Shown one piece after another: positions 1-64,000 of a DNA stretch of 64,000 nucleotides. The position numbers were made by a program, and so were the translations under genes. The notes below the pieces were generated by a model that saw nothing but the letters and a program-made list of their open reading frames with translations, was not told the DNA's origin and ran no database searches. How positions within the stretch are numbered: position 1 is the stretch's first letter; each line of letters begins with the position of its first letter. The stretch comes from an uncultured archaeon (GTDB lineage: Archaea; Asgardarchaeota; Jordiarchaeia; Jordiarchaeales; Jordiarchaeaceae), in the NCBI GenBank assembly GCA_964510585.1, contig CAZECW010000004.1:3606-67605 (forward strand). The letters are read 5' to 3'.

Positions 1-10
1 TAATGCAGCG

Positions 11-403
11 GTGAAGCTGAGAATTGTTAAATCCGATGAAACTGTTATGAGACCAGAGGAAGAGATACCCTTAGAAATAGTTAAGTTTTCCCCAGCAAAA
101 CTAGCCACGGAAACAGCGGACCTTGTAACAAACTTCATCACATTAATAGACTGCGTCCAATTAGGAGACTACGCCCGGGTGGATAATATAGTCCCCATAA
201 TGGACGACATAATACTCCTCATGGAAAACTACACAGGACTGAATGACAAGAACTACTGGGTTTACAAAGAGATAACCGCTTGGCGTGACAAACTCAAAAA
301 CGAGCCTCCAGACCTTGTAATTGACTCCGAAGACGCCAAAAAGATAGAATATGACGCGGTAAGGTGGTTTAAAGACTTCCGCCAAAGAATAAGACAATTA
401 TAG
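11..403 (+). CDS. Hypothetical protein, possibly 5'-partial because the reading frame is open to the window edge. It sits immediately upstream of the ESCRT-II-like gene.
   Basis: ORF with GTG start at 11 and open frame back to position 2. No recognisable motif. A short spacer of 17 bp (404-420) separates it from the next gene. Confidence 0.35.
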   Translation: MKLRIVKSDETVMRPEEEIPLEIVKFSPAKLATETADLVTNFITLIDCVQLGDYARVDNIVPIMDDIILLMENYTGLNDKNYWVYKEITAWRDKLKNEPPDLVIDSEDAKKIEYDAVRWFKDFRQRIRQL

Positions 404-420
404 AAGAGGAGCCATAAAAG

Positions 421-1155
421 ATGGGGATACGGGAATTACGCGACAGGATGGAGAAAAAAAAGTACATGCAAAAAAAGGCCACAGAATTCAAACTGGAGGA
501 AATAAAAAGCGACCTGGAAACTGCAACAGAAACAAAAGAGAAACTGGAAGAAATCGCTAGAAAATATGGAGTCATCATAGCCACCAGTCCCAAACTCCAG
601 GACGAAATTGAGAGAATCAGAAAACAGTACGGAATACCCAAAGAATCCATAATTACCCAAATAATTTCTGAAGAAGAAGTACTCAAAAAGGGAGCAATGG
701 GAATAGGAACAAAAATCGACCACGAAAAACTGGGAATGCTACTCTACCAAAGAGCCCTTCTTAAACGCAAAGAAAATGGAGGAATAATGACCTTCGCGGA
801 AGCCTACCTACTGACAAACACGGGAAAACTCGCCCAAAAACTAGAAAACAAAGACATTGAAAAAGCAGTAAAAATACTTGAGAAAAACAAACTCATACCA
901 GGAACACGCCAACTGAAAAGCGGAGTAAAAATAATAAGCTTCTTCCCAATAGAACTCACCGACGACCAAAACGAAGTACTAAGCATAGCAAGCAGAAGCG
1001 GAATCATCACCCTAGAAGAAATAATGCTAAAAACAGGTTGGACAAAAACCCGCGCACAAAACGTACTACAAACCCTAGAAGAAGAAGGTATAACCCGAAA
1101 AGACGAAAGCTACGCACACGGAGAAAAATACTACTTCCCAGGATTTATGCACTAA
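421..1155 (+). CDS. ESCRT-II subunit Vps22/EAP30 (SNF8)-like protein with tandem winged-helix domains.
   Basis: The C-terminal 130 aa align colinearly with human SNF8/EAP30: KRKENGGIMTFAEA matches HRNGGLITLEEL, and GWTKTRAQNVLQTLEEEGITRKDES…YYFPGF matches KWETERARQVLEHLLKEGLAWLD…HYWLPALF. The N-terminal part is predicted coiled-coil. Confidence 0.6.
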   Translation: MGIRELRDRMEKKKYMQKKATEFKLEEIKSDLETATETKEKLEEIARKYGVIIATSPKLQDEIERIRKQYGIPKESIITQIISEEEVLKKGAMGIGTKIDHEKLGMLLYQRALLKRKENGGIMTFAEAYLLTNTGKLAQKLENKDIEKAVKILEKNKLIPGTRQLKSGVKIISFFPIELTDDQNEVLSIASRSGIITLEEIMLKTGWTKTRAQNVLQTLEEEGITRKDESYAHGEKYYFPGFMH

Positions 1156-1327
1156 AAAGTTCTCCAATCTCAGAAAAAGCTCTTCACAAATTTCTCTCAT
1201 TTTCCAAAAAGCCAAACCAACCAGAAGACAACTGTGACACAAAAACCTTCCCTTTTTTCAAAATATTAGGAACACTTGAACTAGAAACCAGAATTTAAAA
1301 AAAAGAGGGGAGAGGGGATTTTCCGCA

Positions 1328-3058
1328 CTACTCTGGCGGAATTTCGGCATATATGGTAGCCATATCTATACCTATTCTCCTGTTGTGTGCATAGTACGCT
1401 GCGAAGATTAAACCGCCCAGGCCGAATACGAACACGTTGAGTAGGAATCCCTGCAGAGCCAGTGCTCTTATGGCTGCAAATATTACGAAGGTTGTGCCGA
1501 AGAACGCTATGATACCAGCAATGGTGATGACGGGTATGCGGCCCACTTGCCACTTGAATCCTCTCTCGTAGATTTCTGGTTTAATGTATGGGAACAGTAT
1601 TGCTGCCATAGCTCCGAACCAGAGCATAGTTGTATCCATAACCACAGTATCAAAGGCTGCCATGAAGATGTCGAGTGATGAGAGCAGAACACCCGCAACG
1701 GCAACTATGGCTACTAGTGTGGTTGCCCAAACTGGGCTGTGCCATCTCTCACTAACCTCGGCAAACTTCACTGGGAATGTTCTGTCGAATGACCATGCAA
1801 AGGTAGTTCTAGCAGCGGTGATAAGGAATGGTGGAATGTCGTTCATCAACCATAGGGCTCCCGCTATGGCAATTAGGAACGCGATAGGCCCTGAAGCGTA
1901 TGGAACCTGTAGTGTTGCGTAGAATGGTAACTGGGTTCCTATAGGAGCTGGCCAGCTGGGAAGGGCCCATGGAGGTATCAGCGCCAGGTACATTGAGAGG
2001 TTGTCGCCCCATGCAGCTTGCAGGGCAGCGTATAGACCCGCGTATTCGGGGTTCATTGTGAGGGCCCATGTAATGTCGCTCTGAGCTTCTGCTGCGACGA
2101 CGTACACGTTTGCGAAAAGTCCGCTGGTGTTTAGCGCCAGGAAGCTAATTCCAATATAGTATGCCGCAATTATTAGGGTTCCGTAGACTACAGATATTAT
2201 CATGTTTCTGTTGGGTTCTTTCATCTCGCCGCCCACGAATGTGGATGCGGTGAACCCGATGTAAGCCCAGGTGAGCAGTGCTACTGCGCTGACTGTGTCA
2301 TCCATTGGGGTGGTGGCAAGGATACCATTCCAATAGTGAGCGAGGGCTGCTTCAAAGTAGTTGTTGAATAGTCGGGTAAGGGCGTTGTCCAGCCCTTCAC
2401 TTGTGATGAAGTCTATGGGGTTAGAGTAGGCTAGGGCGTAGTTGACCATGGCGTTGGCCGTGTTTCCAGTTATCAGGTAAAATATTGTGAAAATGCTTCC
2501 TATTGCTGAGATGATGAGCATGGCATTTAGTACTTTTCCAAAGATGTTTAGTCCAGCTACTGTGACTATGTAGAAGACCACCACCAAAATTATCCCCACT
2601 ATTATACCGGCTTCTTTGGACTGCATCCAGGTACCTATCTGGAACAGCCCGTCTGTGGGGACTCGCCCAATGACTTGGAGTCCGAAGCCGAGGAAGGCGG
2701 TGTCCAGGAAGGCGATGATGCCGAAGGATAGTGCCACGGAGACCCACCAGACCCAGCTGCTTAGGAATCCTATGAAGGGACTCAGTGTTCGGCTGATGTA
2801 TACGTAGCCGCCGCCGGATCGGGGCATTGCTACTCCGAACAGGGCGAAGACAACTGCAGCGGATATGGCGGGTATTGCTCCTATGGCGAATGCCAGTGGT
2901 ACGTTGGCCAGTGGAAGTGCCGCGGGCGTGTTTACTGAGTATTTGTTGATTCCTCCGCCGATGACGTTGCAGAGCACTATTGATAGGGCGGTGAACCAGC
3001 CAATTTCACGTACTAGGCCTGTTGCATCTCTTGCGAAGGTTACCTTTTTTGCTCCCAT
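1328..3058 (-). CDS. APC-superfamily amino-acid/polyamine permease.
   Basis: 576-aa highly hydrophobic protein with about 12 predicted TM helices and G/A/I/V-rich segments typical of APC transporters. Confidence 0.7.
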   Translation of the reverse strand: MGAKKVTFARDATGLVREIGWFTALSIVLCNVIGGGINKYSVNTPAALPLANVPLAFAIGAIPAISAAVVFALFGVAMPRSGGGYVYISRTLSPFIGFLSSWVWWVSVALSFGIIAFLDTAFLGFGLQVIGRVPTDGLFQIGTWMQSKEAGIIVGIILVVVFYIVTVAGLNIFGKVLNAMLIISAIGSIFTIFYLITGNTANAMVNYALAYSNPIDFITSEGLDNALTRLFNNYFEAALAHYWNGILATTPMDDTVSAVALLTWAYIGFTASTFVGGEMKEPNRNMIISVVYGTLIIAAYYIGISFLALNTSGLFANVYVVAAEAQSDITWALTMNPEYAGLYAALQAAWGDNLSMYLALIPPWALPSWPAPIGTQLPFYATLQVPYASGPIAFLIAIAGALWLMNDIPPFLITAARTTFAWSFDRTFPVKFAEVSERWHSPVWATTLVAIVAVAGVLLSSLDIFMAAFDTVVMDTTMLWFGAMAAILFPYIKPEIYERGFKWQVGRIPVITIAGIIAFFGTTFVIFAAIRALALQGFLLNVFVFGLGGLIFAAYYAHNRRIGIDMATIYAEIPPE

Positions 3059-3661
3059 TTTTTAAGTCCTCCTTCCTAGATTGGACTTTCTTCTAAAATT
3101 TTTGTTTCACTTATATAAGATTATCTATTTACAATTGTATAGTACCACGGTAAAAGTCGAAGTGAACCAAAAAAGAGGAAGTATGGATTTATCCAAGGTG
3201 GATTAAGGAAATACCAAAGAAAATTTTATTTATCTTAGAAATTAAGACAAAAAAGATAATTTAACTAATAATATAAGAATAAGTCTTGTTGGCAGGGGAA
3301 TTATATAAATAATTATTATTTGTAATTATTTACATAAATATTAATAACTTAATAAATATTTATATGTACCTAAAACATAACTAATAAGCTTAAACCTTGA
3401 GAAAATTCAAAATTGTATATAGAGCAGAACAATTTTAACCCAATAAAAATTGTCGTAAGAATCCTGCTTGATGGACAAAACCGTTAAAAGAAAAAACTAA
3501 ACGTATAATCTTATAAACTAAGTGGTTTAGGCAAATAATTTTTAAATATAAACAAAAGCACATATAAGTCAATTAAACATCCCCCCCAAAAAAAGACTCT
3601 AAAAAGGTAAGAAGATGGGAAATCCATCCCCAACAAAGGGAAACGCAACGTAGCAAAAACA
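3059..3661. promoter_or_regulatory. AT-rich 600-bp divergent intergenic region, presumably holding promoters (TATA/BRE-like) for the permease (-) and glycoprotein (+) genes.
   Basis: Very AT-rich with many TTATATA/TTTAAATA-like boxes, lying between divergently oriented genes. Confidence 0.4.
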
Positions 3662-6600
3662 GTGATTGAAATGGAAAATAGGAAAAAGGCATCAGCAATA
3701 CTCATAATTTGCGTAATACTCTTCCTTACTACAGCCCTCATAGTTACCAACACAATACCTCTAACACTACCTCCCAGTCAGAATAATTCCCTACAACTGA
3801 AGGAAAACGGAACTTATGCAACAATCCAAATAAATGGAATATATTACAATGTAACTTGGTTTGAAATAAGCAATGAAATCATAAATCAAACAATCGAGAA
3901 CAGCGTCGTAGGCACAAATACTTACTATCTTAACATCACTTGGAACAATTATGTTAATCGTTCAGTTGTCATGTCCTTCAACACCACAAATGATACAATA
4001 TACTTCAATGGTGTCCAACTATACATAGGGTATAATAATTCTCCACCAGCCTTGAGGGTGGAGCTAAGAAACGGAACCCAACAGAACTCAAAATGGGTAC
4101 CAAGCAACGAAACAATACTATATGAGGAATATAGCATTGACAATTTTACACAAGAGGCAAATTGGGCTACTTTGCTAAATGAGACATCTATACTACTTGT
4201 TCCATCACACACTTATTTCTTACTGCTCAGGTTGAATGAAACCACAGGTGATGATAATAGTAGTTATTATTATTGGCGGTGTACTCCAGACACAGGTGAT
4301 GATAGTGATGGTGTCGATGAAGGAATTGCCCTCGCCTTGGAATTTGAAGATGTAAGTGATTTAAATAACTCTGCTTTTTGGGCTGACTGCGCTGATGATT
4401 ATGATTGCTGGATGATTATGAATTTCACAAAGCTTCAATATACCCTAAGCCTACAGCTCCCTGTGAATTGGACGCTGAGTTATCTCATGGTGGATGTTTT
4501 TAACAGCACTGGATCCTTCTTTTACCACATTTCGAATAGTATTTCGGGAAACATTACTGGGGGTACGGGAAGCTTCAACGTTACTCTGCCCGATGGCGAT
4601 AGAATGTGTCTTGCAGTTATAAAATTTACAGAGATACGTCCAGTTTCATGGTTAACTGTAATTGAGGGTACTAGGAATTCTGATGGCTACGCACGAACCG
4701 TTGGAAACATGAGTGAAGCTCAAAGGTTCAGGTTGCCACATGACTCAAATAATCTCTCAATACAAATATTGATACGCAACACGGGTCTGAAGGAGAATCT
4801 CACAGCGGAGATATGGAATGCCACCTTCGTTGAATCAGTGGGGAGCTATAACCTAACTGGGAAAGTGGTTGATTTGGAGGTGCCATACTGGAACGTTACC
4901 TCAGACTATAATTGGCTAACACTCAACTTTGAAGGCTACTTCTCTGAAGGAGACTACTTTCTAGTAATACATACAAAAGATTGGGCGGGCGATCCAAGTA
5001 GCGGTCCATTTTATGATTGGGCAAGTCACACCAGCTTTTACGAGATTCCCCCATCGGAGGGCTACGAAATATGGACTTCAGAAAATAACCACAGCAATTG
5101 GAACTGGCAGGATATGCGAGATCCCTATGGTCACAGGTACTGGCACTGTATGAAGGTGGAGTCGTACAATTCAACAGACACAAGAAACATTAGCGTCTGG
5201 GTTAACGGTAAGCTGGTCGGTGACAATTGGGTGTGGAATGATACCGTTTGGATACCGGTACAAAAGACGCAGGGCGATAATGTTACCTTCACCCTAACAA
5301 GTAATATGGACTTTGAATACAGCTTAGACTATGATATTTATTACTATAATTATACCTATGATTTGAACAATGAAACACAATTCTATGTTAACGATTACCC
5401 TATGAGCAACAGCACCCAAGGCTATTTCACCCAGATCTTTACCAGCAGCCAGCTGGGATACAACAGTAGCACGGGACTGGTCGAACTGACTTTCAAGGCT
5501 TGGAACATAACCAGTAAAGAGTGGATAAGCACAAGCGTTAACGCCACAATAAGCGCCTCAATGTACTACATAGAAAACGTTTCGGTATCATCTGCAACGG
5601 AACTAAACTATACCTATGTACATAGCAGTGACGCTGCCATTTCTCTATCACAAGAATCCCTATACATCGACTACTCCAACCTAAATGTATACGCAGTTAA
5701 CACGGTTCAACTTAATGGAACAACCCTCCATGGCAACTGGACAGACAACACCCTAACCAATAAGATAACAGTACTCAAAAACGCATTTAACGACACACAA
5801 ATAGGACAAGAAATCTTGGCGGGGGACAATGTAACAATCACCGTAAACTTTTACTCTATAGTAAACATTGAATCCCCAACCCTACCCTACATTGGCGAGC
5901 AAGTCACACTAAACATTACAAATGTAGTCAACACGCCCGACTACTTGAACGTGACCATAATAAGACCCAATGGCACAATACAAACACTCAATGGAACCAA
6001 ACTAAATTATGAAAACTGGAGCGTTAATTTCACACCCGAAGAAACTGGCAAATACATCGCATCAATCACCACACAATCAACAGGCGGAAACATAATAAGA
6101 AGAGAAGTAGCAAATCGAAGCGTAGAAAAATACTACTATGTATTCACCGTGTATCAATTAGGCTTGGGACTAAATAAGCCCGACATTGTCGCCGAGGAAC
6201 CGCTAAGCCTAGGAATACCGTATAATTTGCAGATTTGGGTAAAATACTTACCCTTCAACTCCTCGGAAACCCCACAGGTTAATGTAAACAACATAATAGT
6301 TCTCCTGAATGGCAGTAAAACAATAAATGACCCAGTGTTCAATAGTTTAACGGGGTTCTGGGAGCTCACAATAATCTGGACCAGCCTCGGCAACCTAAAC
6401 ATCACAGTGAACGTTACTGATGATAACGGTAGAACTGTCGTCGAAACTTTCATAGTCCAAGTGGTCTACCCAAAACCACCCTCACCTATACCAATATTAT
6501 CATTAATGACAACATACGCAGCCATAGGTCAGTTTGATATAGACACACTGGCAAGAATCGCCACCATCGTATTCTGGCTACTAATAATAGTTCTCATCTT

Positions 6601-6664
6601 TATACGCGTCTTTTATCCAGACACTCTAATCAAAATCCACAAAAAACTACTGAGAAAAACATGA
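3662..6664 (+). CDS. Large secreted or surface (S-layer-like) glycoprotein with an N-terminal signal/anchor and a C-terminal TM anchor.
   Basis: 1000 aa. N-terminal hydrophobic segment ASAILIICVILFLTTALIV. About 55 N-x-S/T sequons. C-terminal hydrophobic helix IATIVFWLLIIVLIFI followed by a basic tail KIHKKLLRKT. Confidence 0.6.
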   Translation: MIEMENRKKASAILIICVILFLTTALIVTNTIPLTLPPSQNNSLQLKENGTYATIQINGIYYNVTWFEISNEIINQTIENSVVGTNTYYLNITWNNYVNRSVVMSFNTTNDTIYFNGVQLYIGYNNSPPALRVELRNGTQQNSKWVPSNETILYEEYSIDNFTQEANWATLLNETSILLVPSHTYFLLLRLNETTGDDNSSYYYWRCTPDTGDDSDGVDEGIALALEFEDVSDLNNSAFWADCADDYDCWMIMNFTKLQYTLSLQLPVNWTLSYLMVDVFNSTGSFFYHISNSISGNITGGTGSFNVTLPDGDRMCLAVIKFTEIRPVSWLTVIEGTRNSDGYARTVGNMSEAQRFRLPHDSNNLSIQILIRNTGLKENLTAEIWNATFVESVGSYNLTGKVVDLEVPYWNVTSDYNWLTLNFEGYFSEGDYFLVIHTKDWAGDPSSGPFYDWASHTSFYEIPPSEGYEIWTSENNHSNWNWQDMRDPYGHRYWHCMKVESYNSTDTRNISVWVNGKLVGDNWVWNDTVWIPVQKTQGDNVTFTLTSNMDFEYSLDYDIYYYNYTYDLNNETQFYVNDYPMSNSTQGYFTQIFTSSQLGYNSSTGLVELTFKAWNITSKEWISTSVNATISASMYYIENVSVSSATELNYTYVHSSDAAISLSQESLYIDYSNLNVYAVNTVQLNGTTLHGNWTDNTLTNKITVLKNAFNDTQIGQEILAGDNVTITVNFYSIVNIESPTLPYIGEQVTLNITNVVNTPDYLNVTIIRPNGTIQTLNGTKLNYENWSVNFTPEETGKYIASITTQSTGGNIIRREVANRSVEKYYYVFTVYQLGLGLNKPDIVAEEPLSLGIPYNLQIWVKYLPFNSSETPQVNVNNIIVLLNGSKTINDPVFNSLTGFWELTIIWTSLGNLNITVNVTDDNGRTVVETFIVQVVYPKPPSPIPILSLMTTYAAIGQFDIDTLARIATIVFWLLIIVLIFIRVFYPDTLIKIHKKLLRKT

Positions 6665-6797
6665 ATCCCCTCATTTTTTATTAATTGATAATGATATAAG
6701 AGATTTTGCACCCTCCTAATTTTGAGTCTGGGCCTTAGCCAATGATTCCGTAGTCCCGTACCTATATTTTTGGAGGGTTCAATAGAGAAAAGGAGGA

Positions 6798-7008
6798 ATG
6801 GTGCGGAGGACGAGATGTGTTCAGGGGGTAGCAGGCTACCACCGCCTTTGAACTCGTGTAGGCCTATGTGAACTCCCAGATAACTGGGGGTTTCTACGCC
6901 ACAGGAGCTCTGATACGCGAGTGATTGGAAATCGCAAACCTCAGTCCTGCTCCATGCCAGTCAAATCCCTGAGGGGACGACATTTGACCTGGCTCGGAAA
7001 CCTCCGCA
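6798..7008 (+). ncRNA. Candidate structured ncRNA of about 210 nt closed by an 8-9 bp terminal helix. Family not identified.
   Basis: TGCGGAGG at 6800-6807 pairs perfectly with CCTCCGCA at 7001-7008. There is an internal hairpin CCTCAG…CTGAGG. It lies in a 780-bp non-coding gap. Strand is unknown. Confidence 0.3.
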
Positions 7009-7434
7009 CATATATTGACAAAATAGGATTACACTGAACCAGTTTTTATAAGTTTCTATGATAGGTAACGATATGATGCGTTATGCCTGTATTTTTCGTG
7101 TTTTAAGGGGGATAGCATATTATTAAAAAATTTTTGGAACACCATTTTTTAAGGGGAAAGTTCAAAAGGAAAATGTATAAAAATTATAGTGCATATCCAT
7201 TTTGTGTGGTAGAATTCGTCTGAGCGTAACAATTTATTTAGGGTATTTGGAATGTGCAGGGATTTCCGAGTGGTCAATACCCAGCTGTGGTTGGCTATAG
7301 GAGCTGGGCTTAGGACCCAGTGGCGTAGTGGTGTCGGTCTGTTTTGGTGGCGCCGCGTAAGCCTTCGCGTGTTCGAAAAGAGGCATCAGATTGATGCAGC
7401 TCGATAGTCACGCTCCCTGCACCAATTTTTAAAA

Positions 7435-8304
7435 GTGGGTATGTGCTCTGTTTATTTGGACTGTGTAGTCTTTATTTTTTGGGGTTTTTGTTTGATGGTG
7501 GTTGTTTTGGATAAGCGTATTGATAGGATTGATCGCAAGATTGATAAGGGTAGGATTAAGAAGAAGCGTTCTGAGGATTTGGAGACGACGCAGGCGGTTA
7601 TTGATAAGAGGACTGCTATGATTTTGTATGATTTGATTAATAGGGGTTATTTGGATAGTATGAAGGGGGTTGTGGCTTCAGGTAAGGAGTCGAATGTTTA
7701 TTGGGCGACTGCTGAGGAAAATGGGGTTACTCGAGATTTGGCGGTTAAGATTTATAGGACTTCGACTATGGATTTTAAGAGGATTTGGGTTTATATTCAG
7801 GGGGATCCTCGCTTTACCAAGGTTAAGAGGGATACGCGTTCCATTGTTTATGCGTGGGCTGAGAAGGAGTTTAAGAATCTTAGGTTGGCGGATGAGGCGG
7901 GTGTTAGAGTTCCTAAGCCCGTTGTTTGGAGGGGTAACGTTCTTGTTATGGAGTTTATTGGTGAAAATGGAGTTTCTGCTCCTAGGTTGAGAGAGGCGAT
8001 GGTTGAGGATCCGGAGCCTGTTTTCAAAATTGTTTTTGATTATGTTGTTAGGCTTTATGAGAAGGCGGAATTGGTGCATGCGGATCTTAGCGAGTATAAT
8101 ATTTTGTACTGGGATGAGCCGGTAGTAATTGATGTTTCTCAAGCGGTTCTCCTAAGTCACCCTTTAGCATTAGATTTTTTGGCTCGTGATCTAAAGAATA
8201 TTTTAAGATATTTTTCAAGTTTAGGGGTGGAGGTTCCCTCCCTAGAGGAAGCATATAAAAAAGTTACGGGTGAAGAATTGGTTTGGAGACAAGAGAGTTT
8301 ATAA
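7435..8304 (+). CDS. rio1: RIO-type serine/threonine protein kinase (Rio1).
   Basis: GKESNVYW nucleotide-binding loop, catalytic VHADLSEYNIL, and a metal-binding D in IDVSQAV. Length and order are typical of archaeal Rio1. The true start is probably a few codons downstream of 7435. Confidence 0.85.
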   Translation: MGMCSVYLDCVVFIFWGFCLMVVVLDKRIDRIDRKIDKGRIKKKRSEDLETTQAVIDKRTAMILYDLINRGYLDSMKGVVASGKESNVYWATAEENGVTRDLAVKIYRTSTMDFKRIWVYIQGDPRFTKVKRDTRSIVYAWAEKEFKNLRLADEAGVRVPKPVVWRGNVLVMEFIGENGVSAPRLREAMVEDPEPVFKIVFDYVVRLYEKAELVHADLSEYNILYWDEPVVIDVSQAVLLSHPLALDFLARDLKNILRYFSSLGVEVPSLEEAYKKVTGEELVWRQESL

Positions 8305-8864
8305 AAGTTCCGAAAGAGCGGGTGGCAGTTATCATAGGTTCAAATGGACAGGTTAAATCCATGATTGAAAGGGAAACTAAAACAAGGCTAGACATCAATA
8401 GTGAAGATGGCAGCATAGTTATCACTCCAACTGAGGAAACAGATGATCCTTTAGCGGTTTGGAAGGCTAGAGATATTGTGAGGGCTATTGGCAGAGGCTT
8501 CAGCCCCACAAGAGCCCTTAGACTCTTGGATGAGGGGGAACTGCTGGAAATTGTGGATCTCACACTTTTCACCAATAAATCTAAGAATTCTCTGACCAGA
8601 ATTAAGGGTCGGATTATAGGCGCCGGAGGAAAAACGAGAAAAATTATAGAGGAGATCAGCGGTGCCAATATATCAGTTTACGGGCACACAGTGGCCATAA
8701 TAGGGAATGTTGAGCAGGGCAGAATGGCTAAGGAAGCGATAATGATGCTGATTAAGGGTGCCCCCCACTCAACAGTTTATAGTGTCCTCCAGAAGAGAAA
8801 AAGGGCCCAAAAGAGAAAATGGACCTCTTGGAAGACATTGGGAGAAAATCAAATCGGAAGCTAA
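8283..8864 (+). CDS. KH-domain RNA-binding protein (archaeal Dim2/Pno1-like), co-transcribed with rio1.
   Basis: Two KH-like segments with GxxG loops (IIGSNGQV, IIGAGGKTRKIIEEISG). Overlaps the rio1 stop by 22 nt. Rio1–KH pairing is a conserved archaeal arrangement. Confidence 0.7.
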   Translation: METREFIKVPKERVAVIIGSNGQVKSMIERETKTRLDINSEDGSIVITPTEETDDPLAVWKARDIVRAIGRGFSPTRALRLLDEGELLEIVDLTLFTNKSKNSLTRIKGRIIGAGGKTRKIIEEISGANISVYGHTVAIIGNVEQGRMAKEAIMMLIKGAPHSTVYSVLQKRKRAQKRKWTSWKTLGENQIGS

Positions 8865-8865
8865 A

Positions 8866-9183
8866 TCAAATTCCCTTCAGATAACCATTATCCTCAAGCC
8901 ACTTTGCCTGCCCTTTAGAGTATCTCCAAATTATATCCGCCCTGTCATCCTGAAAGTCCCAAGGGGCAACAATGACGACGTCACCTTCTTTGATCCAGAC
9001 ACGTTTCTTCATTTTTCCTCTTATTCTGCTGAGTCTAACTTTCCCATCGGTGCACTTTACTTGAAGGCGATCGTAGCCCATCATTTTGACCACTATTCCA
9101 AGAATTTCGCCCTGTCTTGGAGTGCGAACCTTCCTAAATTCGCCTTCGTCTTCTTCTATGAGGTCTTTTTTCTTCGGTGTCAC
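8866..9183 (-). CDS. eif1a: Translation initiation factor aIF-1A.
   Basis: 105 aa. S1-like OB fold core GEILGIVVKMMGYDRLQVKCTDGKVRLSRIRGKMKKRVWIKEGDVV with a typical acidic/aromatic C-terminus. Confidence 0.85.
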   Translation of the reverse strand: MTPKKKDLIEEDEGEFRKVRTPRQGEILGIVVKMMGYDRLQVKCTDGKVRLSRIRGKMKKRVWIKEGDVVIVAPWDFQDDRADIIWRYSKGQAKWLEDNGYLKGI

Positions 9184-9287
9184 AATTTCAACCTTCTTTT
9201 AGTCCCTTAAGAATACGTTTCCGTTCTTTTAAAATTTCCTAAAGGACTGATGGGAATTGTTAGGTTTCCTAGAGGAGGTGTCGATTA

Positions 9288-10355
9288 TTAAGTTTCTGGT
9301 GAGAGGATGGTTATTTCTTCGTCTATTTTTATTGCTTGTACTATTTCTCCTTCTTTAAGGTTTGTGTGGGTTTGCTCCCTTTTTATTTCGGTTATTTCGT
9401 ATGTTTTTAGGTCCATTAGTTGGATGGTGTCTTTAGTTTTGGAAATTATGAGGTATTGTTTTGTTTCTGGTTTCCAGCTTTGTATTTCTGATTCCCAGAA
9501 GTCCTTGTACTGTATGATTTGTTTTTCTCCGGTTTTGGGGTTTTTTCCTATTATGTTGCCTTTTTCTATTTTTTCGAATATGAGGGTTTTGTCCATTAAT
9601 TGTATTATCTCGCCTGGCGTGAAGGAGGGGAGTCTCACTGATACTGATGTTGTTCCTTTCTTTTTTCCATCCTTCATTCCGGACAATTTGAACGATTCTT
9701 GGATGTTTGCTCCCATTTGTTCTTTTGTGGATGTGGCAATGTTTTTCGCGAGTCCAGTTGAGCTAACGTAGAGGTCGAAGCCTTCTTTTTTCTCCTTTAT
9801 TTGGGGTATGTACTCGTCTTTGTATCTTTCAGATTCGAGGGCTTTGTCTATTATTTGGTAGATTTGTTGTCTCTCTTCTTCGCTTATTCTGCCTCTTAGC
9901 CCTCTGAACTGGACTATGGCCTCGTAGGCGCCTTGCTTTTTCTTGGTGCAAATGCCGCAGGGTGAAGATTCGAGTTTTATGGTGACTTTGACTGTTTCAC
10001 TGATGGTAGTATCGTTTTTTTTGGCGGTTATTAGAATTGGAACATCGATTTTTCCTGTTAATTCCACTTCTTCTGCTATTTGGGGTTGTATAATTATTTC
10101 AAATTCTGGTGAGTGTTTTATGAAACGCGGTGAGTTCTGCTCTATTACTATCTCTAAGAATTCATTCGGGTTAAAGCTATTGGTTTGCACCCACTTTTTG
10201 GAAAGCTTGTAACTGTAACAGTGTGGGCAAATTCTCACTTCAAACTCATGTTTAACAGTGAATGGGGGATTCTTCTTGAGGTAACATGATTCACAGAGGT
10301 TTTCAATCAGAGGGGCATCTGTTTTTCCACATAGCGCACAGAATCTTTTTGTCAT
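9288..10355 (-). CDS. nmd3: NMD3-family 60S ribosomal export/biogenesis protein homolog.
   Basis: N-terminal CxxC…CxxC…CPHC zinc-finger cluster (FCALCGK…CESCY…CPHCYSY) and about 355 aa, matching archaeal Nmd3. The 3' half of the gene has sharply A/C-biased codons. Confidence 0.7.
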   Translation of the reverse strand: MTKRFCALCGKTDAPLIENLCESCYLKKNPPFTVKHEFEVRICPHCYSYKLSKKWVQTNSFNPNEFLEIVIEQNSPRFIKHSPEFEIIIQPQIAEEVELTGKIDVPILITAKKNDTTISETVKVTIKLESSPCGICTKKKQGAYEAIVQFRGLRGRISEEERQQIYQIIDKALESERYKDEYIPQIKEKKEGFDLYVSSTGLAKNIATSTKEQMGANIQESFKLSGMKDGKKKGTTSVSVRLPSFTPGEIIQLMDKTLIFEKIEKGNIIGKNPKTGEKQIIQYKDFWESEIQSWKPETKQYLIISKTKDTIQLMDLKTYEITEIKREQTHTNLKEGEIVQAIKIDEEITILSPET

Positions 10356-10382
10356 TTACATGTTACCTCATAAAGTATGAAT

Positions 10383-10700
10383 CTACATAATTACTTTTTG
10401 TGCGTGGGCTACGCCTTCAATTTTTATGATTCCTTGGGGGGGTATTAGTCCCTCAATTATGGCTTGGGAAACAATGTTGTTGCCAACTATGTTTATTATG
10501 GTTCCCTGTTTGATTGCTGCTATGCCCTCCTCTATTGAGACCAGCTCACCACAATAAAATTCCTTTTTCACCTCTATTTTGAGCTTGCCTTCTCTAAAGG
10601 TTTTTCCCAATATATCCTCGTCGCAAACAGCAACCATAATTTCATTATTTACTCTCCTTATATGAAGGTAGACTCGCATCTTAAAGCTCTCCTTACTCAT
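10383..10700 (-). CDS. DUF424-family small protein, conserved downstream of aIF-2beta in archaea.
   Basis: About 105 aa from the internal ATG (MSKESFKMRVYLHIRRV…). The longer ORF would overlap the aIF-2beta gene. Confidence 0.5.
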   Translation of the reverse strand: MSKESFKMRVYLHIRRVNNEIMVAVCDEDILGKTFREGKLKIEVKKEFYCGELVSIEEGIAAIKQGTIINIVGNNIVSQAIIEGLIPPQGIIKIEGVAHAQKVIM

Positions 10701-10725
10701 TATGGTAGGTGGCTTTAAAGCAACT

Positions 10726-11136
10726 CTATTGTATGGTTTTGATTGATGCTCTTGCTCCGCAGGCTTCACACACAAGGAAGTGGAATCTATCCTGTTTTTC
10801 AATGTGGGTGTCTGGCTTTCCACACTCGGAACAGAGAACGTAGGTGTGGGTGTATCTGGATATTAGTTCATCAAGAGCCTTGTTTGTAAACTTTCCCTGG
10901 AAAATCGCTCTCTGCCCTTCTATAATACCTGCGGTTGCCAACTCCCGCATAAGATACTTCATTAAGTGCTGAGGGTCTCTATTCAGAGCCGAAGCTATAT
11001 CTCTAAAGTTTCTAACAATTGTCCTGTTTCCCTCAACAAAAATTACTGATTTGGGGATCTCAAATCTTTTGCGTTCAAAAACTTCAGGGGGTAACTGTTG
11101 ACGTGCTCTATCTAATAGACGCTCATAGTTTTCCAT
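10726..11136 (-). CDS. eif2b: Translation initiation factor aIF-2 beta subunit.
   Basis: 136 aa. Conserved core, plus a C-terminal C4 zinc ribbon CSECGKPDT…CEACG. Confidence 0.85.
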   Translation of the reverse strand: MENYERLLDRARQQLPPEVFERKRFEIPKSVIFVEGNRTIVRNFRDIASALNRDPQHLMKYLMRELATAGIIEGQRAIFQGKFTNKALDELISRYTHTYVLCSECGKPDTHIEKQDRFHFLVCEACGARASIKTIQ

Positions 11137-11156
11137 TACACAACCACCTCGAGTTT

Positions 11157-11828
11157 TTAGAGTTTCCTGTAAGTCTGAGGCCTAGGCTCATAAATTGTTC
11201 CATCAGACAACAACTCTGTGAGGCCGGACTCTAATTCTTTAAGTGATAATCCAGTTTCCTTCTTTATGACTTGGAAATCCACTCCTTCACCTTCGTCAAA
11301 TTTTTCGATAACTTCCATAATGCGGGTAATCTTACTGGCCAAGTCTTCTTCAGGTACAGTTTTATCTTCTTCAGATACTCCAATTTCTTCTTTTAGAGTA
11401 CTAGTCTCACCTATAGGTTTTAACACCATTAACTCCAATTCTCTAACAATTTCCCAATTGGGATCATCAACATTTATAACAAGTTCTGGGACTAAATAAA
11501 CCTCGCCCCGATACTCTTTAACCTTACCGATAATGTCTACTATATCACCAATCTGAACCTTATTAATAGGGGAATTCTGATTCTTCCAGAACTTAGCCCT
11601 AATTGTTTCGGTACCGTCATCAATGGTAATGCTACCAAAGTCTGATTGAGAGCTGATAAACTTGTCGACCACAGTTCCCATAACCCTAGCCCTCTGAATC
11701 TCTAATCCTGAACCAGTAACAATAAACCGCCCATTAGGTTTTTCCACCCACTTACCATTAACCAGATCCGAAATGTGTACCTTATACGCGGTGGCCCTCT
11801 TTTTAATGATTCTACTCAACTCCATCAC
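11157..11828 (-). CDS. OB-fold nucleic-acid-binding protein with a C-terminal winged-helix domain (RPA32-like).
   Basis: Central OB-fold-like region (GRFIVTGSG…VDDGTETIRAKFW…GDIVDIIGKVKEYRGEVYL), an acidic linker, then a wH-like tail (VDFQVIKKETGLSLKELESGLTELLSDGTIYE). Confidence 0.45.
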   Translation of the reverse strand: MMELSRIIKKRATAYKVHISDLVNGKWVEKPNGRFIVTGSGLEIQRARVMGTVVDKFISSQSDFGSITIDDGTETIRAKFWKNQNSPINKVQIGDIVDIIGKVKEYRGEVYLVPELVINVDDPNWEIVRELELMVLKPIGETSTLKEEIGVSEEDKTVPEEDLASKITRIMEVIEKFDEGEGVDFQVIKKETGLSLKELESGLTELLSDGTIYEPRPQTYRKL

Positions 11829-11927
11829 TCTGAAAATTCCTTACAGTTTAACATCTTTATTCTACACATTCCAGAACGATTTCCAATAAGCATTAATTTG
11901 GAATCTTAGGGGGTGGATTTTGAACGT

Positions 11928-12788
11928 TCAAAAAAACTGAACGCCATAAATTTTTTCTGGAAGTTCCTTGTTAACTTTCCAAAGTCTATCCTTTAAATCT
12001 TCTTGCTCTCTTAATTGATTTACCAACTTGGGTACAGATTTTGGTCCCAGCACCGCCCCCGGCCTCTTGGGATCATCAAGGTAATCAGTTTCGAGGAGGA
12101 AGCGGTCTCCCTCCTTAAACGCAGCTTCAACATTTTTCCTAGATGCAATTAGGGAGGGAAAAATTTTTTCGCGTTCACAGATTCTAATTAATGGTGGACA
12201 AAAATGCTTTATTACCCTACAGGGGCTCAAGTTAGATTTTCGTACCATGCCAGATAATTCAATTATTTCTTTTTCCCCTACACTTTCTGTATGAAGCTGT
12301 ACCGCGCATCCACAATCCCTAGCCCTTCCAAGAGCGTAAAGTAATATTTCATTTGAGATTTCCCAAATTTCGGGACTTACCTGATAGTGAGGCCGCCCCA
12401 CCTCCCCAATGGCTATCGCTCTCCCCTCCTCAATCCATTTTACCGCTATGTCCAAACCAGCACATATAAGCTCCTTGGCTTTTCTTATTTCCATTCCTCT
12501 ATCTAACATCTGAGTTAGTTCAGCTGGGTGAACCCCTATGACACCATAGGCATAAATATTGAGAGACCTAATTTTTTCCACACAATCAGAAACATAACTG
12601 TAACAGGTTTCATAATCTGAAGCCTTTGAAACAGTTACACCATAGCTCCACGAGGGCAGACAAACTATAATTAGGGCTGTACCCCCAGCTCTCTTGAATT
12701 CTTTTCCAATGTTCACAGGTCCAAGACCTTTAACTGGATTAATGTGCATATGGTTATCCGTGGCGGGAAAACTTTGCATATTCATCAC
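11928..12788 (-). CDS. TatD-like metal-dependent hydrolase (TIM-barrel amidohydrolase superfamily).
   Basis: N-terminal DNHMHINP metal-binding motif. Length of 286 aa. Confidence 0.45.
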   Translation of the reverse strand: MMNMQSFPATDNHMHINPVKGLGPVNIGKEFKRAGGTALIIVCLPSWSYGVTVSKASDYETCYSYVSDCVEKIRSLNIYAYGVIGVHPAELTQMLDRGMEIRKAKELICAGLDIAVKWIEEGRAIAIGEVGRPHYQVSPEIWEISNEILLYALGRARDCGCAVQLHTESVGEKEIIELSGMVRKSNLSPCRVIKHFCPPLIRICEREKIFPSLIASRKNVEAAFKEGDRFLLETDYLDDPKRPGAVLGPKSVPKLVNQLREQEDLKDRLWKVNKELPEKIYGVQFF

Positions 12789-13021
12789 ACACGCAGCTAT
12801 TCAAATTCTCTTGAAAATAGTAGCGCGAGAAAATTTAATATTTGTTATTTATCAGCATTTTTTACCAAACGTTTAAAACAGCCCTGTATCATCGTTCTGA
12901 TAACGAGAACACGATTCCGAAGACATTTTTACATATGGGAATGTTTGTTCCAAAAGGTTCTTAAGAAAAAGTATTGTTGCTACCTAAAACAAGGTTACTT
13001 ATTTGTTCGAGGTGGTAGAGT

Positions 13022-15031
13022 TTGAGTAGGATGCTGATTACTTCCGCGTTGCCCTACGCTAATGGTGACCTTCACATAGGACATGTTTCCAGCACATATA
13101 TTCCCGCTGACGTCTATGCGAGATTTTGCAGATTAAAAAAACACGACGTGGTTTTTGTATGTGGAAGCGACGACCACGGGACACCAATTTCAGTTGCAGC
13201 ACGCGAAGCAGGACGCACCCCCCTCGAACATGTGGATTATTATCGCGAAAGACAACTAAATGATCTTAAAGCATTAAACATAAGTTTTGATAACTATTAT
13301 AAAACTCACAGCGAAGAAAACCGAGAAATAACAGAATACTTTCTCCTAAAACTGAGGGAAAAAGGCTACATCTACCAGAAAGAAGTGAACGAGTTCTACT
13401 GCGAGAAGGACAAAACCTACCTTCCCGATAGAATGATAAAAGGCACCTGCCCCCACTGCGGAGCAGAAGACCAGTACAGTGATGCATGCGAAGTTTGTGG
13501 AAGAACAATTGAACCAGGAGAAATACTTAAGCCCTACTGCATTCTATGCGGCAATCCTCCAGTAACCAAAAGGGAGAAACACTTCATATTCAAGCTCAGC
13601 GTATTTTCCGAGAGATTATACCAATGGTTAACATCGGACAAAACAGGTAAAAACTTTCCTAGAGATGTTGTAAACTACGTACTTCAATGGATAAAATCGG
13701 GACTCCAAGACTGGGACATCACCCGAGAGGACTACTGGGGATTCAAACTACCATACCCTGATGCAAAGGAAAACCAATACGTGTATGTATGGTTCGATGC
13801 ACCCATAGGGTACATAGCTTCCACAATTAATTGGTGTAGAAAAAATAAAGCAAACTGGGAGGATTACTGGAAGAGGGAAGATAGTTTCATCACTCATTTC
13901 ATTGGTAAGGATATAATATACCACCACTTTCTTTTTTGGCCAGCCATGCTTATGGGAACCGAGGAAATAACGCTCCCCAAAAAATATGTGGTGAACGGAT
14001 ACCTCACCCTCGAAGGTTTAAAGATGAGCAAAAGCCGAAAATGGCTGATTCCCCTAAACTACATTTTGCAAAAATACCCGGCAGATTATGTAAGATTTTA
14101 TCTGGCCTTCAAAGCCGCAAACACCATAAAAGACAATAACTTCAGCTGGGAAGAATTTCAAGAAAGAATAAACGGAGACCTTGTGGACAACATTGGAAAC
14201 TTCATCCATCGAATTCTCCACTTCATCAACAACCGATACGACAGCAAAATACCAGAACCCTCAGATTTCGACGAACAGGACAGAGAATTTATCCAATTAA
14301 TTCAAACCGCCCCCGACGAACTCGCCACATATTATGAAGAATGCGACCTCTCAAAAGCCATCAAAAGAATAATCGAACTCTTCAAATTTGCCAACAGCTA
14401 CTTCTCAGCAAAAGAGCCCTGGAAAACCATAAAGGAAAACCCTAAACAAGCAAAAAATGCACTCTACCTCTGCGCCAACTTCCTCCTCTCATCATCCATA
14501 CTCCTTTATCCAATAATACCCCAATCAGCAGAAAAACTCCAAAAACTACTAAAGATAAAACCTGAAAATTGGGACACCGCAAAAGAGCTCCTACTAAAAC
14601 CCGAACACCAAATCCAGAAAGCAGAACCCCTATTTGAAAAAATTCCAAAAGAAGAAATAATAAAAGAAATAGAAACACTAAAACAACAAACAGAACAAGC
14701 AGGAAAAAAAGTAGAAGTAGACATCAGCGAATTTAACAAGCTAGACATAAGAATAGGAGAAATAATCTCCGCAAAACAACTACAAGGAGACTTAATCCAC
14801 ATAATTGTTAAAACAGAACCCAACAGGCAAGTAAACATAGTAGGCAAACTCGGAGGAAACTACAAACCCCAAGAACTATATGGTAAAAAAGTGACAGTGA
14901 TAACAAATCTGAAACCAAAAAAAGTTCAAGGAATACTATCAGAAGGCATGCTCCTAGCAGCAATAGACGGAGAAAAGATATCACTAATAGTACCAGACAA
15001 GGATATCGAAACGGGAAGCAAGGTTAAATAA
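13022..15031 (+). CDS. metG: Methionyl-tRNA synthetase with a C-terminal EMAP/Trbp111-like tRNA-binding domain.
   Basis: HIGH motif (DLHIGHVSS), KMSKS motif, CPHC…CEVCG zinc knuckle, and a C-terminal OB-fold tRNA-binding domain. Confidence 0.95.
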   Translation: MSRMLITSALPYANGDLHIGHVSSTYIPADVYARFCRLKKHDVVFVCGSDDHGTPISVAAREAGRTPLEHVDYYRERQLNDLKALNISFDNYYKTHSEENREITEYFLLKLREKGYIYQKEVNEFYCEKDKTYLPDRMIKGTCPHCGAEDQYSDACEVCGRTIEPGEILKPYCILCGNPPVTKREKHFIFKLSVFSERLYQWLTSDKTGKNFPRDVVNYVLQWIKSGLQDWDITREDYWGFKLPYPDAKENQYVYVWFDAPIGYIASTINWCRKNKANWEDYWKREDSFITHFIGKDIIYHHFLFWPAMLMGTEEITLPKKYVVNGYLTLEGLKMSKSRKWLIPLNYILQKYPADYVRFYLAFKAANTIKDNNFSWEEFQERINGDLVDNIGNFIHRILHFINNRYDSKIPEPSDFDEQDREFIQLIQTAPDELATYYEECDLSKAIKRIIELFKFANSYFSAKEPWKTIKENPKQAKNALYLCANFLLSSSILLYPIIPQSAEKLQKLLKIKPENWDTAKELLLKPEHQIQKAEPLFEKIPKEEIIKEIETLKQQTEQAGKKVEVDISEFNKLDIRIGEIISAKQLQGDLIHIIVKTEPNRQVNIVGKLGGNYKPQELYGKKVTVITNLKPKKVQGILSEGMLLAAIDGEKISLIVPDKDIETGSKVK

Positions 15032-15324
15032 CCAAAAAACCGAAAAACCAATCCACCTCCAACTATAATCAAAAATTCAAGATTACACCAACTTTCGACA
15101 CAACATCCATGAATAGGAGCTTACCCAGTTTATTCCCAAATCAAAAAACTTTACTTTCAGCAGCTCCTCTCCTCCCAAAGACCCACCTGCTACCTAAAAG
15201 ATAAAACTACTCATCACCCATCATGAAAGTTTTTCATCGTCAAAAAAACACAACCAAAGAATTCGCAAAAGTGAATAAGGAAGGAATGATTTCAAAAACA
15301 AATCGTAATCGAGAATATTGAAAA

Positions 15325-16227
15325 TTATACCCATTCTTGGAAAACAACACTGGAATGGGTATCAATGATATCCTCTATTTCAAAAATTTTCAGTAAAAGC
15401 TGGTTATAATGCCTAATATCCTTAACCCTAACTACAGCCATTAAGCCATACTCCTCGCCAGTCCGATAAATGCTACGCACCTCATCAAACTCGCACAATT
15501 TTTTAGCCACGGAAAGATAGGCTCTGGGATCTACACTAATTTCTAAATAGAACTTTGCATCCAAACCAATGGCAGAAAAGTCCACTTTTGCGGTATGACC
15601 AATAATTACATCTTCACTTCGAAGTTTGGAAATTTTCCTAGAAACTACGGATTGCGAAACACCCAGCCTCCTAGCCAACTCTGTTTGAGAATAAGGCATA
15701 GGACTGGTCTGCTGTCTAAGGAGGCTAAGCAGCTTCCAATCAAAATCAGAAACAGGGTAATAATCGATTTTCGAGTCGGGAACAACAAATCCAGACTCTT
15801 TAAACGTGGTCAAAATCTCCACTAAACGATACTTCTTAAACCTTGAAACCACCATCAAGCGATCAAGCCCAGAAAGAAATGAAGAAAAATCCGAAGGAAA
15901 CCTGAACCGGTACAAACCCAAAAGAGAAAACTCCCCCGAAATTCCATCCAACACTTGAATCTGAGGAAGACCTAACAGGCCCCTAACCACATCATACTCG
16001 TGAGGATTCGTCTTAACAAAAAGAAAAATACTACGATCAAATAATATCTTCAAGGGATTCAAAATAACAGAATACCCCCTCAAAACTCCCCTCTCAAACA
16101 ACCCATTAATCACCCTAGCAACATAATTTCGGCTTTTCCCCAGCCTCTCCGCCAAATTCTTCACACCGAGAGAAGAATCCTTCAACAAAAGATTCAAAAC
16201 CGCCTCTTCCAAAGCATCTAACCGCAT
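15325..16227 (-). CDS. Lrp/AsnC-family transcriptional regulator with duplicated HTH+RAM modules.
   Basis: Two repeats of an HTH segment (NLAERLGKSRNYVARVI; ELARRLGVSQSVVSRKI), each followed by an alpha/beta RAM-like segment. The start is taken at the internal ATG (MRLDALEEAV). Confidence 0.5.
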   Translation of the reverse strand: MRLDALEEAVLNLLLKDSSLGVKNLAERLGKSRNYVARVINGLFERGVLRGYSVILNPLKILFDRSIFLFVKTNPHEYDVVRGLLGLPQIQVLDGISGEFSLLGLYRFRFPSDFSSFLSGLDRLMVVSRFKKYRLVEILTTFKESGFVVPDSKIDYYPVSDFDWKLLSLLRQQTSPMPYSQTELARRLGVSQSVVSRKISKLRSEDVIIGHTAKVDFSAIGLDAKFYLEISVDPRAYLSVAKKLCEFDEVRSIYRTGEEYGLMAVVRVKDIRHYNQLLLKIFEIEDIIDTHSSVVFQEWV

Positions 16228-16344
16228 AAAAACCACACAAAACAAGCCGATTTAAAAGCAAATTATGACAAACAATATATATAAACTTTATAAGTTTACC
16301 CCACAAGAAGAAAAACAAAAACACCACAATGGGAGAAAAAAATT

Positions 16345-17715
16345 ATGGCACAAACACAAAAAGGAGATAAGTACGAAGTCAAAGACCTAAAACTAGCACC
16401 AGGCGGACGAGCAACAATCGAATGGGCAGAATCAAGAATGCCCGTACTTATGCAAATAAGAAAAAGATTCCAAAAAGAAAAACCACTCAAAAACACCATA
16501 GTAGGAGCATGCCTCCACGTAACAAAAGAAACAGCGGTACTTGCAAAAACTCTAAAAGCTGGAGGAGCAGAAGTCTACCTTTGCGCCTCAAATCCCCTAT
16601 CAACACAAGACCATGTAGCCGCGGCACTAGTAGAAGAAGGAATAAACACATTCGCTTGGAAAGGCATGGACTACGAAGGCTACTACCGAGCAATAGCCAA
16701 CGTTATTAAAGGAGAACCGAACATCACACTAGACGACGGCGCCGACCTAGTATCAACCCTAATCAAGCTAAAAAGAGGAGAAACTGGCGAGGAAATCAAA
16801 ATAGTCAAGAAAATTCTCGGAAGCCGTACAGACTGGGCGGACAAAGTATGGGCCGGAGCCGAAGAGACCACAACCGGCGTAATCCGCCTCAGAGCCATGG
16901 CAAAAGATAACGTGCTATTATACCCAATTATAGCTACAAATGATACCCCCACGAAATGGGAAACATAAACACCACCCGTGTTTAAGCCCAAATTTGACAA
17001 CTTGTGGGGAACTGGACAAAGCACCATAGACGGTATACTAAGAGCAACAGCAGACCTCATCGCGGGCAAAATTTTTGTAGTTGCAGGATACGGTCACTGC
17101 GGTAGGGGTGTAGCGCTAAGAGCAAAGGGACTAGGAGCGAGAAGAGTCATCATCTGTGAAATAAATCCCCACCGAGCACTAACAGCCGCCTTAGAGGGCA
17201 TGGAAGTAATGCCCATGAGCGAAGCCGCTGAGGTAGGAGACATTTTCGTAACCGCCACGGGATGCAAGAATGTTATAAATGCTGAACATATGAAAAAGAT
17301 GAAAAACGGGGCAGTAATGTGTAACACAGGCCACTTTAATGTGGAAATAAATATACCTGATTTGGAAAAAATAAGCGTCAGCAAGAGAGAAATAAGACCA
17401 CTAGTCGATGAGTACACACTGGAAGATGGAAGAAAAATCTATCTGCTCGCCCAAGGCAGGCTCGTGAATCTTGCATGTGCCGAAGGACACCCAAGCGAAG
17501 TTATGGACATGAGCTTTTCGGATCAGGCTTTGGCTGTGGAGTGGATTGTTAAGAATAAGGATAAGCTGTCTGGGATGGGTAGTGTGGTTTTGGATATTCC
17601 TGAGGAGATTGATAGGACTGTTGCAGAGTTGAAGTGTAAGGCTATGGGTCTTAGATTGGATGTTTTGACCCCAGAACAGGAAGCGTATTTGTCAGGTTGG
17701 GCTGAAGGAACCTAG
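16345..17715 (+). CDS. ahcY: Adenosylhomocysteinase (S-adenosyl-L-homocysteine hydrolase), interrupted by an in-frame TAA at 16966-16968 inside a 30-nt insertion.
   Basis: Colinear with SAHH throughout: EETTTGV, the NAD-binding [18 protein letters not shown]. Where archaeal enzymes read TKYLFDN, this sequence reads [16 protein letters not shown]. Both halves are in the same frame. Confidence 0.85.
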
Positions 17716-17864
17716 TTCTTACTTTCCTATTTTTATTTTTGTTTGTGTTTTTGGTGGCTTTTTGTGGGTCTTTGGCTTTTTGGTTTTTTGTTATTGCGGA
17801 GTTCAGTCTTTATTGGGGCTTTTTTCTCTTTAAAATTGATAAAGAAGCTCTAGTTGGCTTGCCT

Positions 17865-18191
17865 TTAAAGTAGGAATAGAAGTGTTATTGGGGTAGGGTT
17901 CTGGGTTAGCCATTGGTTTACTAGCTGGTGTAGGTAGATTCCTATGTATTGGGTTACTCCGCCCGAAATTTCGATGATTATGGGGATAATAAGGTGCCAC
18001 TTGGAGGAAACTCCTATTAGGAGGAGGCTTATCATTATTCCTACTAGGTAGGAGAGACGGTGGTGTGAGATGGTGAGCAGTGCTAGGTTCAGGACGAGCA
18101 TACCTACTCCAATCATTAGTAGTATGCCAAAAATTGTGTTGAGCAGATTATAGGTCAGAGGGTTGGTAAGAAGCCAGTAAACATCTATCAT
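17865..18191 (-). CDS. Small hydrophobic membrane protein, hypothetical.
   Basis: 108 aa with 3 predicted TM helices. No recognisable motif. Confidence 0.3.
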   Translation of the reverse strand: MIDVYWLLTNPLTYNLLNTIFGILLMIGVGMLVLNLALLTISHHRLSYLVGIMISLLLIGVSSKWHLIIPIIIEISGGVTQYIGIYLHQLVNQWLTQNPTPITLLFLL

Positions 18192-18384
18192 GGGGATCCT
18201 CTCTATTGTATTTTTGTGAAGGAAAGGATATGAACCCCGCGAAAATTAAAAGGCTTGGTTTCATTTTTTGGGGATGTAGGAAAGTTTTAATTACGTTTTT
18301 ATGATTAGGTTCTGCAGATATTTATTTGGCAGTTGATTGTTGATGTTTGTGGTTGGATGTTGATGATAATTGGAGGAGAATCTG

Positions 18385-19503
18385 ATGGATACTGAAGAAA
18401 AGGTTCAGCGTGTCTTACGTGGCTTGAGTGAAGTTATCACTGTCGAGGATCTACGGAATTTATTTGAGGTAGACAACCACCCTAAGGCTTACATAGGTGT
18501 TGAGCCTTCTGGATAAACCTTTTAGGCTTTCTAGGGTTCCAGAATATTTCATTTGGGCTGGGTGGTTTGGGCTTGGAAGGTTCAGGATTTGATTCTTTGC
18601 GATGTGGATATGCATGTTCTCGAAGCAACTTGGCATGCGAAGATTAACGACAAATTTGGTGGAAACATGAATACCATACACACCTGTGCAAAGTACATTG
18701 AACACTGTTTACAAGCGTTGGGTGTAGATATTAGCAGGGTTCATTTTCCAAAGGCTGAGGATCTTATGGATAGTTTGGATTATTGGGCGACAGTGATAAA
18801 CATTGCTAAAAACACTACGCTGGCCCGCATTAAGAGAGCTATGAGCATAATGGGCCGCAAAGTAGATGATGCGGAATCTGATTATTCAAAAACACTTTAT
18901 CCTTGCATACAGGTAGCTGACATCTTATACGCCGGTTTTAAGCTGTGTCTGGGCGGAACCGACCAGAGAAGAGCTCACATATTGGCGAGGGAGTTGGCTC
19001 CTAAGTTCGGCTTGGATTGGAAGCCGGTAGCTATTCACACACCTCTCCTCATAGGCCTAGAGGGATTATCAAGGATGGAGTTTGAGGATATGAGCGAGGA
19101 TGTTTTAATGGAGGCCAAGATGTCGAAATCCAAACCTCAAACAGCAATTTTTATACATGATAAGCCAGAGGAAATTAGGAGTAAAATTTCTGCTGCTTTT
19201 TGCCCACCGAAACAGGTAGAATTCAATCCAATAATGGAAATAAATAGGCTTCTTCTCTTTTCCAGAGAAGGTTTTACTCTTCATGTAGAACGTGAGGAAA
19301 AATTTGGAGGAGATATAGATTTTGAGAGCTTTGATGAATTGAAATCTGCTTACAGCGCCGGTAATCTTCATCCTCTGGACTTGAAACGGGCTACTGCGGA
19401 GGCCCTCATTGAACTGTTGAAAAATGTTAGGCAACATTTTGAAAAGAATAGTGAAGCCCGTAACCTTTTGGAAACATTAAAAAAGGCTACAGTAACCCGG
19501 TGA
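18385..19503 (+). CDS. tyrS: Tyrosyl-tRNA synthetase (archaeal/eukaryal type), interrupted after the EPSG motif by a 30-nt insertion carrying three in-frame stops (TAA, TAG, TAG).
   Basis: The N-terminus (…AYIGVEPSG) and the downstream ORF (…HLGW…KMSKS…) are in the same frame and colinear with M. jannaschii TyrRS. 10 extra codons sit between EPSG and HLG. Confidence 0.8.
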
Positions 19504-19611
19504 CAAACTTTATCGCGTAGAAGTGTAAGAAAACTTTATTTTGTTCGGCTTTTAACATTGTGTTCAAGAGAGTTTGTCATTTGTTTTCCTTTGCTGATTG
19601 GATGGCTGATT

Positions 19612-20037
19612 ATGCCCTGTAACAATTTGCATGAAGAATTGGAACAGTTTATATCAAAGCTTAGAACAATCTCTGAAAACGGTACCCCCATTATTGTGGA
19701 GGGCTATAAGGATGAGAGAAGCTTAAGAGAACTAGGGGTTCGAGGAATAATTCTTAGATTATCTGGAAGAAAACTCATAGAAGTCGCTGAAGAACTTGCC
19801 AATTATGAGGATTTCCTGATTCTAACCGACTTTGATCGCAAAGGACAAGATATGGCGCTGCGCCTCTTGAAGTATCTAGATCACCACAAGGCAGAGTTAA
19901 CGCTGAGTTTCAGGAGAAGATTTAAAAATTTAACCTCAAAAGTCACCTGCGCCATAGAAGGATTAGCATCCTCATATTTCACTCTTCAAAACCAAAACAA
20001 TAAAAACATGGAATTCAAAGTTGAAAAATTCTTTTAA
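19612..20037 (+). CDS. Small standalone Toprim-domain protein.
   Basis: IIVEGYKDERSL…ILTDFDRKGQ gives a conserved E plus DxD Toprim signature. About 140 aa. Lies immediately upstream of dnaG. Confidence 0.5.
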   Translation: MPCNNLHEELEQFISKLRTISENGTPIIVEGYKDERSLRELGVRGIILRLSGRKLIEVAEELANYEDFLILTDFDRKGQDMALRLLKYLDHHKAELTLSFRRRFKNLTSKVTCAIEGLASSYFTLQNQNNKNMEFKVEKFF

Positions 20038-20196
20038 TGACAAATGGGAGAAAGACATAATTATATCCGAAAGTACGTTAATGTTGAAAATGGTACGTCA
20101 TTATGTTAAAGCTTAATTAAATAAACAATCACTCTTACAAAATTTCAATCATAACACACTTTTATTACCTTATTTCATTATGGAGGTGACGCTTAT

Positions 20197-21435
20197 ATGG
20201 TTAATCGAAATGAGTTTAGCACAACAAAGTACATTATAAAAGCTAAAATAGAAGTAGACGGAGTTGTTGAAAAACCAGACGTTGTGGGAGCAATATTTGG
20301 ACAAACCGAGGGGTTGCTGGGCTCTGAACTTGACCTGCGTGAGCTACAGAGAACTGGGCGAATAGGGAGAATAAAAGTTACAATAGAGTCCCATGGAGGC
20401 AAATCAACGGGAACGGTAATAATTCCCTCAAGCCTTGACAAAGTAGAAACTGCAATGCTAGCAGCTGCTGTGGAATCCGTCGACAGAGTAGGACCATGCA
20501 CTGCTCATGCAACCTTAGAGATAATCGAAGATGTACGAGAGGTTAAAAGAAGAAAGATAGTTCAGAGAGCAGCAGATATTATAAGAAAATGGTCCGAAGA
20601 AGTGTCGCCTGAAAGTCAACAACTCACAGACGAGGTTTTGGATGCAGTTCGAGTAGCTGAAATCACTAAGTACGGTCCTGAAGAACTACCAGCGGGACCA
20701 GCCATAGACAGCTCTGACGATATAATAATAGTTGAAGGGCGGGCGGATGTTCTTAATCTTTTGAGATGCGGCTACAAGAACGTTATAGCGATGGAAGGAA
20801 CAAGTATACCAAAGACTATAATCGATCTTAGCAAGAAAAAAACGATCACGGCCTTTCTAGATGGGGATAGGGGAGGAGACCTGATTTTGAAGGAATTACA
20901 GCAAGTAGCGGATATAGATTATGTGGCCCGCGCCCCTCCAGGAAGGGAAGTTGAAGAACTCACCCAAAAGGAAGTGGTTAAGGCTCTGAGAAACAGACTG
21001 CCTGTAGAGCAATTAGAAGCGGAAGAACCCAAAAAGAAGGAGAAGGAAAAGGAGAAAAGAAAAGAGCAGGAAAAAGAAGAGAAAAAGGAAAGAGGGTGGG
21101 AAGAAAAAAAACCCAAAAGGACTGAAATTCCTCCCAAAATTAAGCTTCCAGAACAGATTCTAAACTACCTGCCTAACATAAAAGCCTCAAATAAGGCTAT
21201 ACTTTTAGGGAAAAACTTGGAATTAATGGAGGAAATGGATGTATCTTCGTTGGCAGAGCGCCTGAAAGAAGTGGGCTCGGTTAGAGTTATCATTTTTGAT
21301 GGAATTATTACTCAGAGGTTGGTAGACCTAGCTCAGGATAAAGGGGTGGAGTATATTTTAGGGGTAAGACAAGAGAATGTTACAAAGAAACCCTTAAATC
21401 TAAAGATTGTAGAGTTCAACGAGGTAATAACTTAA
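20197..21435 (+). CDS. dnaG: Archaeal DnaG-type primase (exosome-associated), with a lysine/glutamate-rich low-complexity insert.
   Basis: N-terminal archaeal-DnaG signature [32 protein letters not shown]. Toprim [14 protein letters not shown]…[27 protein letters not shown] insert near 21000-21130. Confidence 0.85.
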
Positions 21436-21474
21436 AAATTTGGACCCAGTTAGAAACTGTAGGGTGAGAAATTT

Positions 21475-22596
21475 TTGAAGGAAAAAAGTGAAAAGATTCG
21501 ACATATTTCTACTTCCGTTCGTGAAGAGCCTTTAAAAAAGAAGGAACGAATGCAATATCTTTCCGTGGTGGAGCTGCAGCCATCAGGTTTTCCTTTCCGG
21601 CTTGTGGGAGAGGAGCCCCCTATAGCCTTATTGACCGACGACGCTGAACTGTTCCAAGCGTATGCTAGGGAACAGTGGGCTGGTATTTGTGTTAAGAAGG
21701 GGGATTACCTATTTGACCAACTAGTTTTCCCAGATTTCGCCTTTAAAGTTTCCGACGCTCAGCCAGCTCGGGGAAGAATAGGTTTTTCCACACGTTTCAT
21801 TCTTAAGAGGAAACCCTTCAGTGAGGAGAAGAGACCGTCAATTCGTTTTTCAGATGTTATAGGTCAAAACGAAGCCAAAAGCAAGTGTCTGATAATCAAA
21901 AAATACTTGGAAAATCCGAAAGCTTTTGGAGACTGGGCGCCGAGAAACATTCTTTTCTATGGGCCTCCAGGAACGGGGAAAACAATGCTGGCTCAAGCAC
22001 TGGCTAACGAAACAAATGCACCCTTCTATTTAATTAAATCCACAGATTTGATAGGAGTTAATGTTGGTGACGCTTCAAGAAGAATACACTCTGTTTTCAA
22101 AATAGCATCAGACAATGCGCCTAGCGTCATATACCTCGACGAAATTGACGCTATAGGGTTAGACCGCAGCTTCCAAAACATAAGAGGGGACGTATCAGAG
22201 GTAGTTAATGCTTTGTTGGGGGAGCTGGATGGATTAACCGCGAATTTTGGCGTAGTATGTATAGGAGCTACAAATAATCCAGTCATGTTAGATAAGGGGA
22301 TCAGAAGCAGATTCGAAGAAGAAATCGAGTTCAAACTTCCCAACGCTGAAGAACGGGAACAAATCCTTAGACTCTACATATCAAAAATGCCTTTGCCGGT
22401 AAAGGCAGACATTAAAAAGATAGTTAGAAACACTGAAGGCTTCTCTGGTAGAGACCTTAAAGATAAAATCCTTAAAGCAGCGCTCCACAAAGCCATACTT
22501 CAAGAGGAAAAATGTGTAACACAAGACATAATAGACGCCATACTTAAACAACTCAATGACAAGTCGCCAAAAGAAAAACCCAAAATGTTCACTTAA
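21475..22596 (+). CDS. AAA+ ATPase with an N-terminal CDC48/VAT-N-like domain and a single AAA module.
   Basis: Walker A GPPGTGKT, Walker B IYLDEIDA, and the second region of homology. The N-terminal about 110 aa resemble a double-psi barrel N-domain. Confidence 0.75.
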   Translation: MKEKSEKIRHISTSVREEPLKKKERMQYLSVVELQPSGFPFRLVGEEPPIALLTDDAELFQAYAREQWAGICVKKGDYLFDQLVFPDFAFKVSDAQPARGRIGFSTRFILKRKPFSEEKRPSIRFSDVIGQNEAKSKCLIIKKYLENPKAFGDWAPRNILFYGPPGTGKTMLAQALANETNAPFYLIKSTDLIGVNVGDASRRIHSVFKIASDNAPSVIYLDEIDAIGLDRSFQNIRGDVSEVVNALLGELDGLTANFGVVCIGATNNPVMLDKGIRSRFEEEIEFKLPNAEEREQILRLYISKMPLPVKADIKKIVRNTEGFSGRDLKDKILKAALHKAILQEEKCVTQDIIDAILKQLNDKSPKEKPKMFT

Positions 22597-22652
22597 ATAT
22601 TTAAATTGTTAAACCCCAAAAGGTCTATAAACTGTTTTCTACAGGTTAACAG

Positions 22653-23204
22653 GTGCAAGCCTTGAAAATCATCGGCCTTGTGGGAATGCCGGGCAGTGGA
22701 AAAACATTAGCAGTAAATGTAGCAAAAAGCTTGGGTATACCTGTAATATCAATGGGAGACATGGTTCGGGAGGAGGTAAAATCAAGGGGCCTAGAAGAAA
22801 CACCTGAAAACGTAGGCTATGTATCTAAGGATTTGAGGGAAAAGGAAGGCCCCCAAGCTGTTGCCCAAAGGACACTCGCCAAAATTAAGAAGGAGAAGGC
22901 CCCCGTGATTCTTGTTGAGGGAATTAGAAGCCTCCAGGAGATAGAGTTATTCAAGACATTCACTTCCGACTTCACACTAATCGCTATACATTCATCGCCC
23001 AAAACCCGTTACCGACGTTTAATTGAAAGAGGGCGGTCGGATGATGCCAAGGATATCAGAATCTTTCAGGAAAGAGACCTCAGAGAAATAAATTATGGAA
23101 TAGGATCGGCAATCGCTCTTGCAGATTACATGATAGTAAACGAGGGCAGCGAATCAGAACTGATGAGAAAAGTTCAAACAATTCTAGAGGAGATAATGCA
23201 ATGA
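22653..23204 (+). CDS. P-loop nucleotide kinase, UPF0200 family (archaeal dephospho-CoA-kinase-like).
   Basis: GMPGSGKT P-loop, about 180 aa. Forms the conserved UPF0200/UPF0201 gene pair. Confidence 0.55.
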   Translation: MQALKIIGLVGMPGSGKTLAVNVAKSLGIPVISMGDMVREEVKSRGLEETPENVGYVSKDLREKEGPQAVAQRTLAKIKKEKAPVILVEGIRSLQEIELFKTFTSDFTLIAIHSSPKTRYRRLIERGRSDDAKDIRIFQERDLREINYGIGSAIALADYMIVNEGSESELMRKVQTILEEIMQ

Positions 23205-23632
23205 TAGAATTGGAAATCGAGACCCCAGTATACCCCACTGAGAGTAGAGACAAGGTGGAAAAAGCTCTAAAATCCGTCGTGGACACAACCTACACTTTTT
23301 CAGAAGGTGTTGGAGTGAAGTTTCTTCACGGCAAAGCTCAAGGTCTGGAGGGACTTGTGAAACTTCATCAACGCCTAAGGGAGCAACTCATAGTTGAATC
23401 GGCAAGAAAAATTTTGGTAAGAAACATAGTTGGAAATACAGTAACATTCTACCTACACAAACAGGCAGCCTTTATGGGAAAAATACACTTCTGCCAACCA
23501 GAATCGGAATCCCCGATGGGGGCCATAAAAATAACAATAACAAGCAACAACATAGGGGAACTTGTGGACTGGCTTGCGCCAAAAACTGTTGAGGGTAAGC
23601 CTTTAGAGAGGCCTCCACCAACAGACTGTTAA
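23201..23632 (+). CDS. UPF0201-family protein, the conserved partner of UPF0200.
   Basis: 143 aa. Start overlaps the upstream stop (ATGA). Family assignment rests on size, position and general similarity. Confidence 0.45.
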   Translation: MIELEIETPVYPTESRDKVEKALKSVVDTTYTFSEGVGVKFLHGKAQGLEGLVKLHQRLREQLIVESARKILVRNIVGNTVTFYLHKQAAFMGKIHFCQPESESPMGAIKITITSNNIGELVDWLAPKTVEGKPLERPPPTDC

Positions 23633-23649
23633 AAAGGGAAGAAATAAAA

Positions 23650-24456
23650 GTGGTAGGCATAAAACTAGGCGTCTCAACTATGCCCTTTATAAAAAGTCAC
23701 TTCGACGAAATTGTGAAAACAATTGAAAACATTCCAGAAAATTTAGAATTGGACTGTTGTGAAATCATTGAGGAGGGGTTTCATTTTTTAAACTCAGAAC
23801 GAATAAAAATGCTAAAGAATGCCGCTTCAACATCCAAAATAAGTTATACAGTCCACGCTCCCTTCGCAGGGATCAATTTGGCTTCGCCAGAGCCTCTCCA
23901 ATCGGTTCTGCTAGATTTCATGGATAAGTCACTTGAAAGGAGCTACACCTTAGAGGCTGAAATATTTATAGTGCATCCGGGGCTGCTTTCACCCTTCACG
24001 ATTCACTTCCCCGAATTAGCTTGGCATAGCCTAAAAAACGCAATAAGGCACCTATGTAAGCTTTCAGACGCTTTGGGCTCTCCTAAAATTGCAGTTGAAA
24101 ATATGGCGCCACCCTATCCTTTTCTGGTTTCTCAAAGTCAAGATGTAGAGAGGCTGTTTCAAGAACTTGAAGATTGTGAATTTGGTTTGTGCTTGGACAT
24201 TGGACACGCTCAAAAATCAGGGGGAGTGAAAACCTTTCTTAAGCATGTGGAACAGTACGTAACACATGTGCATGCTCATGATAACATTGGGGATAAGGAT
24301 GCTCACCTGCAAGTTGGAAAGGGAACCGTTGATTGGAAATACGTTGTCAGCACGCTTAAAAAACTAAATTTTAGAGGATACATTGTTGTTGAGAATACTA
24401 CCTTAGACGATGCTTACGATAGTATACGCTTTTTAAAAACAATTATTAACCGCTAG
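23650..24456 (+). CDS. Xylose-isomerase-like TIM-barrel protein, AP endonuclease family 2 (endonuclease IV-like).
   Basis: Motifs are spaced as in Endo IV: HAPFAGINLASPEP, IVHPG, VENMA, GLCLDIGHA. Confidence 0.55.
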   Translation: MVGIKLGVSTMPFIKSHFDEIVKTIENIPENLELDCCEIIEEGFHFLNSERIKMLKNAASTSKISYTVHAPFAGINLASPEPLQSVLLDFMDKSLERSYTLEAEIFIVHPGLLSPFTIHFPELAWHSLKNAIRHLCKLSDALGSPKIAVENMAPPYPFLVSQSQDVERLFQELEDCEFGLCLDIGHAQKSGGVKTFLKHVEQYVTHVHAHDNIGDKDAHLQVGKGTVDWKYVVSTLKKLNFRGYIVVENTTLDDAYDSIRFLKTIINR

Positions 24457-24468
24457 GTTTTCTCGGTA

Positions 24469-25371
24469 CTAGTCCAAAACTATCTCCATAAGGTCTTCTC
24501 CCAAGATGCTGTTGTGAAAAACTTTTTTAGCTTGTTCCAAAAGTTCGTTGGAGTTTTTGTATCTTGAACTTATATGGGTGAGAATCAATTTTTGCACCCC
24601 CGCTTCTTTAGCCACTTTTGCGGCTTGGGTGGTTGTGGAGTGCTTTGTCTCTACTGCCTTTTCTTCTAAGTCTTCTCCATAAGTGCTATCGTGTATTAGG
24701 ATAGTGGCGCCTCTACTTATTCGTTTAACTGAGTCGCAGGGGGGAGTATCTCCTGAATAAACGATTTTTCTTCCAGGTCTTGGAGGATCCACCACTTGGT
24801 TTGGCTCTATCCTTCTCCCATCTGGGAGTGTAACTTTTTCACCATATTGTAATTTTTTCCATAGGGGGCCCATAGGTATTCCTAAAGCTCTAGCTTTTTC
24901 AGGATGGAATTTACCTGGCCTATCCTTTTCGATAAAGGCAAAGGCAAAAGAATTGTTGTGCTCTGTTTTGGCACATTCAACCGTGTAGAGGCTCGTCTCA
25001 CATACTACCCCCTCAGTAACCTCTTTAATATGCACGTTAAATGTGAGAGTAAATTCCACTGTCGTCTTTATGGCTTTAACGAAATCAGCAATGCCTTTTG
25101 GACCAAATATGTGGAGGGGTTTCTCCCGATTCATGAGCGAAAGTGTTTGCAATATTCCGGGGATACCCATTATATGGTCTCCGTGAAGGTGGGTGATAAA
25201 AATTTTGTTAATTCTGCTCACACTTAAATTTGCCTTCTCCATCTGTCTTTGTGTTCCCTCCGCACAGTCGAACAAAATAATTTCTCTATTTATTTTTACG
25301 GCGATTGCCGGAAGGTTTCTATCAGCAGTAGGCATTCCGCCAGAAGTTCCCAGCAATATGATTTTCAGCAA
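24469..25371 (-). CDS. rnz: Ribonuclease Z (tRNA 3'-processing endonuclease, metallo-beta-lactamase fold).
   Basis: LGTSGGMP N-terminus. HxHxDH motif ITHLHGDHIMG. About 300 aa. Confidence 0.85.
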   Translation of the reverse strand: MLKIILLGTSGGMPTADRNLPAIAVKINREIILFDCAEGTQRQMEKANLSVSRINKIFITHLHGDHIMGIPGILQTLSLMNREKPLHIFGPKGIADFVKAIKTTVEFTLTFNVHIKEVTEGVVCETSLYTVECAKTEHNNSFAFAFIEKDRPGKFHPEKARALGIPMGPLWKKLQYGEKVTLPDGRRIEPNQVVDPPRPGRKIVYSGDTPPCDSVKRISRGATILIHDSTYGEDLEEKAVETKHSTTTQAAKVAKEAGVQKLILTHISSRYKNSNELLEQAKKVFHNSILGEDLMEIVLD

Positions 25372-25374
25372 CTT

Positions 25375-26406
25375 TCATTTCCTCAGCACTATAATTTGGC
25401 GTGTTAAACTCTTGTGTACCGGTATCAAATGTTTTTCTATTATTCGAAAACTTGTTCCCAAAATAGATTCGTCAACATTGACTGTTAAGGGGGTGCCCAT
25501 ACAGATGTATCCTGCTGAACTAGATAGTTTATCTAATTCCTGTAAGAAGAATTCAATTAGTTTTTCGGGGCGGACGCCTTTGGTGGAGGCCGATCCTCCG
25601 TAGGGTGGATCCGTTGCTATGCTGTCAAATTGGTTGAGGGGGAGGTGTTTGGCGTCTGAAAGTATAATGTTCCAGTTGACTATGTTGAAGTGTAGGAGAT
25701 TCCTTTTTGCACCTTTAACCATTTTTTTGTCTATGTCGGAACCTATGGTTTTGCAACCCATGAGGCCCGCCTCAATTAGAAGACCTCCTGCTCCACAGAA
25801 TGGATCCAAGAAGACTCCTTTGGGTCGAGCTCGAGAGAGATTAACCATAGCTCTGGCGAGATGGGGATTCATGGAACTGGGAATAAAAAAAGGCCTGAAT
25901 TTTGCCTTCCTGAGACCTAAAGCTTTCCTTTCGGATTCCCTGACACTTATCCCAAACAGGAATATGTCTTCCGTTAAAACGCCATAAAATAACTTGTCAG
26001 GATTTTCAAGATTGGCCCTTGCCCCCACCCTCCTATGAATGAGGGCGCCAATTTCTTTTTCTAAAAGAAGTGAGCTCACTTCCGGTGAATAATTTTTTAT
26101 GCGTTTCACTCTAACGGCAAAGGTTTCTTTGGCTGAGATGTGTTTCTGAAAATCTACGTCTCGAAGTGAAGCCATTATCTGGTTGAAGTCTGCTTCACAT
26201 TTAAGCAGTGAAATGCAGCATCTATGAACCATTGCGGCACGCTCAGCTATTCTTTGGCAACTCTCCTCCTCTGCTTTCAAAAGTAGTACTTGGTCATATT
26301 TTTCTGCTTTGTAGTCCATGTTCAGGCTTTCAAGGATTGCTAAGCACTCAGCAGCAGCTATTGTTTTGGTTTCTCCAGATAGAATGTAAAAATGGTTTTT
26401 AATCAC
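25375..26406 (-). CDS. THUMP-domain tRNA (guanine-N2)-methyltransferase (Trm11/TrmG10-like).
   Basis: N-terminal ferredoxin-like/THUMP region. SAM-binding motif DPFCGAGGLLIEAG. Catalytic DPPYG. Confidence 0.7.
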   Translation of the reverse strand: MIKNHFYILSGETKTIAAAECLAILESLNMDYKAEKYDQVLLLKAEEESCQRIAERAAMVHRCCISLLKCEADFNQIMASLRDVDFQKHISAKETFAVRVKRIKNYSPEVSSLLLEKEIGALIHRRVGARANLENPDKLFYGVLTEDIFLFGISVRESERKALGLRKAKFRPFFIPSSMNPHLARAMVNLSRARPKGVFLDPFCGAGGLLIEAGLMGCKTIGSDIDKKMVKGAKRNLLHFNIVNWNIILSDAKHLPLNQFDSIATDPPYGGSASTKGVRPEKLIEFFLQELDKLSSSAGYICMGTPLTVNVDESILGTSFRIIEKHLIPVHKSLTRQIIVLRK

Positions 26407-27290
26407 TCTTTTAACGCCTCAGCGATAATAGGAGCTACGGACACTAAGCTAACATCGCTAGGAACTGTGTCGGTTGCAATTATTTCAGTTACTCCTGCAT
26501 TAAGAATCCTAAACCGGGAGTCCCCCACCAAGATGGCGTGAGTGCATGCGGCATAAATTTTAGCGGCGCCTTGATTTTTGGCAATTTCGATGGCTTTAAC
26601 CATGGTTCCGCCAGTACTGATAATGTCATCCACTACGACCACATCGCGGTTGATGACATCAATTTCTCTACTCTTGGTTTCGATTTCACCTGTGTGTTTA
26701 TCTCTAAACTTGCTGAGAACCACATATTCAGCGCCTAAAAATTCTGCAAGACTTTTAGCCCTATTCATAGCTCCTTCGTCTGGGGAGATAATGACAGGTT
26801 TCGTCAGTTTATACTTGTTTAAGTATTCGCCCAGAAGGGGAATAGCGCTTAAGTCTCTTACGGGAATACTGAGATAATCAAAAAGTCTCTTGTTATGAAT
26901 ATCGACTGTTAGTATTTCGTCGGCTCCCGCATTCTGAATTATTTTACAAATTATTTTTCCACTCACCGCTTCGCCGGGAAGAAATCTTTTGTCTTGGCGG
27001 GCGTAAGCAAAATAGGGAATAACTGCGGTAACCTTTGATACACCCAATTCTTTTAGAGTTTCAATTATGAAACAGAGCTCAACTATACCTTGATCAGGGT
27101 TCGGGGGTATCGTGGATTGAACCACAATAGCGTGGCGGTTTTTTGGCTCCTCTTTAATTCTAATGTATTTCTCGCCGTCTGGGAAGGTCTTAAACTCAAT
27201 GGGAATAGCTCCACATTTTAAACATCTAGAGATACGCAGACCCAAGAGTTGCGAACTAGGACCAGGCACTACTACTTTTTCGAGCAACAT
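26403..27290 (-). CDS. prs: Ribose-phosphate pyrophosphokinase (PRPP synthetase), copy 1.
   Basis: PRPP-binding loop VVVVDDIISTGGTM, typical N-terminal domain, 295 aa. Confidence 0.9.
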   Translation of the reverse strand: MLLEKVVVPGPSSQLLGLRISRCLKCGAIPIEFKTFPDGEKYIRIKEEPKNRHAIVVQSTIPPNPDQGIVELCFIIETLKELGVSKVTAVIPYFAYARQDKRFLPGEAVSGKIICKIIQNAGADEILTVDIHNKRLFDYLSIPVRDLSAIPLLGEYLNKYKLTKPVIISPDEGAMNRAKSLAEFLGAEYVVLSKFRDKHTGEIETKSREIDVINRDVVVVDDIISTGGTMVKAIEIAKNQGAAKIYAACTHAILVGDSRFRILNAGVTEIIATDTVPSDVSLVSVAPIIAEALKE

Positions 27291-27495
27291 TCATCAACTC
27301 TTCTCTAAACACATCTACTCAATTTTCTAAAAAGCTCCGTTTAACAGGGGATAACTCACAAATATTTAAAGGCTGTTTATCTTTATTCCAGAGATATTAA
27401 AAATATTTTAGGTCAAATAAGCTCAGAAAAATATGTATATAATATCAAATTTTGAACGGCGGCAAATCTGGTTCCAATATCTTAAAAGTTAGAAA

Positions 27496-28554
27496 GTGTA
27501 TATGTATCTAGAAAAAGTTCCAATTTTGGTGAAACTTTTGCTAAAGGAAACAATGATTTACGAGAAGCTTGATAATAACATGGTAAAATGTGGGATTTGC
27601 CCCCACCGCTGTCTAATTAAACCCGGAAAGAGGGGAAAATGTAAAACAAGAGAAAACATAGATGGAGTTCTCTACTCCCTTGTTTATTCCTCAATATCTG
27701 CTATGGCTAATGACCCTATTGAGAAAAAACCTCTGTTCCACTTTTATCCAGGAAGCACCGCATTTTCTATATCAACGGTGGGATGTACTTTTCATTGCCA
27801 CCACTGCCAAAACTGGAGCATCTCTCAGGCAGAGCCCGAATCTGGCTTAACTAGAGAGTTTTCACCAGAAGAAATTGTCTCAGCAGCTAAGAAAAGTGGT
27901 AGCCGTTCTATCGCATACACCTATAATGAGCCCTTCGTTTTCTACGAATTCGTCTACGATACTGCAAAGATTGCACATAAAAACAACATAAAAAATATTC
28001 TAGTTACAAACGGGTATGCTACACCTGAGGCCATAGAAAAAATAGCTCCCCTAATAGATGCAGCAAACATTGATGTGAAAGCGATGAGCGAGGAATTTTA
28101 CAGAGAGATATGTGGGGCGCGGCTTCAACCAGTATTGGACGCCGTCCTTCTTATGAAGGAGAAGGGCATTCATATAGAAATTACTTATCTTATAATCCCT
28201 CAGAAAAATGATAGCGTAGATGAGATAAAGAAATTTGTAGAATGGGTGAAGGGCAATTTAGGACTGGATGTACCTATCCATTTCTCCAGGTTTTATCCCC
28301 ATTACAAAATGAAAAATCTTAGCCCCACCCCAGTTCAAACAGTTATCAAAGCTAGAGAAATTGGGCAAAAAGCAGGACTGCACTACGTCTACTGTGGAAA
28401 TATACCGGGAGAGGGAGAGAACACGTATTGCTATAATTGTAACCAATTAATAGTTGGACGATGGGGATACGTAATAGAGGAGTACAAACTTGCCAAAGGC
28501 AATACGTGTCCAAACTGCGGAGCGAAGATAAACATAATTGGAGAATGGGAATAG
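27496..28554 (+). CDS. Radical SAM enzyme, AmmeMemoRadiSam/PflX-like, with a C-terminal zinc ribbon.
   Basis: KCGICPHRC…DPIEKKPLFHFYPGS…GCTFHCHHCQNWSIS gives the CxxxCxxC cluster. C-terminal CYNCN…CPNCG. Confidence 0.75.
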   Translation: MYMYLEKVPILVKLLLKETMIYEKLDNNMVKCGICPHRCLIKPGKRGKCKTRENIDGVLYSLVYSSISAMANDPIEKKPLFHFYPGSTAFSISTVGCTFHCHHCQNWSISQAEPESGLTREFSPEEIVSAAKKSGSRSIAYTYNEPFVFYEFVYDTAKIAHKNNIKNILVTNGYATPEAIEKIAPLIDAANIDVKAMSEEFYREICGARLQPVLDAVLLMKEKGIHIEITYLIIPQKNDSVDEIKKFVEWVKGNLGLDVPIHFSRFYPHYKMKNLSPTPVQTVIKAREIGQKAGLHYVYCGNIPGEGENTYCYNCNQLIVGRWGYVIEEYKLAKGNTCPNCGAKINIIGEWE

Positions 28555-28568
28555 TTCCCCCCAAATGT

Positions 28569-29718
28569 TTAGGATACTGGGCGCCAGATAATTCCTAGTT
28601 CATCCGCAGTTTTATATGCTTCCTCCATTTCATCGCTAGTCACTCTTCTACATATATCTGCATATTCCTTCCTTCTTGGTACCTCGTGTGTTGGGTGATA
28701 CTGTTCCATTATGTTAACTAAAGCTTTAGGACAATTTTTAGCCACCCATTCAAGCACTGGTTTGGTGCAACATTCAACGTGTCCCGGTAAAACTAGGTGC
28801 CTTATTATCATACCAGATGTTCCAGGTTCCACGGTCTCATCATAGGCCATCTTGTGATTTCTTGAAACGACTTCCCAGTAGTTAGAAACTTTACTCAACC
28901 TCTCCGCGCATTGATTATTTCCATATTTAAAGTCGGGGAGCCAGAAATCCATAACGTCCAGTAAAAGCTTCATACATTCTTTGGAACAGTACATGTTAGA
29001 ATTCCATAGTTGCACAATGTTTGTTTTAGTTTCCCTGATGCCTTTTAAAATGTTGTAGGTGTTTGGAGTTGGATCTCCACCCACATAATTTATGTTTCTT
29101 GCACCTTCCCTCTTTAGATCTCTTGAGATTCGTGCAAGGCTCTCACCCGAAGTTTCTATACCGTTTTTTGGATTTGTGGAAATGTCATAGTTCTGACAAA
29201 ACACGCATTTAAAAGTGCAACTGGAGAAGAAGAATGCACCGCAAGAGCCTTAACTCTTAAGCGTTTGTGCCTGAAGGAACTAGAGGGGCCTCTTCCCCTG
29301 TATGTATGAATGCTGAGGATACGTAAGACTCGCTACCCAGTTTACAAAATCCTTTTTCACCCTCCAGTCTATTAGCTCCACACCGTCTTTCACAGAAATG
29401 ACACTGTGATAGAATCCTTCTTGCTAGTTCCACCTTAACATCCAAATAAGAAATCTTTGGCGAATCCATGTTTCCCAGTTCCAGTTCACCTGCATCAATC
29501 CGCCTCAAGACACTTCTAAAAACACCACTTATTCTATCATGTTCATCCCAAAGCTTGCCCAGCTCCGCATCTAGCTCCACATCTACACCTACTTTTAAAG
29601 CTATCATAAACTTAGCATAAAGCCTATCATTGAATACCTCATAGTACCTCCAAAGCCTCTCACGAACTATACCGTTATCCCAAACACGGTAAGCATCTGG
29701 GCGAATTAGTTTCCACAT
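28569..29718 (-). CDS. PflX-like radical SAM protein, split into two ORFs by a roughly 13-nt stop-containing insertion just upstream of the CxxxCxxC motif.
   Basis: The upstream ORF ends …HTGEEAPLVPSGTNA*. The downstream frame reads GSCGAFFFSSCTFKCVFCQNYDIS (radical-SAM cluster). The frames differ by +1. The stop in each frame lies beyond that of the other, so the two cannot be joined by a single indel. Confidence 0.6.
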
Positions 29719-29988
29719 ATTTTAACACTCCAACTCTTTAAGTTCTTAATAAAACAGACACAACAAGTAAATATAATTTTTACACAAAACCCCAAATATT
29801 TGCGGTTGTAATGAGGGAGTGCAGACTTATTCGGCTCCATTTCCCCTCAAACAGACTCTATAATAGCTTACTAGAAGCCAATTTTTGAAGCTTAAATGAA
29901 CTATTCTACATCACCATTAGAATGTGGGAAAATACTTAAATGTATATTAAAGCATCAGAAATGAGGATTATAATTTAAAAAGTTATGG

Positions 29989-31071
29989 ATGGCAGATATT
30001 CACGCTGTTCAATTTGAGAACCGAATAGGGTCATTTCTAAAAAGAGTATTGGAGGCTAATTTTTTGACCTGTCACGTCTTGGTGGGCGGCTTCTTCGGAG
30101 ACGAAGGAAAAGGGAAAATTATTTCCTACCTAGCTATAAAGGATAATGCTTCAATATGTGTAAGGGCAGGTGTTGGTACAAACGCGGGACACACAGTCGA
30201 ATACAAAGGTAAAACCTACAAGTTGAGACAGATATCAAGCGGATTCGTCCAAGAAAAGGCCAAAATACTAATCGGACCCGGCGTACTAATTAACCCTGAC
30301 ATTCTAAAAAAGGAGATAGAGGAAACAGGAGTGGGGAACAGAATAAAAATTGATGGGCAGTGCGCAATAATCGAAGCAAAACACATCGAAGAAGACAGAG
30401 GGTCCTCGTTCCTCAAAGAGAAGATTGGGAGTACCGGAAGCGGATGCGGACCTTGTAATGTGGAGAGAGTAATGAGGCGGGCTAAACTGGCAAAGGACAT
30501 CCCAAATCTTTCTCAGTATATCACAGATGTCCCATTGGAGGTTAACACCGCCATCGATGAGGGTAAACATGTTTTAGTGGAGGGAACTCAAGGCACGTTC
30601 CTCTCACTATACCACGGTACTTATCCCTTCGTGACTAGTAAGGATACCACCGCATCTCAAGCTTGTGCAGATGTGGGTGTGGGGCCAACCAAGGTAGACG
30701 AAGTTTTCGTTGTTTTCAAGTCGTATACTACTAGAGTTGGAGCAGGACCTCTCAGTGAAGAATTGTCTGAGGAAGAAGCTAAAAAGAGGGGGTGGTTTGA
30801 AACTGCAACAGTGACTGGAAGGAAAAGAAGAGCGGCGCCCTTCAACTTTGAATTGGCAAAAAGAGCCGTCATGCTAAATGGCGCCACACAGGCCGCCTTG
30901 ACGAAACTTGACGTAATCTATCCAGAATGCGCTGGAGCTAGGTCTATAGAAGACCTGTCCAAAGAGGCCCTCTCCTTCATAAGAAAAATTGAGGAAACAA
31001 TAAAAATTCCCGTAAGCCTCATAGGAACAGGGCCTAACACCATGGATATAATAGACCTCAGAGAAGCATAA
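29989..31071 (+). CDS. purA: Adenylosuccinate synthetase.
   Basis: GDEGKGKI P-loop, GTNAGHTV, TGSGCGP. The true start is probably an internal TTG near 30064 (…TCHVLVGGFFGDEGKGK). Confidence 0.9.
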   Translation: MADIHAVQFENRIGSFLKRVLEANFLTCHVLVGGFFGDEGKGKIISYLAIKDNASICVRAGVGTNAGHTVEYKGKTYKLRQISSGFVQEKAKILIGPGVLINPDILKKEIEETGVGNRIKIDGQCAIIEAKHIEEDRGSSFLKEKIGSTGSGCGPCNVERVMRRAKLAKDIPNLSQYITDVPLEVNTAIDEGKHVLVEGTQGTFLSLYHGTYPFVTSKDTTASQACADVGVGPTKVDEVFVVFKSYTTRVGAGPLSEELSEEEAKKRGWFETATVTGRKRRAAPFNFELAKRAVMLNGATQAALTKLDVIYPECAGARSIEDLSKEALSFIRKIEETIKIPVSLIGTGPNTMDIIDLREA

Positions 31072-31103
31072 TTCTTGATAAAAACGTAAGGGGTATTATG
31101 AAA

Positions 31104-31883
31104 TTAGAGCTTCTCTTTAGAAGTGGTGAGCTGTGGGACTTCTTTTGACATGAAGTTTCTTAAGGCTCTTATTAGTGCATCGACCCCCTCTATCATTGAT
31201 ATTGCTACAGGAATGCGCTCCACTTCTGCTATTTTTACAGCAAGGGGGTCTAGTTTCTTTGGTCCATGAATTATAAGTAGGGATGGCTTCAATGAGCGGG
31301 TGGTTCCCATCTGGCTAGTTTTAATAGCCACCATAGAAGCTCTTCCACTAATCACATTTGTGAATATGGCGGCACGCTGGGGCGTAGCTCCATAGAGTTT
31401 GAGAAGCTGTTCGGAGGAAAGATTGACTATGGCGTTGATGACGTCAATAGCGGTGTATCCATATATCGGTTGGCTTATCAGATCCTTGTTTACAAGTACT
31501 TCGCATTCCAAGTATTCGCATAAAACCTCAGATTTGATGGCGTATGGAAACTCTCTAATATCTAGAATGATGTCTGAAGGAATTTCCTTGGTTATAATTC
31601 TAGTCAAACCATTAACTACTTGGCCGCCCTTCAGGTCGTCTAGATAGACTAAGGCCTCAACAAATTTTTTAATGGTGTCTATCCTGGGGGAAACCCTTCT
31701 ACCACTCTCATAGTCACTAATCACTGAGGGGGAGAGTCCAAGGATATCCGCTAGGTCCTTTTGAGGAATCTGAAACTTTTCTCTCCACTTTCTCATCACT
31801 TTGCCTGGATCATCAGATAATGTTATTTCTCCGGCAATGCTCTGGCATAAACTTTTTTTACCTTCATCGATGGAGCTACGCAT
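31104..31883 (-). CDS. Archaeal XRE-family HTH transcriptional regulator with a C-terminal alpha/beta domain (COG1709-like).
   Basis: HTH segment QKDLADILGLSPSVISDYESGRR followed by a conserved alpha/beta domain of about 170 aa. Confidence 0.5.
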   Translation of the reverse strand: MRSSIDEGKKSLCQSIAGEITLSDDPGKVMRKWREKFQIPQKDLADILGLSPSVISDYESGRRVSPRIDTIKKFVEALVYLDDLKGGQVVNGLTRIITKEIPSDIILDIREFPYAIKSEVLCEYLECEVLVNKDLISQPIYGYTAIDVINAIVNLSSEQLLKLYGATPQRAAIFTNVISGRASMVAIKTSQMGTTRSLKPSLLIIHGPKKLDPLAVKIAEVERIPVAISMIEGVDALIRALRNFMSKEVPQLTTSKEKL

Positions 31884-32151
31884 AGACTATGAACACTCCT
31901 TTGAAAAATAGTTTAATGGTTTAAAGCATTTATGGGATAGAATATAAGTCTTTCGACGAATGTTGAAAAAAATTCTAATATTGTCGAATAGACCCTCTAT
32001 AAAACGGCAATATTATTTGGGAAATTTATAGGTCAAACTTTTTTATAAATAAAATCTGTTTTAAATTGTTTAAAATTTTTATGCTGATTTTTTCAAAATT
32101 TTTAAATAGTATTAGAAAATTTTATCAGTTTTGTGTTATTCTTCTTTGTAT

Positions 32152-32697
32152 TTATTGGAGCTTTTTTATTATGTTATCGAGATTATCGATATCAGATTTG
32201 AGCACGTTTTGAAGATGCTTCAAAGCGAAATTGTGATCTTCATCTGTTAGTGCGGCCACACAGTCCCTTGGAACTATTACTTTGTATCCGAGTAGGGTGG
32301 CGCTGCTACCCGTGTGTAGAATGCAGATATCGGTACACACTCCCGTTAATACCACCGTGTCTATTTTCTTACTTTTTAGAATTTTTTCTAGGTTCGTTCT
32401 AAAGAAACCGTCATAGGTTTTTTTCTTAACTATTATGTCCCCCTTCTGGGGCTTTAGCTCATCTATAACTTCAGAACCTTTAGTTTTTTCTACAGCGTGT
32501 GGTGGCCATATTTGGAATTCTCGATCATCAGGGTCATGGCTATCCGCTATGAATATTACGGGGATTTTTTTGTTCCTTGCATGTTCTATGAGTTTCTTTA
32601 TAGGGGTTATTATTTTCCTTCCAGCAGAACATTCTAGGGGTGCTCCTTCCAGAATAAAATCATTTAGCATATCTATGACCAAGATTGCAGGCTTCAT
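32152..32697 (-). CDS. Isochorismatase-family hydrolase (nicotinamidase-like).
   Basis: ILVIDMLNDF (catalytic D), K in IVKKKTYDGFF, catalytic C in LTGVCTDICI. Confidence 0.8.
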   Translation of the reverse strand: MKPAILVIDMLNDFILEGAPLECSAGRKIITPIKKLIEHARNKKIPVIFIADSHDPDDREFQIWPPHAVEKTKGSEVIDELKPQKGDIIVKKKTYDGFFRTNLEKILKSKKIDTVVLTGVCTDICILHTGSSATLLGYKVIVPRDCVAALTDEDHNFALKHLQNVLKSDIDNLDNIIKKLQ

Positions 32698-32700
32698 TTC

Positions 32701-34392
32701 TCAGCCTCCTCCAAATTTTTTAATTTTTTCTACGAATAACTCGAGACTGCACTCAAAAGCTCCTACAGGATACTCCAAATCAAAATTATTTAACACTTCT
32801 GGGTGAATTTCACCAACGTGTCCTATGATTTTTCCATCAGCTTCGATTGAAGCCACCCGTCCCTCCATGAAACTTGGGTGGGAGATTGGGCGGAATTTCC
32901 ACTGTTTACATCCTAATTCTCTTAGGAGGGCCTCTGCGATAGCCTTTATGTCAGTGAATCCCACCTCAGTGTCGGTAATGGCTGCTGCGACGTTTAGTTG
33001 GCGTCGAGCACTAGTTTCAGCTTCGGGATCATAAAATACAATGTCGCCCACCTCAAATATTTTTTGAGGAAGGGCCTCGTGCTTGTTAATTTTTAGAATC
33101 TTAATTAGTCCTGGAAGTAGGGCATCTCTAACCATGTTAAATTCCACACTCACAGGGTTAAGCAGCTCTACTGGTTTACCTTTCGTTCGCATGTAATCAT
33201 AGTGTTCTCTAAAATTTGTTAACGTGAAGCTAATAACTTCATTAAGCCCCAGCCCCACCAGCACGCTTTTTACAATGTTTGATAATTTCTGGTAGGGATG
33301 AGCTTCAGCAATAGTCAAGGTTTTGGGAAAAGTTGGTTTCAAATTATAAAGGCCATAACCTATAGCTACCTCTTCCACAAAGTCTACTTCGTGCATAATA
33401 TCGTGGCGATATGCTGGAACACGCACATTTATCTTGCCACCATTGTACTCTGCTTCCATACGAACTTTTTCTAGGGATTTAATAATTTCTTGTATGGAAA
33501 GTTCTAGTCCCAGTAAGCGGTTTACATAATCAGGATGTATCGACCAAGTTTTGGGTGTGAGGTCAGGTGTTGTGATAACTTTGTCAGAGTATTCTACTTT
33601 CACACTCTCTATTTTAGCGCCCCCCTCTGCTAACGAAGTTACGAGAATGTTTAGTGTACTGGTAACATCTTTCATTGTAGTCCCAGTTACATCTATGAAA
33701 AGATTTCTAGTTTCCTCTGTGAGTTGGGTCAAAATGCCATTAATTATGGGGGGGAAGGATAAGACGTTGTTGTTAACATCGGTGATGATGGGATACTTGG
33801 GTTTTCCCTCCATTATGTGGGCGTAGTCCCTACCCTTTGGATGTTTCATCAAAATTTCTCTAGGAGTAAGTTCCACCGCCCAGTTAAGAGGAATAAATTT
33901 TATTCCCTCAGGATCCACAGCTCGATACTCGAAGGGGGGTTTAACCTTGTCAAAATCATGAATCCCTATAGAAGATTTTACCCTATCTCTACCTATAGCC
34001 CAATGCAGGTCTTCTTGCATTCCTATAAGTTCAACTATGTTTTCATTGTTAAGTGAAACATTCCTAACTATTGCACAGACTATGTATGGTCTAATCTCTG
34101 CTAATGCTGGATCCACCCTCACTACTACGCCGCTCTCGGTAATCTTGTATTTTGGAAGCCCAGTCTCTATTTCCATAAATCCTCGGAGAGCCCGAGCAAT
34201 TCCTTCCTGGCTTGAAAAGTCTGGACGATTAGGATTATATTCGACCTTAAGATAATCTTGTGCCTTCTCTTCAATGTCCAGTCCCAGCCAGGGAACATTC
34301 TTTTCAAGTTCATCGGAATCAATTTTTCTTCCCAATAATTCACTCATTCGATTGCAAGTTAGGGTTATTACTGGAATTTTAACCTCCTCCAA
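32701..34392 (-). CDS. pheT: Phenylalanyl-tRNA synthetase beta subunit (archaeal type).
   Basis: 563 aa with B3/B4 and B5 domains. Immediately downstream of pheS. Confidence 0.9.
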   Translation of the reverse strand: MEEVKIPVITLTCNRMSELLGRKIDSDELEKNVPWLGLDIEEKAQDYLKVEYNPNRPDFSSQEGIARALRGFMEIETGLPKYKITESGVVVRVDPALAEIRPYIVCAIVRNVSLNNENIVELIGMQEDLHWAIGRDRVKSSIGIHDFDKVKPPFEYRAVDPEGIKFIPLNWAVELTPREILMKHPKGRDYAHIMEGKPKYPIITDVNNNVLSFPPIINGILTQLTEETRNLFIDVTGTTMKDVTSTLNILVTSLAEGGAKIESVKVEYSDKVITTPDLTPKTWSIHPDYVNRLLGLELSIQEIIKSLEKVRMEAEYNGGKINVRVPAYRHDIMHEVDFVEEVAIGYGLYNLKPTFPKTLTIAEAHPYQKLSNIVKSVLVGLGLNEVISFTLTNFREHYDYMRTKGKPVELLNPVSVEFNMVRDALLPGLIKILKINKHEALPQKIFEVGDIVFYDPEAETSARRQLNVAAAITDTEVGFTDIKAIAEALLRELGCKQWKFRPISHPSFMEGRVASIEADGKIIGHVGEIHPEVLNNFDLEYPVGAFECSLELFVEKIKKFGGG

Positions 34393-34398
34393 TAAGTT

Positions 34399-35922
34399 CT
34401 ATAAGAGAATGGGGGTTCTTCTAATCCACCCTAAATCGTTTTTGTAGAGATCTCTTATGTCCTCTAAACCTAGGCGAAGCATAGCGAGCCTTTCAAAACC
34501 TCCGCCCCAAGCTAGAACAGGAACTTTTACGCCTAGTGGAATCGTTACTTCGGGGCGAAAGATACCCATCCCGCAGAGTTCTATCCAACCAAACTCTTCT
34601 ACGTAAACAGTGGATTGCAGTGATGGCTCTGTGTATGGGAAATAGCTGGGCCAGAACTGTACCTTCTCGAAACCTAAACGTTTATAAAACTCGGTTAAGG
34701 TTCCCATTAGGTCTCTAAGTGTCACATTTTCGTCCACAATGATACCCTCTATTTGAAAGAATTCTGCTAAATGTTTGTAGTCCAGTTTTTCGTTTCTGTA
34801 GACTCTGTCAACGGAAAAAACCTTTACTGGAGGTTCGGGGTGCTCCGCCAAGTAGCGAATTGTTGTTGCAGTAGTGTGAGTTCTCAGAATAGTTTGGCGA
34901 GCTACATTGGCATCCCATTTGTAGCCCCACCCAATTGAACCAGTTTTCCACCCATTTTCGTGGGTTTTTGACACCCTTTGAACTATTTGTTTATCCGGAA
35001 GCTTGGCGGTTTTGGGAAACTTTAGATAGAATGTATCATGCATTTCGCGTGCTGGATGATCCTGTGGTTGGAACAAGGCGTCAAAATTCCAAAAAGCGGA
35101 CTCTACAAAAGGTCCCCTTATTTCGGTAAACCCCAAATTCAAAAAGATCTCTCTAATTTCGTTAATCAATTCTGCTACAGGGTGAATTTTTCCCGGGTGA
35201 ATCGTTACTACTGGGGCTTCAACATCATACTTCCTAAATTTGGTACTTCGCCATTTTCCCGACTTTATGAGATCCGAAGTGAGGATGCTGACTTCCTCAA
35301 CAACACTAACCCCTGATTGAGCAAGTCTTCTCCCCTCCTCAGTTATAATCAGAGAACGAACCTTTTCTTGGCGTATTTTAATTAAATTTCTTTTTTGAAG
35401 GGAATCAAGCATTTTCTTCATTTTGTTTGGAAGCTGAGATTCCTCTACCACACCTCTATCATTCAACAATTTTAATAGGTTCTCATCGTCCCCTAGAGGG
35501 GGCATCTCCTTAACACTTATGAGAGTTTCACTATCTTGTTTCTTAAATTCTGCCCAATTTTTTCTCCGAAGCCACCCCAGAGCTATTTTTAAATCCTCCT
35601 CGGAGAAACTGGCTTCTTTAGAAAGTTGGGATAAAGTGGCGTTGCCCCCCAACTTTAATACAATATTTAAAAGCCTCCGCTCCGGAAGCCCTTCTTCCAC
35701 GTATTTGGAGCCCTCTTTGAGTATTTCCACGTAGAGTTTTTGTGTTTCTCTCTGCTCCACTAAACCCTTTTCGCCCAGCCATGCTGAGGCTCTAGCCACC
35801 GCAACATGGTCTAGCCCCGTTTCTTTCTCTAAATCGCTGATTGTGGTTTCACCTTTGCTCTTGTTTAAGGCTTTTAGAATTTTAAGCTCTATTTCTCGTA
35901 ACTTTACCTGTTCCTTTACCAT
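34399..35922 (-). CDS. pheS: Phenylalanyl-tRNA synthetase alpha subunit.
   Basis: Class II motifs (FRPEVTIP…, GGGFERLAMLRLG motif 3) with an N-terminal winged-helix extension. Confidence 0.9.
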   Translation of the reverse strand: MVKEQVKLREIELKILKALNKSKGETTISDLEKETGLDHVAVARASAWLGEKGLVEQRETQKLYVEILKEGSKYVEEGLPERRLLNIVLKLGGNATLSQLSKEASFSEEDLKIALGWLRRKNWAEFKKQDSETLISVKEMPPLGDDENLLKLLNDRGVVEESQLPNKMKKMLDSLQKRNLIKIRQEKVRSLIITEEGRRLAQSGVSVVEEVSILTSDLIKSGKWRSTKFRKYDVEAPVVTIHPGKIHPVAELINEIREIFLNLGFTEIRGPFVESAFWNFDALFQPQDHPAREMHDTFYLKFPKTAKLPDKQIVQRVSKTHENGWKTGSIGWGYKWDANVARQTILRTHTTATTIRYLAEHPEPPVKVFSVDRVYRNEKLDYKHLAEFFQIEGIIVDENVTLRDLMGTLTEFYKRLGFEKVQFWPSYFPYTEPSLQSTVYVEEFGWIELCGMGIFRPEVTIPLGVKVPVLAWGGGFERLAMLRLGLEDIRDLYKNDLGWIRRTPILL

Positions 35923-36155
35923 GTCTTTTCCTCCAGAGAGTAAACAACAGAGGCTGGCAACTAATTACTGGCTCAGCGTTAACCAAACGTTGAGAAATCT
36001 TAAAAAAATTTGGGTTATCCTTCTTAAGAACTCTCATAAATATTTTTGGTAACATTATAGAAAATGTTGTGAGGGGCATTTGTCAGAAGCATAGTCAAAA
36101 ACAATGTATTAATAATATTTGTTTCGCATAATATTTTTGTAACTTAAAAATTGGT

Positions 36156-36629
36156 TTATTTCAATAAGTTTCCCTGTTCATTGATTTTTCCTTCGCGAAT
36201 TCTTGTACTTGAAATGCGTTGTCCATCTTGGGCTAGAATAAGGGGTACTAGAACAATTTCTAGAGGGGGTAATCCTTTTTCTTCACGTATTATGTTAATT
36301 TTTTTAACTCCGGGCAGGGTTTCTTCGGTTGCAACCAAGGCTTCTAAACCCGCATCCATTATAGCTGGACCATAAGGATCGTCCAGGCTTATTATTTCAG
36401 CCCTATCAAGGTAACCTTCTTCTTTGAGAAAGTTCTCCAATTTTTTCTTTCTCACCTCGTAGGGTTCTATCTTGTTTGCCAGAGTCTTGTGCTGCGCCAT
36501 TCTGCTTGTGGTCAGCCCAATCATTACGCGTTCGCTGACCTCGAAGGCCTTACGTATCAGAGCTTTGTGCCCAATATGAAGCCTGTCAAAAGTCCCCGAA
36601 ACTCCAACTAATCTAAAACGGTAAAGCAT
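36156..36629 (-). CDS. coaD: Archaeal phosphopantetheine adenylyltransferase (cytidylyltransferase fold).
   Basis: GTFDRLHIGH nucleotidyltransferase HxGH motif. 157 aa. Confidence 0.75.
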   Translation of the reverse strand: MLYRFRLVGVSGTFDRLHIGHKALIRKAFEVSERVMIGLTTSRMAQHKTLANKIEPYEVRKKKLENFLKEEGYLDRAEIISLDDPYGPAIMDAGLEALVATEETLPGVKKINIIREEKGLPPLEIVLVPLILAQDGQRISSTRIREGKINEQGNLLK

Positions 36630-36728
36630 AGTACCTTCTCCAACATTACTATTATACTGGTAACAATTATATATACATCTTCACAGAACACTTAACGAAT
36701 TAAAACTATTATAGAGAGGATATAAATA

Positions 36729-37610
36729 ATGCTTGAAGCTAATATTTTAGAGTCTTATAGAGCGGCCGGCGATATAGCGGCGAAGATTAGAGAAGAAGCC
36801 GGAAAAATCGTAAAGGAGGGGACGCCACTAATAAAAATCTGTGATGCACTCGAGAAGAGAATAATAAAGGAGGGAGGAAAGCCTGCTTTCCCACTAAACA
36901 TTTCACTAAACGATGTAGCCGCCCATTACACCTCACCTCCTGATGATAAAACGACTATCCCCCCCAAGGCCCTAGTTAAAGTGGATATTGGAGTTCAGGT
37001 TGAAGGCTACATCGCCGATACAGCCGTTACAATCAGTGTAGGTAAGGTGGGAATGGAACTAATCAAGGCATCAGAACTAGCTCTCGAAAACGCACTGAAA
37101 ACAATAAAACACGGAGTAAAATCTAGCAGTATAGGAGAAATTATTGAAAAAACCATAAAAGAATTCGGCTTTAAACCCATCTCCAACCTAACCGGCCATC
37201 TACTAGAAAAGTATAATCTACACGCGGGAAAATCCATTCCAAATGTGAAGACAAAGATAGGATTTGTTCTAAAGGAGGGAGAAGTTTACGCCATGGAGCC
37301 CTTCGCCACCACAGGGGAGGGAATAGTGGAAGACTCCAAGTACGCCTACATTTACCGCCTGCCCAGCCCCAAAACATCAACACAATTTTTATCATACATT
37401 GCTCGAGAGTTTAAAACATTGCCTTTCGCAGCCCGATGGCTAATCTACAAGTTTCCAAGAAACAAAATAGAGGAACTCATCAGAAAGTTTGTGTCGGCAC
37501 AAATAATTCAAGCCTACCCAGTTTTAGTGGAAAGAGGGAAGGGAACGGTTTCCCAAGCTGAACACACATTTATCGTTAAAAGGAATGGGTGCGAAATAAT
37601 CTCTGCTTAG
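36729..37610 (+). CDS. map: Methionine aminopeptidase, type 2.
   Basis: Pita-bread fold metal ligands (D…D…H…E…E) in the archaeal MAP2 arrangement. 293 aa. Confidence 0.9.
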   Translation: MLEANILESYRAAGDIAAKIREEAGKIVKEGTPLIKICDALEKRIIKEGGKPAFPLNISLNDVAAHYTSPPDDKTTIPPKALVKVDIGVQVEGYIADTAVTISVGKVGMELIKASELALENALKTIKHGVKSSSIGEIIEKTIKEFGFKPISNLTGHLLEKYNLHAGKSIPNVKTKIGFVLKEGEVYAMEPFATTGEGIVEDSKYAYIYRLPSPKTSTQFLSYIAREFKTLPFAARWLIYKFPRNKIEELIRKFVSAQIIQAYPVLVERGKGTVSQAEHTFIVKRNGCEIISA

Positions 37611-38029
37611 TACTCCTCCTCCTTCTCCTCGATCTTAGACATGGGAACAGAGTAGATGGCACTTATGTATATTTCAGCATTACAAGCTTTGCAAGCCCCA
37701 ATTTTTTTGAAAACGTAGTCACCCTTATGGAAATCTCTAACCTCCCTATAATCACAACCATAACATTTCAAAACTGTCACAGTCTTATATTCCACGGCAG
37801 GCTTGGAGCGGGAAAACAATATCATAGGATAAACCGCAATAAGAAACGCGAAAAAAGCGTATAGCAATCTCTGATTCCTAACACCCGTAAACAAGTCCCA
37901 AAAAAGATCACTCAGCGAAGGATTAAAGTAAAGATATAGTATGTACACACCAACGGCTGCGACTCCCGCCGAGAACGCAAATAAAGCCAAATTGAATATC
38001 CTTCTCCTTCTCTGCGACACAACAATCAC
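37607..38029 (-). CDS. Hypothetical membrane protein with a C-terminal CxxC…CxxC zinc-ribbon.
   Basis: Two TM helices, then CYGCDY…CKACN. Confidence 0.35.
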   Translation of the reverse strand: MIVVSQRRRRIFNLALFAFSAGVAAVGVYILYLYFNPSLSDLFWDLFTGVRNQRLLYAFFAFLIAVYPMILFSRSKPAVEYKTVTVLKCYGCDYREVRDFHKGDYVFKKIGACKACNAEIYISAIYSVPMSKIEEKEEEY

Positions 38030-38035
38030 CCAATT

Positions 38036-39187
38036 TTAACCTATACCTATACAGTTACCTATTCCCGCAACAATAACCGTGTCACCGGGCTTGGTGCGTT
38101 CAAGAATCATGTTTTTTACACGCTCAGCAGCTTTATAGGCCCCATCATAAATTTCTTTTTTCATAGGCGTCAAAGCTTCCTCAATAGACATTTTAATTAT
38201 AACTGCATCCACAGGAACCTTCTGACTCGTTACCTCCTGCTCTATCTTAAACTTGTCAACACCCGGCCCACCAATAGCAGCCCCGACGCCCTCCACCACT
38301 TTACCAGTCTTCTCACCTTCAAATTTCAACCCGGCGTCAATCATAATAACTCTAGCAATTTTTCCGTTAGCTTCCTTAATAAGGTTAACAATAGCGTCAC
38401 CTGGCTTTCCAACTCGCCCTCCCGGGCCGATGGCTCTCACAATTAATACATTTCTACCCTCGAAAGTTATGGGAGTTAAGGAAATGTCTTCAGCAATTTC
38501 ACTGGACTCAGCGTTCCCATCCTTCACAAATTCATTTTTGAAAATAGAAGCAACAAGAGCGCCAGCACCGTCACCTATAGGCTGACCCTCATTAAAAGCC
38601 TTCAAAGCATTGTAATAGGCCTTAGCATACTTCATAATAAATGACAACGCAACCTGAATACTCACAATCATGGCATAATTATTAGTCTCCTTACCCATAT
38701 AGTAGAAGTGCCTAATAACCAGAAACATCTGACGCAAAGCCATAGCAGCCTCAAAAGTCATATCAATATTAGCCCTCTGATCACGATCAGCCGCAGGCGC
38801 CAACTTAGCAATAAGATCATCAAACCTAGACTTCCTCACATCAAGCAGATGTTCAAGCCTCTTAAAAACACCTGAAGGATCACGCTCCACAGGCTCAATC
38901 AAAACAAACTCCATATAATCCTCCACAATAGGTGTAGGATCCTTCTCCGGCTTACCCAACTCCCTAATCATCCTAATAGTAGTCTTTTTAGCCTCCTCAG
39001 ACCACTTCTCAAGCTGAGTTATAACCTCTCGAATCTGTGCCAAATACTGCATACTCTGAACTTTCAAAATTAGACCACTGAAAATCATAAATATAAAGAA
39101 GACAAATATCAGAATATTCATGATGAGAATGTATGGATCAGAATAGCCAAACGGCAACTGCAGTGAGGGAAACAACATAACCATCAC
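38036..39187 (-). CDS. Conserved archaeal membrane-anchored protein (DUF1512-like).
   Basis: N-terminal TM helix, then a soluble domain of about 330 aa with glycine-rich loops (IGPGGRVGKPGD, GAAIGGPGVD). Confidence 0.4.
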   Translation of the reverse strand: MMVMLFPSLQLPFGYSDPYILIMNILIFVFFIFMIFSGLILKVQSMQYLAQIREVITQLEKWSEEAKKTTIRMIRELGKPEKDPTPIVEDYMEFVLIEPVERDPSGVFKRLEHLLDVRKSRFDDLIAKLAPAADRDQRANIDMTFEAAMALRQMFLVIRHFYYMGKETNNYAMIVSIQVALSFIMKYAKAYYNALKAFNEGQPIGDGAGALVASIFKNEFVKDGNAESSEIAEDISLTPITFEGRNVLIVRAIGPGGRVGKPGDAIVNLIKEANGKIARVIMIDAGLKFEGEKTGKVVEGVGAAIGGPGVDKFKIEQEVTSQKVPVDAVIIKMSIEEALTPMKKEIYDGAYKAAERVKNMILERTKPGDTVIVAGIGNCIGIG

Positions 39188-39356
39188 ACAACACTAAACC
39201 TTCACATTCGCAAAACTACTAAAACACACACATAAAAGATTTATAAGCATTCCCAGAAAAACCGCCCTAATACACCCCTAAAAAATAGAAGACACCAAAG
39301 AGAAAAAGACATCAGAGTTAGTAAAAGACAAAGTAGAAGGTGAAAATAGAGGGATT

Positions 39357-39557
39357 GGTCCCGCAGGCCGGACTTCCAAATATAGTGTATGGCACACTAT
39401 AAACTTTGAACCAGCGACGTTGGGGCTGAGTACTATATGCACCCAGTTATCCCGGTGTCTGAGTGCCTACTGGGGTAAGCCACACTTAACGAGTGCAGCT
39501 CTACAGCCGGGCACTCTAGCCAGTCTGAGTTACTGCGGGTAAAGTTACTGCGGGACC
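39357..39557 (+). ncRNA. Candidate structured ncRNA of about 201 nt with a perfect 10-bp terminal helix. Family unassigned.
   Basis: GGTCCCGCAG (39357-39366) pairs with CTGCGGGACC (39548-39557). Internal hairpins ATAGTGT-atggc-ACACTAT and GAGTGCC…GGCACTC. An 11-nt direct repeat GTTACTGCGGG occurs twice. It is a GC-rich island in a 480-bp intergenic gap. Confidence 0.4.
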
Positions 39558-39665
39558 TTTGAAGCGGCTTTTTCAGGTATGATTCCTAGATGTTTATTGT
39601 TAGATAAATTTTTCGTATTCGCTGATTTGAGTGTATATTTTTTTAAGTGGTTGGGGGATATGTTT

Positions 39666-40550
39666 TTAGGTTAAAGCTTTGGCTAGGGTTCCTGCTATTT
39701 CTACGACGGATATCGGTGAGGGAATGGTGGTTGTTCCAATAACGGTGTAGGCTCCGGCGGTGTATATTTTTTTGAGGGCATTGTCTACAAGTAAGGGGTG
39801 GGTGCACGCGGCGACTATTTTTTTTGCGCCTTTCTTTTTGAGGGTTTCGATGGTTTTTGCTATTGTTCCTCCTGTGGAGATGATGTCATCTATTATTACT
39901 ACGTCCCTGTTTTTTACTTCTAGTTCTCTGGTTGTTATTTCGACTTCTGTGGAGCTAATTCTCTTTTTTTCCAGAACGTCGTATTCTGTTCCTAGTTGTT
40001 CTGCGGCGAGTTTGGCCCATTGTTCGGCTTCTTCATCGGGTCCTATGATTAGTGGTTTTTGTAGGGAAAGGTTTGCTCCTATGTAGTGTGCTATATCTGG
40101 AACCGCTGTGAGGTTTTTTGCGGGAATTTTGAATATTTTTCTCATATCGTCTACTCTGTGAAGGTGCATGTCGACTGTGAATATTTGGTCTGTTCCCACT
40201 GTTTCTATGAGTTTTGAAACGGTTTTGAGGCTTATTGCTTCTCCGGGGTTGAATCTTTTGTCTTGTCGTGCGTAGGCGAAGTATGGGATTACGCCTGTTA
40301 CCTTTTTTGCTCCTGAGTCTTTGAGTGCTTCAACCATTAGGAAGTATTCCATTAGGTATTCGTCGGGATTTAGATACATTGATTGCACTACTACGGCCTC
40401 GACGCCGTTGAGATCTCCTTCTATGCGGATATACTTTTCTCCGTCTGGAAATCTTTTGATTTCTGTCCCGAGGAGAGTAGCATCCAGTTCTCTTGCTATT
40501 TTTATCGCTAAAACATATGAGGAGGATCCGCCTATTATTACTTTATTCAT
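39666..40550 (-). CDS. prs: Ribose-phosphate pyrophosphokinase (PRPP synthetase), copy 2.
   Basis: VVIIDDIISTGGTI PRPP loop. Paralogous to 26403-27290. Confidence 0.85.
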   Translation of the reverse strand: MNKVIIGGSSSYVLAIKIARELDATLLGTEIKRFPDGEKYIRIEGDLNGVEAVVVQSMYLNPDEYLMEYFLMVEALKDSGAKKVTGVIPYFAYARQDKRFNPGEAISLKTVSKLIETVGTDQIFTVDMHLHRVDDMRKIFKIPAKNLTAVPDIAHYIGANLSLQKPLIIGPDEEAEQWAKLAAEQLGTEYDVLEKKRISSTEVEITTRELEVKNRDVVIIDDIISTGGTIAKTIETLKKKGAKKIVAACTHPLLVDNALKKIYTAGAYTVIGTTTIPSPISVVEIAGTLAKALT

Positions 40551-40727
40551 TATTATTCCCTCAAGGGTTGTTAATGGTTTAGATAAAATTTTTTATGGTT
40601 TAGTGGTGACCGTTTCCCTTGATAACTCAACGGTGGCAAAATAATTTTTCGGTTAATAAAGCTTTTGAAGAATTATGGTATAACTTAGAGAAATAAGGAT
40701 AACGTTTTTGGCTGGGAGGTTTACCTA

Positions 40728-41279
40728 TTGGCTTGGACGGTATGGATTTGTGGGCGTCCGGGTTCGGGTAAATCCACCATAGCCCGGGTGCTTGAGTCTC
40801 TTTTGGAAGAGAAGGGTATTCGCGCCCAAATCTTAAGTACCGATGTCCTCAGGAAGGTAGTTACGCCTGAGCCAACTTATAGTGAGGAGGAACGCAGAAT
40901 AGTTTATGCGACCTTGGTTTTCATTGCAAAGATTCTCAATCAAAATGGTGTTAATGTGATATTGGACGCGACGGCAAATCTTAAGGCTTACCGTGAGGTT
41001 GGAAGGAGGGAAATTGAGAACCTCATAATTGCCTATGTGGATTGCCCCTTAGAGATTTGTATGAAGAGGGAGGCAGAGAGGAAAGAAACTTATGGGGCCC
41101 CACGAGACATATATAAAAGGGGGTTGGCAGGAGAGAGCGCCACTGTTCCCGGCATAGGTGTGCCCTACGAGGTGCCTGAGAACCCGGACATTGTACTGGA
41201 CTCGGTAAAGTTTACAGCCCAGGAAAACGCTGAAAAAATTCTAAAGGTTATTCTTCAAAAATACTCTCAGAATATTTAA
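40728..41279 (+). CDS. P-loop kinase, adenylylsulfate-kinase/KTI12-like.
   Basis: GRPGSGKST Walker A, D in LDATAN. About 180 aa. Confidence 0.5.
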   Translation: MAWTVWICGRPGSGKSTIARVLESLLEEKGIRAQILSTDVLRKVVTPEPTYSEEERRIVYATLVFIAKILNQNGVNVILDATANLKAYREVGRREIENLIIAYVDCPLEICMKREAERKETYGAPRDIYKRGLAGESATVPGIGVPYEVPENPDIVLDSVKFTAQENAEKILKVILQKYSQNI

Positions 41280-41382
41280 CTCACACCCACTGTTTAAAAA
41301 TTATTAACTTCTGGGAGGATACCTACGACTCCTTTTTTGGAGTATAAAGTAGATAGGGGGGTGTGTTTATTGAATGTTGGGT

Positions 41383-42441
41383 TTATTCTAGAATCTGGTT
41401 GTCTAGTTTTCCATAATTTTTCTGGTATCTTGCCTTAAATTCTTCGATTGTGAATTTGTGATTTTGGGTTCCCTCATGTTCTACGGCGTATCCTCCACAC
41501 ACGGCTCCCATTTGGCATGCTATTTTTAGTTCTTCTATAGATAAATCTTCTAATCGGGGGTTAATTTTTGAAAGTCCAGAAAGTAGTCCGCCTCTGAAGG
41601 CGTCGCCTGCGCCTGTGGGGTCAACTAGTTTGGAAATTTTTACTGCTGGTATGTTGATTTGTTCATTGTTTAAGTAGATGGAGCAGCCGCGTTCACCGCG
41701 AGTAATGATTGTGGCATCTATAATGTCATCTAATTTCTTTTGCAGCTTGTTTTCAACCAGCCCTGCTTCGTAATCGTTAACTATGAGTATTGATGCCCCG
41801 CTAATAAATTTGTAGAGGTCCTCTGGCGCGAAATTGTAAATCATTTGACCTGGATCTGCGATGAATGGGACGCCTAGTTCTTTGAATTCTTTGGCGTGGC
41901 GGCACATTGTTCCTATGGGGTTGGGTGAAACTATGCCCAGTTCAACGTTTTTGTTTTTCACTATCTCTCTTATTTTTATGTTGCAAGTGTCTTGAAGGGC
42001 GCCTGTGTGAAAAATGGACATTTGGTCTCCTATTTTGCTCGTTACAATGTAGGCTTCAGCGGTGTCTTCCTCTTCGCACACCACTAATCCGCTTAAATCT
42101 ATTCCACATTTTTCCAAGTGTTTTTTGTAATCGCGACTAACGAAATCTTTCCCAACACAAGATATTGGAAGAGGATTACCATTGGTTAGTTTCATATTGT
42201 ACGCTATGTTTAGAGCGGTTCCGCCAAATGATACCTTCTTATTTACTAAGAAGGAAAAGCTGATTCGGGTGTCCCTGCCCCTTTTTTCAATGGCGTTTCT
42301 AAAAATTTCATCAAGAGTTTCTTCAGTAAACGCTATCACATCAAACGCCGCAGATCCCGAAATAGCAACCTTCTCCTTTTTCGGCAAGGTGGTCAGGCCT
42401 TCACTTCGTATTTCTTGAAAAACATTAAATTCTCTAAACAA
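41383..42441 (-). CDS. PfkB-family carbohydrate/nucleoside kinase.
   Basis: C-terminal PfkB signature DPTGAGDAFRGGLLSGL. Confidence 0.75.
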   Translation of the reverse strand: MFREFNVFQEIRSEGLTTLPKKEKVAISGSAAFDVIAFTEETLDEIFRNAIEKRGRDTRISFSFLVNKKVSFGGTALNIAYNMKLTNGNPLPISCVGKDFVSRDYKKHLEKCGIDLSGLVVCEEEDTAEAYIVTSKIGDQMSIFHTGALQDTCNIKIREIVKNKNVELGIVSPNPIGTMCRHAKEFKELGVPFIADPGQMIYNFAPEDLYKFISGASILIVNDYEAGLVENKLQKKLDDIIDATIITRGERGCSIYLNNEQINIPAVKISKLVDPTGAGDAFRGGLLSGLSKINPRLEDLSIEELKIACQMGAVCGGYAVEHEGTQNHKFTIEEFKARYQKNYGKLDNQILE

Positions 42442-42842
42442 ATTAAATAAGTAAATTTTATGGCATTTAGAATAAAAATATTTTCACACATTTATTGAAA
42501 AAAAGCAGTGGAAACCCTTGAATTTTTCAAAAGTTTTCATCACGCAAAACAATTCCGACAAGATAAGGACATAATTATTTACTTTCCATCATCCTCAATG
42601 AATATTTTCGTGTTTTGGCTTTTACATACATGAAAAACTTCTCGTACTTAGAGGGGAAGAGGGCACTGGAAACTCTGTAAAATCGTTGACGAGGAAAAAC
42701 AAGTTTAACGGAGAGCGCCAGCAATTACTGTATACTTCTTTTTTATGGTTTCAGGATTTCCCAAACAAATATTCTAAAATTGGAAAGTTTCTTTGGCTTA
42801 CTGAAATTGAGTAGAGAAATGAACTAAGGGGGGAAGTGGGGT

Positions 42843-43928
42843 TTAGGTTTTAAGGTACGAGTTTACTTCCTTGGGATCGAATATTTCGGTGTTTAAAACG
42901 TTATTTATGAAGTTGAATAGTTTAAGGCGTGTATCTTTACTTAAATCTGGATACCAGATGGGATTCGCTATTACGAGGCATCTCCAGGCGTAAAAGGGTT
43001 GGAGTACTTTGAGAATCTCTTCATCTTCCGTTTTTTCTAAGTAGTTATTGAAGAACAGATGGTAGAGTTTTTCGAATGGCCCTTCGAGTTTTCCGTATTT
43101 CAGTAAGCTGAAGAAGATGTAGTTTATGGTTAGAGCGGTGACATCGTCTGCTGCTTCTCCCCATTCTCCTCGGCTTCTGTCAAATACTGTTAAATCTGTT
43201 CCTTCCCTGAAAAAGATGTTCCAAGGGTGATAATCGCCGTGCTCCTGACACAATCTGTGAGTGTACTTCTTAAGCTTCCACCTCCAATCTATGCATTTCT
43301 TCTCTATTTCGCTGAGCTTCACTTGGTGGACGAGCTCAAAATCTGGGGGGTAAGAATCGGTTAATCCGAAAATGCATTCACCGTGGCCTATTAATTCTCT
43401 AATCCTTTTCACGTAGAGGTGGGGCTCATTCCTCTTTACAGAATGAATTTCCACTAGGTAATCGGATAACTTCTCTGCACGCTTCTCATCCAAGATTGTT
43501 AGGCTGCCTCTTTCAGAAATTTTTTCTAAATCAACCTTGTAAAGGGTTCCCTCAACGAACTCCACATTCATGAAAAACTCTTCAGCATCGCCAACCGAAA
43601 CAATACGGCCGTCACTCATAAAGGCTCCACAGTCAAGGGAGCGGACATGGAGAGGCAAACGATTATAGGTGGTGTGCGCTGTGAGAACCACGTGTGCCCT
43701 GTCGGGCATATATTCGTGTCCGAACTGTGAAGGCGCCACGGTTTCAATCAAGTACTTTTTTCTTGTGCCATTATACTCCACTTCTATCACGCGGTGAATG
43801 CCATATCCTGCCTTTTTCAACTTCGCCTTTTCTTCGCCGCCTAAACCACTAACGCTCACAATCTTTACTTTGGTGCCAAGTATTTGGCTGTAATATCTTT
43901 GGAGTTCGTCTTCCCTATAATAACTCAT
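42843..43928 (-). CDS. Aminoglycoside-phosphotransferase (APH)-fold kinase, possibly methylthioribose-kinase-like.
   Basis: HGDYHPWNIFF catalytic loop and FDRSRGEWGEAADDV metal-binding segment. Neighbours MTA-salvage genes. Confidence 0.5.
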   Translation of the reverse strand: MSYYREDELQRYYSQILGTKVKIVSVSGLGGEEKAKLKKAGYGIHRVIEVEYNGTRKKYLIETVAPSQFGHEYMPDRAHVVLTAHTTYNRLPLHVRSLDCGAFMSDGRIVSVGDAEEFFMNVEFVEGTLYKVDLEKISERGSLTILDEKRAEKLSDYLVEIHSVKRNEPHLYVKRIRELIGHGECIFGLTDSYPPDFELVHQVKLSEIEKKCIDWRWKLKKYTHRLCQEHGDYHPWNIFFREGTDLTVFDRSRGEWGEAADDVTALTINYIFFSLLKYGKLEGPFEKLYHLFFNNYLEKTEDEEILKVLQPFYAWRCLVIANPIWYPDLSKDTRLKLFNFINNVLNTEIFDPKEVNSYLKT

Positions 43929-44144
43929 TGAAGTTTAACCCCTCTTAGTAGGTTATGAAGTTCTTTCAATTAAATTGACAAAATTTATAGTTAAAAAAAC
44001 TTACTACTTTAATTGTCTTCCTAAAAAGGATTCCTTACTTCGAAAAATAAGGAAACACTCTGCATGTTTAAAACATAGATTTCTCAGAAACACATCGCAC
44101 ATTTTAATTCCTAAACCAGTTATTATTGTTGGAGAGGTTGTAAG

Positions 44145-45740
44145 TTGGATATTGTTATCAAGAACGCAAGAATTATTGATGGAACTGGAACCCCCCGGTT
44201 TAAAGGAGAGATTGGCATTACAGGAGAAAGAATAGTGGAGATAGACAAAGGCATATCTACCAGAGGGGATAGAATCATCGATGCTAAGGGTCTTATTGTA
44301 ACTCCTGGCTTTATTGATGCGCACACGCACTCAGATGCGACTTTATTAATGGAAAGAAGTGCGCTGAATTATATTAGTCAGGGTGTGACCACAAATGTTA
44401 TTGGAAACTGTGGCTTATCTGCAGCCCCATTAAATAAGAGAACTGTAAAAGACCTGCTTACACTTGTAGCGCCAGATTTTAAAGGGGATCCTACCGAGAT
44501 GTGGACCAGTTTTGGGGGATATCTTGACTTTTTGACATTTGTGAGTACAGCCATTAATGTTGTTCCACTTGTGGGGCATAACACCATCCGAATTGCTGTG
44601 ATGGGCATAGAGGAGAGAGATCCATCTGAAGATGAACTTGAAGAGATGAGGAGATTGACGGAACAGAGTATGAGGGAGGGGGCGTTTGGTCTATCAGCAG
44701 GTTTAATCTATGTACCCGGTATTTTCACCAGAAAAGAGGAGTTAATAGAGCTCTGTAAAGTAGTTTCCAGGTATGGGGGAATATTCACTATTCATATAAG
44801 AGGAGAGGGGGATACAGGAGTACAAGCCATAAAGGAAGCCATAGAAATAGCAAGAAGGGCGCAAGTGCCCTTAGAGATTTCTCACTTTAAATCAGAAGGG
44901 AAAAGAAACTGGGGGAAGGCTCAAGAGAGATTGAGGCTGATTGAGAGTGCCAGGAAAGAAGGTATCGATGTGACTGCTGATTTTTATCCTTATACTTTCG
45001 CTTTGACATTTTTGCATTCCCTTTTTCCGACTTGGATTTTCAGAGATGGTTTGGAAGCTGTACCTGAAAAATTGAAGAATCCAACTATTCGTGAACAATT
45101 GAGAGAGTATTTTAGGCTTGCTGGTGATGTTGTGGGAATCTCTGATGTGGAGGATTGGCGCACCGTTGTTCTATCTAATCCCAGTAACCCAAAGTATAAA
45201 GGTAAATCAGTATTGGAAATTGCGGGAGAACAGCGTAAGGATATAGTTGATACCGTTTGTGAACTAGTGCAGTCAGAGGGCTTATCGCTGGGAATTCTTC
45301 TGCTCTGGATGAGTGAGGAGGATGTTGATGTAATAGCAAAGCACCCGCTAATTATGGTGGGCTCCGATGGGGCTGTTGTTACTTCACCAAAAGAAATGAT
45401 TCACCCCCGATACTACGGCACTTTCACAAGAGTTTTAGGATACTATGTTCGGGAGAAAAAGCTTATGGGCCTTGAGGAAGCTGTACGAAAGATGACATCG
45501 TTACCAGCTCAGAGATTCGGACTAAAAGATAGAGGTGTCTTGAGGGAGGGAAACTATGCGGATTGTGTCATCTTTGACCCAGAAAGAGTGAAAGACTGTG
45601 CCACTATAGATGAGCCGAACAAGTTGTCTGAGGGAATAGAATATGTTATTGTTAATGGAACCGTGGTATTTGAACATGGAAAATTTGCGGGGAAGTATCC
45701 TGGCAAGATTCTGAGGAAAAAGGTAAAGGAGAATTGTTAA
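44145..45740 (+). CDS. N-acyl-D-amino-acid deacylase (D-aminoacylase) family amidohydrolase.
   Basis: IKNARIIDGTG…PGFIDAHTHSD metal-binding start. TTG start. 531 aa. Confidence 0.8.
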   Translation: MDIVIKNARIIDGTGTPRFKGEIGITGERIVEIDKGISTRGDRIIDAKGLIVTPGFIDAHTHSDATLLMERSALNYISQGVTTNVIGNCGLSAAPLNKRTVKDLLTLVAPDFKGDPTEMWTSFGGYLDFLTFVSTAINVVPLVGHNTIRIAVMGIEERDPSEDELEEMRRLTEQSMREGAFGLSAGLIYVPGIFTRKEELIELCKVVSRYGGIFTIHIRGEGDTGVQAIKEAIEIARRAQVPLEISHFKSEGKRNWGKAQERLRLIESARKEGIDVTADFYPYTFALTFLHSLFPTWIFRDGLEAVPEKLKNPTIREQLREYFRLAGDVVGISDVEDWRTVVLSNPSNPKYKGKSVLEIAGEQRKDIVDTVCELVQSEGLSLGILLLWMSEEDVDVIAKHPLIMVGSDGAVVTSPKEMIHPRYYGTFTRVLGYYVREKKLMGLEEAVRKMTSLPAQRFGLKDRGVLREGNYADCVIFDPERVKDCATIDEPNKLSEGIEYVIVNGTVVFEHGKFAGKYPGKILRKKVKENC

Positions 45741-45784
45741 AGGACAAATAGTGTAGAGGCAGCATTTATTTTTGGGGTGTTAGC

Positions 45785-46864
45785 ATGAAGGTTAAGATAA
45801 ATGGAAAAGTTATGGAGTACCGCAATGTCTGGATGGAAAACGGCGTTGTTAACATGATTGACCAAACAAGGTTACCTTTCGAGTTTAGAATACAAAAAAC
45901 AAAAAATTACAGGGAAACTGCCGAAGCAATACGAAAAATGCAAATAAGGGGAGCCCCAGCAATCGGTGTAGCGGCATCATACGGATTAGTACAAGCTGCC
46001 CTAGAATTCAAAAATTTAGAGCCGAAGGAGTTCTGGAGAAAAATGGAAGAGGTTGCCCAAGAGTTTCTCAACACCCGCCCCACAGCCGTAGATCTACATA
46101 ACATGATGGAAAGGATGATGACGAGGATAAAAAAGGCGGGGAGCCCCCAACAATGCCTGCAAATTGCACTTAGTGAATCTCAGCTGATAGCGGAAGAAAA
46201 CGCTGAAGCATGTAAGAAGATTGGGCTCCTGGGCAGAGACTTAATTAAGGATGGGGACGGGGTGCTAACACACTGTAATACTGGCGCCCTAGGCACGGTC
46301 GATTATGGCACAGCTATAAGCATAATAAAGTTCGCTCACTATCAGGGTAAGAAATTCATTGTACTGGCAACTGAAACCAGGCCTTGGCTGCAGGGACGCC
46401 TAACTGATTGGGAGCTAACACAGGAAGACATTGAGCACTACATTATAGCGGATTCGGCTGCGGGGTACTATATGGATAAGGGGGATGTCCAAATTGTGTT
46501 GGTTGGCGCTGACAGAATACTGCCAAACGGCGACGTTATAAACAAGATTGGTACACGCACACTGGCAGTACTGGCACATGAAAACAATATTCCCTTCGTA
46601 GTGGCTGCACCAACAACCTCAATAGATCTTTTTCCAAAGGCTGAAAACATTAAGATAGAAGAGAGAGACACCAAGGAAATAACCCACATAAAGGGGTATA
46701 ATGAGGAAACAAAGGAGTTACAAACATTAAGACTCTACTTAACAGACTGGGTAAAGAACCCCGTATTTGATATAACTCCTGCAAAATATATTTCCAAAAT
46801 AGTTACCGAAAACCAGATCATTGAACCACCATACGATCTTAAAACGCAGCTCAAAAATGAATAA
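45785..46864 (+). CDS. eIF-2B alpha/beta/delta-like protein: S-methyl-5-thioribose-1-phosphate / ribose-1,5-bisphosphate isomerase (MtnA/e2b2 family).
   Basis: N-terminal …IDQTRLPFEF…GAPAIGVAASYGL and C-terminal GADRI…NGDVINKIGT are the family hallmarks. Confidence 0.8.
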   Translation: MKVKINGKVMEYRNVWMENGVVNMIDQTRLPFEFRIQKTKNYRETAEAIRKMQIRGAPAIGVAASYGLVQAALEFKNLEPKEFWRKMEEVAQEFLNTRPTAVDLHNMMERMMTRIKKAGSPQQCLQIALSESQLIAEENAEACKKIGLLGRDLIKDGDGVLTHCNTGALGTVDYGTAISIIKFAHYQGKKFIVLATETRPWLQGRLTDWELTQEDIEHYIIADSAAGYYMDKGDVQIVLVGADRILPNGDVINKIGTRTLAVLAHENNIPFVVAAPTTSIDLFPKAENIKIEERDTKEITHIKGYNEETKELQTLRLYLTDWVKNPVFDITPAKYISKIVTENQIIEPPYDLKTQLKNE

Positions 46865-47427
46865 TCACTAACAAGAATTAGTTCCAATTAAGATTAGTAT
46901 TGATAGAAGAAGCGGGAGTAAAATTACTCAGAAGGCTCCTCCCATTATTTTTTTCTGCTACATTTAGAGGCTGTGGCAGGTTTCAACTTAAACATACACT
47001 TTTTAAAGCAATAGCCTGAAAAATGAAAATTATAAGCGGTGCCCCTACCAAGAAAAAGGGGAATGGTGAGCTAGTAAGGTTGAGTAAAAGATAACATTTT
47101 TTCATGGTGGAAACGTGGCAATTTTTGAAGAATACGAGAGTTGAGATGGGGACTTACAAAGGACAATTAAAAGAAGCTAGAATTTGTATAAGAAAAAATT
47201 AAAACCAGAAGGAGGCAGAGTAATTAAGCTAAAGCCAAATATTCCCAGGAGTAAAGTAAACTAGTCTTGATAGAAAAAAGATTGTAAAACTAATCTTCCA
47301 ATTCGGAAAGTCTATTGCTTGAGTTTTAAAAAATAATTAATATTATAAATGTGTAAATCCCAAAGAATTAAAACAAAAATAGAAAAAGTTGCCTGAAAAC
47401 AAGCAATAATAATAGGAGGATATCCAG

Positions 47428-48282
47428 ATGACAAGGAAAGAAGCCGTGTTTGTACCTATAGGCGTTTCCAAAGAAGAAGTTGAGGAGTTCTTACCGGTAG
47501 AAATAGGTATCCTTGGTGGAACAGGAAACTATGACCCCGCAATATTTGAGAAACCCAAAGAAATTAAGGTGTACACGCCTTACGGAGCTCCATCAGACAA
47601 TGTCATTATTGGATTGGTGAAGGGGCGTAAAGTGGCTTTCCTAGCAAGACATGGTAGGCACCACTCAATACCGCCCCACCAGATTAACTACAGGGCTAAT
47701 ATCTGGGCATTCAAAAGCCTCGGAGTTACAAGAATCTTTTCCCCTGCTGCCTGTGGAAGCTTGCAACCAGAAACAATTAAGCCGGGAGAGTTCGTGATTG
47801 CCACGCAGATTTTTGATAGAACCTTTGGACAGAGGAAGGACACCTTCTTTGAGGGGGGAGTTGTGGGCCATGTGGAGTTCGCAGACCCCTTCTGCCCTGA
47901 GCTAAGGAAAATAGTCATTGACACTGCCCACGAGTTAGGTCTCAAAATACATGAGGAGGGTACCTATGTTTGCATAAATGGTCCAAGGTTCAGCACTAGA
48001 GCGGAAAGTCTCTTCTACAAGAGCCAGGGATTTTCAGTGGTGGGGATGACCTGTTACCCAGAATGTGCTCTGGCGAAAGAGGCGGAAATTTGTATGGTTA
48101 ACATTTCGATGCCCACCGATGTAGACGTTTATGGCATAGTGCCTGTTAACGCAGCAGCGGTGGCGAAGAGTATGAGAGAGAACATAGCCAATGTAAGAAA
48201 ATTATTATATACGGCTATAGAGCGAGTGCCAAAGGAACGAAAGTGTAAATGTAGCAGAGTTCTAGATCTTGCATTGTACTAA
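47428..48282 (+). CDS. mtnP: 5'-methylthioadenosine (purine nucleoside) phosphorylase.
   Basis: IGILGGTG N-terminus, FSTRAES, VGMT motifs. 284 aa. Confidence 0.85.
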   Translation: MTRKEAVFVPIGVSKEEVEEFLPVEIGILGGTGNYDPAIFEKPKEIKVYTPYGAPSDNVIIGLVKGRKVAFLARHGRHHSIPPHQINYRANIWAFKSLGVTRIFSPAACGSLQPETIKPGEFVIATQIFDRTFGQRKDTFFEGGVVGHVEFADPFCPELRKIVIDTAHELGLKIHEEGTYVCINGPRFSTRAESLFYKSQGFSVVGMTCYPECALAKEAEICMVNISMPTDVDVYGIVPVNAAAVAKSMRENIANVRKLLYTAIERVPKERKCKCSRVLDLALY

Positions 48283-48756
48283 TAAGATAAATATTGTAAA
48301 GAGCTCCTTTCCCCAAATTACTTAGATTTATTTTTAAAACATACACCTTTTTAGAAAACGGCTGTTTTAAATATGGTTCAGCAATTAAGCCAATGGTTTA
48401 CAGAATCGTTGGCGAGATAGGTCCCCGATTTTTGGGAGGACGCCAAAATTTGATGATTCTCTAGTTTCCCGGTTAACGACTAATTCTTGACCTTACAAGA
48501 ATGTTGAATAGAAAGGCTCTCAACTTTAGTCGCAGTGGGTGTCAACTTTTTCAAGATGTAATTTTCGGCGCTCATCTGCTTACATAGGACTTAATCATTT
48601 TAATATTATTTTTGTATATTTGTTATGGTTTTATTATATTTATTTTTTATAATACATATTGTTATTGTCTTTTTCCTTTTATAATTTTTTGACAAAGGTT
48701 TAAAGCTATGGATGGCTAATAGGTAACTACACATAATATCTGAGAGGTGTATCTTT

Positions 48757-49812
48757 TTGTCGATAAAAAGCCCTACCGCAGATGATGTTTTCAAAAAGTG
48801 GCTGGAGCGCGCGGACTTGGGTAAACTTGAGAAGGCGTTTTCAGTCAAGCACGTCAAGTTTGAAAGATCAAATGTTTCTGCCTCGGAGTCTGTTAAAAAC
48901 GTGGAGAAACATGCGGTATTTTTCTTCTACTCTAAAATAGAACCCTCTATTGGTAAGGAAGCTGAAAAAAAGTTAGTAGACATTGATGAGCTGAGAAAAG
49001 TGACCTTTTATGACTTTGGAAACAAACAAGTAGACTTGACCGAGTGGAAGGACAAGAAGCTCGTTCCTTTATACTCCTCCATCAAGGAGATTAGTTGCAG
49101 TGAGTGTAATGGTAAGGGATTCATCGCCTGTGACAAGTGTAAAGGTTCAGGGACATTGGAATGCAAGAAGTGCAAAGGAACGGGAAGCCTCACCTGCAAC
49201 GCTTGTAAAGGAGAAAAGAAACTTTACCTAAATTTAAAGGTTATAACAGCAGAGGGTAAGAAGACAGATATAGAAATGCCTTATAACTGCGATTTATGCG
49301 GGGGAGTTGGAACAATATATTGTGACAATTGCGCTGGCACTGGTAAAATCGACTGCGACAAGTGTCATGGAGGAACCAAAAACCCCTGCAAGAAGTGCAA
49401 AGCCACAGGTACACTATTTGAGTATACCATCGGTCCTGTGCCATTCAAGCCCGCGGTTATCCCTAAACTATTCTTCAGACCAGAATTTGAAAAGTACTTG
49501 GGAAAATTGATAGATAAAGAATTTGCCAACATTGAGGGGATAGTCATTAGGAACTATGAAAACCTATCAGAAAAGGAACTCACGCCACAGTTGGGATTCT
49601 TCAACAAAGAGGTCGAAGACAAAATGAAAAAGGCTAGGGACACTTTTAAAGAGTTAGAGAAAAAGGCGGCTAAGGGCGGCGAAAAACCAGAATACCCAAT
49701 ATATGTTTATCCACTGCTTAAACTCGACGTGGAATCACCTAGAGGTAAGAAATTCACCATTTTCAGTATAGGAACTGAACGCGGCTACATCGTAACTGAT
49801 TATGGATTTTAA
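48757..49812 (+). CDS. Hypothetical protein with two tandem DnaJ-type (CxxCxGxG)x4 zinc-finger modules.
   Basis: Module 1: CSECNGKG…CDKCKGSG…CKKCKGTG…CNACKG. Module 2: CDLCGGVG…CDNCAGTG…CDKCHGG…CKKCKATG. Confidence 0.5.
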   Translation: MSIKSPTADDVFKKWLERADLGKLEKAFSVKHVKFERSNVSASESVKNVEKHAVFFFYSKIEPSIGKEAEKKLVDIDELRKVTFYDFGNKQVDLTEWKDKKLVPLYSSIKEISCSECNGKGFIACDKCKGSGTLECKKCKGTGSLTCNACKGEKKLYLNLKVITAEGKKTDIEMPYNCDLCGGVGTIYCDNCAGTGKIDCDKCHGGTKNPCKKCKATGTLFEYTIGPVPFKPAVIPKLFFRPEFEKYLGKLIDKEFANIEGIVIRNYENLSEKELTPQLGFFNKEVEDKMKKARDTFKELEKKAAKGGEKPEYPIYVYPLLKLDVESPRGKKFTIFSIGTERGYIVTDYGF

Positions 49813-49843
49813 AAAGGCAATCTCACTCCCCTAGCAGGGGCTT

Positions 49844-51493
49844 TTACTTTTTGGAGTATACAATCTCTCCGCCCACTATGGTCATTTCCACCTTTATTTC
49901 ACTTATTCTGTTGGCTGGTACATTTAAGGGGTCGTCTGAAAGTACCACTAAATCTGCAAGTTTACCTGTCTCAATTGAACCCTTTATTTTTTCTTCAAAA
50001 GAAGCATAGGCTGCACCCAAAGTATACATTCTAATCGCCTGCTCCACTGATACCCTCTGCTCAGGAATGAAGGTGTAGTTGGAGGCTACCTGTCTTAAAA
50101 CTGCAGCCTGTATTCCCAGCAATGGATCCATAAGCTCTACTGGGCAATCAGACCCTGCTGCTAGTATGATTCCCTCCTCCAACAACTTCTTGAAGGGATA
50201 GACGTATTTGGCTCTCTTTTCTCCTACACGGTCAAGCATCCACCGTCCGTCAGAGACAATAAATGGAGGCTGAACAGAGACAACCACTCCTAATCTTTTC
50301 ATTCGCTGTATTAAATCTTCATTTAAAACTGATGCGTGCTCAATGCGGTGGCGATGGTCTTTTTTTGGTTTCTCCCTTAAGGCTTCCTCTAAAGCGTCTA
50401 AAGCTACTGTAACCGCTCTATCACCTATGCAGTGTATTGCCAACTGGAAACCTGCCAGATGAGCCTTCTTGACTATTTCACGGAGCTTCGCTTCATCGTA
50501 AATCAGGATTCCTCGATTTCCAGGGTCGTCGCTAAAAGGTTCGAGCATTGCTGCGGTGTGTCCTCCAAGACTACCATCCAGAATAATCTTTATCGCTCCA
50601 ATTTTTAATTGGTGGTTTCCGAACCCCGTGTAAAAGCCAAGGCTCATTATACTAGACATATAAGCTTCAGGAATTTGGAGATACACTCTTAGCGGAAGTT
50701 CTTCCCGCATCAGCAATGTTTGGAAAGCTCTTCCCTGGAAATCTTGAGCTTGATCCAGCAGGGGCATACAGTGTATTGAGGTTATTCCTTTGGTTACAGC
50801 CTCTTTGCAGGCAAGTTTCAAAGCTGATACGTAGTCTTCGTCTCCTAAGGATACAAGGTTGAGTATCATAAACCCTGCAGATTCACGCATTATACCTGTG
50901 GGCTCATTGGTTTCCGGATCTTTATCGATTTTTCCTCCGGGAGGAGATTCTGTTTCCGCAGTTATTTTTGCCAGTTCTAAGGCCTTGCTATTGACACAAC
51001 TGATATGGCCGCAAATACGCATAAGAGTAACTGGATTATTGGGAGCCGCTTGATCCAGATCCCATCTTGTGGGGAGCCGTTTCTCGGCTAGAATTGAGTC
51101 ATCCCAACCATGCCCCACTATCCACGCTCCCCTAGATTTTCTTTGAGCTTCTTTTCTTACCTTTTCCTTAATCTCTTTGATCGATTTCGCTCCTCTCAAA
51201 TCCAACATGTTTAGCATAGCTCCGAAACCCAAGATGTGTATGTGGCAGTCTGTAAATCCGGGGAGAACCGTCTTACCCTTAAGATTAACAATTTTAACCT
51301 TGTTACCAAGAAGGGATTTCATCTCCTCACTGGTGCCGACGCCAATAATTTTCCCGTCGCGGATAGCAACCGCCTCAGCCCTGGGTTTATTCGGATCCAA
51401 AGTTATAATATTACCATTCACCAAACAAAGACCTGAACGCTCAAAATTTTTAGGATCCATATAATTAAACCTCCTTTCATATACCGCCAACAA
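49844..51493 (-). CDS. Amidohydrolase-3 family metal-dependent hydrolase.
   Basis: 549 aa. GFTDCHIHI metal site. C-terminal amidohydrolase_3 architecture. Confidence 0.7.
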   Translation of the reverse strand: MLAVYERRFNYMDPKNFERSGLCLVNGNIITLDPNKPRAEAVAIRDGKIIGVGTSEEMKSLLGNKVKIVNLKGKTVLPGFTDCHIHILGFGAMLNMLDLRGAKSIKEIKEKVRKEAQRKSRGAWIVGHGWDDSILAEKRLPTRWDLDQAAPNNPVTLMRICGHISCVNSKALELAKITAETESPPGGKIDKDPETNEPTGIMRESAGFMILNLVSLGDEDYVSALKLACKEAVTKGITSIHCMPLLDQAQDFQGRAFQTLLMREELPLRVYLQIPEAYMSSIMSLGFYTGFGNHQLKIGAIKIILDGSLGGHTAAMLEPFSDDPGNRGILIYDEAKLREIVKKAHLAGFQLAIHCIGDRAVTVALDALEEALREKPKKDHRHRIEHASVLNEDLIQRMKRLGVVVSVQPPFIVSDGRWMLDRVGEKRAKYVYPFKKLLEEGIILAAGSDCPVELMDPLLGIQAAVLRQVASNYTFIPEQRVSVEQAIRMYTLGAAYASFEEKIKGSIETGKLADLVVLSDDPLNVPANRISEIKVEMTIVGGEIVYSKK

Positions 51494-51532
51494 TTATTCG
51501 ATAAAACGATTATTCTATTTGGAATAAATTTT

Positions 51533-52897
51533 TCAGATTTCTGCATAGTTATAGAGAAAAGAGGCCACGTATTTTTCGAAGTCTTTTATTCCATCAACCA
51601 TGAGATACTCATTAGGTGCATGTGCTCTACCGCCGTGCCCTGGACCGCTCATTATGAATTTCATGTTAAACGGTGGTTTGGTGAAAAGGTAGAAGGGGGC
51701 GCTTCCAGGTAACATTGGCATCACAACCGGTTCGTAGTTGAGATCCTTGAATGTTTTTATTGCTGCTTGGCTGATTTTGTCTTTGACTGAAACTTTCACC
51801 CATTCGTAGGCACCTAGAACTCGCACCTCAATGTCCTCGAAGCCTCGCTTCTTCAAGTGAGTCTTAACTCTATCAATGACCTCGCCGGTAGTCATGTTTG
51901 GAACCAGTCTAATATCAATCTTAACGGTTGCCTTAGCAGGAGTAATGGTCTTTGTTCCAGGCCCCGTCCACCCACTAATTATTCCGTCAATGTTGATGGG
52001 TGACGGCTTAAAGATCAAGTTTCTAGCCATCGCCTTAGGATTCTCACCGCGATAATTCTCAACCTGGTAGCTTGCGGTCATAGCCTTAACCAGCAGTTCG
52101 GAATACTTGTCTACCAGCTCCAAATCCTCAGGAGAAGGGGGCTCAACATTATCATAGAATCCCTCAATCAAAACCTCATCTTGTCCACGCATACTGTTCA
52201 AAGCCCAAATCAGGCGCCAAACAGGGTTAGGGAGAATATTAGCTTGGCTTGAATGAACATCTAAAGGATTTGTTTTACACTCCAGTTCCATGTATACGAT
52301 GCCCTTAAGGCCAAGAAGCAGAGCTGGAGGGGCTCCCGGAACCGCTTGGCTTGGAATCCACATACCCATAGCTTCGCATTGCTTCAACTCGCTCTCCCTC
52401 TTTTTAGCCCATTCTGGCAGGTGAATACTGGCTTGCTCTTCCTCACCCTCCACTCCAAAAATTAAATTGAATGGTAAATCTCCAGCGACTTCCAGAATAG
52501 ATTGCAGAGCGTTAAGAGTAGCCATAAATGGGCCCTTACTGTTTATGGCGCCCCTCGCTATTATGCGGTTATCAATAATTTTGGCTTCAAATGGTGGTGA
52601 CGCCCATTCGTTCAGAGGTTCCACGGGCTGAGTATCATACATTCCATATATGAACATCCAGCGATTGCTAGTTTTGGATTTGAGTTTCCCAAAGACTACA
52701 GGATAGCCCGAGGTGCTATCGATTGTGGATTCTGCGCCCAGCATCTCTTTTAGGTAGTCACGTGTCATTTCTGCGGTTTCCTGCATGCCTTCCCCTGTTT
52801 GGGAAATGCTTGGTTGCCTCAAGTATTCCTGTATTCTTTTAATGTGGTCGTCAAAGTGTTCATCTATGTGCTTGTGAATCTTTTCGATTTCAGGCAT
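51533..52897 (-). CDS. M20-family metallopeptidase (ArgE/DapE/ACY1-like).
   Basis: 454 aa. HxD…D…EE…H metal-ligand pattern. Dimerisation-domain insert. Confidence 0.7.
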   Translation of the reverse strand: MPEIEKIHKHIDEHFDDHIKRIQEYLRQPSISQTGEGMQETAEMTRDYLKEMLGAESTIDSTSGYPVVFGKLKSKTSNRWMFIYGMYDTQPVEPLNEWASPPFEAKIIDNRIIARGAINSKGPFMATLNALQSILEVAGDLPFNLIFGVEGEEEQASIHLPEWAKKRESELKQCEAMGMWIPSQAVPGAPPALLLGLKGIVYMELECKTNPLDVHSSQANILPNPVWRLIWALNSMRGQDEVLIEGFYDNVEPPSPEDLELVDKYSELLVKAMTASYQVENYRGENPKAMARNLIFKPSPINIDGIISGWTGPGTKTITPAKATVKIDIRLVPNMTTGEVIDRVKTHLKKRGFEDIEVRVLGAYEWVKVSVKDKISQAAIKTFKDLNYEPVVMPMLPGSAPFYLFTKPPFNMKFIMSGPGHGGRAHAPNEYLMVDGIKDFEKYVASFLYNYAEI

Positions 52898-52958
52898 TCA
52901 ATTCTCCTCCACATAAATAAAAACCTAAACCAGTTGGGATTTATCTTTTTTCTAATTT

Positions 52959-53294
52959 TTATTTTACATTTCTTATGTATGCTACGCCAAGAGGGGTCAA
53001 GTCCACCACATTTCCTTTTACAGTGATGAACAAGATATCTTTGAGGAATTGTATATGGAAACTTAATGTTTTTTCATCCATTTTTAGGAGGGTTGCTATT
53101 TCTTGTACGGTTAGCGCTTTTTCTTTGAGCATTGTTAGAATTTCTCTTCTGATTGGATTTTGCATGGCTCGGAGGGCTCTTCTATGTGCCTCAGTTGGGT
53201 CTTTTACCGAGCCGCTTTCATCTAATTTTCGTTTCCAAGCTTTAAGTTCTTCGTCACTCATTTCTCTACAATTTTTCGTTTCCAAACTGTTCAC
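52959..53294 (-). CDS. Small winged-HTH (ArsR-like) transcriptional regulator, paralog A.
   Basis: NPIRREILTMLKEKALTVQEIATLL HTH. 111 aa. Confidence 0.55.
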   Translation of the reverse strand: MNSLETKNCREMSDEELKAWKRKLDESGSVKDPTEAHRRALRAMQNPIRREILTMLKEKALTVQEIATLLKMDEKTLSFHIQFLKDILFITVKGNVVDLTPLGVAYIRNVK

Positions 53295-53365
53295 CCTGCT
53301 TCATCATACTTATCTCAAGAAGCATCAAGTGGTCTTGGTCTCCTCCTCCATTTGTTTGGTGCTTT

Positions 53366-53707
53366 TCATCTTATTACGTTTTTTAGGTATACAACTCCGA
53401 AAGGTGTCAGATCCACCATGTTCCCTTCTATGGTTATGTAATATGTTAGCATGAGATATTGAAGATGGAACTGCACAATTTTTTCATCCAGTTTCAAACT
53501 CTCAGATATCTCCTGTATGGACAAAGCCTTATCTTTAAGAAGCATCAAGATTTCTCTCCTGGCGGGGTTTTGCATAGCTAGAAGAGCTCTCCTATGCCAC
53601 TCTGTCGAATTTCCCTCTATGTTCCTCTCTAACACGTTCATTCTCCAATCTTCGATTTCCTCATCGCTCATTTCTCTACAATCCTTGTTCTGCAAAACCA
53701 GCACCAC
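53366..53707 (-). CDS. Small winged-HTH (ArsR-like) transcriptional regulator, paralog B.
   Basis: About 45% identical to paralog A (CREMSDEE, AMQNPxRREIL, VDLTPxGVxYxxNV shared). Confidence 0.55.
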   Translation of the reverse strand: MVLVLQNKDCREMSDEEIEDWRMNVLERNIEGNSTEWHRRALLAMQNPARREILMLLKDKALSIQEISESLKLDEKIVQFHLQYLMLTYYITIEGNMVDLTPFGVVYLKNVIR

Positions 53708-53936
53708 TTATGGAATTTACATAGTACAACAGTGAACTAACATTAAATTGTTTCGCATCCAAATCATGTTTTCCTCACCAACCAAAATACTCAAAATCCA
53801 ATGTGGGAATATCACCTAGCTAAAGTAGGTTTTAAGTTTGAAAAAAGATTTATAGCCCCTAGAAAACATTGGGAACTCTGATATTCTACTTGGCGATTCG
53901 ATTCATCAAAATCCTAAAAATATAGTTGGTGTCTTT

Positions 53937-55244
53937 ATGGAGCTGGATTTGTCCAGAGAAGAATTGTTAAACCTGCAAGAAAAGAAATTCAAGCGCACAA
54001 TGGAACTGGCATTTAAAACACCACTATACAGCCAAAAATTCAAAGAAGCAGGACTAAGCCTGGCAGACATCACAAGCTTAAAAGATTTAGAAAAGTTACC
54101 ATTCTCCAGCAAACAAGACATCGTCAAGGACTATAGAGCAGCAATCGCAGACCACAGTAATTTAGCAGTGTTCCACACCACCTCAGGAACATCAGGAATC
54201 CCCACAGTTGTAGGCTACACCAACAATGATGTCGAAACACAAACCATCAATGAAGCCCGAAACCTGCTAACAGCAGGATTCAAAAAGGGAGACATAATAA
54301 TTAATACTACACCCTATGGCATGTTTTTTGCGGGCGTTTGTATTCATGACGCTATAAGGAGAATTGGGGCTGTTGTGGTTCCTTCTGGTAAATTGGCGAG
54401 CAGTAGGCAGCAGGTGGATATGATTCATTTTTATCGCCCCACCGGAGTTATTGGCATTGCCCAGTTTATTTTGAAGTGGGCTTCCCTGTATGAGGATATG
54501 TTTGGAGAGGATCCTCGGGAAAGTTCTCTTAATAGAGGGTATGCTCTTGGGGAGCCGGTTCCAGAGGGTAAAAGAAAACGCATAGAGGATGTTTGGGATA
54601 TTGACCTTAGAATTGGGTATGGTTTGACGGAGGTAGGCAGTGGGGGAGAGTGCGAAGAGAAAAATGGTGTGCATTGGCAAGAGGATCTCTCCTTGGTGGA
54701 GGTTATCGATCCAGACAATAATGAGAGGGTTGCGGATGGGGAAAGAGGGGAGCTAGTTTATACTACTATTTCTAGGACTGGCACTTTGGCCATTAGGTTT
54801 TGTTCAAGGGATAGTTCCTTTATAGTGAGTGGTGACTGCTCCTGCGGTCGTATAACGCGGAGAGTTATGCCTCCAGAGTTTCGTTTGGATAGTTTGATTA
54901 AGATTAAGGGAACCCTTACCAGTCCTTTCGCCATTGATTCAGCGATTTTCAGTTACGAGGGTGTTAGAGATTACCTGGTGGTGGTGAGCGAAGATTCATC
55001 GGGTCTTGATCGCGTGGATGTTTATATTGATTCAGACTCCTTCACGCCTAAACAAATTGAGAGTTTATATGATCGATTTGGTGGTAAGGTTTGGTTTAAC
55101 CCCTCATCAGTAAAAATAGTGGAGAAGGATAGTATTCCAGTAATTGGTAGGAAGGGGAAGAAAATTATTGACCTTAGAACCGAAGCGGACTATGGGGATG
55201 AACTTAAAACCTTTCTGGAAAAGTATGGGGAATCCAACCAATAA
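53937..55244 (+). CDS. Phenylacetate-CoA ligase / coenzyme F390 synthetase family adenylating enzyme.
   Basis: FHTTSGTSGIPT adenylate-forming core. 435 aa. PaaK-like architecture. Confidence 0.75.
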   Translation: MELDLSREELLNLQEKKFKRTMELAFKTPLYSQKFKEAGLSLADITSLKDLEKLPFSSKQDIVKDYRAAIADHSNLAVFHTTSGTSGIPTVVGYTNNDVETQTINEARNLLTAGFKKGDIIINTTPYGMFFAGVCIHDAIRRIGAVVVPSGKLASSRQQVDMIHFYRPTGVIGIAQFILKWASLYEDMFGEDPRESSLNRGYALGEPVPEGKRKRIEDVWDIDLRIGYGLTEVGSGGECEEKNGVHWQEDLSLVEVIDPDNNERVADGERGELVYTTISRTGTLAIRFCSRDSSFIVSGDCSCGRITRRVMPPEFRLDSLIKIKGTLTSPFAIDSAIFSYEGVRDYLVVVSEDSSGLDRVDVYIDSDSFTPKQIESLYDRFGGKVWFNPSSVKIVEKDSIPVIGRKGKKIIDLRTEADYGDELKTFLEKYGESNQ

Positions 55245-55285
55245 TTCTCTGACATGTTTTCAGGAGACTTTGGTCATTTCTTCTG

Positions 55286-56572
55286 TTACTCCCTTACGAT
55301 TTCTGGGACTCTGATTCCCTGTTTTTCCAGTCTTTCGTTTACAATCTGTTTCATTTTCTCGTTGGTCAGGGTTTTAATTTGGTGGGGAGCATAGACCCCG
55401 ATGTCGGTTATTATTAGGTCGATTAGCTTGGGCGGAGTGACGTCAAAGGCGGGATTGTATATTACTATTTCTCCTTTTCCCGGAATTCTTTTGTTAGTGA
55501 TAATGTTTCTTGGGGGCCACTCTTTTAGGCTTTTTTCGCTGATTATCTTGTTTTTCCGCTTGTCTTCTGCCTCCAGTTTGTATAGGTATGTTACTTCATC
55601 AATACTGCGTTCCTCTATGGGTATTTCGCTTCCCTTCTTGGTTTCCAGGTCAATGGTGCTGTACGAGGTAGCGTAGTAAAAGTCCACATTTCCGTAAAGG
55701 GCTGCTATTCTCGCGATGTCGGCGGATCCAATTTTGTTTGCTACTGATCCATCCCTGGCTACTCTATCTACTCCAAGGAGAACCTTGTTCACCCCGAAGC
55801 GTTCGAAGGAGGATGATATCATATTGTCTGTCACAATTATTATGGGCACTTGGGCCCTGTTTAGCTCCCATACTGTGAGTTTGTATCCTTGGCTACGGGG
55901 GCGTGTTTCTTTTGAAACCATAACTATGTCTTTTCCCTCAACGTATGCTTCTTCAAGCATACCCAAAGCATGGCCGCCGTAACTTGAGGACATGCTTCCA
56001 CCATTGCAGTGAGTCATAATCACATCTCCGTCCTCTATGTACTGTTTTCCGTCCTGCCTCAGGTACCAGCTCAGTATAAGGTCCGCGGCCAAAAAGTAGT
56101 CTGCAGCTTCCCTTACTCCCTCAACAGCCTCTTCAACCTTCCCACTTTTGTTGAGAGATTTCTCCGCAGTCTTAAGACATAAATCCGTTGCCCACTTTAG
56201 GGGAGAAGCGGTTGGCCTAGTACTATTTAAGAAATCGGCAGCTTCCCTCAACTTTTTCATGAAAACATCTTTTTTCTCTTTTTTAAACTCTAAAGCCGCC
56301 AGCAACATCCCATAGCCTGCAGCGCATCCTATTGCCTGACTGCCTCTAACAATCATTCCCTTTATGCCCGGAATGCCCGCCTCGCGGTAATCCCTAGTTT
56401 TCCACACTGTAAACTCATAGGGAAGCTTTGTCTGGTCCAGCAGAACCAGCGTTTCCTCCTCCGATTCATAGTGGACTGTAAGAGGAATATTTGTTTTATT
56501 ATGAACATAAGCTCCACTCTCAGCGTCGAATTCCAGTCCTATCTTTTTGAAGACCTTTTGAATATCAACCAT
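55286..56572 (-). CDS. eIF-2B-like / MtnA-family isomerase, second and longer paralog.
   Basis: LDQTKLPYEF…GSQAIGCAAGYGM and GVDRVARDGSVANKIGS. 428 aa. Confidence 0.7.
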   Translation of the reverse strand: MVDIQKVFKKIGLEFDAESGAYVHNKTNIPLTVHYESEEETLVLLDQTKLPYEFTVWKTRDYREAGIPGIKGMIVRGSQAIGCAAGYGMLLAALEFKKEKKDVFMKKLREAADFLNSTRPTASPLKWATDLCLKTAEKSLNKSGKVEEAVEGVREAADYFLAADLILSWYLRQDGKQYIEDGDVIMTHCNGGSMSSSYGGHALGMLEEAYVEGKDIVMVSKETRPRSQGYKLTVWELNRAQVPIIIVTDNMISSSFERFGVNKVLLGVDRVARDGSVANKIGSADIARIAALYGNVDFYYATSYSTIDLETKKGSEIPIEERSIDEVTYLYKLEAEDKRKNKIISEKSLKEWPPRNIITNKRIPGKGEIVIYNPAFDVTPPKLIDLIITDIGVYAPHQIKTLTNEKMKQIVNERLEKQGIRVPEIVRE

Positions 56573-56728
56573 ATGCTTGCAACTCCGTAAAATTTGATAA
56601 CGTTCATAATTTAGGTAACTATTTGAATTTTATGTGTTCAGATACAGAAAAATCCGAAGCTTAAATAAATTTAGTGCCACGCAGCTGAAACGAAACTAAA
56701 ATCGGGAAATAGTTACAGAATTAAGTTT

Positions 56729-57679
56729 CTAGCCCTTCACTTTTTTATGGAATTCCTCTAGTTCTTTTTTGTTTGGGCTTCCTCTTGTTTCACTTCTAGT
56801 TGCTTTAAAAGCCCCCGCCAGGTTTGCCCTTTGCAAGGACTCAATGAGAGAATATCCTTGAGCCAGAGACGCCGCCAAAACTCCATGGAACGCGTCTCCA
56901 CACCCCACCGTATTAACCACCTTGAAGCCATACTTCTGAAGTGGAATGCCCCTAATTATTATGCTTTGCTCATCTCTTGGGTCAATCAACTGGGATCCCT
57001 CAGCCCCCATTTTTTTAATCACCTTTAAATTCTTGTTAATGGGAGAAAGACGTTTCTTCACTTCTTCCGGTTCACTGGCGCCAGTTAGGTTTTCCACCTC
57101 CACAGCGTTCATCAAAAGAATATCCACAAATTTTAAAATGTCTTTTAGTGACTCGTATCCCTTCACACAGTGTATCCCTGGATCCCAAATGGTGATAGCC
57201 CCAAATTTTTTTCCAAGCTCCACAACCTTCAAAACCACGGGAAGCGGTGGATCAACTACCGCCAACACCTTGGCTTGACGTATCAACGCTAACCTTTTCA
57301 CTTCCTCCACATCCTCTGGCTTAATTTCGTGATTCGCCCCAAAAAGAGTGTTAATAAAGTTCTCACCCTTAGAATCTATCACAATATAGGCTTGACCAGA
57401 CTCCACACCCCTAACTGTAATAATTCCACTTATATCGACCCCCTCACCCTCCAAAACCTTTTTCTGCATCTCAGCTATCTGGTCATCACCCAAACCGCCA
57501 ATGAACGCCACCTCACCCGGATCCATCAATCTTGCAGCCGCCACAGCCACATTGGCGCCCTTCCCCCCAGGAATGCGTGTTATCCTTTTCACCGGCACCT
57601 CCTCACCTATCTTGGGAAATCTTTCCACAAAGAGATTAATATCATAGTTTATAGCCCCAAAACTCACCACTTTGGCCAT
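56729..57679 (-). CDS. Ribokinase-like PfkB-family sugar kinase.
   Basis: GGKGANVAVAAARL and C-terminal GCGDAFHGVLAASL. The start is taken at the internal ATG (MAKVVSFG). Confidence 0.8.
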   Translation of the reverse strand: MAKVVSFGAINYDINLFVERFPKIGEEVPVKRITRIPGGKGANVAVAAARLMDPGEVAFIGGLGDDQIAEMQKKVLEGEGVDISGIITVRGVESGQAYIVIDSKGENFINTLFGANHEIKPEDVEEVKRLALIRQAKVLAVVDPPLPVVLKVVELGKKFGAITIWDPGIHCVKGYESLKDILKFVDILLMNAVEVENLTGASEPEEVKKRLSPINKNLKVIKKMGAEGSQLIDPRDEQSIIIRGIPLQKYGFKVVNTVGCGDAFHGVLAASLAQGYSLIESLQRANLAGAFKATRSETRGSPNKKELEEFHKKVKG

Positions 57680-57816
57680 AGGAACCACTTCAAACCCTTT
57701 ATATGTTTTACCAAAAAATTTCAAGGTTTTTATTGGTAATTTCACATTCCTTCATAAAAGCATTACCCCAAAATCAAATGAAAAACAAAATAATCCCAAA
57801 AAAGGCTACAAACTCT

Positions 57817-58560
57817 TTAAATTATATCCAAAATTTCTGAAATATTATTCACCGTATAGTCCGGCTTCTCATCATCACAAGTTGGCTCCCTCTCAGCGTG
57901 TAAATCCTTCCTCACACGTATAGTAATCGCCCCAATGGATTTCGCCCAAGCAAAATCATTCCTGGGATCATCACCAACAACGAAAATTCTCTTACCAGTA
58001 ACGGGTTGACCCAAATCCTCCTCCAAACACTGAATAAGCCTCTCAAGAAACTCGGGAGCTGGCTTACATACACCTAAACGCTCCGAAGAAAACAAGAAGC
58101 GATAGTGCTTCCCGGGCTCCAGCCCGAAAAGTTTCATCTTCAACTCAGTTTCCTCGTCCTCATTATTGGTGGCAATCACAACAATCGACTTCCTATTCAG
58201 CATCTCAAGCGTTTTATGAGTATCCGGATACGGCCTTGCACGAGCAACAAAATGCTTCCAATAAAAATCGTGAATCTTGTCAAGAAACTCTGAAGCAAAC
58301 CTAATCCCATTATTCTGCTGCACCTTCTCAAGAAATAACCTCAACCTAATCCTCTTATTATGCCTCCTCGGCTTAAGAGGATACAATTCATAATGCTCCT
58401 TCTTAGCCTGCCTGTAAAACTGCTCCATCTTTTCCAAGCTAACCCTCGAACCACAACTCCTACTAGCCTCCTGACAAGTCAACTCAAAAACCTTCCTAAA
58501 CGCCTCTTCCTCAGGAATAAGCGACAAACCCAAAGTACCATCCATATCAAAAATAACCAC
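57817..58560 (-). CDS. HAD-superfamily hydrolase.
   Basis: FDMDGTLG motif I with a GTG start at 58560, VVGDDPRNDFAWAKSIGA motif IV. The long upstream extension of the ORF is an artefact of the stop-free A/C tract. Confidence 0.7.
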   Translation of the reverse strand: MVIFDMDGTLGLSLIPEEEAFRKVFELTCQEASRSCGSRVSLEKMEQFYRQAKKEHYELYPLKPRRHNKRIRLRLFLEKVQQNNGIRFASEFLDKIHDFYWKHFVARARPYPDTHKTLEMLNRKSIVVIATNNEDEETELKMKLFGLEPGKHYRFLFSSERLGVCKPAPEFLERLIQCLEEDLGQPVTGKRIFVVGDDPRNDFAWAKSIGAITIRVRKDLHAEREPTCDDEKPDYTVNNISEILDII

Positions 58561-58599
58561 AGTATCCCCGTCCGACTGAAAAACGCCAGTTCCCTTCTT

Positions 58600-59700
58600 C
58601 GAGAAAACCACCGTAAACACCCTAAACAATTCTACAAGGCACCAAACACAAAAAAGACACAAAAAAATTAGCAAAATATCCTTATAAGCATTTGTATACC
58701 AAAAACCAAACCCGACCCACACCCCACAAAAACCCAAACACACAACTACGCTACAAGACCACAAAACAACCAAAAGCACGAAAACATAACAAGTACACAT
58801 AACCAAACAACACAAGAAAAATGAAACACAACACACCCCCCAACAAACTGAACCACACAAAACAAGAACCCAAAACACCCAATTTCCAACCCCAAAAAGA
58901 AACAATACAAAACCCCCAAAAACCAACACTCTCCTCCCAAAACAAAAAACATCAAACACACCACCAAAAACAAACTGCCAAAAACACCAATCACCAAAAA
59001 ACAGTAAAAAACAAAAAAATAATCACCAACACCAAAACACCACAAAAACCAAAAATAAGGAAAAACCATTGGGAGACACCGTGTACCCTAGGATACTAAC
59101 ACATGACATCCCAGGATAGAGCGACACGCCCTTGCCTCAGCCATGCTCTCTCATACCAGGGAAGCACCGGCGTCTCCCAAAGCCGCTGTAGTCTACCTGG
59201 GTAGGCTCCCCAATCATAGAAAGGCAACCGCCACACTCCTGAAGAAGCCCGTCGAGTAGACATTATCACGGCAACAAATGTAGCCCAACCCCTTGCCCTA
59301 AACTTCATCCCAACTAAAAAAGAAAGTCAGCCAGTCCTCAGAGGTGGGCCAACAATAACAAAAACAAAACAAACTAATGAAACTTTCGGAAAACAAAACA
59401 ACCAACCAGACACAACCCACCAAAAACAAAACACACAAAAACCACGAAAAACCCACCACAAAAAGTTTAGACAATAAAAACCCCGCCCCAAACCCGAAAA
59501 GCGAAAACAAAAACACACCACCACAAAAAACTAGGCAGCATCCCCGCTCCATTCACAGGCAGCCCCATACGAAAAAGGCGCCCCAACCCATCCCAGCCCA
59601 CCTCCTTTAGTTATTCTTCTGGGTCTACCCCCTAACCTGTTAGCAGAATTGGCTCCCCACACTTAACCAACTTATCACCTGACATTCACGCAACCCCTCA
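58600..59700. repeat. Low-complexity tract composed almost only of A and C on the + strand, nearly devoid of stop codons in any frame, interrupted by a GC-rich unique island (about 59070-59330).
   Basis: Long runs such as caaaacaaccaaaagcacgaaaacataacaag… and accaaaaacaaaacacacaaaaaccacgaaaaaccc. The island contains the stem GGGAGACACCG / CGGCGTCTCCC. Confidence 0.7.
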
Positions 59701-59848
59701 TAAAGCCTTGCCTCAGAAAAAGGGAAAAAGATATAGGAAGGGAAGAAAAAATAAGTTTTATACCTCCCCTGGGGGCAAAGGAAGGGAAGACACAGCCAAC
59801 CATGCAACGAAGCAAATAAATAAAAAAGTTGAAGAAGAGGAAACAAAA

Positions 59849-61570
59849 ATGACACAACCAAAACAAAAATGGAAAAAAGAATTCGACAGCATTGTTGTGT
59901 GTTGTTTTGTTGGCGACGTTGACGGAGACGGAAAAAACGAAATAATAACAGGAAACAAGGACGGAACACTTATGGTCTTAAGCGGAGAAGGAGAACAAAA
60001 ATGGAAAAAAAAATTCGACGACAGTGTTTTGTGCTGTTTTGTTGGCGACGTTGACGGAGACGGAAAAAACGAAATAATAACAGGAAGCGAGGACAGTACA
60101 CTTAGGGTCTTCAGCGGAGAAGGAGAAAAAAAATGGAAAAAAGTATTCGGCGGCAGTGTTGTGTGCTGTTTTGTTGGTGATGTTGACGGAGACGGAAAAA
60201 ACGAAGTAGTAGCAGGAAGCGGGGACAGGACACTTAGGGTCTTCAGCGGAGAAGGAGAACAAAAATGGGAAAAAGTATTCTTGGACGTTGTTGAGTGTTG
60301 TTCTGTTGGCGACGTTGACGGAGACGGAAAAAACGAAATAATAATATATGGCGGGGACGGAAGACTTAGGGTTTTCAGCAGAGATGGAGAACAAAAATGG
60401 AAAAAAAAATTAGGCGGTGTTCGGTGTTGTTTTGTTGGCGACGTTGACGGAGACGGAAAAAACGAAATAATAACAGGAAGCGAGGACAGTACACTTAGGG
60501 TCTTCAGCGGAGATGGAGAACAAAAATGGAAAAAAGTATTCGGCGGCGAGGTCTGGTTTTGTTCTGTTGGTGATGTTGACGGAGACGGAAAAAACGAAGT
60601 AGTAGCAGGAAGCAAGGACGGAACACTTATGGTCTTAAGCGGAGATGGAGAACAAAAATGGAAAAAGGTATTCGGCGGCGAGGTCTGGTTTTGTTCTGTT
60701 GGCGACGTTGACCAAGACGGAAAAAACGAAATAATAACAGGAAACAGAGACAAGGCACTTATGGTATTAAGCGGAGATGGAGAACAAAAATGGAAAAAAG
60801 AATTCGACAGCGAGGTTTTGTGTTGTGTTGTTGGCGACGTTGACGGAGACGGAAAAAACGAAATAATAACAGGAAACAAGGACGGAAAACTTATGGTCTT
60901 AAGCGGAGAGGGAAAACTAAAATGGCAAAAAGAATTCGTGGACGATGTTCGGTTTTGTTTTGTTGGCGACGTTGACGGAGACGGAAAAAACGAAATAATA
61001 ATAGGAAACGAGGACGGAAAACTTAGGGTTTTCAGCGGAGAGGGAGAACTAAAATTGAAAAAAGTATTCTTCGACGTTGTTGAGTGTTGTTCTGTTGGCG
61101 ACGTTGACGGAGACGGAAAAAACGAAATAATAATAGGAAACAGGGATCAGACACTTAGGGTATTCAGCAGAGAAGGAGAAAAAAAATGGAAAAAAGAATT
61201 CGGCGACGTTGTTTTGTGTTGTTCTGTTGGCGACGTTGACGGAGACGGAAAAAACGAAATAATAATAGGAAACGGGAACCAACTTATGGTTTTAAGCGGA
61301 GATGGAGAACAAAAATGGGAAGAAGTATTCTACAACAGTGTTTTGTGTTGTTTTGTTGATGATGTTGACGGAGACGGAAAAAACGAAGTAGTAGCAGGAA
61401 GCGAGGATGGAACACTTATAGTCTTCAGCGGAGAGGGAAAACTAAAATGGCAAAAAGAATTCGGCGGCGAGGTTCGGTGTTGTTTTGTTGGTGATGCTGA
61501 CGGAGACGGAAAAAACGAGGTGGTAGCAGGAAGCAGTTTCGGGACGCTTGAGGTTTTTGTTTTTCCCTAG
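59849..61570 (+). CDS. FG-GAP/integrin-alpha-like beta-propeller repeat protein with 13 tandem repeats of about 42 aa and no signal peptide.
   Basis: Repeat consensus VxCCFVGDVDGDGKNEIITGxxDGTLxVxSGEGEQKWKKxF, with a DxDxDG Ca-binding-like loop. The start is taken at the internal ATG (MTQPKQKW). Confidence 0.7.
   Translation: MTQPKQKWKKEFDSIVVCCFVGDVDGDGKNEIITGNKDGTLMVLSGEGEQKWKKKFDDSVLCCFVGDVDGDGKNEIITGSEDSTLRVFSGEGEKKWKKVFGGSVVCCFVGDVDGDGKNEVVAGSGDRTLRVFSGEGEQKWEKVFLDVVECCSVGDVDGDGKNEIIIYGGDGRLRVFSRDGEQKWKKKLGGVRCCFVGDVDGDGKNEIITGSEDSTLRVFSGDGEQKWKKVFGGEVWFCSVGDVDGDGKNEVVAGSKDGTLMVLSGDGEQKWKKVFGGEVWFCSVGDVDQDGKNEIITGNRDKALMVLSGDGEQKWKKEFDSEVLCCVVGDVDGDGKNEIITGNKDGKLMVLSGEGKLKWQKEFVDDVRFCFVGDVDGDGKNEIIIGNEDGKLRVFSGEGELKLKKVFFDVVECCSVGDVDGDGKNEIIIGNRDQTLRVFSREGEKKWKKEFGDVVLCCSVGDVDGDGKNEIIIGNGNQLMVLSGDGEQKWEEVFYNSVLCCFVDDVDGDGKNEVVAGSEDGTLIVFSGEGKLKWQKEFGGEVRCCFVGDADGDGKNEVVAGSSFGTLEVFVFP
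59880..61540 (+). repeat. Intragenic tandem DNA repeats of about 126 bp, 13 copies, highly similar at the nucleotide level.
   Basis: The same stretch gttggcgacgttgacggagacggaaaaaacgaaataataacaggaa recurs many times. Confidence 0.85.
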
Positions 61571-62335
61571 GTTTAATCTCGCGTTCTTTTTTCTCTTCCC
61601 ATGGGGGTAAACTCCATCCCTACATAGGTCTGGGATTCGAGGTGGCGGGGCTTTTATCCCTGCTGCCCCAGGTGGACCAGTTTTACCACGAGCGCATCTG
61701 GCCCGCGGCAAAATTCGCCCTGGGAGCCTCATGGGTGCAGAAGCAATAATACAAAGCGCAATAGTTAACACCATAGTGATAAACGGCTTAAGCGCAGTGG
61801 AGAACGCCTGGGAGAACCAGGTGTTTGGAGACCCCTGGTACCAGGACGCCAAAATAGACTTCACACCTCTGCTGGAATTTCTGCCCCCGGACACCTGGAG
61901 CCTGCAGGACTACCTAGACAGCTGGACAACAAAATACATATACGGAATGTGGTGGTTCTAAAAGTTATACTTCACTCATGGGTGGGTGTTTGAGTTTTTG
62001 GTGGATGGGGTTACGTAACTGTTGCATGAAACCAGGTATTTCTGTAGCGTATACGGTCTTCCAAAAAAAAGGGGGACAGGGAATATTGGCTCTGACAATC
62101 ACCCGGACGTGTGGCACACACAGGAGCCGAATGGGTGAACAGGCCCCTCCCTAAGAATGTGGGGAGAGGGCTGGAGGAAACGGTGAAGCCCTTTACCCAA
62201 TGGAACCATGTTCCCCCCCAGATGCGGGCGGATGCAGTCCTTTGTGCGGAGAGGCAGGCTGTACCCTGAGATGAAGCTGGGGATGAAGCCCGAAGATGCT
62301 GTTGAAAAACTTCTCTGTTTTGTAGGAGGGGTAGT

Positions 62336-63313
62336 TTAGGTTGAGGGGCGAAGGGTTGGTGTTCGGGAATGTGCAAGGGATGTTCTCCCTGTCTGTTTGA
62401 GTTTTAGTCCTGCAGCTACCCTTCTCTTTATGTTTATGGCGGTGGCTGTGTGAAGCTGTTGGGCTTCCACCTTGCTTAGACCACGATATCGCGCCTTTCC
62501 CGCTCCATGTCTCTTTGCCTCGGAGATTGTTCCCTCAACTGGGCAGCGCCGCTTAAGCTTCTTCTGGTACTTTACGCTCTTCTCCTTCTTCCGGTACTTG
62601 TCTATTATGGGGGACAGCATCACCTGGATCTCAAGGCTTCTTCCCTCTTTGGATTTTGTGCACAAGCCGTAGTTTGGGCAGTCTAGGCACTGCTTTCCGA
62701 AGTGAAAGATTAAACACTCGTCAAGCCCCTCTCCCTTCCTCTTTACTCTAATGCTTCTCTTCCCCGCAGGGCAGAAGGCAACTTCTCTCTTAACGTTCAC
62801 CTTGAAGTCCTTCCTCTGGAACCCTTCCTTCCCGCGGGTGTCAGACTTCACACGGCCCACGATTTCAACTCCTATCGTCCTGCAGAGCACTATCCCCTTA
62901 GCGCTCGTGTATCCCATGTCCGTTGTAAGTTCATTTGCATCAATCTTCTCCTTGGCGTCTTTGGCTATTTCGTACAGCGCTTCGTAGTCGGGTCTGTCGG
63001 CGGTGTTGAGCATGCAGGTAACTATGAACGGTGTCTCATTTTTCCCGGGGATGGTTTCGCAGATGTGGGCCTGGTATCCGGGGTTTATCTTCTCTCCCCT
63101 TTTTCCCACCTTGGCGTCGGGGTCGTGTGGGCTGACCATTTTCCTCTTTATCTTGTCCTTAACCTCCACCTCGCCTCCTTCCTTTAGGTCGTATACCTCA
63201 TTGAAGGCTTGCTCTAGAAGTTGGTACTCATCTAGATTTTCAAGATTGTTTTTCCGGCAGGTTTCGAGAATCCGGTGGGCGTGTTCGCCGTATTCTTTGA
63301 GCCGTTTTTTCAT
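62336..63313 (-). mobile_element. IS5/IS1182-family DDE transposase.
   Basis: HDPDAKVGKRG (the DPDAR-type motif) and C-terminal SEAKRHGAGKARYRGLSKVEAQQLHTATAINIKR, characteristic of this family. GC-rich relative to the host. Confidence 0.7.
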
Positions 63314-63423
63314 GGTCTCCCGGCTCTTGGCGAAGGGCTATGCATTACCCATAACTTTTAAGGGTGTTGGAGGGGTATCTGAGTGTGCATATAATGTTCA
63401 CAATTAAGCTTAGGTGAAAAGCG

Positions 63424-64000
63424 ATGTTACCATGGGTTGAACAAGAGCTTCAAGGCGTAGATCTGGGCGATGCCCGTTTAAACAGCCGCCTGATGAAGCT
63501 GGTTAATGATTTTGCCACCAATCCGAATGCCAGCATCCCTCAAGCCTGCGGAGAATGGAGCGCCACAAAGGCCGCCTACCGTTTTTTCGACTCAGAACGG
63601 ATCAAACCAGAGGATATCCGCGCCGCTCACATCCAAAGCACCATCCAACGAGTGAAGAAACATGAAACCATCCTCCTTGTACAGGACACCACCAACCTAG
63701 ATTTCACCCACCATCCCCACACCAAAAACATAGGATACCTCGACAATGTCTTCCAGAAAGGGTTAAAGGTCCACTCCACCATAGCAGTAACACCAGATGG
63801 AGTCCCCCTAGGACTAATCTGCCAAGAGGTTTGGGTCCGCGACCCCCCAGAACCTGGGGAAGAGACACCAGAGAGACAAACGCGACACCAAAGACAAGGA
63901 AAGCCAGCGCTGGCTAACAGCTCTGCAAAACAGTCAGGACGCTGTGCCAGAGGAGGTTCACATAATCATCGTGGCCGACAGGGAGGCAGACATCTACGAC
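63424..64000 (+). mobile_element. IS4-family (Tn5-like) transposase, running off the window end, with an apparent frameshift near 63885.
   Basis: Frame 1 gives MLPWVEQELQG…LGDARLNSRLMKL…ACGEWSATKAAYRFF…LLVQDTTNLDF…GLKVHSTIAVTPDGVPLGLICQEVWVRD. The continuation KESQRWLTALQ…VHIIIVADREADIYD is in a different frame. Confidence 0.7.

Follow-up and report, generated by a model that had tools for sequence, protein, structure and literature searches.

In three complete genomes of Atabeyarchaeia and Freyarchaeia, 92 to 95% of the tRNA genes bear introns (Valentin-Alvarado et al. 2024, PMC11291895). Over half of those genes have more than one intron, many of the introns are at non-canonical positions, and some were found by structure-based inspection only, having been missed by tRNAscan (PMC11291895). 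The tRNA-Tyr genes of Atabeyarchaeia contain three introns (PMC11291895, table), and the tRNA table for the complete Freyarchaeia genome CP147778.1 has just one entry for tRNA-Tyr (GTA), 125 nt long and interrupted once, by an intron of 47 nt from nucleotide 40 (PMC11291895). Two K01170 endonuclease genes are listed for Atabeyarchaeia-1. Asgard archaea are reported to have a broad-specificity (alpha-beta)2 EndA with an L1 loop (PMC5829648). Among Thermoproteales, the tRNA-Pro(UGG) of Pyrobaculum islandicum has introns at 25/26, 37/38, and 56/57 (Sugahara et al. 2007, 2008, reviewed in PMC4090602), and the processing of multi-intron tRNAs in that order depends on an (alpha-beta)2-type endonuclease (PMC4090602, PMC5829648).

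We analyzed a stretch of 64,000 nt from an uncultured Asgard archaeon, referred to here as the window. A preliminary description had designated positions 39357 to 39557 as a candidate 201-nt structured noncoding RNA, closed by a perfect 10-bp terminal helix and resembling small RNase P or signal recognition particle (SRP) RNAs in size and architecture. This element is almost certainly a tRNA-Tyr(GUA) gene of a Jordarchaeia/Freyarchaeia archaeon that lies on the minus strand and is interrupted by three introns. Thus, the gap does contain a gene for a structured noncoding RNA, but the RNA is not of a novel or RNase P/SRP-like kind because it is made up of the exons and introns of tRNA-Tyr. The strand and ends also required revision: the functional strand is minus, and the gene runs from 39539 to 39356, whereas the designated region ran from 39557 to 39357. 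At the high-coordinate end, the outermost 18 nt belong to the 5' leader; at the low-coordinate end, the encoded CCA is completed by one base beyond the designated region.

The window gene corresponds to the Freyarchaeia tRNA-Tyr gene of CP147778.1 in exon 1, in exon layout, and in the presence of an intron at 37/38. The multi-intron tRNAs of Atabeyarchaeia and Freyarchaeia come from the same or a sister lineage, and the Freyarchaeia tRNA-Tyr gene is in the same syntenic place. In contrast to that gene, which has the 37/38 intron only, the window gene has additional introns at about 45/46 and at 59/60, as well as a 15-nt duplication in the leader; the Atabeyarchaeia tRNA-Tyr genes likewise have three introns. 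Genes of Thermoproteales can also have three introns, one canonical and two non-canonical, with strict or relaxed BHB motifs (hBH, HBh'). However, Thermoproteales belong to TACK, and their three-intron genes are for other tRNA species and have other intron sequences, whereas the window gene is from an Asgard archaeon. Because multi-intron tRNA genes have already been published for the lineage, the window gene is a further example of a described kind.

The features of the locus are as follows, in the order in which they would be read on the minus strand.

39666-40550, minus strand: ribose-phosphate pyrophosphokinase gene, flanking the gap on its high-coordinate side
39188-39665: the 478-bp gap between the flanking genes, which contains the candidate region 39357-39557
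39576-39618, minus strand: conserved block, putative promoter, with a BRE/TATA-like sequence, CGAAAAATTTATCT, at 39602-39615
39540-39557, minus strand: proximal 5' leader, GGU, then CCCGCAGUAACU (a copy of tRNA nt 1-12), then UUA
39356-39539, minus strand: whole tRNA-Tyr(GUA) gene, 184 nt; mature 5' end (C1) at 39539, last base of the encoded CCA at 39356
39501-39539, minus strand: exon 1, tRNA nt 1-37, CCCGCAG UA ACUC AGACUGGCUA GAGU G CCCGG CUGUAG; 5' strand of the acceptor stem, D arm, 5' strand of the anticodon stem, and loop with the anticodon GUA
39457-39500, minus strand: intron 1, 44 nt, canonical site 37/38
39449-39456, minus strand: exon 2, tRNA nt 38-45, A CCGGG AU; 3' strand of the anticodon stem and start of the variable loop
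39419-39448, minus strand: intron 2, 30 nt, in the variable loop at about 45/46, with an 8-bp hairpin
39405-39418, minus strand: exon 3, tRNA nt 46-59, GUC GCUGG UUCAAA; end of the variable loop, 5' strand of the T stem, and most of the T-loop bases
39373-39404, minus strand: intron 3, 32 nt, T-loop position 59/60, containing an 8-bp hairpin
39356-39372, minus strand: exon 4, tRNA nt 60-76, U CCGGC CUGCGGG A CCA; end of the T loop, 3' strand of the T stem, 3' strand of the acceptor stem, discriminator A73, and encoded CCA
39303-39346, minus strand: T-rich trailer, with U runs in the RNA at 39343-39346, 39323-39326, and 39303-39307
39238-39254, minus strand: separate promoter-like block of the DUF1512 gene, GGGAATGCTTATAAATC, conserved in the alignment, putative role
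38036-39187, minus strand: DUF1512 gene, flanking the gap on its low-coordinate side

Homologues of the DUF1512 protein bear names that assign the window to the Asgard lineage known as Jordarchaeia or Freyarchaeia. The anatomy of the gene emerged from comparison with relatives that have the same gene neighborhood and a DUF1512 protein that is 79 to 100% identical. Their intergenic regions between the pyrophosphokinase and DUF1512 genes were aligned, and further orthologues were retrieved with DNA pattern scans of genome and metagenome collections. The intergenic regions of the relatives contain the same strongly conserved core, but in two of them (L005 and L006) two blocks of the core were cleanly missing, exactly at introns 2 and 3. 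After removal of the blocks the 3' part reads GUCGCCGGUUCAAAUCCGGCCUGCGGGACCA, which comprises the T arm, the 3' strand of the acceptor stem, the discriminator base, and CCA. The remaining sequence was a contiguous tRNA wherever introns 2 or 3 were missing. The orthologues differ in the number of introns:

Three introns: the window (identical to L001 and L002), L011, L015, L017, L003, and L008
Two introns: L014 (Ca. Jordarchaeum madagascariense), in which the T-loop intron is absent and CCA is not encoded
One intron, at 37/38: L005, L006/L009, and L019
L020: the 37/38 intron and, in the variable region, an insert whose sequence differs

Removal of the three inserts from the window sequence yielded a 78-mer that ARAGORN called as tRNA-Tyr(gta), with a perfect 7/4/5/5 cloverleaf and the T loop UUCAAAU. 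A regular-expression parse divided the gene into four exons (39 + 8 + 14 + 17 = 78 nt) and introns of 44, 30, and 32 nt. The spliced tRNA reads CCCGCAG-UA-ACUC-AGACUGGCUA-GAGU-G-CCCGG-CUGUAGA-CCGGG-AUGUC-GCUGG-UUCAAAU-CCGGC-CUGCGGG-A-CCA. It has U8, A14, G18-G19, U33, a purine at 37, the T-loop motif UUCRAAU, and the anticodon GUA, and both the anticodon loop and the T loop are 7 nt. C1-G72 and A73, which we take to be identity elements for the archaeal/eukaryal-type TyrRS, were invariant across seven distinct spliced sequences. Canonical archaeal tRNA-Tyr, for example that of Methanocaldococcus jannaschii, likewise has C1-G72, A73, GUA, the 5-nt variable loop AUGUC, and a 3' half that reads GUCGCUGGUUCAAAUCCGGCC...GGACCA. 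By comparison, the tRNA of the Jordarchaeia after splicing has a different D arm and a different acceptor-stem sequence, and its gene is interrupted three times.

ARAGORN also called the spliced forms of all 10 of 10 orthologues as tRNA-Tyr(gta). With introns allowed, it found tRNA-Tyr in unspliced L004, L006, and L019, with a 37/38 intron length matching the regular-expression parse, and in L014 and L020 it found tRNA-Tyr with the two inserts fused into one over-long intron. The parse of L006, with an exon 1 of 39 nt, an intron of 47 nt, and a total of 125 nt, is the same as the published entry for CP147778.1, the genome in which the orthologue designated L009 is located and is identical to L006. 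Therefore, the syntenic orthologue of the window gene has already been annotated as the only tRNA-Tyr gene of the Freyarchaeia genome, and the locus is very likely the essential tRNA-Tyr gene.

The spliced orthologues were also compared for covariation. Across the seven distinct spliced sequences, each of the 147 pair cells held a standard pair (147/147), and 6 of the 21 cloverleaf pairs changed on both sides (four of these are T-stem pairs, and the acceptor and anticodon stems have one each). None of 500 shuffles matched this result, and pairing in slid registers was only 17 to 46%. Exon 1 had only two variable positions among nine distinct orthologues, and both changes were compensated. The preliminary description had named covariation in related genomes as a means of evaluating its fold; the comparison backs the tRNA cloverleaf and no new fold.

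Standard searches of the unprocessed sequence did not reveal the gene. ARAGORN found no tRNA in the raw window, whether introns were allowed or not, a T-arm regular expression found nothing in the window, and there were zero Rfam matches at the gathering score in the whole 64 kb. Even at E ≤ 10, nothing relevant was found locally at the element, including matches to RNase P, SRP, and riboswitch families. The failure of the tRNA model RF00005 on the raw window is expected because of the three inserts, and the one-intron orthologue L005 did match RF00005 (51 bits, E = 2.8e-10, model positions 1 to 71; the gathering score is 29). Thus, an Rfam search of the kind that had been suggested for the element was unproductive on the window itself but identified the family in a relative. 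Recognition of the tRNA in the window requires removal of the inserts; the junctions at which they were removed were fixed independently by the intron-less orthologues. These results indicate that a minus-strand tRNA split by three short introns was for that reason overlooked by standard tRNA and Rfam scans.

All of the sequence features on which the preliminary description relied are present. GC content in 100-nt windows was 0.49 to 0.55 within the element versus 0.33 to 0.37 in both spacers. Open reading frames over the element were mechanical ones of 40 to 54 amino acids only, in agreement with the earlier view that the element has no protein-coding potential. The gap is there, although it is 478 bp rather than 480 bp, as is a direct repeat, although the repeat (AGTTACTGCGGG, at 39528-39539 and 39543-39554) is 12 nt rather than 11 nt long. 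The nested hairpins correspond to the D and anticodon arms and to the hairpins of the three introns. As components of a tRNA gene, these features are not a matter of chance. The predicted minus-strand fold has an energy of -86.5 kcal/mol (z = -5.1), and its centroid is the same as the minimum-free-energy structure. The plus-strand fold is weaker (-76 kcal/mol, z = -2.4), with a centroid far from the minimum-free-energy structure, and an RNA from the plus strand was ruled out on this difference.

The 10-bp terminal helix is also real. It is formed by a perfect 10-nt inverted repeat, GGTCCCGCAG (39357-39366) and CTGCGGGACC (39548-39557), with a spacing of 181 nt. However, it is not the closing helix of a new RNA. 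The low-coordinate arm, which reads GGTCCCGCAG on the plus strand and CUGCGGGACC in the minus-strand RNA, lies within exon 4 and consists of the 3' strand of the acceptor stem plus A73, C74, and C75. The high-coordinate arm is not the true 5' strand of the acceptor stem but a decoy copy of it in the leader. The leader reads GGU-CCCGCAGUAACU-UUA and is directly followed by the real CCCGCAGUAACU, so that the tRNA 5' end is tandemly duplicated, with a unit of 15 nt. The window shares this duplication with L001, L002, and L011, in the last of which it has one substitution. Four other three-intron orthologues (L015, L017, L003, and L008) are without it and have GGU or GU immediately before C1. In L015 and L017 the same 10-bp helix is the acceptor stem plus three leader bases. 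Thus, what had appeared to be a closed architecture is a tRNA acceptor stem lengthened by leader pairing. The helix of the decoy with the 3' end is 10 bp, versus 7 bp for the true acceptor stem, and this stronger helix could in principle misdirect processing.

The possibility that the 15-nt repeat unit is a fourth intron was also considered. In a BHB motif the four nucleotides that precede one cut must be complementary to the four that precede the other, and across an exact repeat these 4-mers are identical. They would thus need to be self-complementary, and no 4-mer of CCCGCAGUAACU is. Therefore, the repeat is a leader duplication and not an intron.

A new structured noncoding RNA of about 200 nt, of a small RNase P- or SRP-like type and closed by the 10-bp helix, would account for the reality of that helix and for the finding that both strands fold better than shuffled sequence. 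Furthermore, the minus-strand sequence GGAAGUCCGG, together with GGCUUAC, superficially resembles the strands of RNase P P4. This interpretation nevertheless is hardly credible. The helix relies on the leader duplication, which is not found in the closest relatives, L015 and L017, and the RNase P and SRP models had no Rfam match, even at E ≤ 10, in keeping with the earlier statement that the conserved motifs of these RNAs were missing. GGAAGUCCGG spans the boundary at which the 3' end of intron 3 meets the T stem; it is replaced by UGAAAGUCCGG or CUGAAUCUCCGAC in orthologues and is missing where intron 3 is missing. Each base of the element can be assigned to a tRNA exon, an intron, or the leader. 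A minimal or circularly permuted RNase P RNA, suggested by GGAAGUCCGGCC close to the 3' end and by a central GGCUUAC, was likewise considered and rejected: there was no Rfam match, and the P4-like strings are the junction of intron 3 with the T stem and a part of the intron 1 hairpin, neither of which is conserved as a motif.

The inserts in the tRNA-Tyr gene were evaluated as candidate substrates for archaeal tRNA splicing. In the BHB motif that was tested, a 4-bp central helix (H) lies between an outer helix (h) and an inner helix (h') that closes the intron side. Each strand has a bulge of 3 nt on the 3' side of H, and the cut falls after the second nucleotide of the bulge; relaxed forms (hBH or HBh') were accepted. 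Two of the insertion sites, 45/46 and 59/60, are listed non-canonical sites of archaeal tRNA introns (PMC4090602).

Intron 1 is present in every orthologue, at a length of 42 to 49 nt. Its motif is relaxed: h is the 5-bp anticodon stem, the bulges are AG^A and AC^A, and h' is at most 2 bp. The central helix, CUGU/UCAG, has three base pairs plus a U-U mismatch and is perfect in L006 (ACAG); the UCAG strand, made up of the last bases of the intron, pairs with nucleotides 32 to 35 of the loop. The 9-bp intron hairpin is conserved and 100% paired; one of its pairs is compensated, and another varies on one side. The introns in euryarchaeal tRNA-Trp genes harbor a C/D-box guide RNA. Such a guide was rejected for intron 1 of tRNA-Tyr, the sequence of which contains no UGAUGA or CUGA box. 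In a local alignment of intron 1 with the tRNA 5' end, 15 of 16 aligned bases were identical and there was a single gap of 3 nt (p of about 0.02 against shuffled sequence), a resemblance in sequence that is suggestive only.

The motif of intron 2 is also relaxed: it lacks a canonical outer helix h, and its bulges are AU^A and AC^G. Its central helix pairs CGGG (nucleotides 40 to 43) with CCCA, which gives three base pairs plus a C-A mismatch in the window and four base pairs (with CCCG) in L008 and L014. The use of nucleotides 40 to 43 places this helix in competition with the anticodon stem. The intron hairpin is 89% paired. The geometry of the motif places the intron at 45/46, while 43/44 or 44/45 is also compatible with the sequence by itself, and the exact end of exon 2 is therefore uncertain because the junction is uncertain by about 2 nt. 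As a consequence of this ambiguity the mature variable loop is AUGUC or ACGUC; both loops were seen among orthologues that lack intron 2.

The BHB motif of intron 3 is canonical. The outer helix is the 5-bp T stem, and the inner side has two U-U mismatches followed by 8 bp; AA^G and AG^U form the bulges. The 4-bp central helix is formed by UUCA (nucleotides 54 to 57) and UGGA, located close to the 3' end of the intron, with UGAA in orthologues, and it was 100% paired in five distinct carriers. The variable-region insert of L020 failed the BHB test in the fixed register. Short-query blastn searches for other copies of the introns in the 64-kb window returned only the introns themselves and no sign of a mobile family.

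A dead tRNA-Tyr gene, broken by three insertions and a 5' duplication, is a very unlikely explanation for these observations. It would be in accord with the escape of the raw sequence from standard tRNA finders, with the imperfect motifs of introns 1 and 2 in the window, and with a leader decoy that could misdirect folding. However, the exons are intact and the same as those in L015, L017, and L003, and all stem changes among orthologues are compensated. Every insert is in a BHB-like context, with helices that are kept across species, and the promoter block is conserved. In addition, the syntenic orthologue is the only tRNA-Tyr listed in a complete Freyarchaeia genome.

The intergenic alignment suggests how the tRNA-Tyr gene may be transcribed. 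An invariant promoter-like block, with the sequence ATACGAAAAATTTATCT, lies upstream of the tRNA core. It is the longest invariant run of the alignment outside the tRNA exons and is found upstream of every Jordarchaeia/Freyarchaeia orthologue. T-rich trailers follow the tRNA in all orthologues, and the trailer in the window is probably an oligo-T terminator. The upstream block, the trailer, and the separate block in front of the DUF1512 gene together suggest that the tRNA is its own transcription unit.

This arrangement also bears on whether the element could be a cis-regulatory leader of DUF1512, such as a riboswitch or attenuator, or a structure in the 3' untranslated region of the pyrophosphokinase gene. 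Such roles might be proposed because the element lies between the two neighbors and all three are on the minus strand. They have next to no probability, because the sequence is that of a tRNA with its own conserved BRE/TATA block, because the U runs after the element are followed by a separate conserved TATA-like block before DUF1512, and because the riboswitch families had no match.

We infer the following order of transcription and processing for the tRNA-Tyr gene, along with the chemistry of its steps. Transcription from the gene's own BRE/TATA promoter, about 63 to 76 nt upstream, would produce a precursor in which the tRNA is preceded by a 5' leader and followed by a U-rich trailer. RNase P would cut off the leader, the archaeal tRNA-splicing endonuclease, EndA, would cleave the BHB motifs at 37/38, about 45/46, and 59/60, and an RNA ligase would join the four exons to yield a 78-nt tRNA with C1-G72, A73, GUA, and a genome-encoded CCA. 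The mature tRNA would then be charged by TyrRS.

Intron 1 may act in cis in this process. It may include a degenerate copy of the tRNA 5' end, and its sequence GGCACUC is able to pair with exon nucleotides 22 to 28. Such pairing would free nucleotides 40 to 43 for the splicing helix of intron 2, which would make splicing ordered and intron-assisted. The decoy copy in the leaders of the window and L011 would compete with the true acceptor strand for the 3' end.

Introns 2 and 3 of L008 are recognizably homologous to those of the window clade, and in rough neighbor-joining trees of the two flanking proteins, lineages with one or two introns separate L008 from that clade. The simplest reading of these weak trees is that introns 2 and 3 have been precisely lost several times. 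Movement of introns between tRNA genes has been proposed for Thermoproteales. The locus may record that, within a single Asgard family, tRNA introns were repeatedly, recently, and exactly lost or transferred, because homologous introns 2 and 3 are found in distant branches and are precisely missing in intermediates. A reading that comprises exact recent intron loss or transfer, ordered splicing assisted by intron 1, and competition of the decoy for the 3' end is unlikely.

Orthologues with one, two, and three introns at one syntenic locus provide a small, clean set for the study of how tRNA introns are gained and lost in those archaea that are the nearest relatives of eukaryotes. There is also a practical consequence for annotation. 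GC-rich islands without open reading frames in this Asgard lineage are likely to be multi-intron tRNA genes overlooked by ARAGORN and Rfam. When split tRNAs are left unannotated, the tRNA set seems incomplete, and claims of new noncoding RNAs that are false are invited.

The GC-rich gaps of the window that are free of open reading frames were scanned. The gap without open reading frames at 59120-59635 had no Rfam match at E ≤ 1. The scan revealed a second hidden three-intron gene, for tRNA-Leu(UAG), at 7256-7424 on the plus strand, so that the window holds at least two such tRNA genes, tRNA-Tyr and tRNA-Leu.

The number of introns in the tRNA-Tyr gene, at the loci L003 to L020 that carry it, was 1, 2, or 3, and the counts were distributed patchily on rough neighbor-joining trees of the two flanking proteins, DUF1512 and the pyrophosphokinase. 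L008, a distant branch that carries all three introns, has introns 2 and 3 homologous to those of the window clade. This points to several precise losses of tRNA-Tyr introns inside one archaeal family.

Two orthologues had features of their own.

DXJA01000190.1, tRNA 5' end near position 2775, minus strand: tRNA-Tyr gene of Ca. Jordarchaeum madagascariense (L014)
Ga0190361_1000600, minus strand: tRNA-Tyr gene of a more distant orthologue (L020)

The L014 gene retains introns 1 and 2 and lacks the T-loop intron. It is also the only orthologue that does not encode CCA, with ...CUGCGGGA followed by UUUAAUUU. L020 has an intron of 49 nt at 37/38 and an insert of ~35 nt in the variable region. The sequence of the variable-region insert is unrelated, which suggests that an intron was independently acquired or replaced at the same site. 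This insert failed a fixed-register test for the bulge-helix-bulge (BHB) motif.

tRNA-Tyr(GUA)-like genes were also found outside the lineage, on Thermoplasmata and Methanocellales contigs (L012, L013, L016, L018, and L023). They match the tRNA-Tyr D arm without mismatch over 21 nt (TAACTCAGACTGGCTAGAGTG), and each has a single insert, located in the anticodon loop. Bacterial contigs that matched the same string (L010, L021, L022, and others) carry unrelated tRNAs.

The leader of the tRNA-Tyr gene contains a duplication that is common to the window and the locus L011, with one substitution.

Window 39540-39557, minus strand: tandem duplication of 15 nt in the tRNA-Tyr 5' leader
JAUQZE020000422.1, ~18 nt 5' of tRNA nt 1: leader duplication of L011

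The close relatives L015 and L017 do not have it. Through the duplication, tRNA nt 1-12 occur a second time as a decoy, which can form 10 bp with the 3' strand of the acceptor stem and the adjoining ACC, a stronger helix than the true acceptor stem of 7 bp. In the predicted minimum free energy (MFE) structure of the transcript it is the decoy that pairs.

Intron 1 also resembles the tRNA 5' end. Its 3' part (window 39457-39475, minus strand), CCCCAGUAGGCACUCAGAC, is similar to tRNA nt 2-17, CCGCAGUAACUCAGAC, with identity at 15 of 16 aligned bases and one 3-nt gap (shuffle p ~0.02). Within intron 1, GGCACUC is complementary to GAGUGCC of exon nt 22-28, and this helix appears in the modeled MFE structure. 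The helix is conserved across the orthologues, with the exception that L014 has GACACUC. The tRNA-like stretch could assist folding or be left over from a partial duplication, on statistics that are only suggestive.

The window contains a further intron-split gene, for tRNA-Leu(UAG), that neither ARAGORN nor Rfam recognized at 7256-7424.

7256-7424, plus strand: tRNA-Leu(UAG) gene, 169 nt, with encoded CCA
7280-7299, plus strand: insert in the D loop
7326-7357, plus strand: insert in the variable-arm loop
7378-7407, plus strand: insert in the T loop, at 59/60

All three inserts are noncanonical, and the 37/38 intron is absent. Once spliced, the 87-nt product was identified by ARAGORN as tRNA-Leu(tag). 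The T-loop insert has a near-canonical BHB motif, in which the T stem is the outer helix, the bulges are AA^A and AG^U, and 3 of the 4 bp of the central helix are present. Neither the D-loop nor the variable-arm insert fitted a strict-register BHB test.

Elsewhere in the window, 59120-59635 (516 bp) has no ORF of at least 100 codons in any frame and gave no Rfam match at E<=1. Its composition is strongly skewed, with a C/A-rich plus strand and a local GC of up to 0.64. The neighboring minus-strand ORF (57817-58959) has an odd, Cys/Val/Phe-rich N-terminal part, which may reflect an over-extended ORF call.

Follow-up and report, generated by a model that had tools for sequence, protein, structure and literature searches.

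A very probable gene for an undescribed structured RNA, set in strongly strand-biased DNA at a rearranged rRNA locus of a Jordarchaeia archaeon

The A/C-rich region at positions 58600–59700 of the 64-kb stretch of archaeal DNA analyzed here (the window) is best explained as the tail of a rearranged rRNA locus of a hot-spring Jordarchaeia/Freyarchaeota (Asgard) archaeon. The G+C-richer island within this region is, with high confidence, a minus-strand gene for a previously undescribed structured RNA of ~290 nt (59061–59352), hereafter X, and the A/C composition on either side is probably where a strong one-strand mutation bias, present also in the silent codon positions of neighboring genes, reaches its local maximum. 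We consider it probable that the composition of the flanks is mutational and not functional. We are tentative, at somewhat less than even confidence, in attributing the bias to deamination of the non-template strand behind heavy transcription, and a role of X in ribosome biogenesis or in a ribonucleoprotein (RNP) is a still more doubtful proposal. On balance, we lean toward the explanation taken as a whole, which combines the X gene, mutational flanks, a deamination-based cause and an RNP role.

On the plus strand, the A+C content is 87.2% in 58650–59070 (90.1% in the core, 58698–59069) and 81.2% in 59330–59600 (84.8% in 59345–59541), compared to 62.5% for the island between them. The island itself has a G+C content of 52.9% (59070–59330), against ~42% for the window. 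The initial annotation of this DNA was thus right to describe A/C-rich flanks around a G+C-richer island, but its wording “almost exclusively A and C” is too strong for sequence that is 81–90% A+C, with 54 G or T per 421 bases in the first tract. The 400-nt maximum of A+C is 0.8775 here, compared to at most 0.72 in the remainder of the window (outside 57800–60000), and 85% A+C in 100-nt windows is attained nowhere else in it. The region had also been taken for a roughly 1-kb stop-codon-free tract with every frame open, whereas we find 9–15 stop codons per frame in all six frames of 58600–59700, and 1–6 per frame in the A/C sub-tracts alone. Similarly, its left end (58660–58697) is not A/C-only, but contains a TATA-like sequence, CTTATAAG, that is kept upstream of the adjacent HAD gene in relatives. 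The mirror-image G/T tract reported elsewhere in the window is real (17716–17833, 81% G+T). Tandem or dispersed repeats were rejected as the origin of the A/C tract, as the repeat matches behind it are only weak and compositional, and inverted repeats are absent from 58500–59800.

A covariance model built from nine lineages matches 59061–59352 on the minus strand at 320.7 bits and finds a single X copy per locus, with no paralogues in the window by either BLAST or the covariance model. Conservation of the island in relatives, on which the initial annotation had made its reading depend, is seen in every relative obtained, with 78–96% identity in X where the flanks are unalignable. X remains 78–84% identical even where the HAD protein is only 65–73% identical and the flanks are unalignable. 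Compared to the relatives L009 and L010, X is 96–97% identical, and this 3–4% divergence, set against 10–14% in the A/C tract and 9–11% at HAD third codon positions, means that the sequence of X is conserved above the neutral rate, evolving 3–4 times more slowly than its flanks and synonymous sites. This slow evolution, together with the compensatory changes described below, argues against a degenerate remnant, which had been one of the readings put forward for the island. The presence of 1-nt indels between relatives in turn shows that X is not coding. We note that X is intact in the window lineage despite its separation from the 23S rRNA gene. A metagenome pattern scan for remoter homologues recovered only the three lineages already known, and no 23S or X lies upstream of a more divergent HAD relative (41% identity). 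We found no relevant description in the literature on noncoding RNAs of Jordarchaeia. As a separate observation, the window holds further GC-rich islands of a similar kind, including one at 39340–39560, and two other G+C-rich islands had no matches in Rfam at either gathering or permissive thresholds.

X consists of three stem-loop domains comprising 71 predicted pairs, with 98.4% of cells paired and compensatory (both-side) changes at 13 of the 71 pairs. None of 500 shuffles equaled the observed pairing or covariation score, and slid controls were 41–46% paired. The helices contain 165 G·U cells, such that they work on the minus strand only (the same helices are 80.8% paired on the plus strand). 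Covariation analysis against related genomes, which had been suggested as a check, thus supports a minus-strand RNA. Domain 1 (59281–59351) is a hairpin built on an 11-bp basal helix, within which lies a candidate kink-turn (helices 1–3, 92–100% paired, three double-change pairs); domain 2 (59182–59272) is a long hairpin with invariant CUUCUUCAGGA, UGGCG, UUGCCU and UGAUUGGGGAG (helices 4–8, 95.6–100% paired, four double-change pairs); and domain 3 (59071–59178) is a rod-like hairpin with invariant CCCUGGUAUGAGAGA, GUUAGUAU and AGGGUACACGG (helices 9–12, 96.7–100% paired, six double-change pairs). The 11-bp helix GGGAGACACCG (59071–59081)/CGGCGTCTCCC (59168–59178), singled out in the initial annotation, exists and forms the outer helix of domain 3. 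Read on the minus strand, its one A·C mismatch becomes a G·U pair, and L009 and L010 have A-U at this position. In the putative kink-turn of domain 1, the GA of CTGACT (59325–59330) would pair with GGGATGA (within 59303–59312). The GA and GAUGA letters are invariant, and the pattern GA-CC ... GG-(G/A)AU-GA, a short motif, is kept in all lineages.

Directly upstream of X on the minus strand lies a BRE/TATA-like block, CCGAAAG-TTTCATTA-G (59374–59389), at which relatives carry TTTCAATA. The block, CCGAAAGTTTCA(A/T)TAG, ends ~22–24 nt before helix 1 of X, and the 28 nt around it are near-invariant, with three variable positions across 13 sequences. In each relative, GAAAGYTTNAANA is found once at this site, with one further occurrence upstream of 23S in L010. 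The block presumably corresponds to the published archaeal BRE/TATA promoter consensus, and based on this match, we read it as the putative promoter of X. The predicted start of X is near 59351 and its predicted end is the oligo-T run at 59061–59065, with T runs following domain 3 in every lineage. With the promoter-like block directly upstream and the oligo-T run directly downstream, the mature RNA most likely excludes the flanks. The proposal of a transcribed structured RNA flanked by CA-rich spacers therefore stands with respect to a conserved structured RNA gene, but has the strand wrong: as X is on the minus strand, its flanks are G/U-rich, not C/A-rich, in the sense of the RNA.

SRP RNA, RNase P RNA and other Rfam families had been named as possible identities for the island, and none of them matches. 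No matches to the Rfam 15 covariance models were obtained at gathering score across the whole window; at E ≤ 10, the region 58500–59800 gave only a chance match to SNORD23 (14.6 bits, compared to a gathering score of 64), and the X homologues of L014, L019 and L020 matched nothing in Rfam. Individual candidates were likewise rejected. The CR-I (GAGGAAAGUCC) and CR-V (ACAGAAnnCGGCUUA) sequences of RNase P RNA are both absent from the transcribed part of X, and GAAAGUUUC at 59380–59388 is located in the promoter-like block, upstream of the predicted start. ARAGORN found no tRNA either with or without intron settings, and GTTC is absent from X. X has no properly spaced C/D pair as expected for a box C/D guide sRNA, and the ACA after domain 1 that an H/ACA sRNA would carry is missing in L015, L022 and L025. 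More generally, the longest complementarity of X to the rRNA operon is 10–11 nt, no better than in shuffles, which speaks against a guide RNA.

X can be compared with several known systems. Like the stable RNA genes that accompany archaeal rRNA operons (5S, distal tRNA), it is directly downstream of 23S and co-oriented with it, is G+C-rich relative to the genome and strongly structured, and is followed by oligo-T. It differs from these in having no 5S, tRNA, SRP or Rfam match even at E ≤ 10, and in its ~290-nt length, with three consecutive hairpins, no helix joining the 5′ and 3′ ends, and no T-loop. In some methanogens, the 7S RNA gene adjoins rRNA operons. G+C-rich islands reportedly mark ncRNA genes in A+T-rich (hyper)thermophiles, a principle ascribed to Klein, Misulovin and Eddy (2002), and X is similar in being a structured RNA in an island of 53% G+C in a 42% genome; this is, however, a principle of detection and not a family, and is silent on function. 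The arrangement in domain 1, in which a 2-bp stem, GAU and GA are opposite GA and a stem, fits the consensus of the kink-turn (L7Ae-binding) RNAs, which include box C/D and H/ACA sRNAs and archaeal RNase P RNA, whereas X has no C/D pair with guide spacing and is without the P4/CR-I/CR-V sequence of RNase P RNA. Finally, with respect to pre-rRNA processing stems (leader/trailer helices with bulge-helix-bulge sites), the 16S leader of relatives is A/C-rich and complementary to a 16S trailer that is G/U-rich, and pairing is also seen between the flanks of 23S, showing that in this organism an A/C tract can partner a G/U tract. Around X, in contrast, both flanks have the same polarity (G/U-rich in sense) and there is no inverted repeat in 58500–59800, such that the flanks cannot form a processing stem around it.

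In all other lineages, the order is 23S, 117–310 nt, X (in the same orientation), 190–460 nt, and the HAD gene, and the window lineage has lost the link between 23S and X through a rearrangement involving an FG-GAP gene and an IS element. The FG-GAP repeat protein gene (59849–61570, plus strand, Pfam FG-GAP) and an IS transposase (~62336–63900) together stand in place of 23S; a DDE transposase also adjoins the FG-GAP gene in L001, and the FG-GAP junction is common to the independent assemblies L001, L002, L028 and L032. Between this gene and X, the spacer at 59390–59545 (minus-strand sense; 85% A+C on the plus strand) aligns loosely, at ~57–65%, with the 23S-to-X spacer of L009 and L010. The similarity ends near 59545–59600, beyond which the relatives have 23S rRNA and the window has sequence upstream of FG-GAP. 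Judging from this alignment, 59390–59545 is probably a remnant of the 23S rRNA gene trailer. On the other side of X, the non-coding spacer at 58698–59060, which is 90% A+C on the plus strand and G/T-rich with many T runs in sense, is 86–90% identical to L009 and L010 with 17 gap columns, near the divergence of HAD third positions (9–11%). In other lineages, the G+T content of this spacer ranges from 0.54 to 0.83. It is followed by a block at 58676–58697 (minus strand) that contains the TATA-like sequence at 58681–58688, is kept in L009 and L010, and has related sequences (ACTTATAAAG and ACTTATTAGG) at the same place in L011 and L015. This block would be the probable promoter of the HAD-PfkB-MtnA gene string, of which the HAD-family hydrolase gene (57817–58620, minus strand, Pfam Hydrolase/HAD_2), with 83% G+T at third codon positions in sense, is the first downstream of X.

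The same bias runs through these genes. Taking K3 as the G+T fraction at third codon positions, values along HAD are 0.92, 0.87, 0.80 and 0.78, and reach 0.30 at the MtnA end, such that the bias fades over 4 kb through three genes. Plus-strand K3 is 0.80 at 54.4 kb and falls to 0.08 by 58.6 kb, across genes on both strands. Across lineages, spacer G+T and HAD K3 covary, from 0.54/0.47 to 0.87/0.83. The A/C tracts, which are non-coding, diverge about as fast as synonymous sites. The synonymous HAD differences from a low-bias to a high-bias lineage comprise 63 A>G or C>T changes compared to eight in reverse, with 11 vs 2 transversions in the same low- versus high-bias comparison, such that A>G and C>T changes predominate on the rRNA-sense strand. 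Strand-specific substitution bias, which had been offered as an alternative to an RNA gene, therefore holds for the flanks together with the RNA-gene reading of the island. We note that A/C transversions are over-represented among the tract substitutions (15 of 38), which could be due to either selection on composition or misalignment of low-complexity sequence.

Across the window, the third-position profile is a sawtooth, with abrupt A/C-to-G/T jumps followed by near-linear declines over 1–4 kb whatever the gene orientation, and with the G/T-rich strand always running 5′ to 3′ away from the jump. Jump sites lie at about 1.2, 7, 9.3, 17.5, 39.3 and 54.3 kb. Silent sites span 2% to 98% G+T within a few kilobases, the standard deviation of K3 between blocks is 0.173 (0.071 in shuffles), and the profile is matched in L001, L022 and L025. 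In relatives, G/T tracts follow 16S and 23S too. Several jumps coincide with probable stable-RNA genes (the rRNA operon, X, a tRNA-like gene and the island at 39340–39560), and G/T tracts with T runs are also seen after the intron-bearing tRNA-like gene at 7257–7431 and the AdoHcyase gene. One sharp switch, which four lineages share to the codon, falls inside an AMP-binding gene (~54318), where neither an RNA gene nor a conserved TATA-like element is present. The idea of a symmetric, cryptic TATA element at this site (~54300) was rejected, as the A+T-rich codons are not kept in L022 while the switch is. For 16S, 23S, X and the HAD gene string, it is the non-template strand that is G/T-rich, but this correspondence fails for the 16S leader, which is A/C-rich in sense, for the 3′ ends of genes at convergent gene pairs (A/C-rich in sense at 10 of 10 pairs), and for the AMP-binding gene over its first 125 codons.

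Taking these data into account, we propose that X would be transcribed from its own BRE/TATA-type promoter (59374–59389) and would end at the oligo-T run (59061–59065), and that, in view of its position, G+C content and probable kink-turn, it would most likely be a housekeeping RNP RNA linked to ribosome biogenesis and, presumably, abundant. The flanks would be unconstrained spacer, with functions limited to T-run terminators and the HAD promoter. The minus (rRNA-sense) strand would have been pushed toward G+T by a lasting excess of C>T and A>G, the signature expected of deamination on a strand that is often single-stranded, and this would most likely be the non-template strand left behind by very heavy transcription of the rRNA and X genes in a thermophile. 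Jordarchaeia have been described as thermophilic (PMC9723677). The window resembles single-strand deamination gradients in that C>T and A>G are both in excess on one strand, and in that the silent-site bias is graded with distance from where it starts, rising in jumps and declining linearly. It differs from them in its scale (kilobases, rather than a whole genome or megabases), in its near-saturated amplitude (2–98% G+T at third positions), and in having jumps between convergent genes and inside a gene. One-strand asymmetries are known from the H strand of vertebrate mtDNA, the non-template G+T excess and 5′-proximal asymmetry of mammalian and human genes, respectively, and replication “N-domains”. 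A literature search on local keto skew in archaea found nothing relevant, and we know of no kilobase-scale archaeal strand-bias domains of this kind.

The sawtooth profile is also what would be expected if the skew arose not through transcription but where DNA synthesis or strand displacement begins locally at fixed sites (either origin-like or primed by R- or D-loops), with the displaced strand remaining single-stranded longest near the start. Such a process would account for jumps and 1–4 kb declines that disregard gene orientation, for an intragenic jump kept in position across lineages, and for the constant 5′ to 3′ direction of the G/T-rich strand away from the jump. Against this, the jumps occur every 5–20 kb, and to our knowledge no known archaeal origins are as dense; several also lie at the probable stable-RNA genes listed above. 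We consider this explanation unlikely, albeit the strongest of the rivals. Resection of double-strand breaks was rejected as a cause of the skew, as it predicts the opposite polarity at the jumps. Somewhat less likely again is selection on the tracts (G/U-rich in sense), either as fail-safe terminator or insulator zones with many oligo-U signals, or as pairing-inert spacers that guard against misfolding of X. The G/T tracts with T runs after 16S, 23S, X, the tRNA-like gene and AdoHcyase, and the enrichment of A/C exchanges among tract substitutions, are in line with such selection. However, the same bias is found at synonymous sites as far as 4 kb downstream, weakening with distance, the tract has diverged at the synonymous rate and shows many indels, and L011 and L016 keep X, HAD and the T runs, yet have ordinary spacers (G+T 0.54–0.58).

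With respect to X itself, the other lineages always have it downstream of 23S and in the orientation of 23S, which would also suit a structured, cis-acting element within the pre-rRNA 3′ trailer, such as a signal for 23S processing or termination, and not an independent gene. We regard this as improbable given the T runs between 23S and X, the invariant BRE/TATA-like block directly upstream of X, the lack of complementarity between X and the 23S flanks, and the separation of X from 23S in the window lineage, where the window-specific helix differences from L009 and L010 that were inspected against more distant lineages keep their pairs. Far less credible than any of these, and close to negligible, is that the tracts encode low-complexity proteins, whether K/N/T/Q/H/P-rich on the plus strand or, on the minus strand, membrane-like peptides that are V/F/G/L/C/W-rich and among which a longer N-terminus of HAD would count. 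ORFs of 60–107 aa do occur in several frames, and gene callers have lengthened HAD to 327–353 aa in L001 and L002. None of these ORFs, including those within 58698–59060, has a Pfam match, however, and they are interrupted by 1-, 2- and 4-nt indels between close relatives and are not kept in L010; the tracts carry stop codons in every frame, and the HAD motif DxDGT comes directly after the conserved start region. The overlapping ORFs are thus spurious, as the initial annotation had judged them to be.

We therefore retain an independent X gene within mutationally shaped flanks. Further, and with appreciable reservation, we suggest that Jordarchaeial genomes may carry position-fixed, kilobase-scale domains in which C>T and A>G changes have pushed one DNA strand close to G+T saturation, and which start from discrete sites and spread in both directions from stable-RNA genes (such as the rRNA operon and X) and from the conserved intragenic point, with X as a lineage-specific RNP RNA of ribosome biogenesis. 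If true, this would mean that DNA at defined sites of an Asgard genome becomes single-stranded unusually often or stays so unusually long, through R-loops or strand-displacement synthesis, and would be a prokaryotic counterpart of the promoter-proximal skew and R-loop domains of eukaryotes, or of replication N-domains. Asgard archaea are the closest known relatives of eukaryotes. Judged from the comparative sequence evidence, X would add to them a well-supported, unannotated family of structured RNA that adjoins the rRNA genes and may bind L7Ae. Rfam and ARAGORN together found no RNA genes across the 64-kb window, which indicates that the RNA complement of such genomes is under-annotated. The A/C tract, in turn, points to a mutational regime that is unusual in its strength and fine spatial structure: it skews codon usage, gives rise to spurious ORFs, leads gene callers to false N-terminal extensions, and could provide a sequence-only read-out of which DNA is habitually single-stranded in an uncultured organism.

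The archaeon belongs to the class Candidatus Jordarchaeia (alternatively labeled Freyarchaeota) of the Asgard archaea, and the Jordarchaeia have been described as thermophiles living in geothermal systems (PMC9723677). The HAD-family hydrolase encoded next to the GC-rich island is 96–97% identical to proteins from contigs of three Jordarchaeia MAGs, and several independent assemblies contain near-identical versions of the region. The island region sits between two diverging genes, namely HAD (57817–58620, minus strand; followed by genes for a PfkB kinase and an MtnA/IF-2B-like protein) and the gene for an FG-GAP repeat protein (59849–61570, plus strand). The FG-GAP gene is made of ~13 near-identical 132-nt repeats (80–87% identical), with a repeat content that varies by strain, and adjoins a DDE transposase IS element of higher G+C (~62336–63900; 2017–3600 in the relative contig L001).

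The initial annotation described 58600–59700 as a stop-free tract of only A and C around a GC-rich island. The arrangement stands, with the flanks being A/C-rich rather than exclusively A and C: plus-strand A+C is 87% in 58650–59070 (90% in 58698–59069) and 81% in 59330–59600, around an island of 53% G+C. A+C of at least 85% in 100-nt windows is found nowhere else in the window. The helix quoted in that annotation is present (59071–59081/59168–59178), as is one mirror-image G/T tract (17716–17833). The region is not, however, stop-free, as all six frames contain 9–15 stops each over 58600–59700, and each A/C sub-tract has 1–6 per frame. The ORFs of the tract gave no match to protein families, and we reject them as coding because every frame is broken by 1-, 2- and 4-nt indels between close relatives.

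Compared with the close relatives' contigs L009 and L010 (~92% overall DNA identity to the window), the island is 96–97% identical and the left A/C tract 86–90% identical, with 17 gap columns, while HAD third codon positions differ by 9–11%; the tract thus evolves at approximately the silent-site rate, and the island 3–4 times more slowly. In more distant contigs, fetched through HAD homologues of 65–73% identity, the island was found in all cases, at 78–84% identity over ~325 nt, with both of its sides unalignable in every one.

The consensus structure from an alignment of 13 sequences comprises 12 helices (71 base pairs) arranged as three stem-loop domains in succession, with 98.4% of the paired cells complementary and both-side changes at 13 pairs. 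None of 500 shuffles matched the observed pairing or covariation score, and sliding the partners by 1–3 columns reduced pairing to only 41–46%. The helices contain 165 G·U cells, and read on the plus strand are 80.8% paired; moreover, the A·C mismatch in the initially quoted helix becomes G·U on the minus strand and is A-U in L009 and L010. The RNA (henceforth X) is thus encoded on the minus strand. A covariance model trained on nine lineages hits each locus exactly once (286–334 bits) and matches nothing further in the window.

A 28-nt block 5′ of the first helix, CCGAAAGTTTCA(A/T)TAGTTTG..., is near-invariant in all aligned sequences, with three variable positions. It matches the archaeal BRE (cRnaAnt) plus TATA consensus and is thus a putative promoter, with the TATA-like part ending ~22–24 nt before the GGCCC at 59351; in L010, the 23S gene is preceded by a similar GAAAGCTTAAAAA. 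T runs stand right behind the last helix in every lineage, and oligo-T is a termination signal in archaea. Together, the promoter-like block and the T runs predict an RNA that starts at 59351, stops at about 59062 and is ~290 nt long.

In every lineage except that of the window, X is co-oriented with the 23S rRNA gene, which ends 117–310 nt before it, and HAD follows 190–460 nt further on. In the window's lineage, the expected 23S site is occupied by the FG-GAP gene and the IS element, and similarity to the relatives stops near 59545–59600. This junction recurs in independent assemblies, showing that the rearrangement is real; the IS element may be responsible for this event, in which the rRNA genes were removed. 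That X is intact despite the loss of its 23S neighbor argues for independent expression.

In the Rfam scan that the initial annotation had proposed, neither X nor its homologues matched any Rfam 15 family, even at E ≤ 10. A tRNA identity was ruled out, X has neither RNase P core sequences nor boxes arranged as in C/D or H/ACA RNAs, and it is no more complementary to the rRNA operon than shuffled controls are. Domain 1 carries a conserved pattern, GA by a 2-bp stem opposite GG-(G/A)AU-GA, that would fit a kink-turn, which we consider a lead and not a demonstration. X represents a new family of structured RNA that, within reach of our scans, is confined to the Jordarchaeia.

The tracts flanking X are G/T-rich in the sense of the RNA, and tracts of the same type lie 3′ of the 16S and 23S genes in relatives and, in the window, 3′ of a tRNA-like gene and of the S-adenosylhomocysteine hydrolase gene. 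Such tracts could be mistaken for terminator zones. However, the bias extends into coding sequence: the sense-strand G+T fraction at third codon positions (K3) runs through 0.92, 0.87, 0.80 and 0.78 along HAD, ~0.6–0.75 in PfkB, and from 0.63 to 0.30 in MtnA, a smooth 4-kb gradient that peaks at the tract and is repeated in the contigs L001, L022 and L025. Spacer G+T and HAD K3 also covary by lineage, from 0.54/0.47 in L016 through 0.58/0.57 in L011 to as much as 0.87/0.83 for the window, and X, HAD and the T runs are kept in all of these, including the low-bias L016 and L011. Between low- and high-bias lineages, synonymous sense-strand differences are A>G or C>T in 63 cases versus 8 in reverse (synonymous transversions, 11 versus 2). 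The gradient, the lineage covariation and this spectrum point to mutation rather than function, and we hold with fair confidence that tract composition is mutational in origin.

Deamination of single-stranded DNA depletes both amino bases of one strand, as in the mitochondrial H strand and transcribed mammalian DNA, and strand asymmetry of this origin is a known type of process; in the archaeal literature, we found no report of such asymmetry on a scale of kilobases and at a strength this close to saturation. A sense G/T bias would result if the non-template strand were deaminated in the wake of heavily transcribed RNA genes, a reaction that a thermophilic geothermal habitat would accelerate. 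We hold this cause with much less confidence than the mutational origin, in light of the mosaic across the window, an intragenic jump, convergent 3′ ends and the 16S leader; the main rival is local strand-displacement synthesis. In 50-codon blocks, plus-strand K3 is as low as 0.02 and as high as 0.96 (standard deviation 0.173, versus 0.071 when shuffled), and 42 of 350 blocks are extreme (≤0.2 or ≥0.8), versus at most 1 in shuffles. The profile jumps abruptly from A/C to G/T near 1.2, 7, 9.3, 17.5, 39.3 and 54.3 kb (sharpest at ~1156–1327, 6665–7434, 9210–9320, 17469, 39188–39665 and 54318) and then declines gradually, whichever way the genes are oriented; some of the jumps fall at probable stable-RNA genes. 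From every jump, the G/T-rich strand points away in its 5′>3′ direction, a polarity that fits divergent transcription or origin-like strand displacement; break resection would give the opposite polarity and was rejected. In the AMP-binding gene (53937..55244), third positions are almost all A/C before, and almost all G/T after, a switch that takes a few codons (54290–54340; ...TATGGC/ATGTTTTTTGC...) and falls at the same codon in four lineages (window, L011, L016, L022) with saturated silent sites, even where the lineage's bias is otherwise weak, and no conserved promoter-like element was found at the switch. The sense strand is A/C-rich at the 3′ ends of 10/10 convergent gene pairs in the window, and likewise in the 16S leader.

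Complete Freyarchaeia genomes are reported to carry introns in 92–95% of tRNA genes, often several and at unusual positions (PMC11291895), which explains the failure of standard tools to detect RNA genes in the window. The segment 7257–7431 (plus strand), missed by ARAGORN and Rfam, resembles an intron-bearing tRNA gene: its acceptor strands are GCAGGGA...TCCCTGC, with ACCA directly after them, and the T arm reads GCGTG-TTCGAAA-(about 30-nt insert)-CACGC. A G/T-rich tract (7435–7522) comes next, and then a RIO kinase gene that opens with 96% G+T at third positions. Two further G+C-rich islands in long intergenic gaps (6780–7010 and 39340–39560), both at skew jumps, have long terminal helices, GTGCGGAGG...CCTCCGCAC and GGTCCCGCAG...CTGCGGGACC, and no Rfam match at E ≤ 10; they may be further unannotated structured RNAs. 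The S-adenosylhomocysteine hydrolase gene (16345–17715, plus strand), along which third-position G+T rises from 0.12 to 0.88, comprises two in-frame ORFs split by a TAA at 16966, inside a ~30-nt insertion as compared with the conserved motif NDxxTKxKFDN; the split could be a protein-gene intron, a pseudogene or an error.

The 16S genes of relatives have a long A/C-rich leader and a G/T-rich trailer (1–81 and 1620–1700 in L010; 1–436 and 1938–2200 in L015), the 16S-proximal parts of which are complementary and form a processing stem; the L015 leader opens with a (CACAA)n run and includes a TATA-like GTTATATTAAAAC. The 23S of some relatives is ~900 nt longer than the Rfam model (L010, 4362–8271; L015, 4156–8074), and the extra L010 sequence, with a 195-aa ORF (6587–7174), is probably a homing-endonuclease intron. 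Automatic gene calls (L001, 6083–7066; L002, 1627–2688) extend HAD by 60–90 residues into the G/T tract, creating a false hydrophobic N-terminus. Because DNA made of G and T alone has no stops and can specify no residues other than V, F, G, L, C and W, such false N-terminal extensions are a general annotation hazard in these genomes.

Follow-up and report, generated by a model that had tools for sequence, protein, structure and literature searches.

Beta-propellers whose blades are highly repetitive throughout the fold have been surveyed as a class, and FG-GAP/alpha-integrin-type members were found in archaea (Pereira & Lupas 2022, PMC9218822). One example is the WRAP domain of Npun_R6612 from Nostoc punctiforme (PDB 2ymu), a WD40 propeller of 14 consecutive high-identity blades that differ by only 10 substitutions over the whole set. 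In this class, such blades account for all or nearly all of the protein and extend to both termini. In the related field of protein design, Cake and Scone were designed from the archaeal PQQ-like structure 3hxj, and identical blades of 3hxj-derived designs can close as 8- or 9-bladed rings, suggesting that ring size is plastic. High internal conservation is also characteristic of the WD40 repeats of the fungal HNWD/NLR allorecognition genes het-e, het-d, and het-r (PMC2873952). Here we describe an array gene from a Jordarchaeia/Freyarchaeia (Asgard) archaeon, located in a window of 64,000 nucleotides (the whole stretch of DNA that was analysed), which matches the highly repetitive class (PMC9218822). 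Since that class has already been described, the array is less unusual than an earlier note on this DNA implied. The gene probably encodes a cytoplasmic, stand-alone FG-GAP/PQQ-like propeller of the VCBS supercluster, derived from a young in-register 13-copy amplification and arranged in two rings as a cation-stabilised binding scaffold.

The array spans residue 7 to the C-terminus of the encoded protein (Table 1), with the tandem repeat called by TRF at 59862-61518, inside the open reading frame ending at 61570. Exactly 13 tandem units were counted, in agreement with the earlier note. However, the period is 132 bp (44 residues, except for two units of 43 residues and a last unit of 41) rather than the 126 bp (42 residues) given there, and the description of the repeats as almost identical in DNA was overstated. 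Pairwise DNA identity among the 13 units averages 82% (range 66-94%), the median pairwise protein identity is 68% (50-86%), and the longest exact internal repeat, common to units 2 and 5, is 86 nt. A 27-nt core, GACGTTGACGGAGACGGAAAAAACGAA, has 13 occurrences at three or fewer mismatches, versus 0 expected by chance. The cation-type loop D-x-D-x-D-G-K-N-E is present in all units, with D17, D19, D21, G22, and E25 invariant (13/13), although the exact string DVDGDGKNE that had been ascribed to each unit is found in 11 and replaced once each by DVDQDGKNE and DADGDGKNE. Similarly, the CC pair thought to mark every unit occurs in 10, while the remaining three have FC; the protein has 23 cysteines. 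F6-G7 is present in 6 of the 13 units (as VFGG, EFGG, or EFGD), and Gly-Ala-Pro in none, the equivalent position being (I/V)(T/A/I)G(N/S). A higher-order period of three units (TRF period 393) and a duplication of a 7-unit block are both unsupported, as identity by lag is flat (0.81-0.84). The 373-residue antisense open reading frame at 59758-60879 and other reading frames within the array were rejected as by-products of the repeat.

Table 1 Features of the array gene and its 5' flank (positions are those of the window)
Feature	Position	Strand	Remarks
CDS	59849..61570	+	573 residues, ATG at 59849, TAG stop; 6-residue N-terminus MTQPKQ, then 13 blade units only
Optional TTG-initiated extension	59708..59848	+	47 codons, K/R-rich; TTG start given by open reading frame list
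A/T-rich box AAATAAATAAAAAA	59814..59827	+	~25-35 nt 5' of ATG; read from sequence
Blade unit 1 (44 aa)	59867..59998	+	
Blade unit 2 (44 aa)	59999..60130	+	94% DNA identity with unit 5
Blade unit 3 (44 aa)	60131..60262	+	Strain L002 has GGEVRFC in place of GGSVVCC (codons 9-12)
Blade unit 4 (44 aa)	60263..60394	+	
Blade unit 5 (43 aa)	60395..60523	+	
Blade unit 6 (44 aa)	60524..60655	+	Codons 10-14 unit-9-like in strain L051; 20-nt exact donor-like match at 60947
Blade unit 7 (44 aa)	60656..60787	+	Sole DVDQDG marker
Blade unit 8 (44 aa)	60788..60919	+	93% identity with unit 1; 5' part of L001 hybrid unit
Blade unit 9 (44 aa)	60920..61051	+	3' part of L001 hybrid unit
Blade unit 10 (44 aa)	61052..61183	+	
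Blade unit 11 (43 aa)	61184..61312	+	
Blade unit 12 (44 aa)	61313..61444	+	
Blade unit 13 (41 aa)	61445..61567	+	Most divergent, 66-78% DNA identity

Members of the highly repetitive class have a mutual blade identity above roughly 60%, and the 13 consecutive blades described here have a median amino acid identity of 68%, extend to the termini with no divergent blades alongside, and show few synonymous differences (pS among units 0.15). Scarce synonymous differences are likewise found in known highly repetitive propellers such as Npun_R6612, as are a blade number above the single-ring norm with tandem rings and a copy number that varies among close relatives. Unlike the WD40 blades of Npun_R6612, with their 10 substitutions, the array blades are of the FG-GAP/PQQ type and diverge to 68% amino acid identity; further, the array protein has 13 blades, lacks a STAND ATPase or other domain, and comes from an Asgard archaeon.

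Contigs from other metagenomes were used to examine the copy number. L051 and L052, from independent metagenomes, tile positions 57001-63337 at 99.8% identity; the former contains units 1-7 and the latter units 7-13, with no indels and a unique 73-nt overlap in unit 7. The 13 units are real. It is very unlikely that the count results from an array expanded or collapsed during assembly, even though four metagenome contigs (L002, L051, L052, and L053) end inside the array and L001 has only 5 units, since all units can be distinguished (nearest pair 94%, longest exact repeat 86 nt) and are covered by L051 and L052 without indels, joined in the unique unit 7. Contig L001 (ERZ27245573) carries an in-register 5-unit allele made up of the leader, a hybrid of units 8 and 9 (junction at GGACGGAAAACTTAGGG), and units 10-13, and matches the window exactly over 519 nt; assembled from short reads with MEGAHIT, it could be a chimera. 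This allele, short-read as it is, supports the suggestion of the earlier note that the array is a substrate for repeat-number change. In L051 and L002 the differences are grouped within codons 9-14 and match the states of other units, and 6 of the 7 differences in L051 fall within the array (Fisher p = 0.001). Among the four strain contigs compared, L052 and L053 have no differences in the array.

At conserved residues, one codon is used in 12-13 of the 13 units. For example, L35 is CTT, G22 is GGA, and both D19 and D21 are GAC in every unit, whereas codon usage in the genome is even (the six Leu codons at 16-19% each, GGA at 38%). Identical codons across units despite even genomic usage are consistent with recent common descent by amplification, in line with the recent expansion or homogenisation that had been proposed earlier. 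Together, these patterns fit a recent amplification with ongoing intragenic recombination, in which one 132-bp blade-coding unit would have given rise to 13 copies by in-register tandem amplification, and unequal crossing-over and gene conversion between units may still remodel the array.

Variation among the units falls mainly in the D-A and B-C loops. Over the array as a whole, pN/pS is 1.09, with values of 0.19 for the DxDxDG loop, 1.88 for the D-A loop, and 2.2 for the nine most variable columns, which were picked post hoc; all are based on a small number of sites and on pairs that are not independent. An overall pN/pS near 1 is also compatible with relaxed constraint.

The genomic neighbourhood gives no functional clue. 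On one side is a gene cluster of the nucleoside/pentose-bisphosphate type and on the other are IS elements, with transposase remnants downstream of the array gene and nested IS elements adjacent to it. Two A/C-only tracts (58693-59070 and 59348-59533, A+C 0.88-0.89) are the only ones in the window; both these tracts and the IS remnants confirm the flanking A/C tract and mobile-element island described previously. A 70-residue reading frame on the minus strand (59096-59308) is not considered coding, since the frame lacks conservation; nor is the G/T tract as a longer N-terminus of the HAD gene, since A/C-only DNA cannot hold stop codons on either strand. No tRNAs were detected in the window, and Rfam gave nothing in the window at the gathering threshold nor in 58400-59900 at E values up to 1. 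In relatives at 82-85% orthologue identity the array gene is absent from the same locus, where a 23S rRNA gene is found instead.

This absence, the adjoining nested IS elements, and the overall pN/pS of 1.09 would suit a transient, functionless by-product, in which a recently amplified array, located where IS elements are numerous and the DNA rearranges, drifts towards decay. Decay of this kind has been proposed for many highly repetitive propellers, and disrupted propellers are frequent in the class (PMC9218822). However, the 1.7-kb reading frame is intact, the cation loop is strongly constrained (pN/pS 0.19) with invariant core residues, contigs of several independent metagenomes retain the gene at 99.8% identity, and the same blade occurs in multi-domain proteins of relatives, all of which make a functionless array improbable.

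Searches of Pfam returned FG-GAP (PF01839; 170.8 bits versus a cut-off of 22.1, 13 stretches) and FG-GAP_3 (PF13517; 173 bits versus 26.9, 11 stretches), both with E values of ~1e-51, and no non-propeller domain in the 573 residues. NCBIfam gave nothing above its cut-offs, and the scores for PQQ-like PF13570 (101.2 bits) and BamB TIGR03300 (75.4 bits) are below the curated cut-offs of 133 and 285.2, respectively. An AF2 model built from a 55-sequence alignment (pLDDT 89, pTM 0.63) contains 51 strands by DSSP, four per unit except for unit 13, which has three and lacks the outer D strand. Foldseek matched this model with probability 1.00 to propellers only; the full-length matches by TMq are 8i7o_P1 (0.58), Gemin5 (0.53), and 2ymu (0.51), all three 7+7 propellers, and Cake8/9/10 were matched as well. 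The structure prediction that had been set as a check thus yields a propeller with four strands per unit, supporting an FG-GAP-type beta-propeller. The earlier assignment to FG-GAP/integrin-alpha-like proteins holds for the FG-GAP propeller (Pfam, AF2, and Foldseek), while the likeness to integrin is confined to the repeat motif. Judging from DSSP strand order and general propeller topology, on which both ring size and loop faces were assigned, and from the full-length matches to 7+7 propellers, the most likely arrangement is a tandem double propeller (6+7 or 7+6) and not a single 13-bladed ring; with 13 blades the two rings cannot be equal. The N-terminal KWKKEF strand may complete blade 13.

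In the model, the invariant DxDxDGxxE loop is predicted to join strand A (columns 10-16) to strand B (columns 25-30) of each four-stranded, 44-residue blade, and the variable residues of the D-A and B-C loops would lie on the opposite face, the canonical ligand-binding side. In integrin alpha propellers, the cation-binding loops are on the lower face. The loop sits where these integrin loops do, suggesting up to 13 Ca2+/Mg2+ sites as predicted from the motif; the Ca-binding-type loop recognised in the earlier note is present in all 13 blades. Like integrin alpha and other FG-GAP propellers, the array protein matches PF01839 (13 times) and has a DxDxDGxxD/E loop between the first two strands. 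In integrins, the propeller belongs to an exported membrane protein and closes as one 7-bladed ring whose blades are divergent, only 3-4 of them with Ca sites, whereas the array consists of 13 similar blades that all have the motif and carries no export signal.

The best PDB sequence matches are the Cake10/9/8, Bagel, and Scone designs, archaeal PQQ-like 3hxj, and propeller kinases. The 3hxj/Cake8/9/10/Scone group is nearest among solved structures by sequence (E values of 2.7e-29 to 6e-14), also has the best Foldseek E values, and shares blades of ~40-44 residues with the array. However, identity to the array protein is only 20-28%, and a full DxDxDG loop in every blade is particular to the array. 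Pfam Itfg2, BBS2_Mid, BBS7, and PTHB1 and the PDB chains 9o5a_G and 6vbu_2 were matched too. ITFG2 (KICSTOR) and BBS2/BBS7/BBS9 (BBSome) are cytosolic, as is inferred for the array protein, but the matches are short and repeated (BBS2_Mid positions 4-30 of 108; Itfg2 10-105 of 330), and the chains are weaker (E values of 5e-9 and 5e-7) than the archaeal PQQ-like matches (~1e-14 to 1e-29). Accompanying BBS or ITFG2 domains are missing and there is therefore no evidence of orthology; BBS2, BBS7, and ITFG2 were dismissed as orthologues, and a specific link to these eukaryotic propellers has no support.

While most FG-GAP/VCBS proteins are of the exported or surface type, no transmembrane segment or signal peptide was found in the array protein (maximum Kyte-Doolittle mean over 19 residues 0.83), as the earlier note had stated, or in its TTG-extended form of 620 residues, and whichever start codon is used, the N-terminus is hydrophilic. 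Therefore, the protein is apparently cytoplasmic, as far as its sequence indicates. The Ca-type loops and 23 cysteines would fit an extracellular setting, and the distant homologues P0003, P0004, and P0006 have N-terminal multi-pass membrane domains. Even so, it is highly improbable that the protein is an integrin- or adhesin-like, Ca2+-dependent protein of the cell surface that is exported by an unrecognised route, since neither start codon provides a signal peptide or transmembrane segment, the frame is closed 5' of the TTG, and the nearest relatives lack transmembrane segments and have kinase, PCI, and HEAT domains of cytosolic type joined to their blades. These relatives combine 5 blades with a kinase (P0001), 6+8 blades with PCI and kinase domains (L055), and HEAT repeats with 4 blades (P0002), suggesting that the blade is deployed as a module in cytosolic signalling proteins (Ser/Thr kinase, PCI-like, and HEAT fusions). 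An exact-sequence look-up of the protein with either start returned no matching record, a protein search of 185,579 species representatives found no relative, and a literature search for Asgard and FG-GAP found no paper.

The start codon was chosen by the gene caller as TTG in L001 and ATG in L002. The relative L055 begins alike (MRQTTLKWEMKF), which favours the ATG as the start of the array gene, and the TTG extension, 5' of which the reading frame list shows the frame to be closed, is probably 5' untranslated or promoter DNA rather than coding. Within it, AAATAAATAAAAAA is a candidate archaeal TATA box that may serve a leaderless or short-leader mRNA. Matches to sigma-70 promoters are found only in the repeat core (TTGACG...AATAAT) of nine units, a repeat by-product that is irrelevant in an archaeon.

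The strain differences can be compared with those of the HNWD genes, in which repeats of high nucleotide identity undergo unit deletions and form hybrid units by intragenic recombination, with variability focused on surface positions (PMC2873952). By analogy, the array could be a variable recognition module, a fast-diversifying binding surface in which gain, loss, and conversion of units create new specificities, e.g., for foreign elements. Consistent with this, the variable columns are mainly those of the D-A and B-C loops (pN/pS 2.2 in the columns chosen post hoc), strain differences fall in the same columns and resemble conversions from other units, one contig has an in-register 5-unit allele that includes a hybrid unit, and the same types of rearrangement are documented experimentally in HNWD genes (PMC2873952). 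However, HNWD proteins carry NACHT and HET domains and the array propeller stands alone: no NACHT/NB-ARC NTPase, effector, or other domain was found in the 573 residues, and no NLR or defence gene was found among the neighbouring genes scanned with Pfam. Further, two of the four strain contigs compared (L052 and L053) are invariant in the array, the pN/pS values are limited by few sites and by the non-independence of the pairs, and the recognition role of HNWD repeats has been shown experimentally (PMC2873952), whereas the array is known from sequence and predicted structure. A recognition module is thus unlikely. The preferred role is a cation-stabilised scaffold that would bind a protein or ligand.

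There is also only a slim chance that an Asgard archaeon maintains an actively diversifying cytosolic recognition surface, in which intragenic unequal crossing-over and gene conversion between blades would give rise to population-level variation in blade number and top-face loops. If true, it would be a functional analogue of the internally conserved repeats in NLR-type immune receptors of fungi and bacteria, in the form of a stand-alone propeller, with the same blade also used in kinase and HEAT-repeat proteins of the lineage. The array gene reveals no new mechanism. It is a natural propeller caught between amplification and differentiation, whose 13 blades can be traced at the codon level and whose alleles suggest loss of units and conversion between blades. 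As its blade is close to the template family of Cake and Scone, it could be a test bed for the relation between blade number and ring size. Most known members of the class come from bacteria and fungi, and the array gene extends it to an Asgard archaeon with an apparently cytosolic propeller of the FG-GAP/PQQ type.

Tandem Repeats Finder detects one tandem array in the propeller gene (period 132 bp, 12.6 copies, 84% matches), inside an open reading frame whose first ATG gives a 573-aa product. Cutting this product at its K-W-K-K anchor yields 13 units, of which units 5 and 11 have 43 residues, the last has 41, and the others have 44. An earlier note had described 13 near-identical repeats of 126 bp (42 aa); the count was correct and the unit size was not, and overall its observation is partly confirmed, with an interpretation largely right in kind and wrong in its measurements. 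Compared pairwise, the units are on average 82% identical in DNA (66-94%), with a median of 68% in protein. Allowing up to 3 mismatches, the 27-nt core coding for DVDGDGKNE is found 13 times, compared with 0 in shuffles, and 10 units carry a CC pair and 3 carry FC.

Both Pfam FG-GAP and FG-GAP_3 match the protein (E ~1e-51, over 13 and 11 stretches, respectively), and among solved structures the designer propellers Cake10, Cake9, and Cake8 match its sequence best. Next come Bagel8, Scone, the archaeal PQQ-like 3hxj, and propeller-containing kinases, with ITFG2 and BBS2 far behind. The Cake and Scone designs derive from 3hxj, whose type of blade is able to close as an 8- or 9-bladed ring. AlphaFold2 reached a pLDDT of 74.6 without an alignment, and a pLDDT of 89 and pTM of 0.63 with a 55-sequence alignment, with four strands in every unit. 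Foldseek against the PDB returned propellers only, so that the propeller fold proposed earlier, with structure prediction as its check, held up. Over its full length, the better model has TM scores of 0.51-0.58 against the tandem 7+7 propellers 8i7o_P1, Gemin5, and 2ymu, a highly repetitive propeller from Nostoc.

The strands and loops of the unit were read from the DSSP assignment of the alignment-based model (see table). D17, D19, D21, G22, and E25 are invariant and make up a DxDxDG cation motif, placed where integrin alpha propellers bind Ca2+. In propellers, the D-A and B-C loops make the ligand-binding face, opposite to the cation-loop side. The columns with most variation (7, 8, 9, 11, 31, 33, 34, and 36) lie in or beside these two loops, and would accordingly be expected on the ligand-binding face. 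The chain opens with a D strand and finishes after a C strand, which would make a 1+3 "velcro" ring closure possible; the N-terminal D strand is built in the single-sequence model, and residues 1-16 are disordered in the alignment-based one. The DxDxDG motif is a defining feature of the VCBS/FG-GAP supercluster (PMC9218822).

Conserved residues are encoded by an identical codon in 12-13 of the 13 units (e.g., L35 CTT, G22 GGA, D19 and D21 GAC, V15 GTT, C13 TGT), although codon usage in the genome is even (each Leu codon 16-19%, GGA 38%, TGT 47%). Codon bias cannot explain this identity, which points to recent common ancestry or homogenisation of the units, as had been suggested. For units 1-12 pooled (Nei-Gojobori), pS is 0.149 and pN is 0.163 (ratio 1.09). 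Regional pN/pS is 0.19 in the cation (A-B) loop, 1.88 in the D-A loop, 2.2 in the nine most variable columns, picked post hoc, and 0.69 in the remaining 35 columns, figures that are descriptive only, as unit pairs are non-independent. Metagenome contig L051, which carries the same gene, has 7 differences from the window in 3765 nt, 6 of them inside the array (Fisher p = 0.001); a cluster of these changes EVWFCS in unit 6 to EVRFCF, with a 20-nt exact match to unit 9. A second contig, L002, has seven clustered substitutions in unit 3 (GGSVVCC to GGEVRFC). Both clusters look like gene-conversion tracts between units.

Contigs L051 (matching 57001-60765 at 99.8% identity) and L052 (60693-63337 at 99.85%) come from different JGI metagenomes and together tile the array, with no indel within it in either. 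They overlap over 73 nt of unit 7, a unique sequence whose next best match carries 8 mismatches, and the tiling supports the count of 13 units. Contig L001 (MEGAHIT, k141) contains only 5 units: the leader and unit 8 meet in a 27-nt stretch common to both, units 8 and 9 are fused within a shared 14-nt stretch, and this hybrid is followed by units 10-13, 519 nt identical to the window. Exact internal repeats reach at most 86 nt, so collapse by simple k-mer merging would not be expected at k = 141, and the 5-unit allele may be real.

An alternative TTG start would add 47 K/R-rich residues. The ATG is preferred because the relative on contig L055 starts MRQTTLKWEMKF, straight into the first strand, and because an A/T box lies ~25-35 nt upstream. 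The TAG stop is followed by GTT TAA, and read-through would add merely 2 residues. No hydrophobic segment is present with either start (maximum Kyte-Doolittle 19-residue mean 0.83), in line with the earlier claim that signal peptide and TM segment are missing, and on this basis the protein is predicted to stay cytoplasmic. An integrin-like surface protein was rejected because there is no export signal.

The MetRS of the window is 94-96% identical to that of Candidatus Jordarchaeia/Freyarchaeota MAGs and 82% to that of Ca. Freyarchaeum deiterrae. EAP30/Vps36-family (ESCRT-II) genes are a hallmark of Asgard archaea, and the one found here fits an Asgard/Jordarchaeia host. The nearest homologues have the CCFVGDVDGDG blade at 51-71% identity in different architectures. 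P0001 combines 5 blades with helical domains and a kinase of the Ser/Thr type. In the relative on L055 (8469-11545), which comes from another metagenome, a 40-aa linker separates a run of 6 blades from one of 8, and a PCI-like domain and then a Ser/Thr kinase complete the architecture; a frameshift or overlap (10001-10043) divides it into two called genes. Contig L055 also encodes a Vps4-like AAA ATPase. In P0002 (contig L056), HEAT repeats precede 4 blades, a propeller plus alpha-solenoid arrangement, and in the more distant P0003, P0004, and P0006, ~7 blades come after a multi-pass membrane domain. Judged by these architectures, the blade is a lineage-specific module used also in cytosolic signalling-type proteins, and mainly from this recurrence we infer a scaffold or binding role.

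Features of the propeller locus (window positions) and of its blade unit (unit columns, from DSSP of the model)
Feature	Position	Strand	Remarks
EAP30/Vps36-family (ESCRT-II-like) gene	421-1155	+	
1000-aa ORF	3662-6664	+	no Pfam match (E up to 1e-4)
Nucleoside/pentose-phosphate-type gene cluster	41383-57745		order kept in relatives
HAD gene with rejected N-terminal extension	57817-58959		
A/C-only tract	58693-59070	+	378 nt
GC-rich segment, candidate structured RNA	59068-59352	minus	~285 nt
A/C-only tract	59348-59533	+	186 nt
Alternative TTG start	59708	+	
Propeller gene	59849-61570	+	ATG at 59849
Tandem array	59862-61518	+	
76-aa ORF	61731-61961	+	directly downstream of propeller gene; gene call in L001, present in L052; no match in Pfam or NCBIfam
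IS1182-family DDE transposase	62336-63313	minus	without N-terminal ~160 residues
Probable nested IS elements	62336-64000		GC 0.51-0.52 vs ~0.42 elsewhere
Tn5/IS4-type transposase N-terminus	from ~63300	+	Pfam Tnp_DNA_bind, E 5e-25
Strand D	columns 44 to 5		
D-A loop	columns 6-9		
Strand A	columns 10-16		includes CC
A-B loop	columns 17-24		DVDGDGKN
Strand B	columns 25-30		
B-C loop	columns 31-33		
Strand C	columns 34-38		
C-D loop	columns 39-43		

Neither the blade gene nor an A/C tract is present in the segment upstream of HAD in related species with a PfkB orthologue at 82-85% identity. In Ca. Freyarchaeum deiterrae the 23S rRNA gene is directly upstream of a conserved RNA-like element and the HAD gene (L061 5243-8328 vs window 58500-62300), a placement probably shared by the relatives' contigs L059 and L063. 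There is no rRNA in the window, and the propeller gene and IS elements fill that side. Upstream of HAD, the window's species has two A/C-only tracts, the propeller gene, the 76-aa ORF, an IS1182-family transposase, and the start of a Tn5/IS4-type transposase, bearing out the A/C tract and mobile-element island noted earlier. The full 527-aa IS1182-family gene is present in L001, and the window diverges from L001 and L052 at 63337, the point of truncation. With relatives lacking the blade gene here and transposases beside it, the gene lies where synteny breaks, within an IS-rich patch, which is consistent with young acquisition or rearrangement. The neighbouring nucleoside/pentose-phosphate-type cluster contains PNP_UDP_1 along with two IF-2B-family proteins (ribose-1,5-bisphosphate-isomerase-like) and two each of PfkB kinases and amidohydrolases; its HAD hydrolase weakly resembles ribulose-1,5-bisphosphate 5-phosphatase.

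The two A/C tracts, nearly pure A and C (A 56%, C 32%), are the sole such tracts in the 64 kb. At this locus, relatives at 82% identity have no such tract and L065 has one of ~100 nt; in L063, similar tracts are located elsewhere. Between strains, the tracts differ by indels. The tracts create spurious ORFs because A/C-only DNA cannot hold stop codons on either strand, and one such product, 130 "hydrophobic" residues added to the N-terminus of the HAD protein, was rejected as coding. The GC-rich segment between them is kept at 79-84% nt identity in the Jordarchaeia/Freyarchaeia loci L059, L061, L063, and L065, where it sits between the 23S rRNA 3' end and the HAD gene. A 70-aa ORF within it is not conserved, its frame being shifted by 1-nt indels. 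The consensus fold has 85 pairs, with 96% of cells paired vs ~43% with partners slid and 8 pairs with compensatory changes, and the MFE z-score is -3.5 on the minus strand vs -0.8 on the plus strand. A search of Rfam with E relaxed to 1 gave no match, and the segment is a candidate unclassified structured RNA.

In the Pfam hits to BBS2, BBS7, PTHB1, and ITFG2, single blades match in part and repeatedly; these hits are no evidence of a specific link between Asgard archaea and eukaryotes. The protein scores below the curated cut-offs of the PQQ/BamB families and, unlike NLR-type receptors, is without their NTPase and effector domains. By analogy with fungal HNWD repeats (PMC2873952), the array would be a diversifying recognition surface, which we consider improbable. 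Pereira and Lupas surveyed "highly repetitive" propellers with 2-47 similar consecutive blades, which have few synonymous differences, differ in blade number among close relatives, extend to the protein termini when globally repetitive, and include FG-GAP/alpha-integrin-type members in archaea and bacteria (PMC9218822). Each of the survey's criteria applies to the propeller gene. It is best supported as a young, still-recombining, cytosolic tandem propeller of FG-GAP/PQQ-like type, and it belongs to this already described class of highly repetitive propellers.
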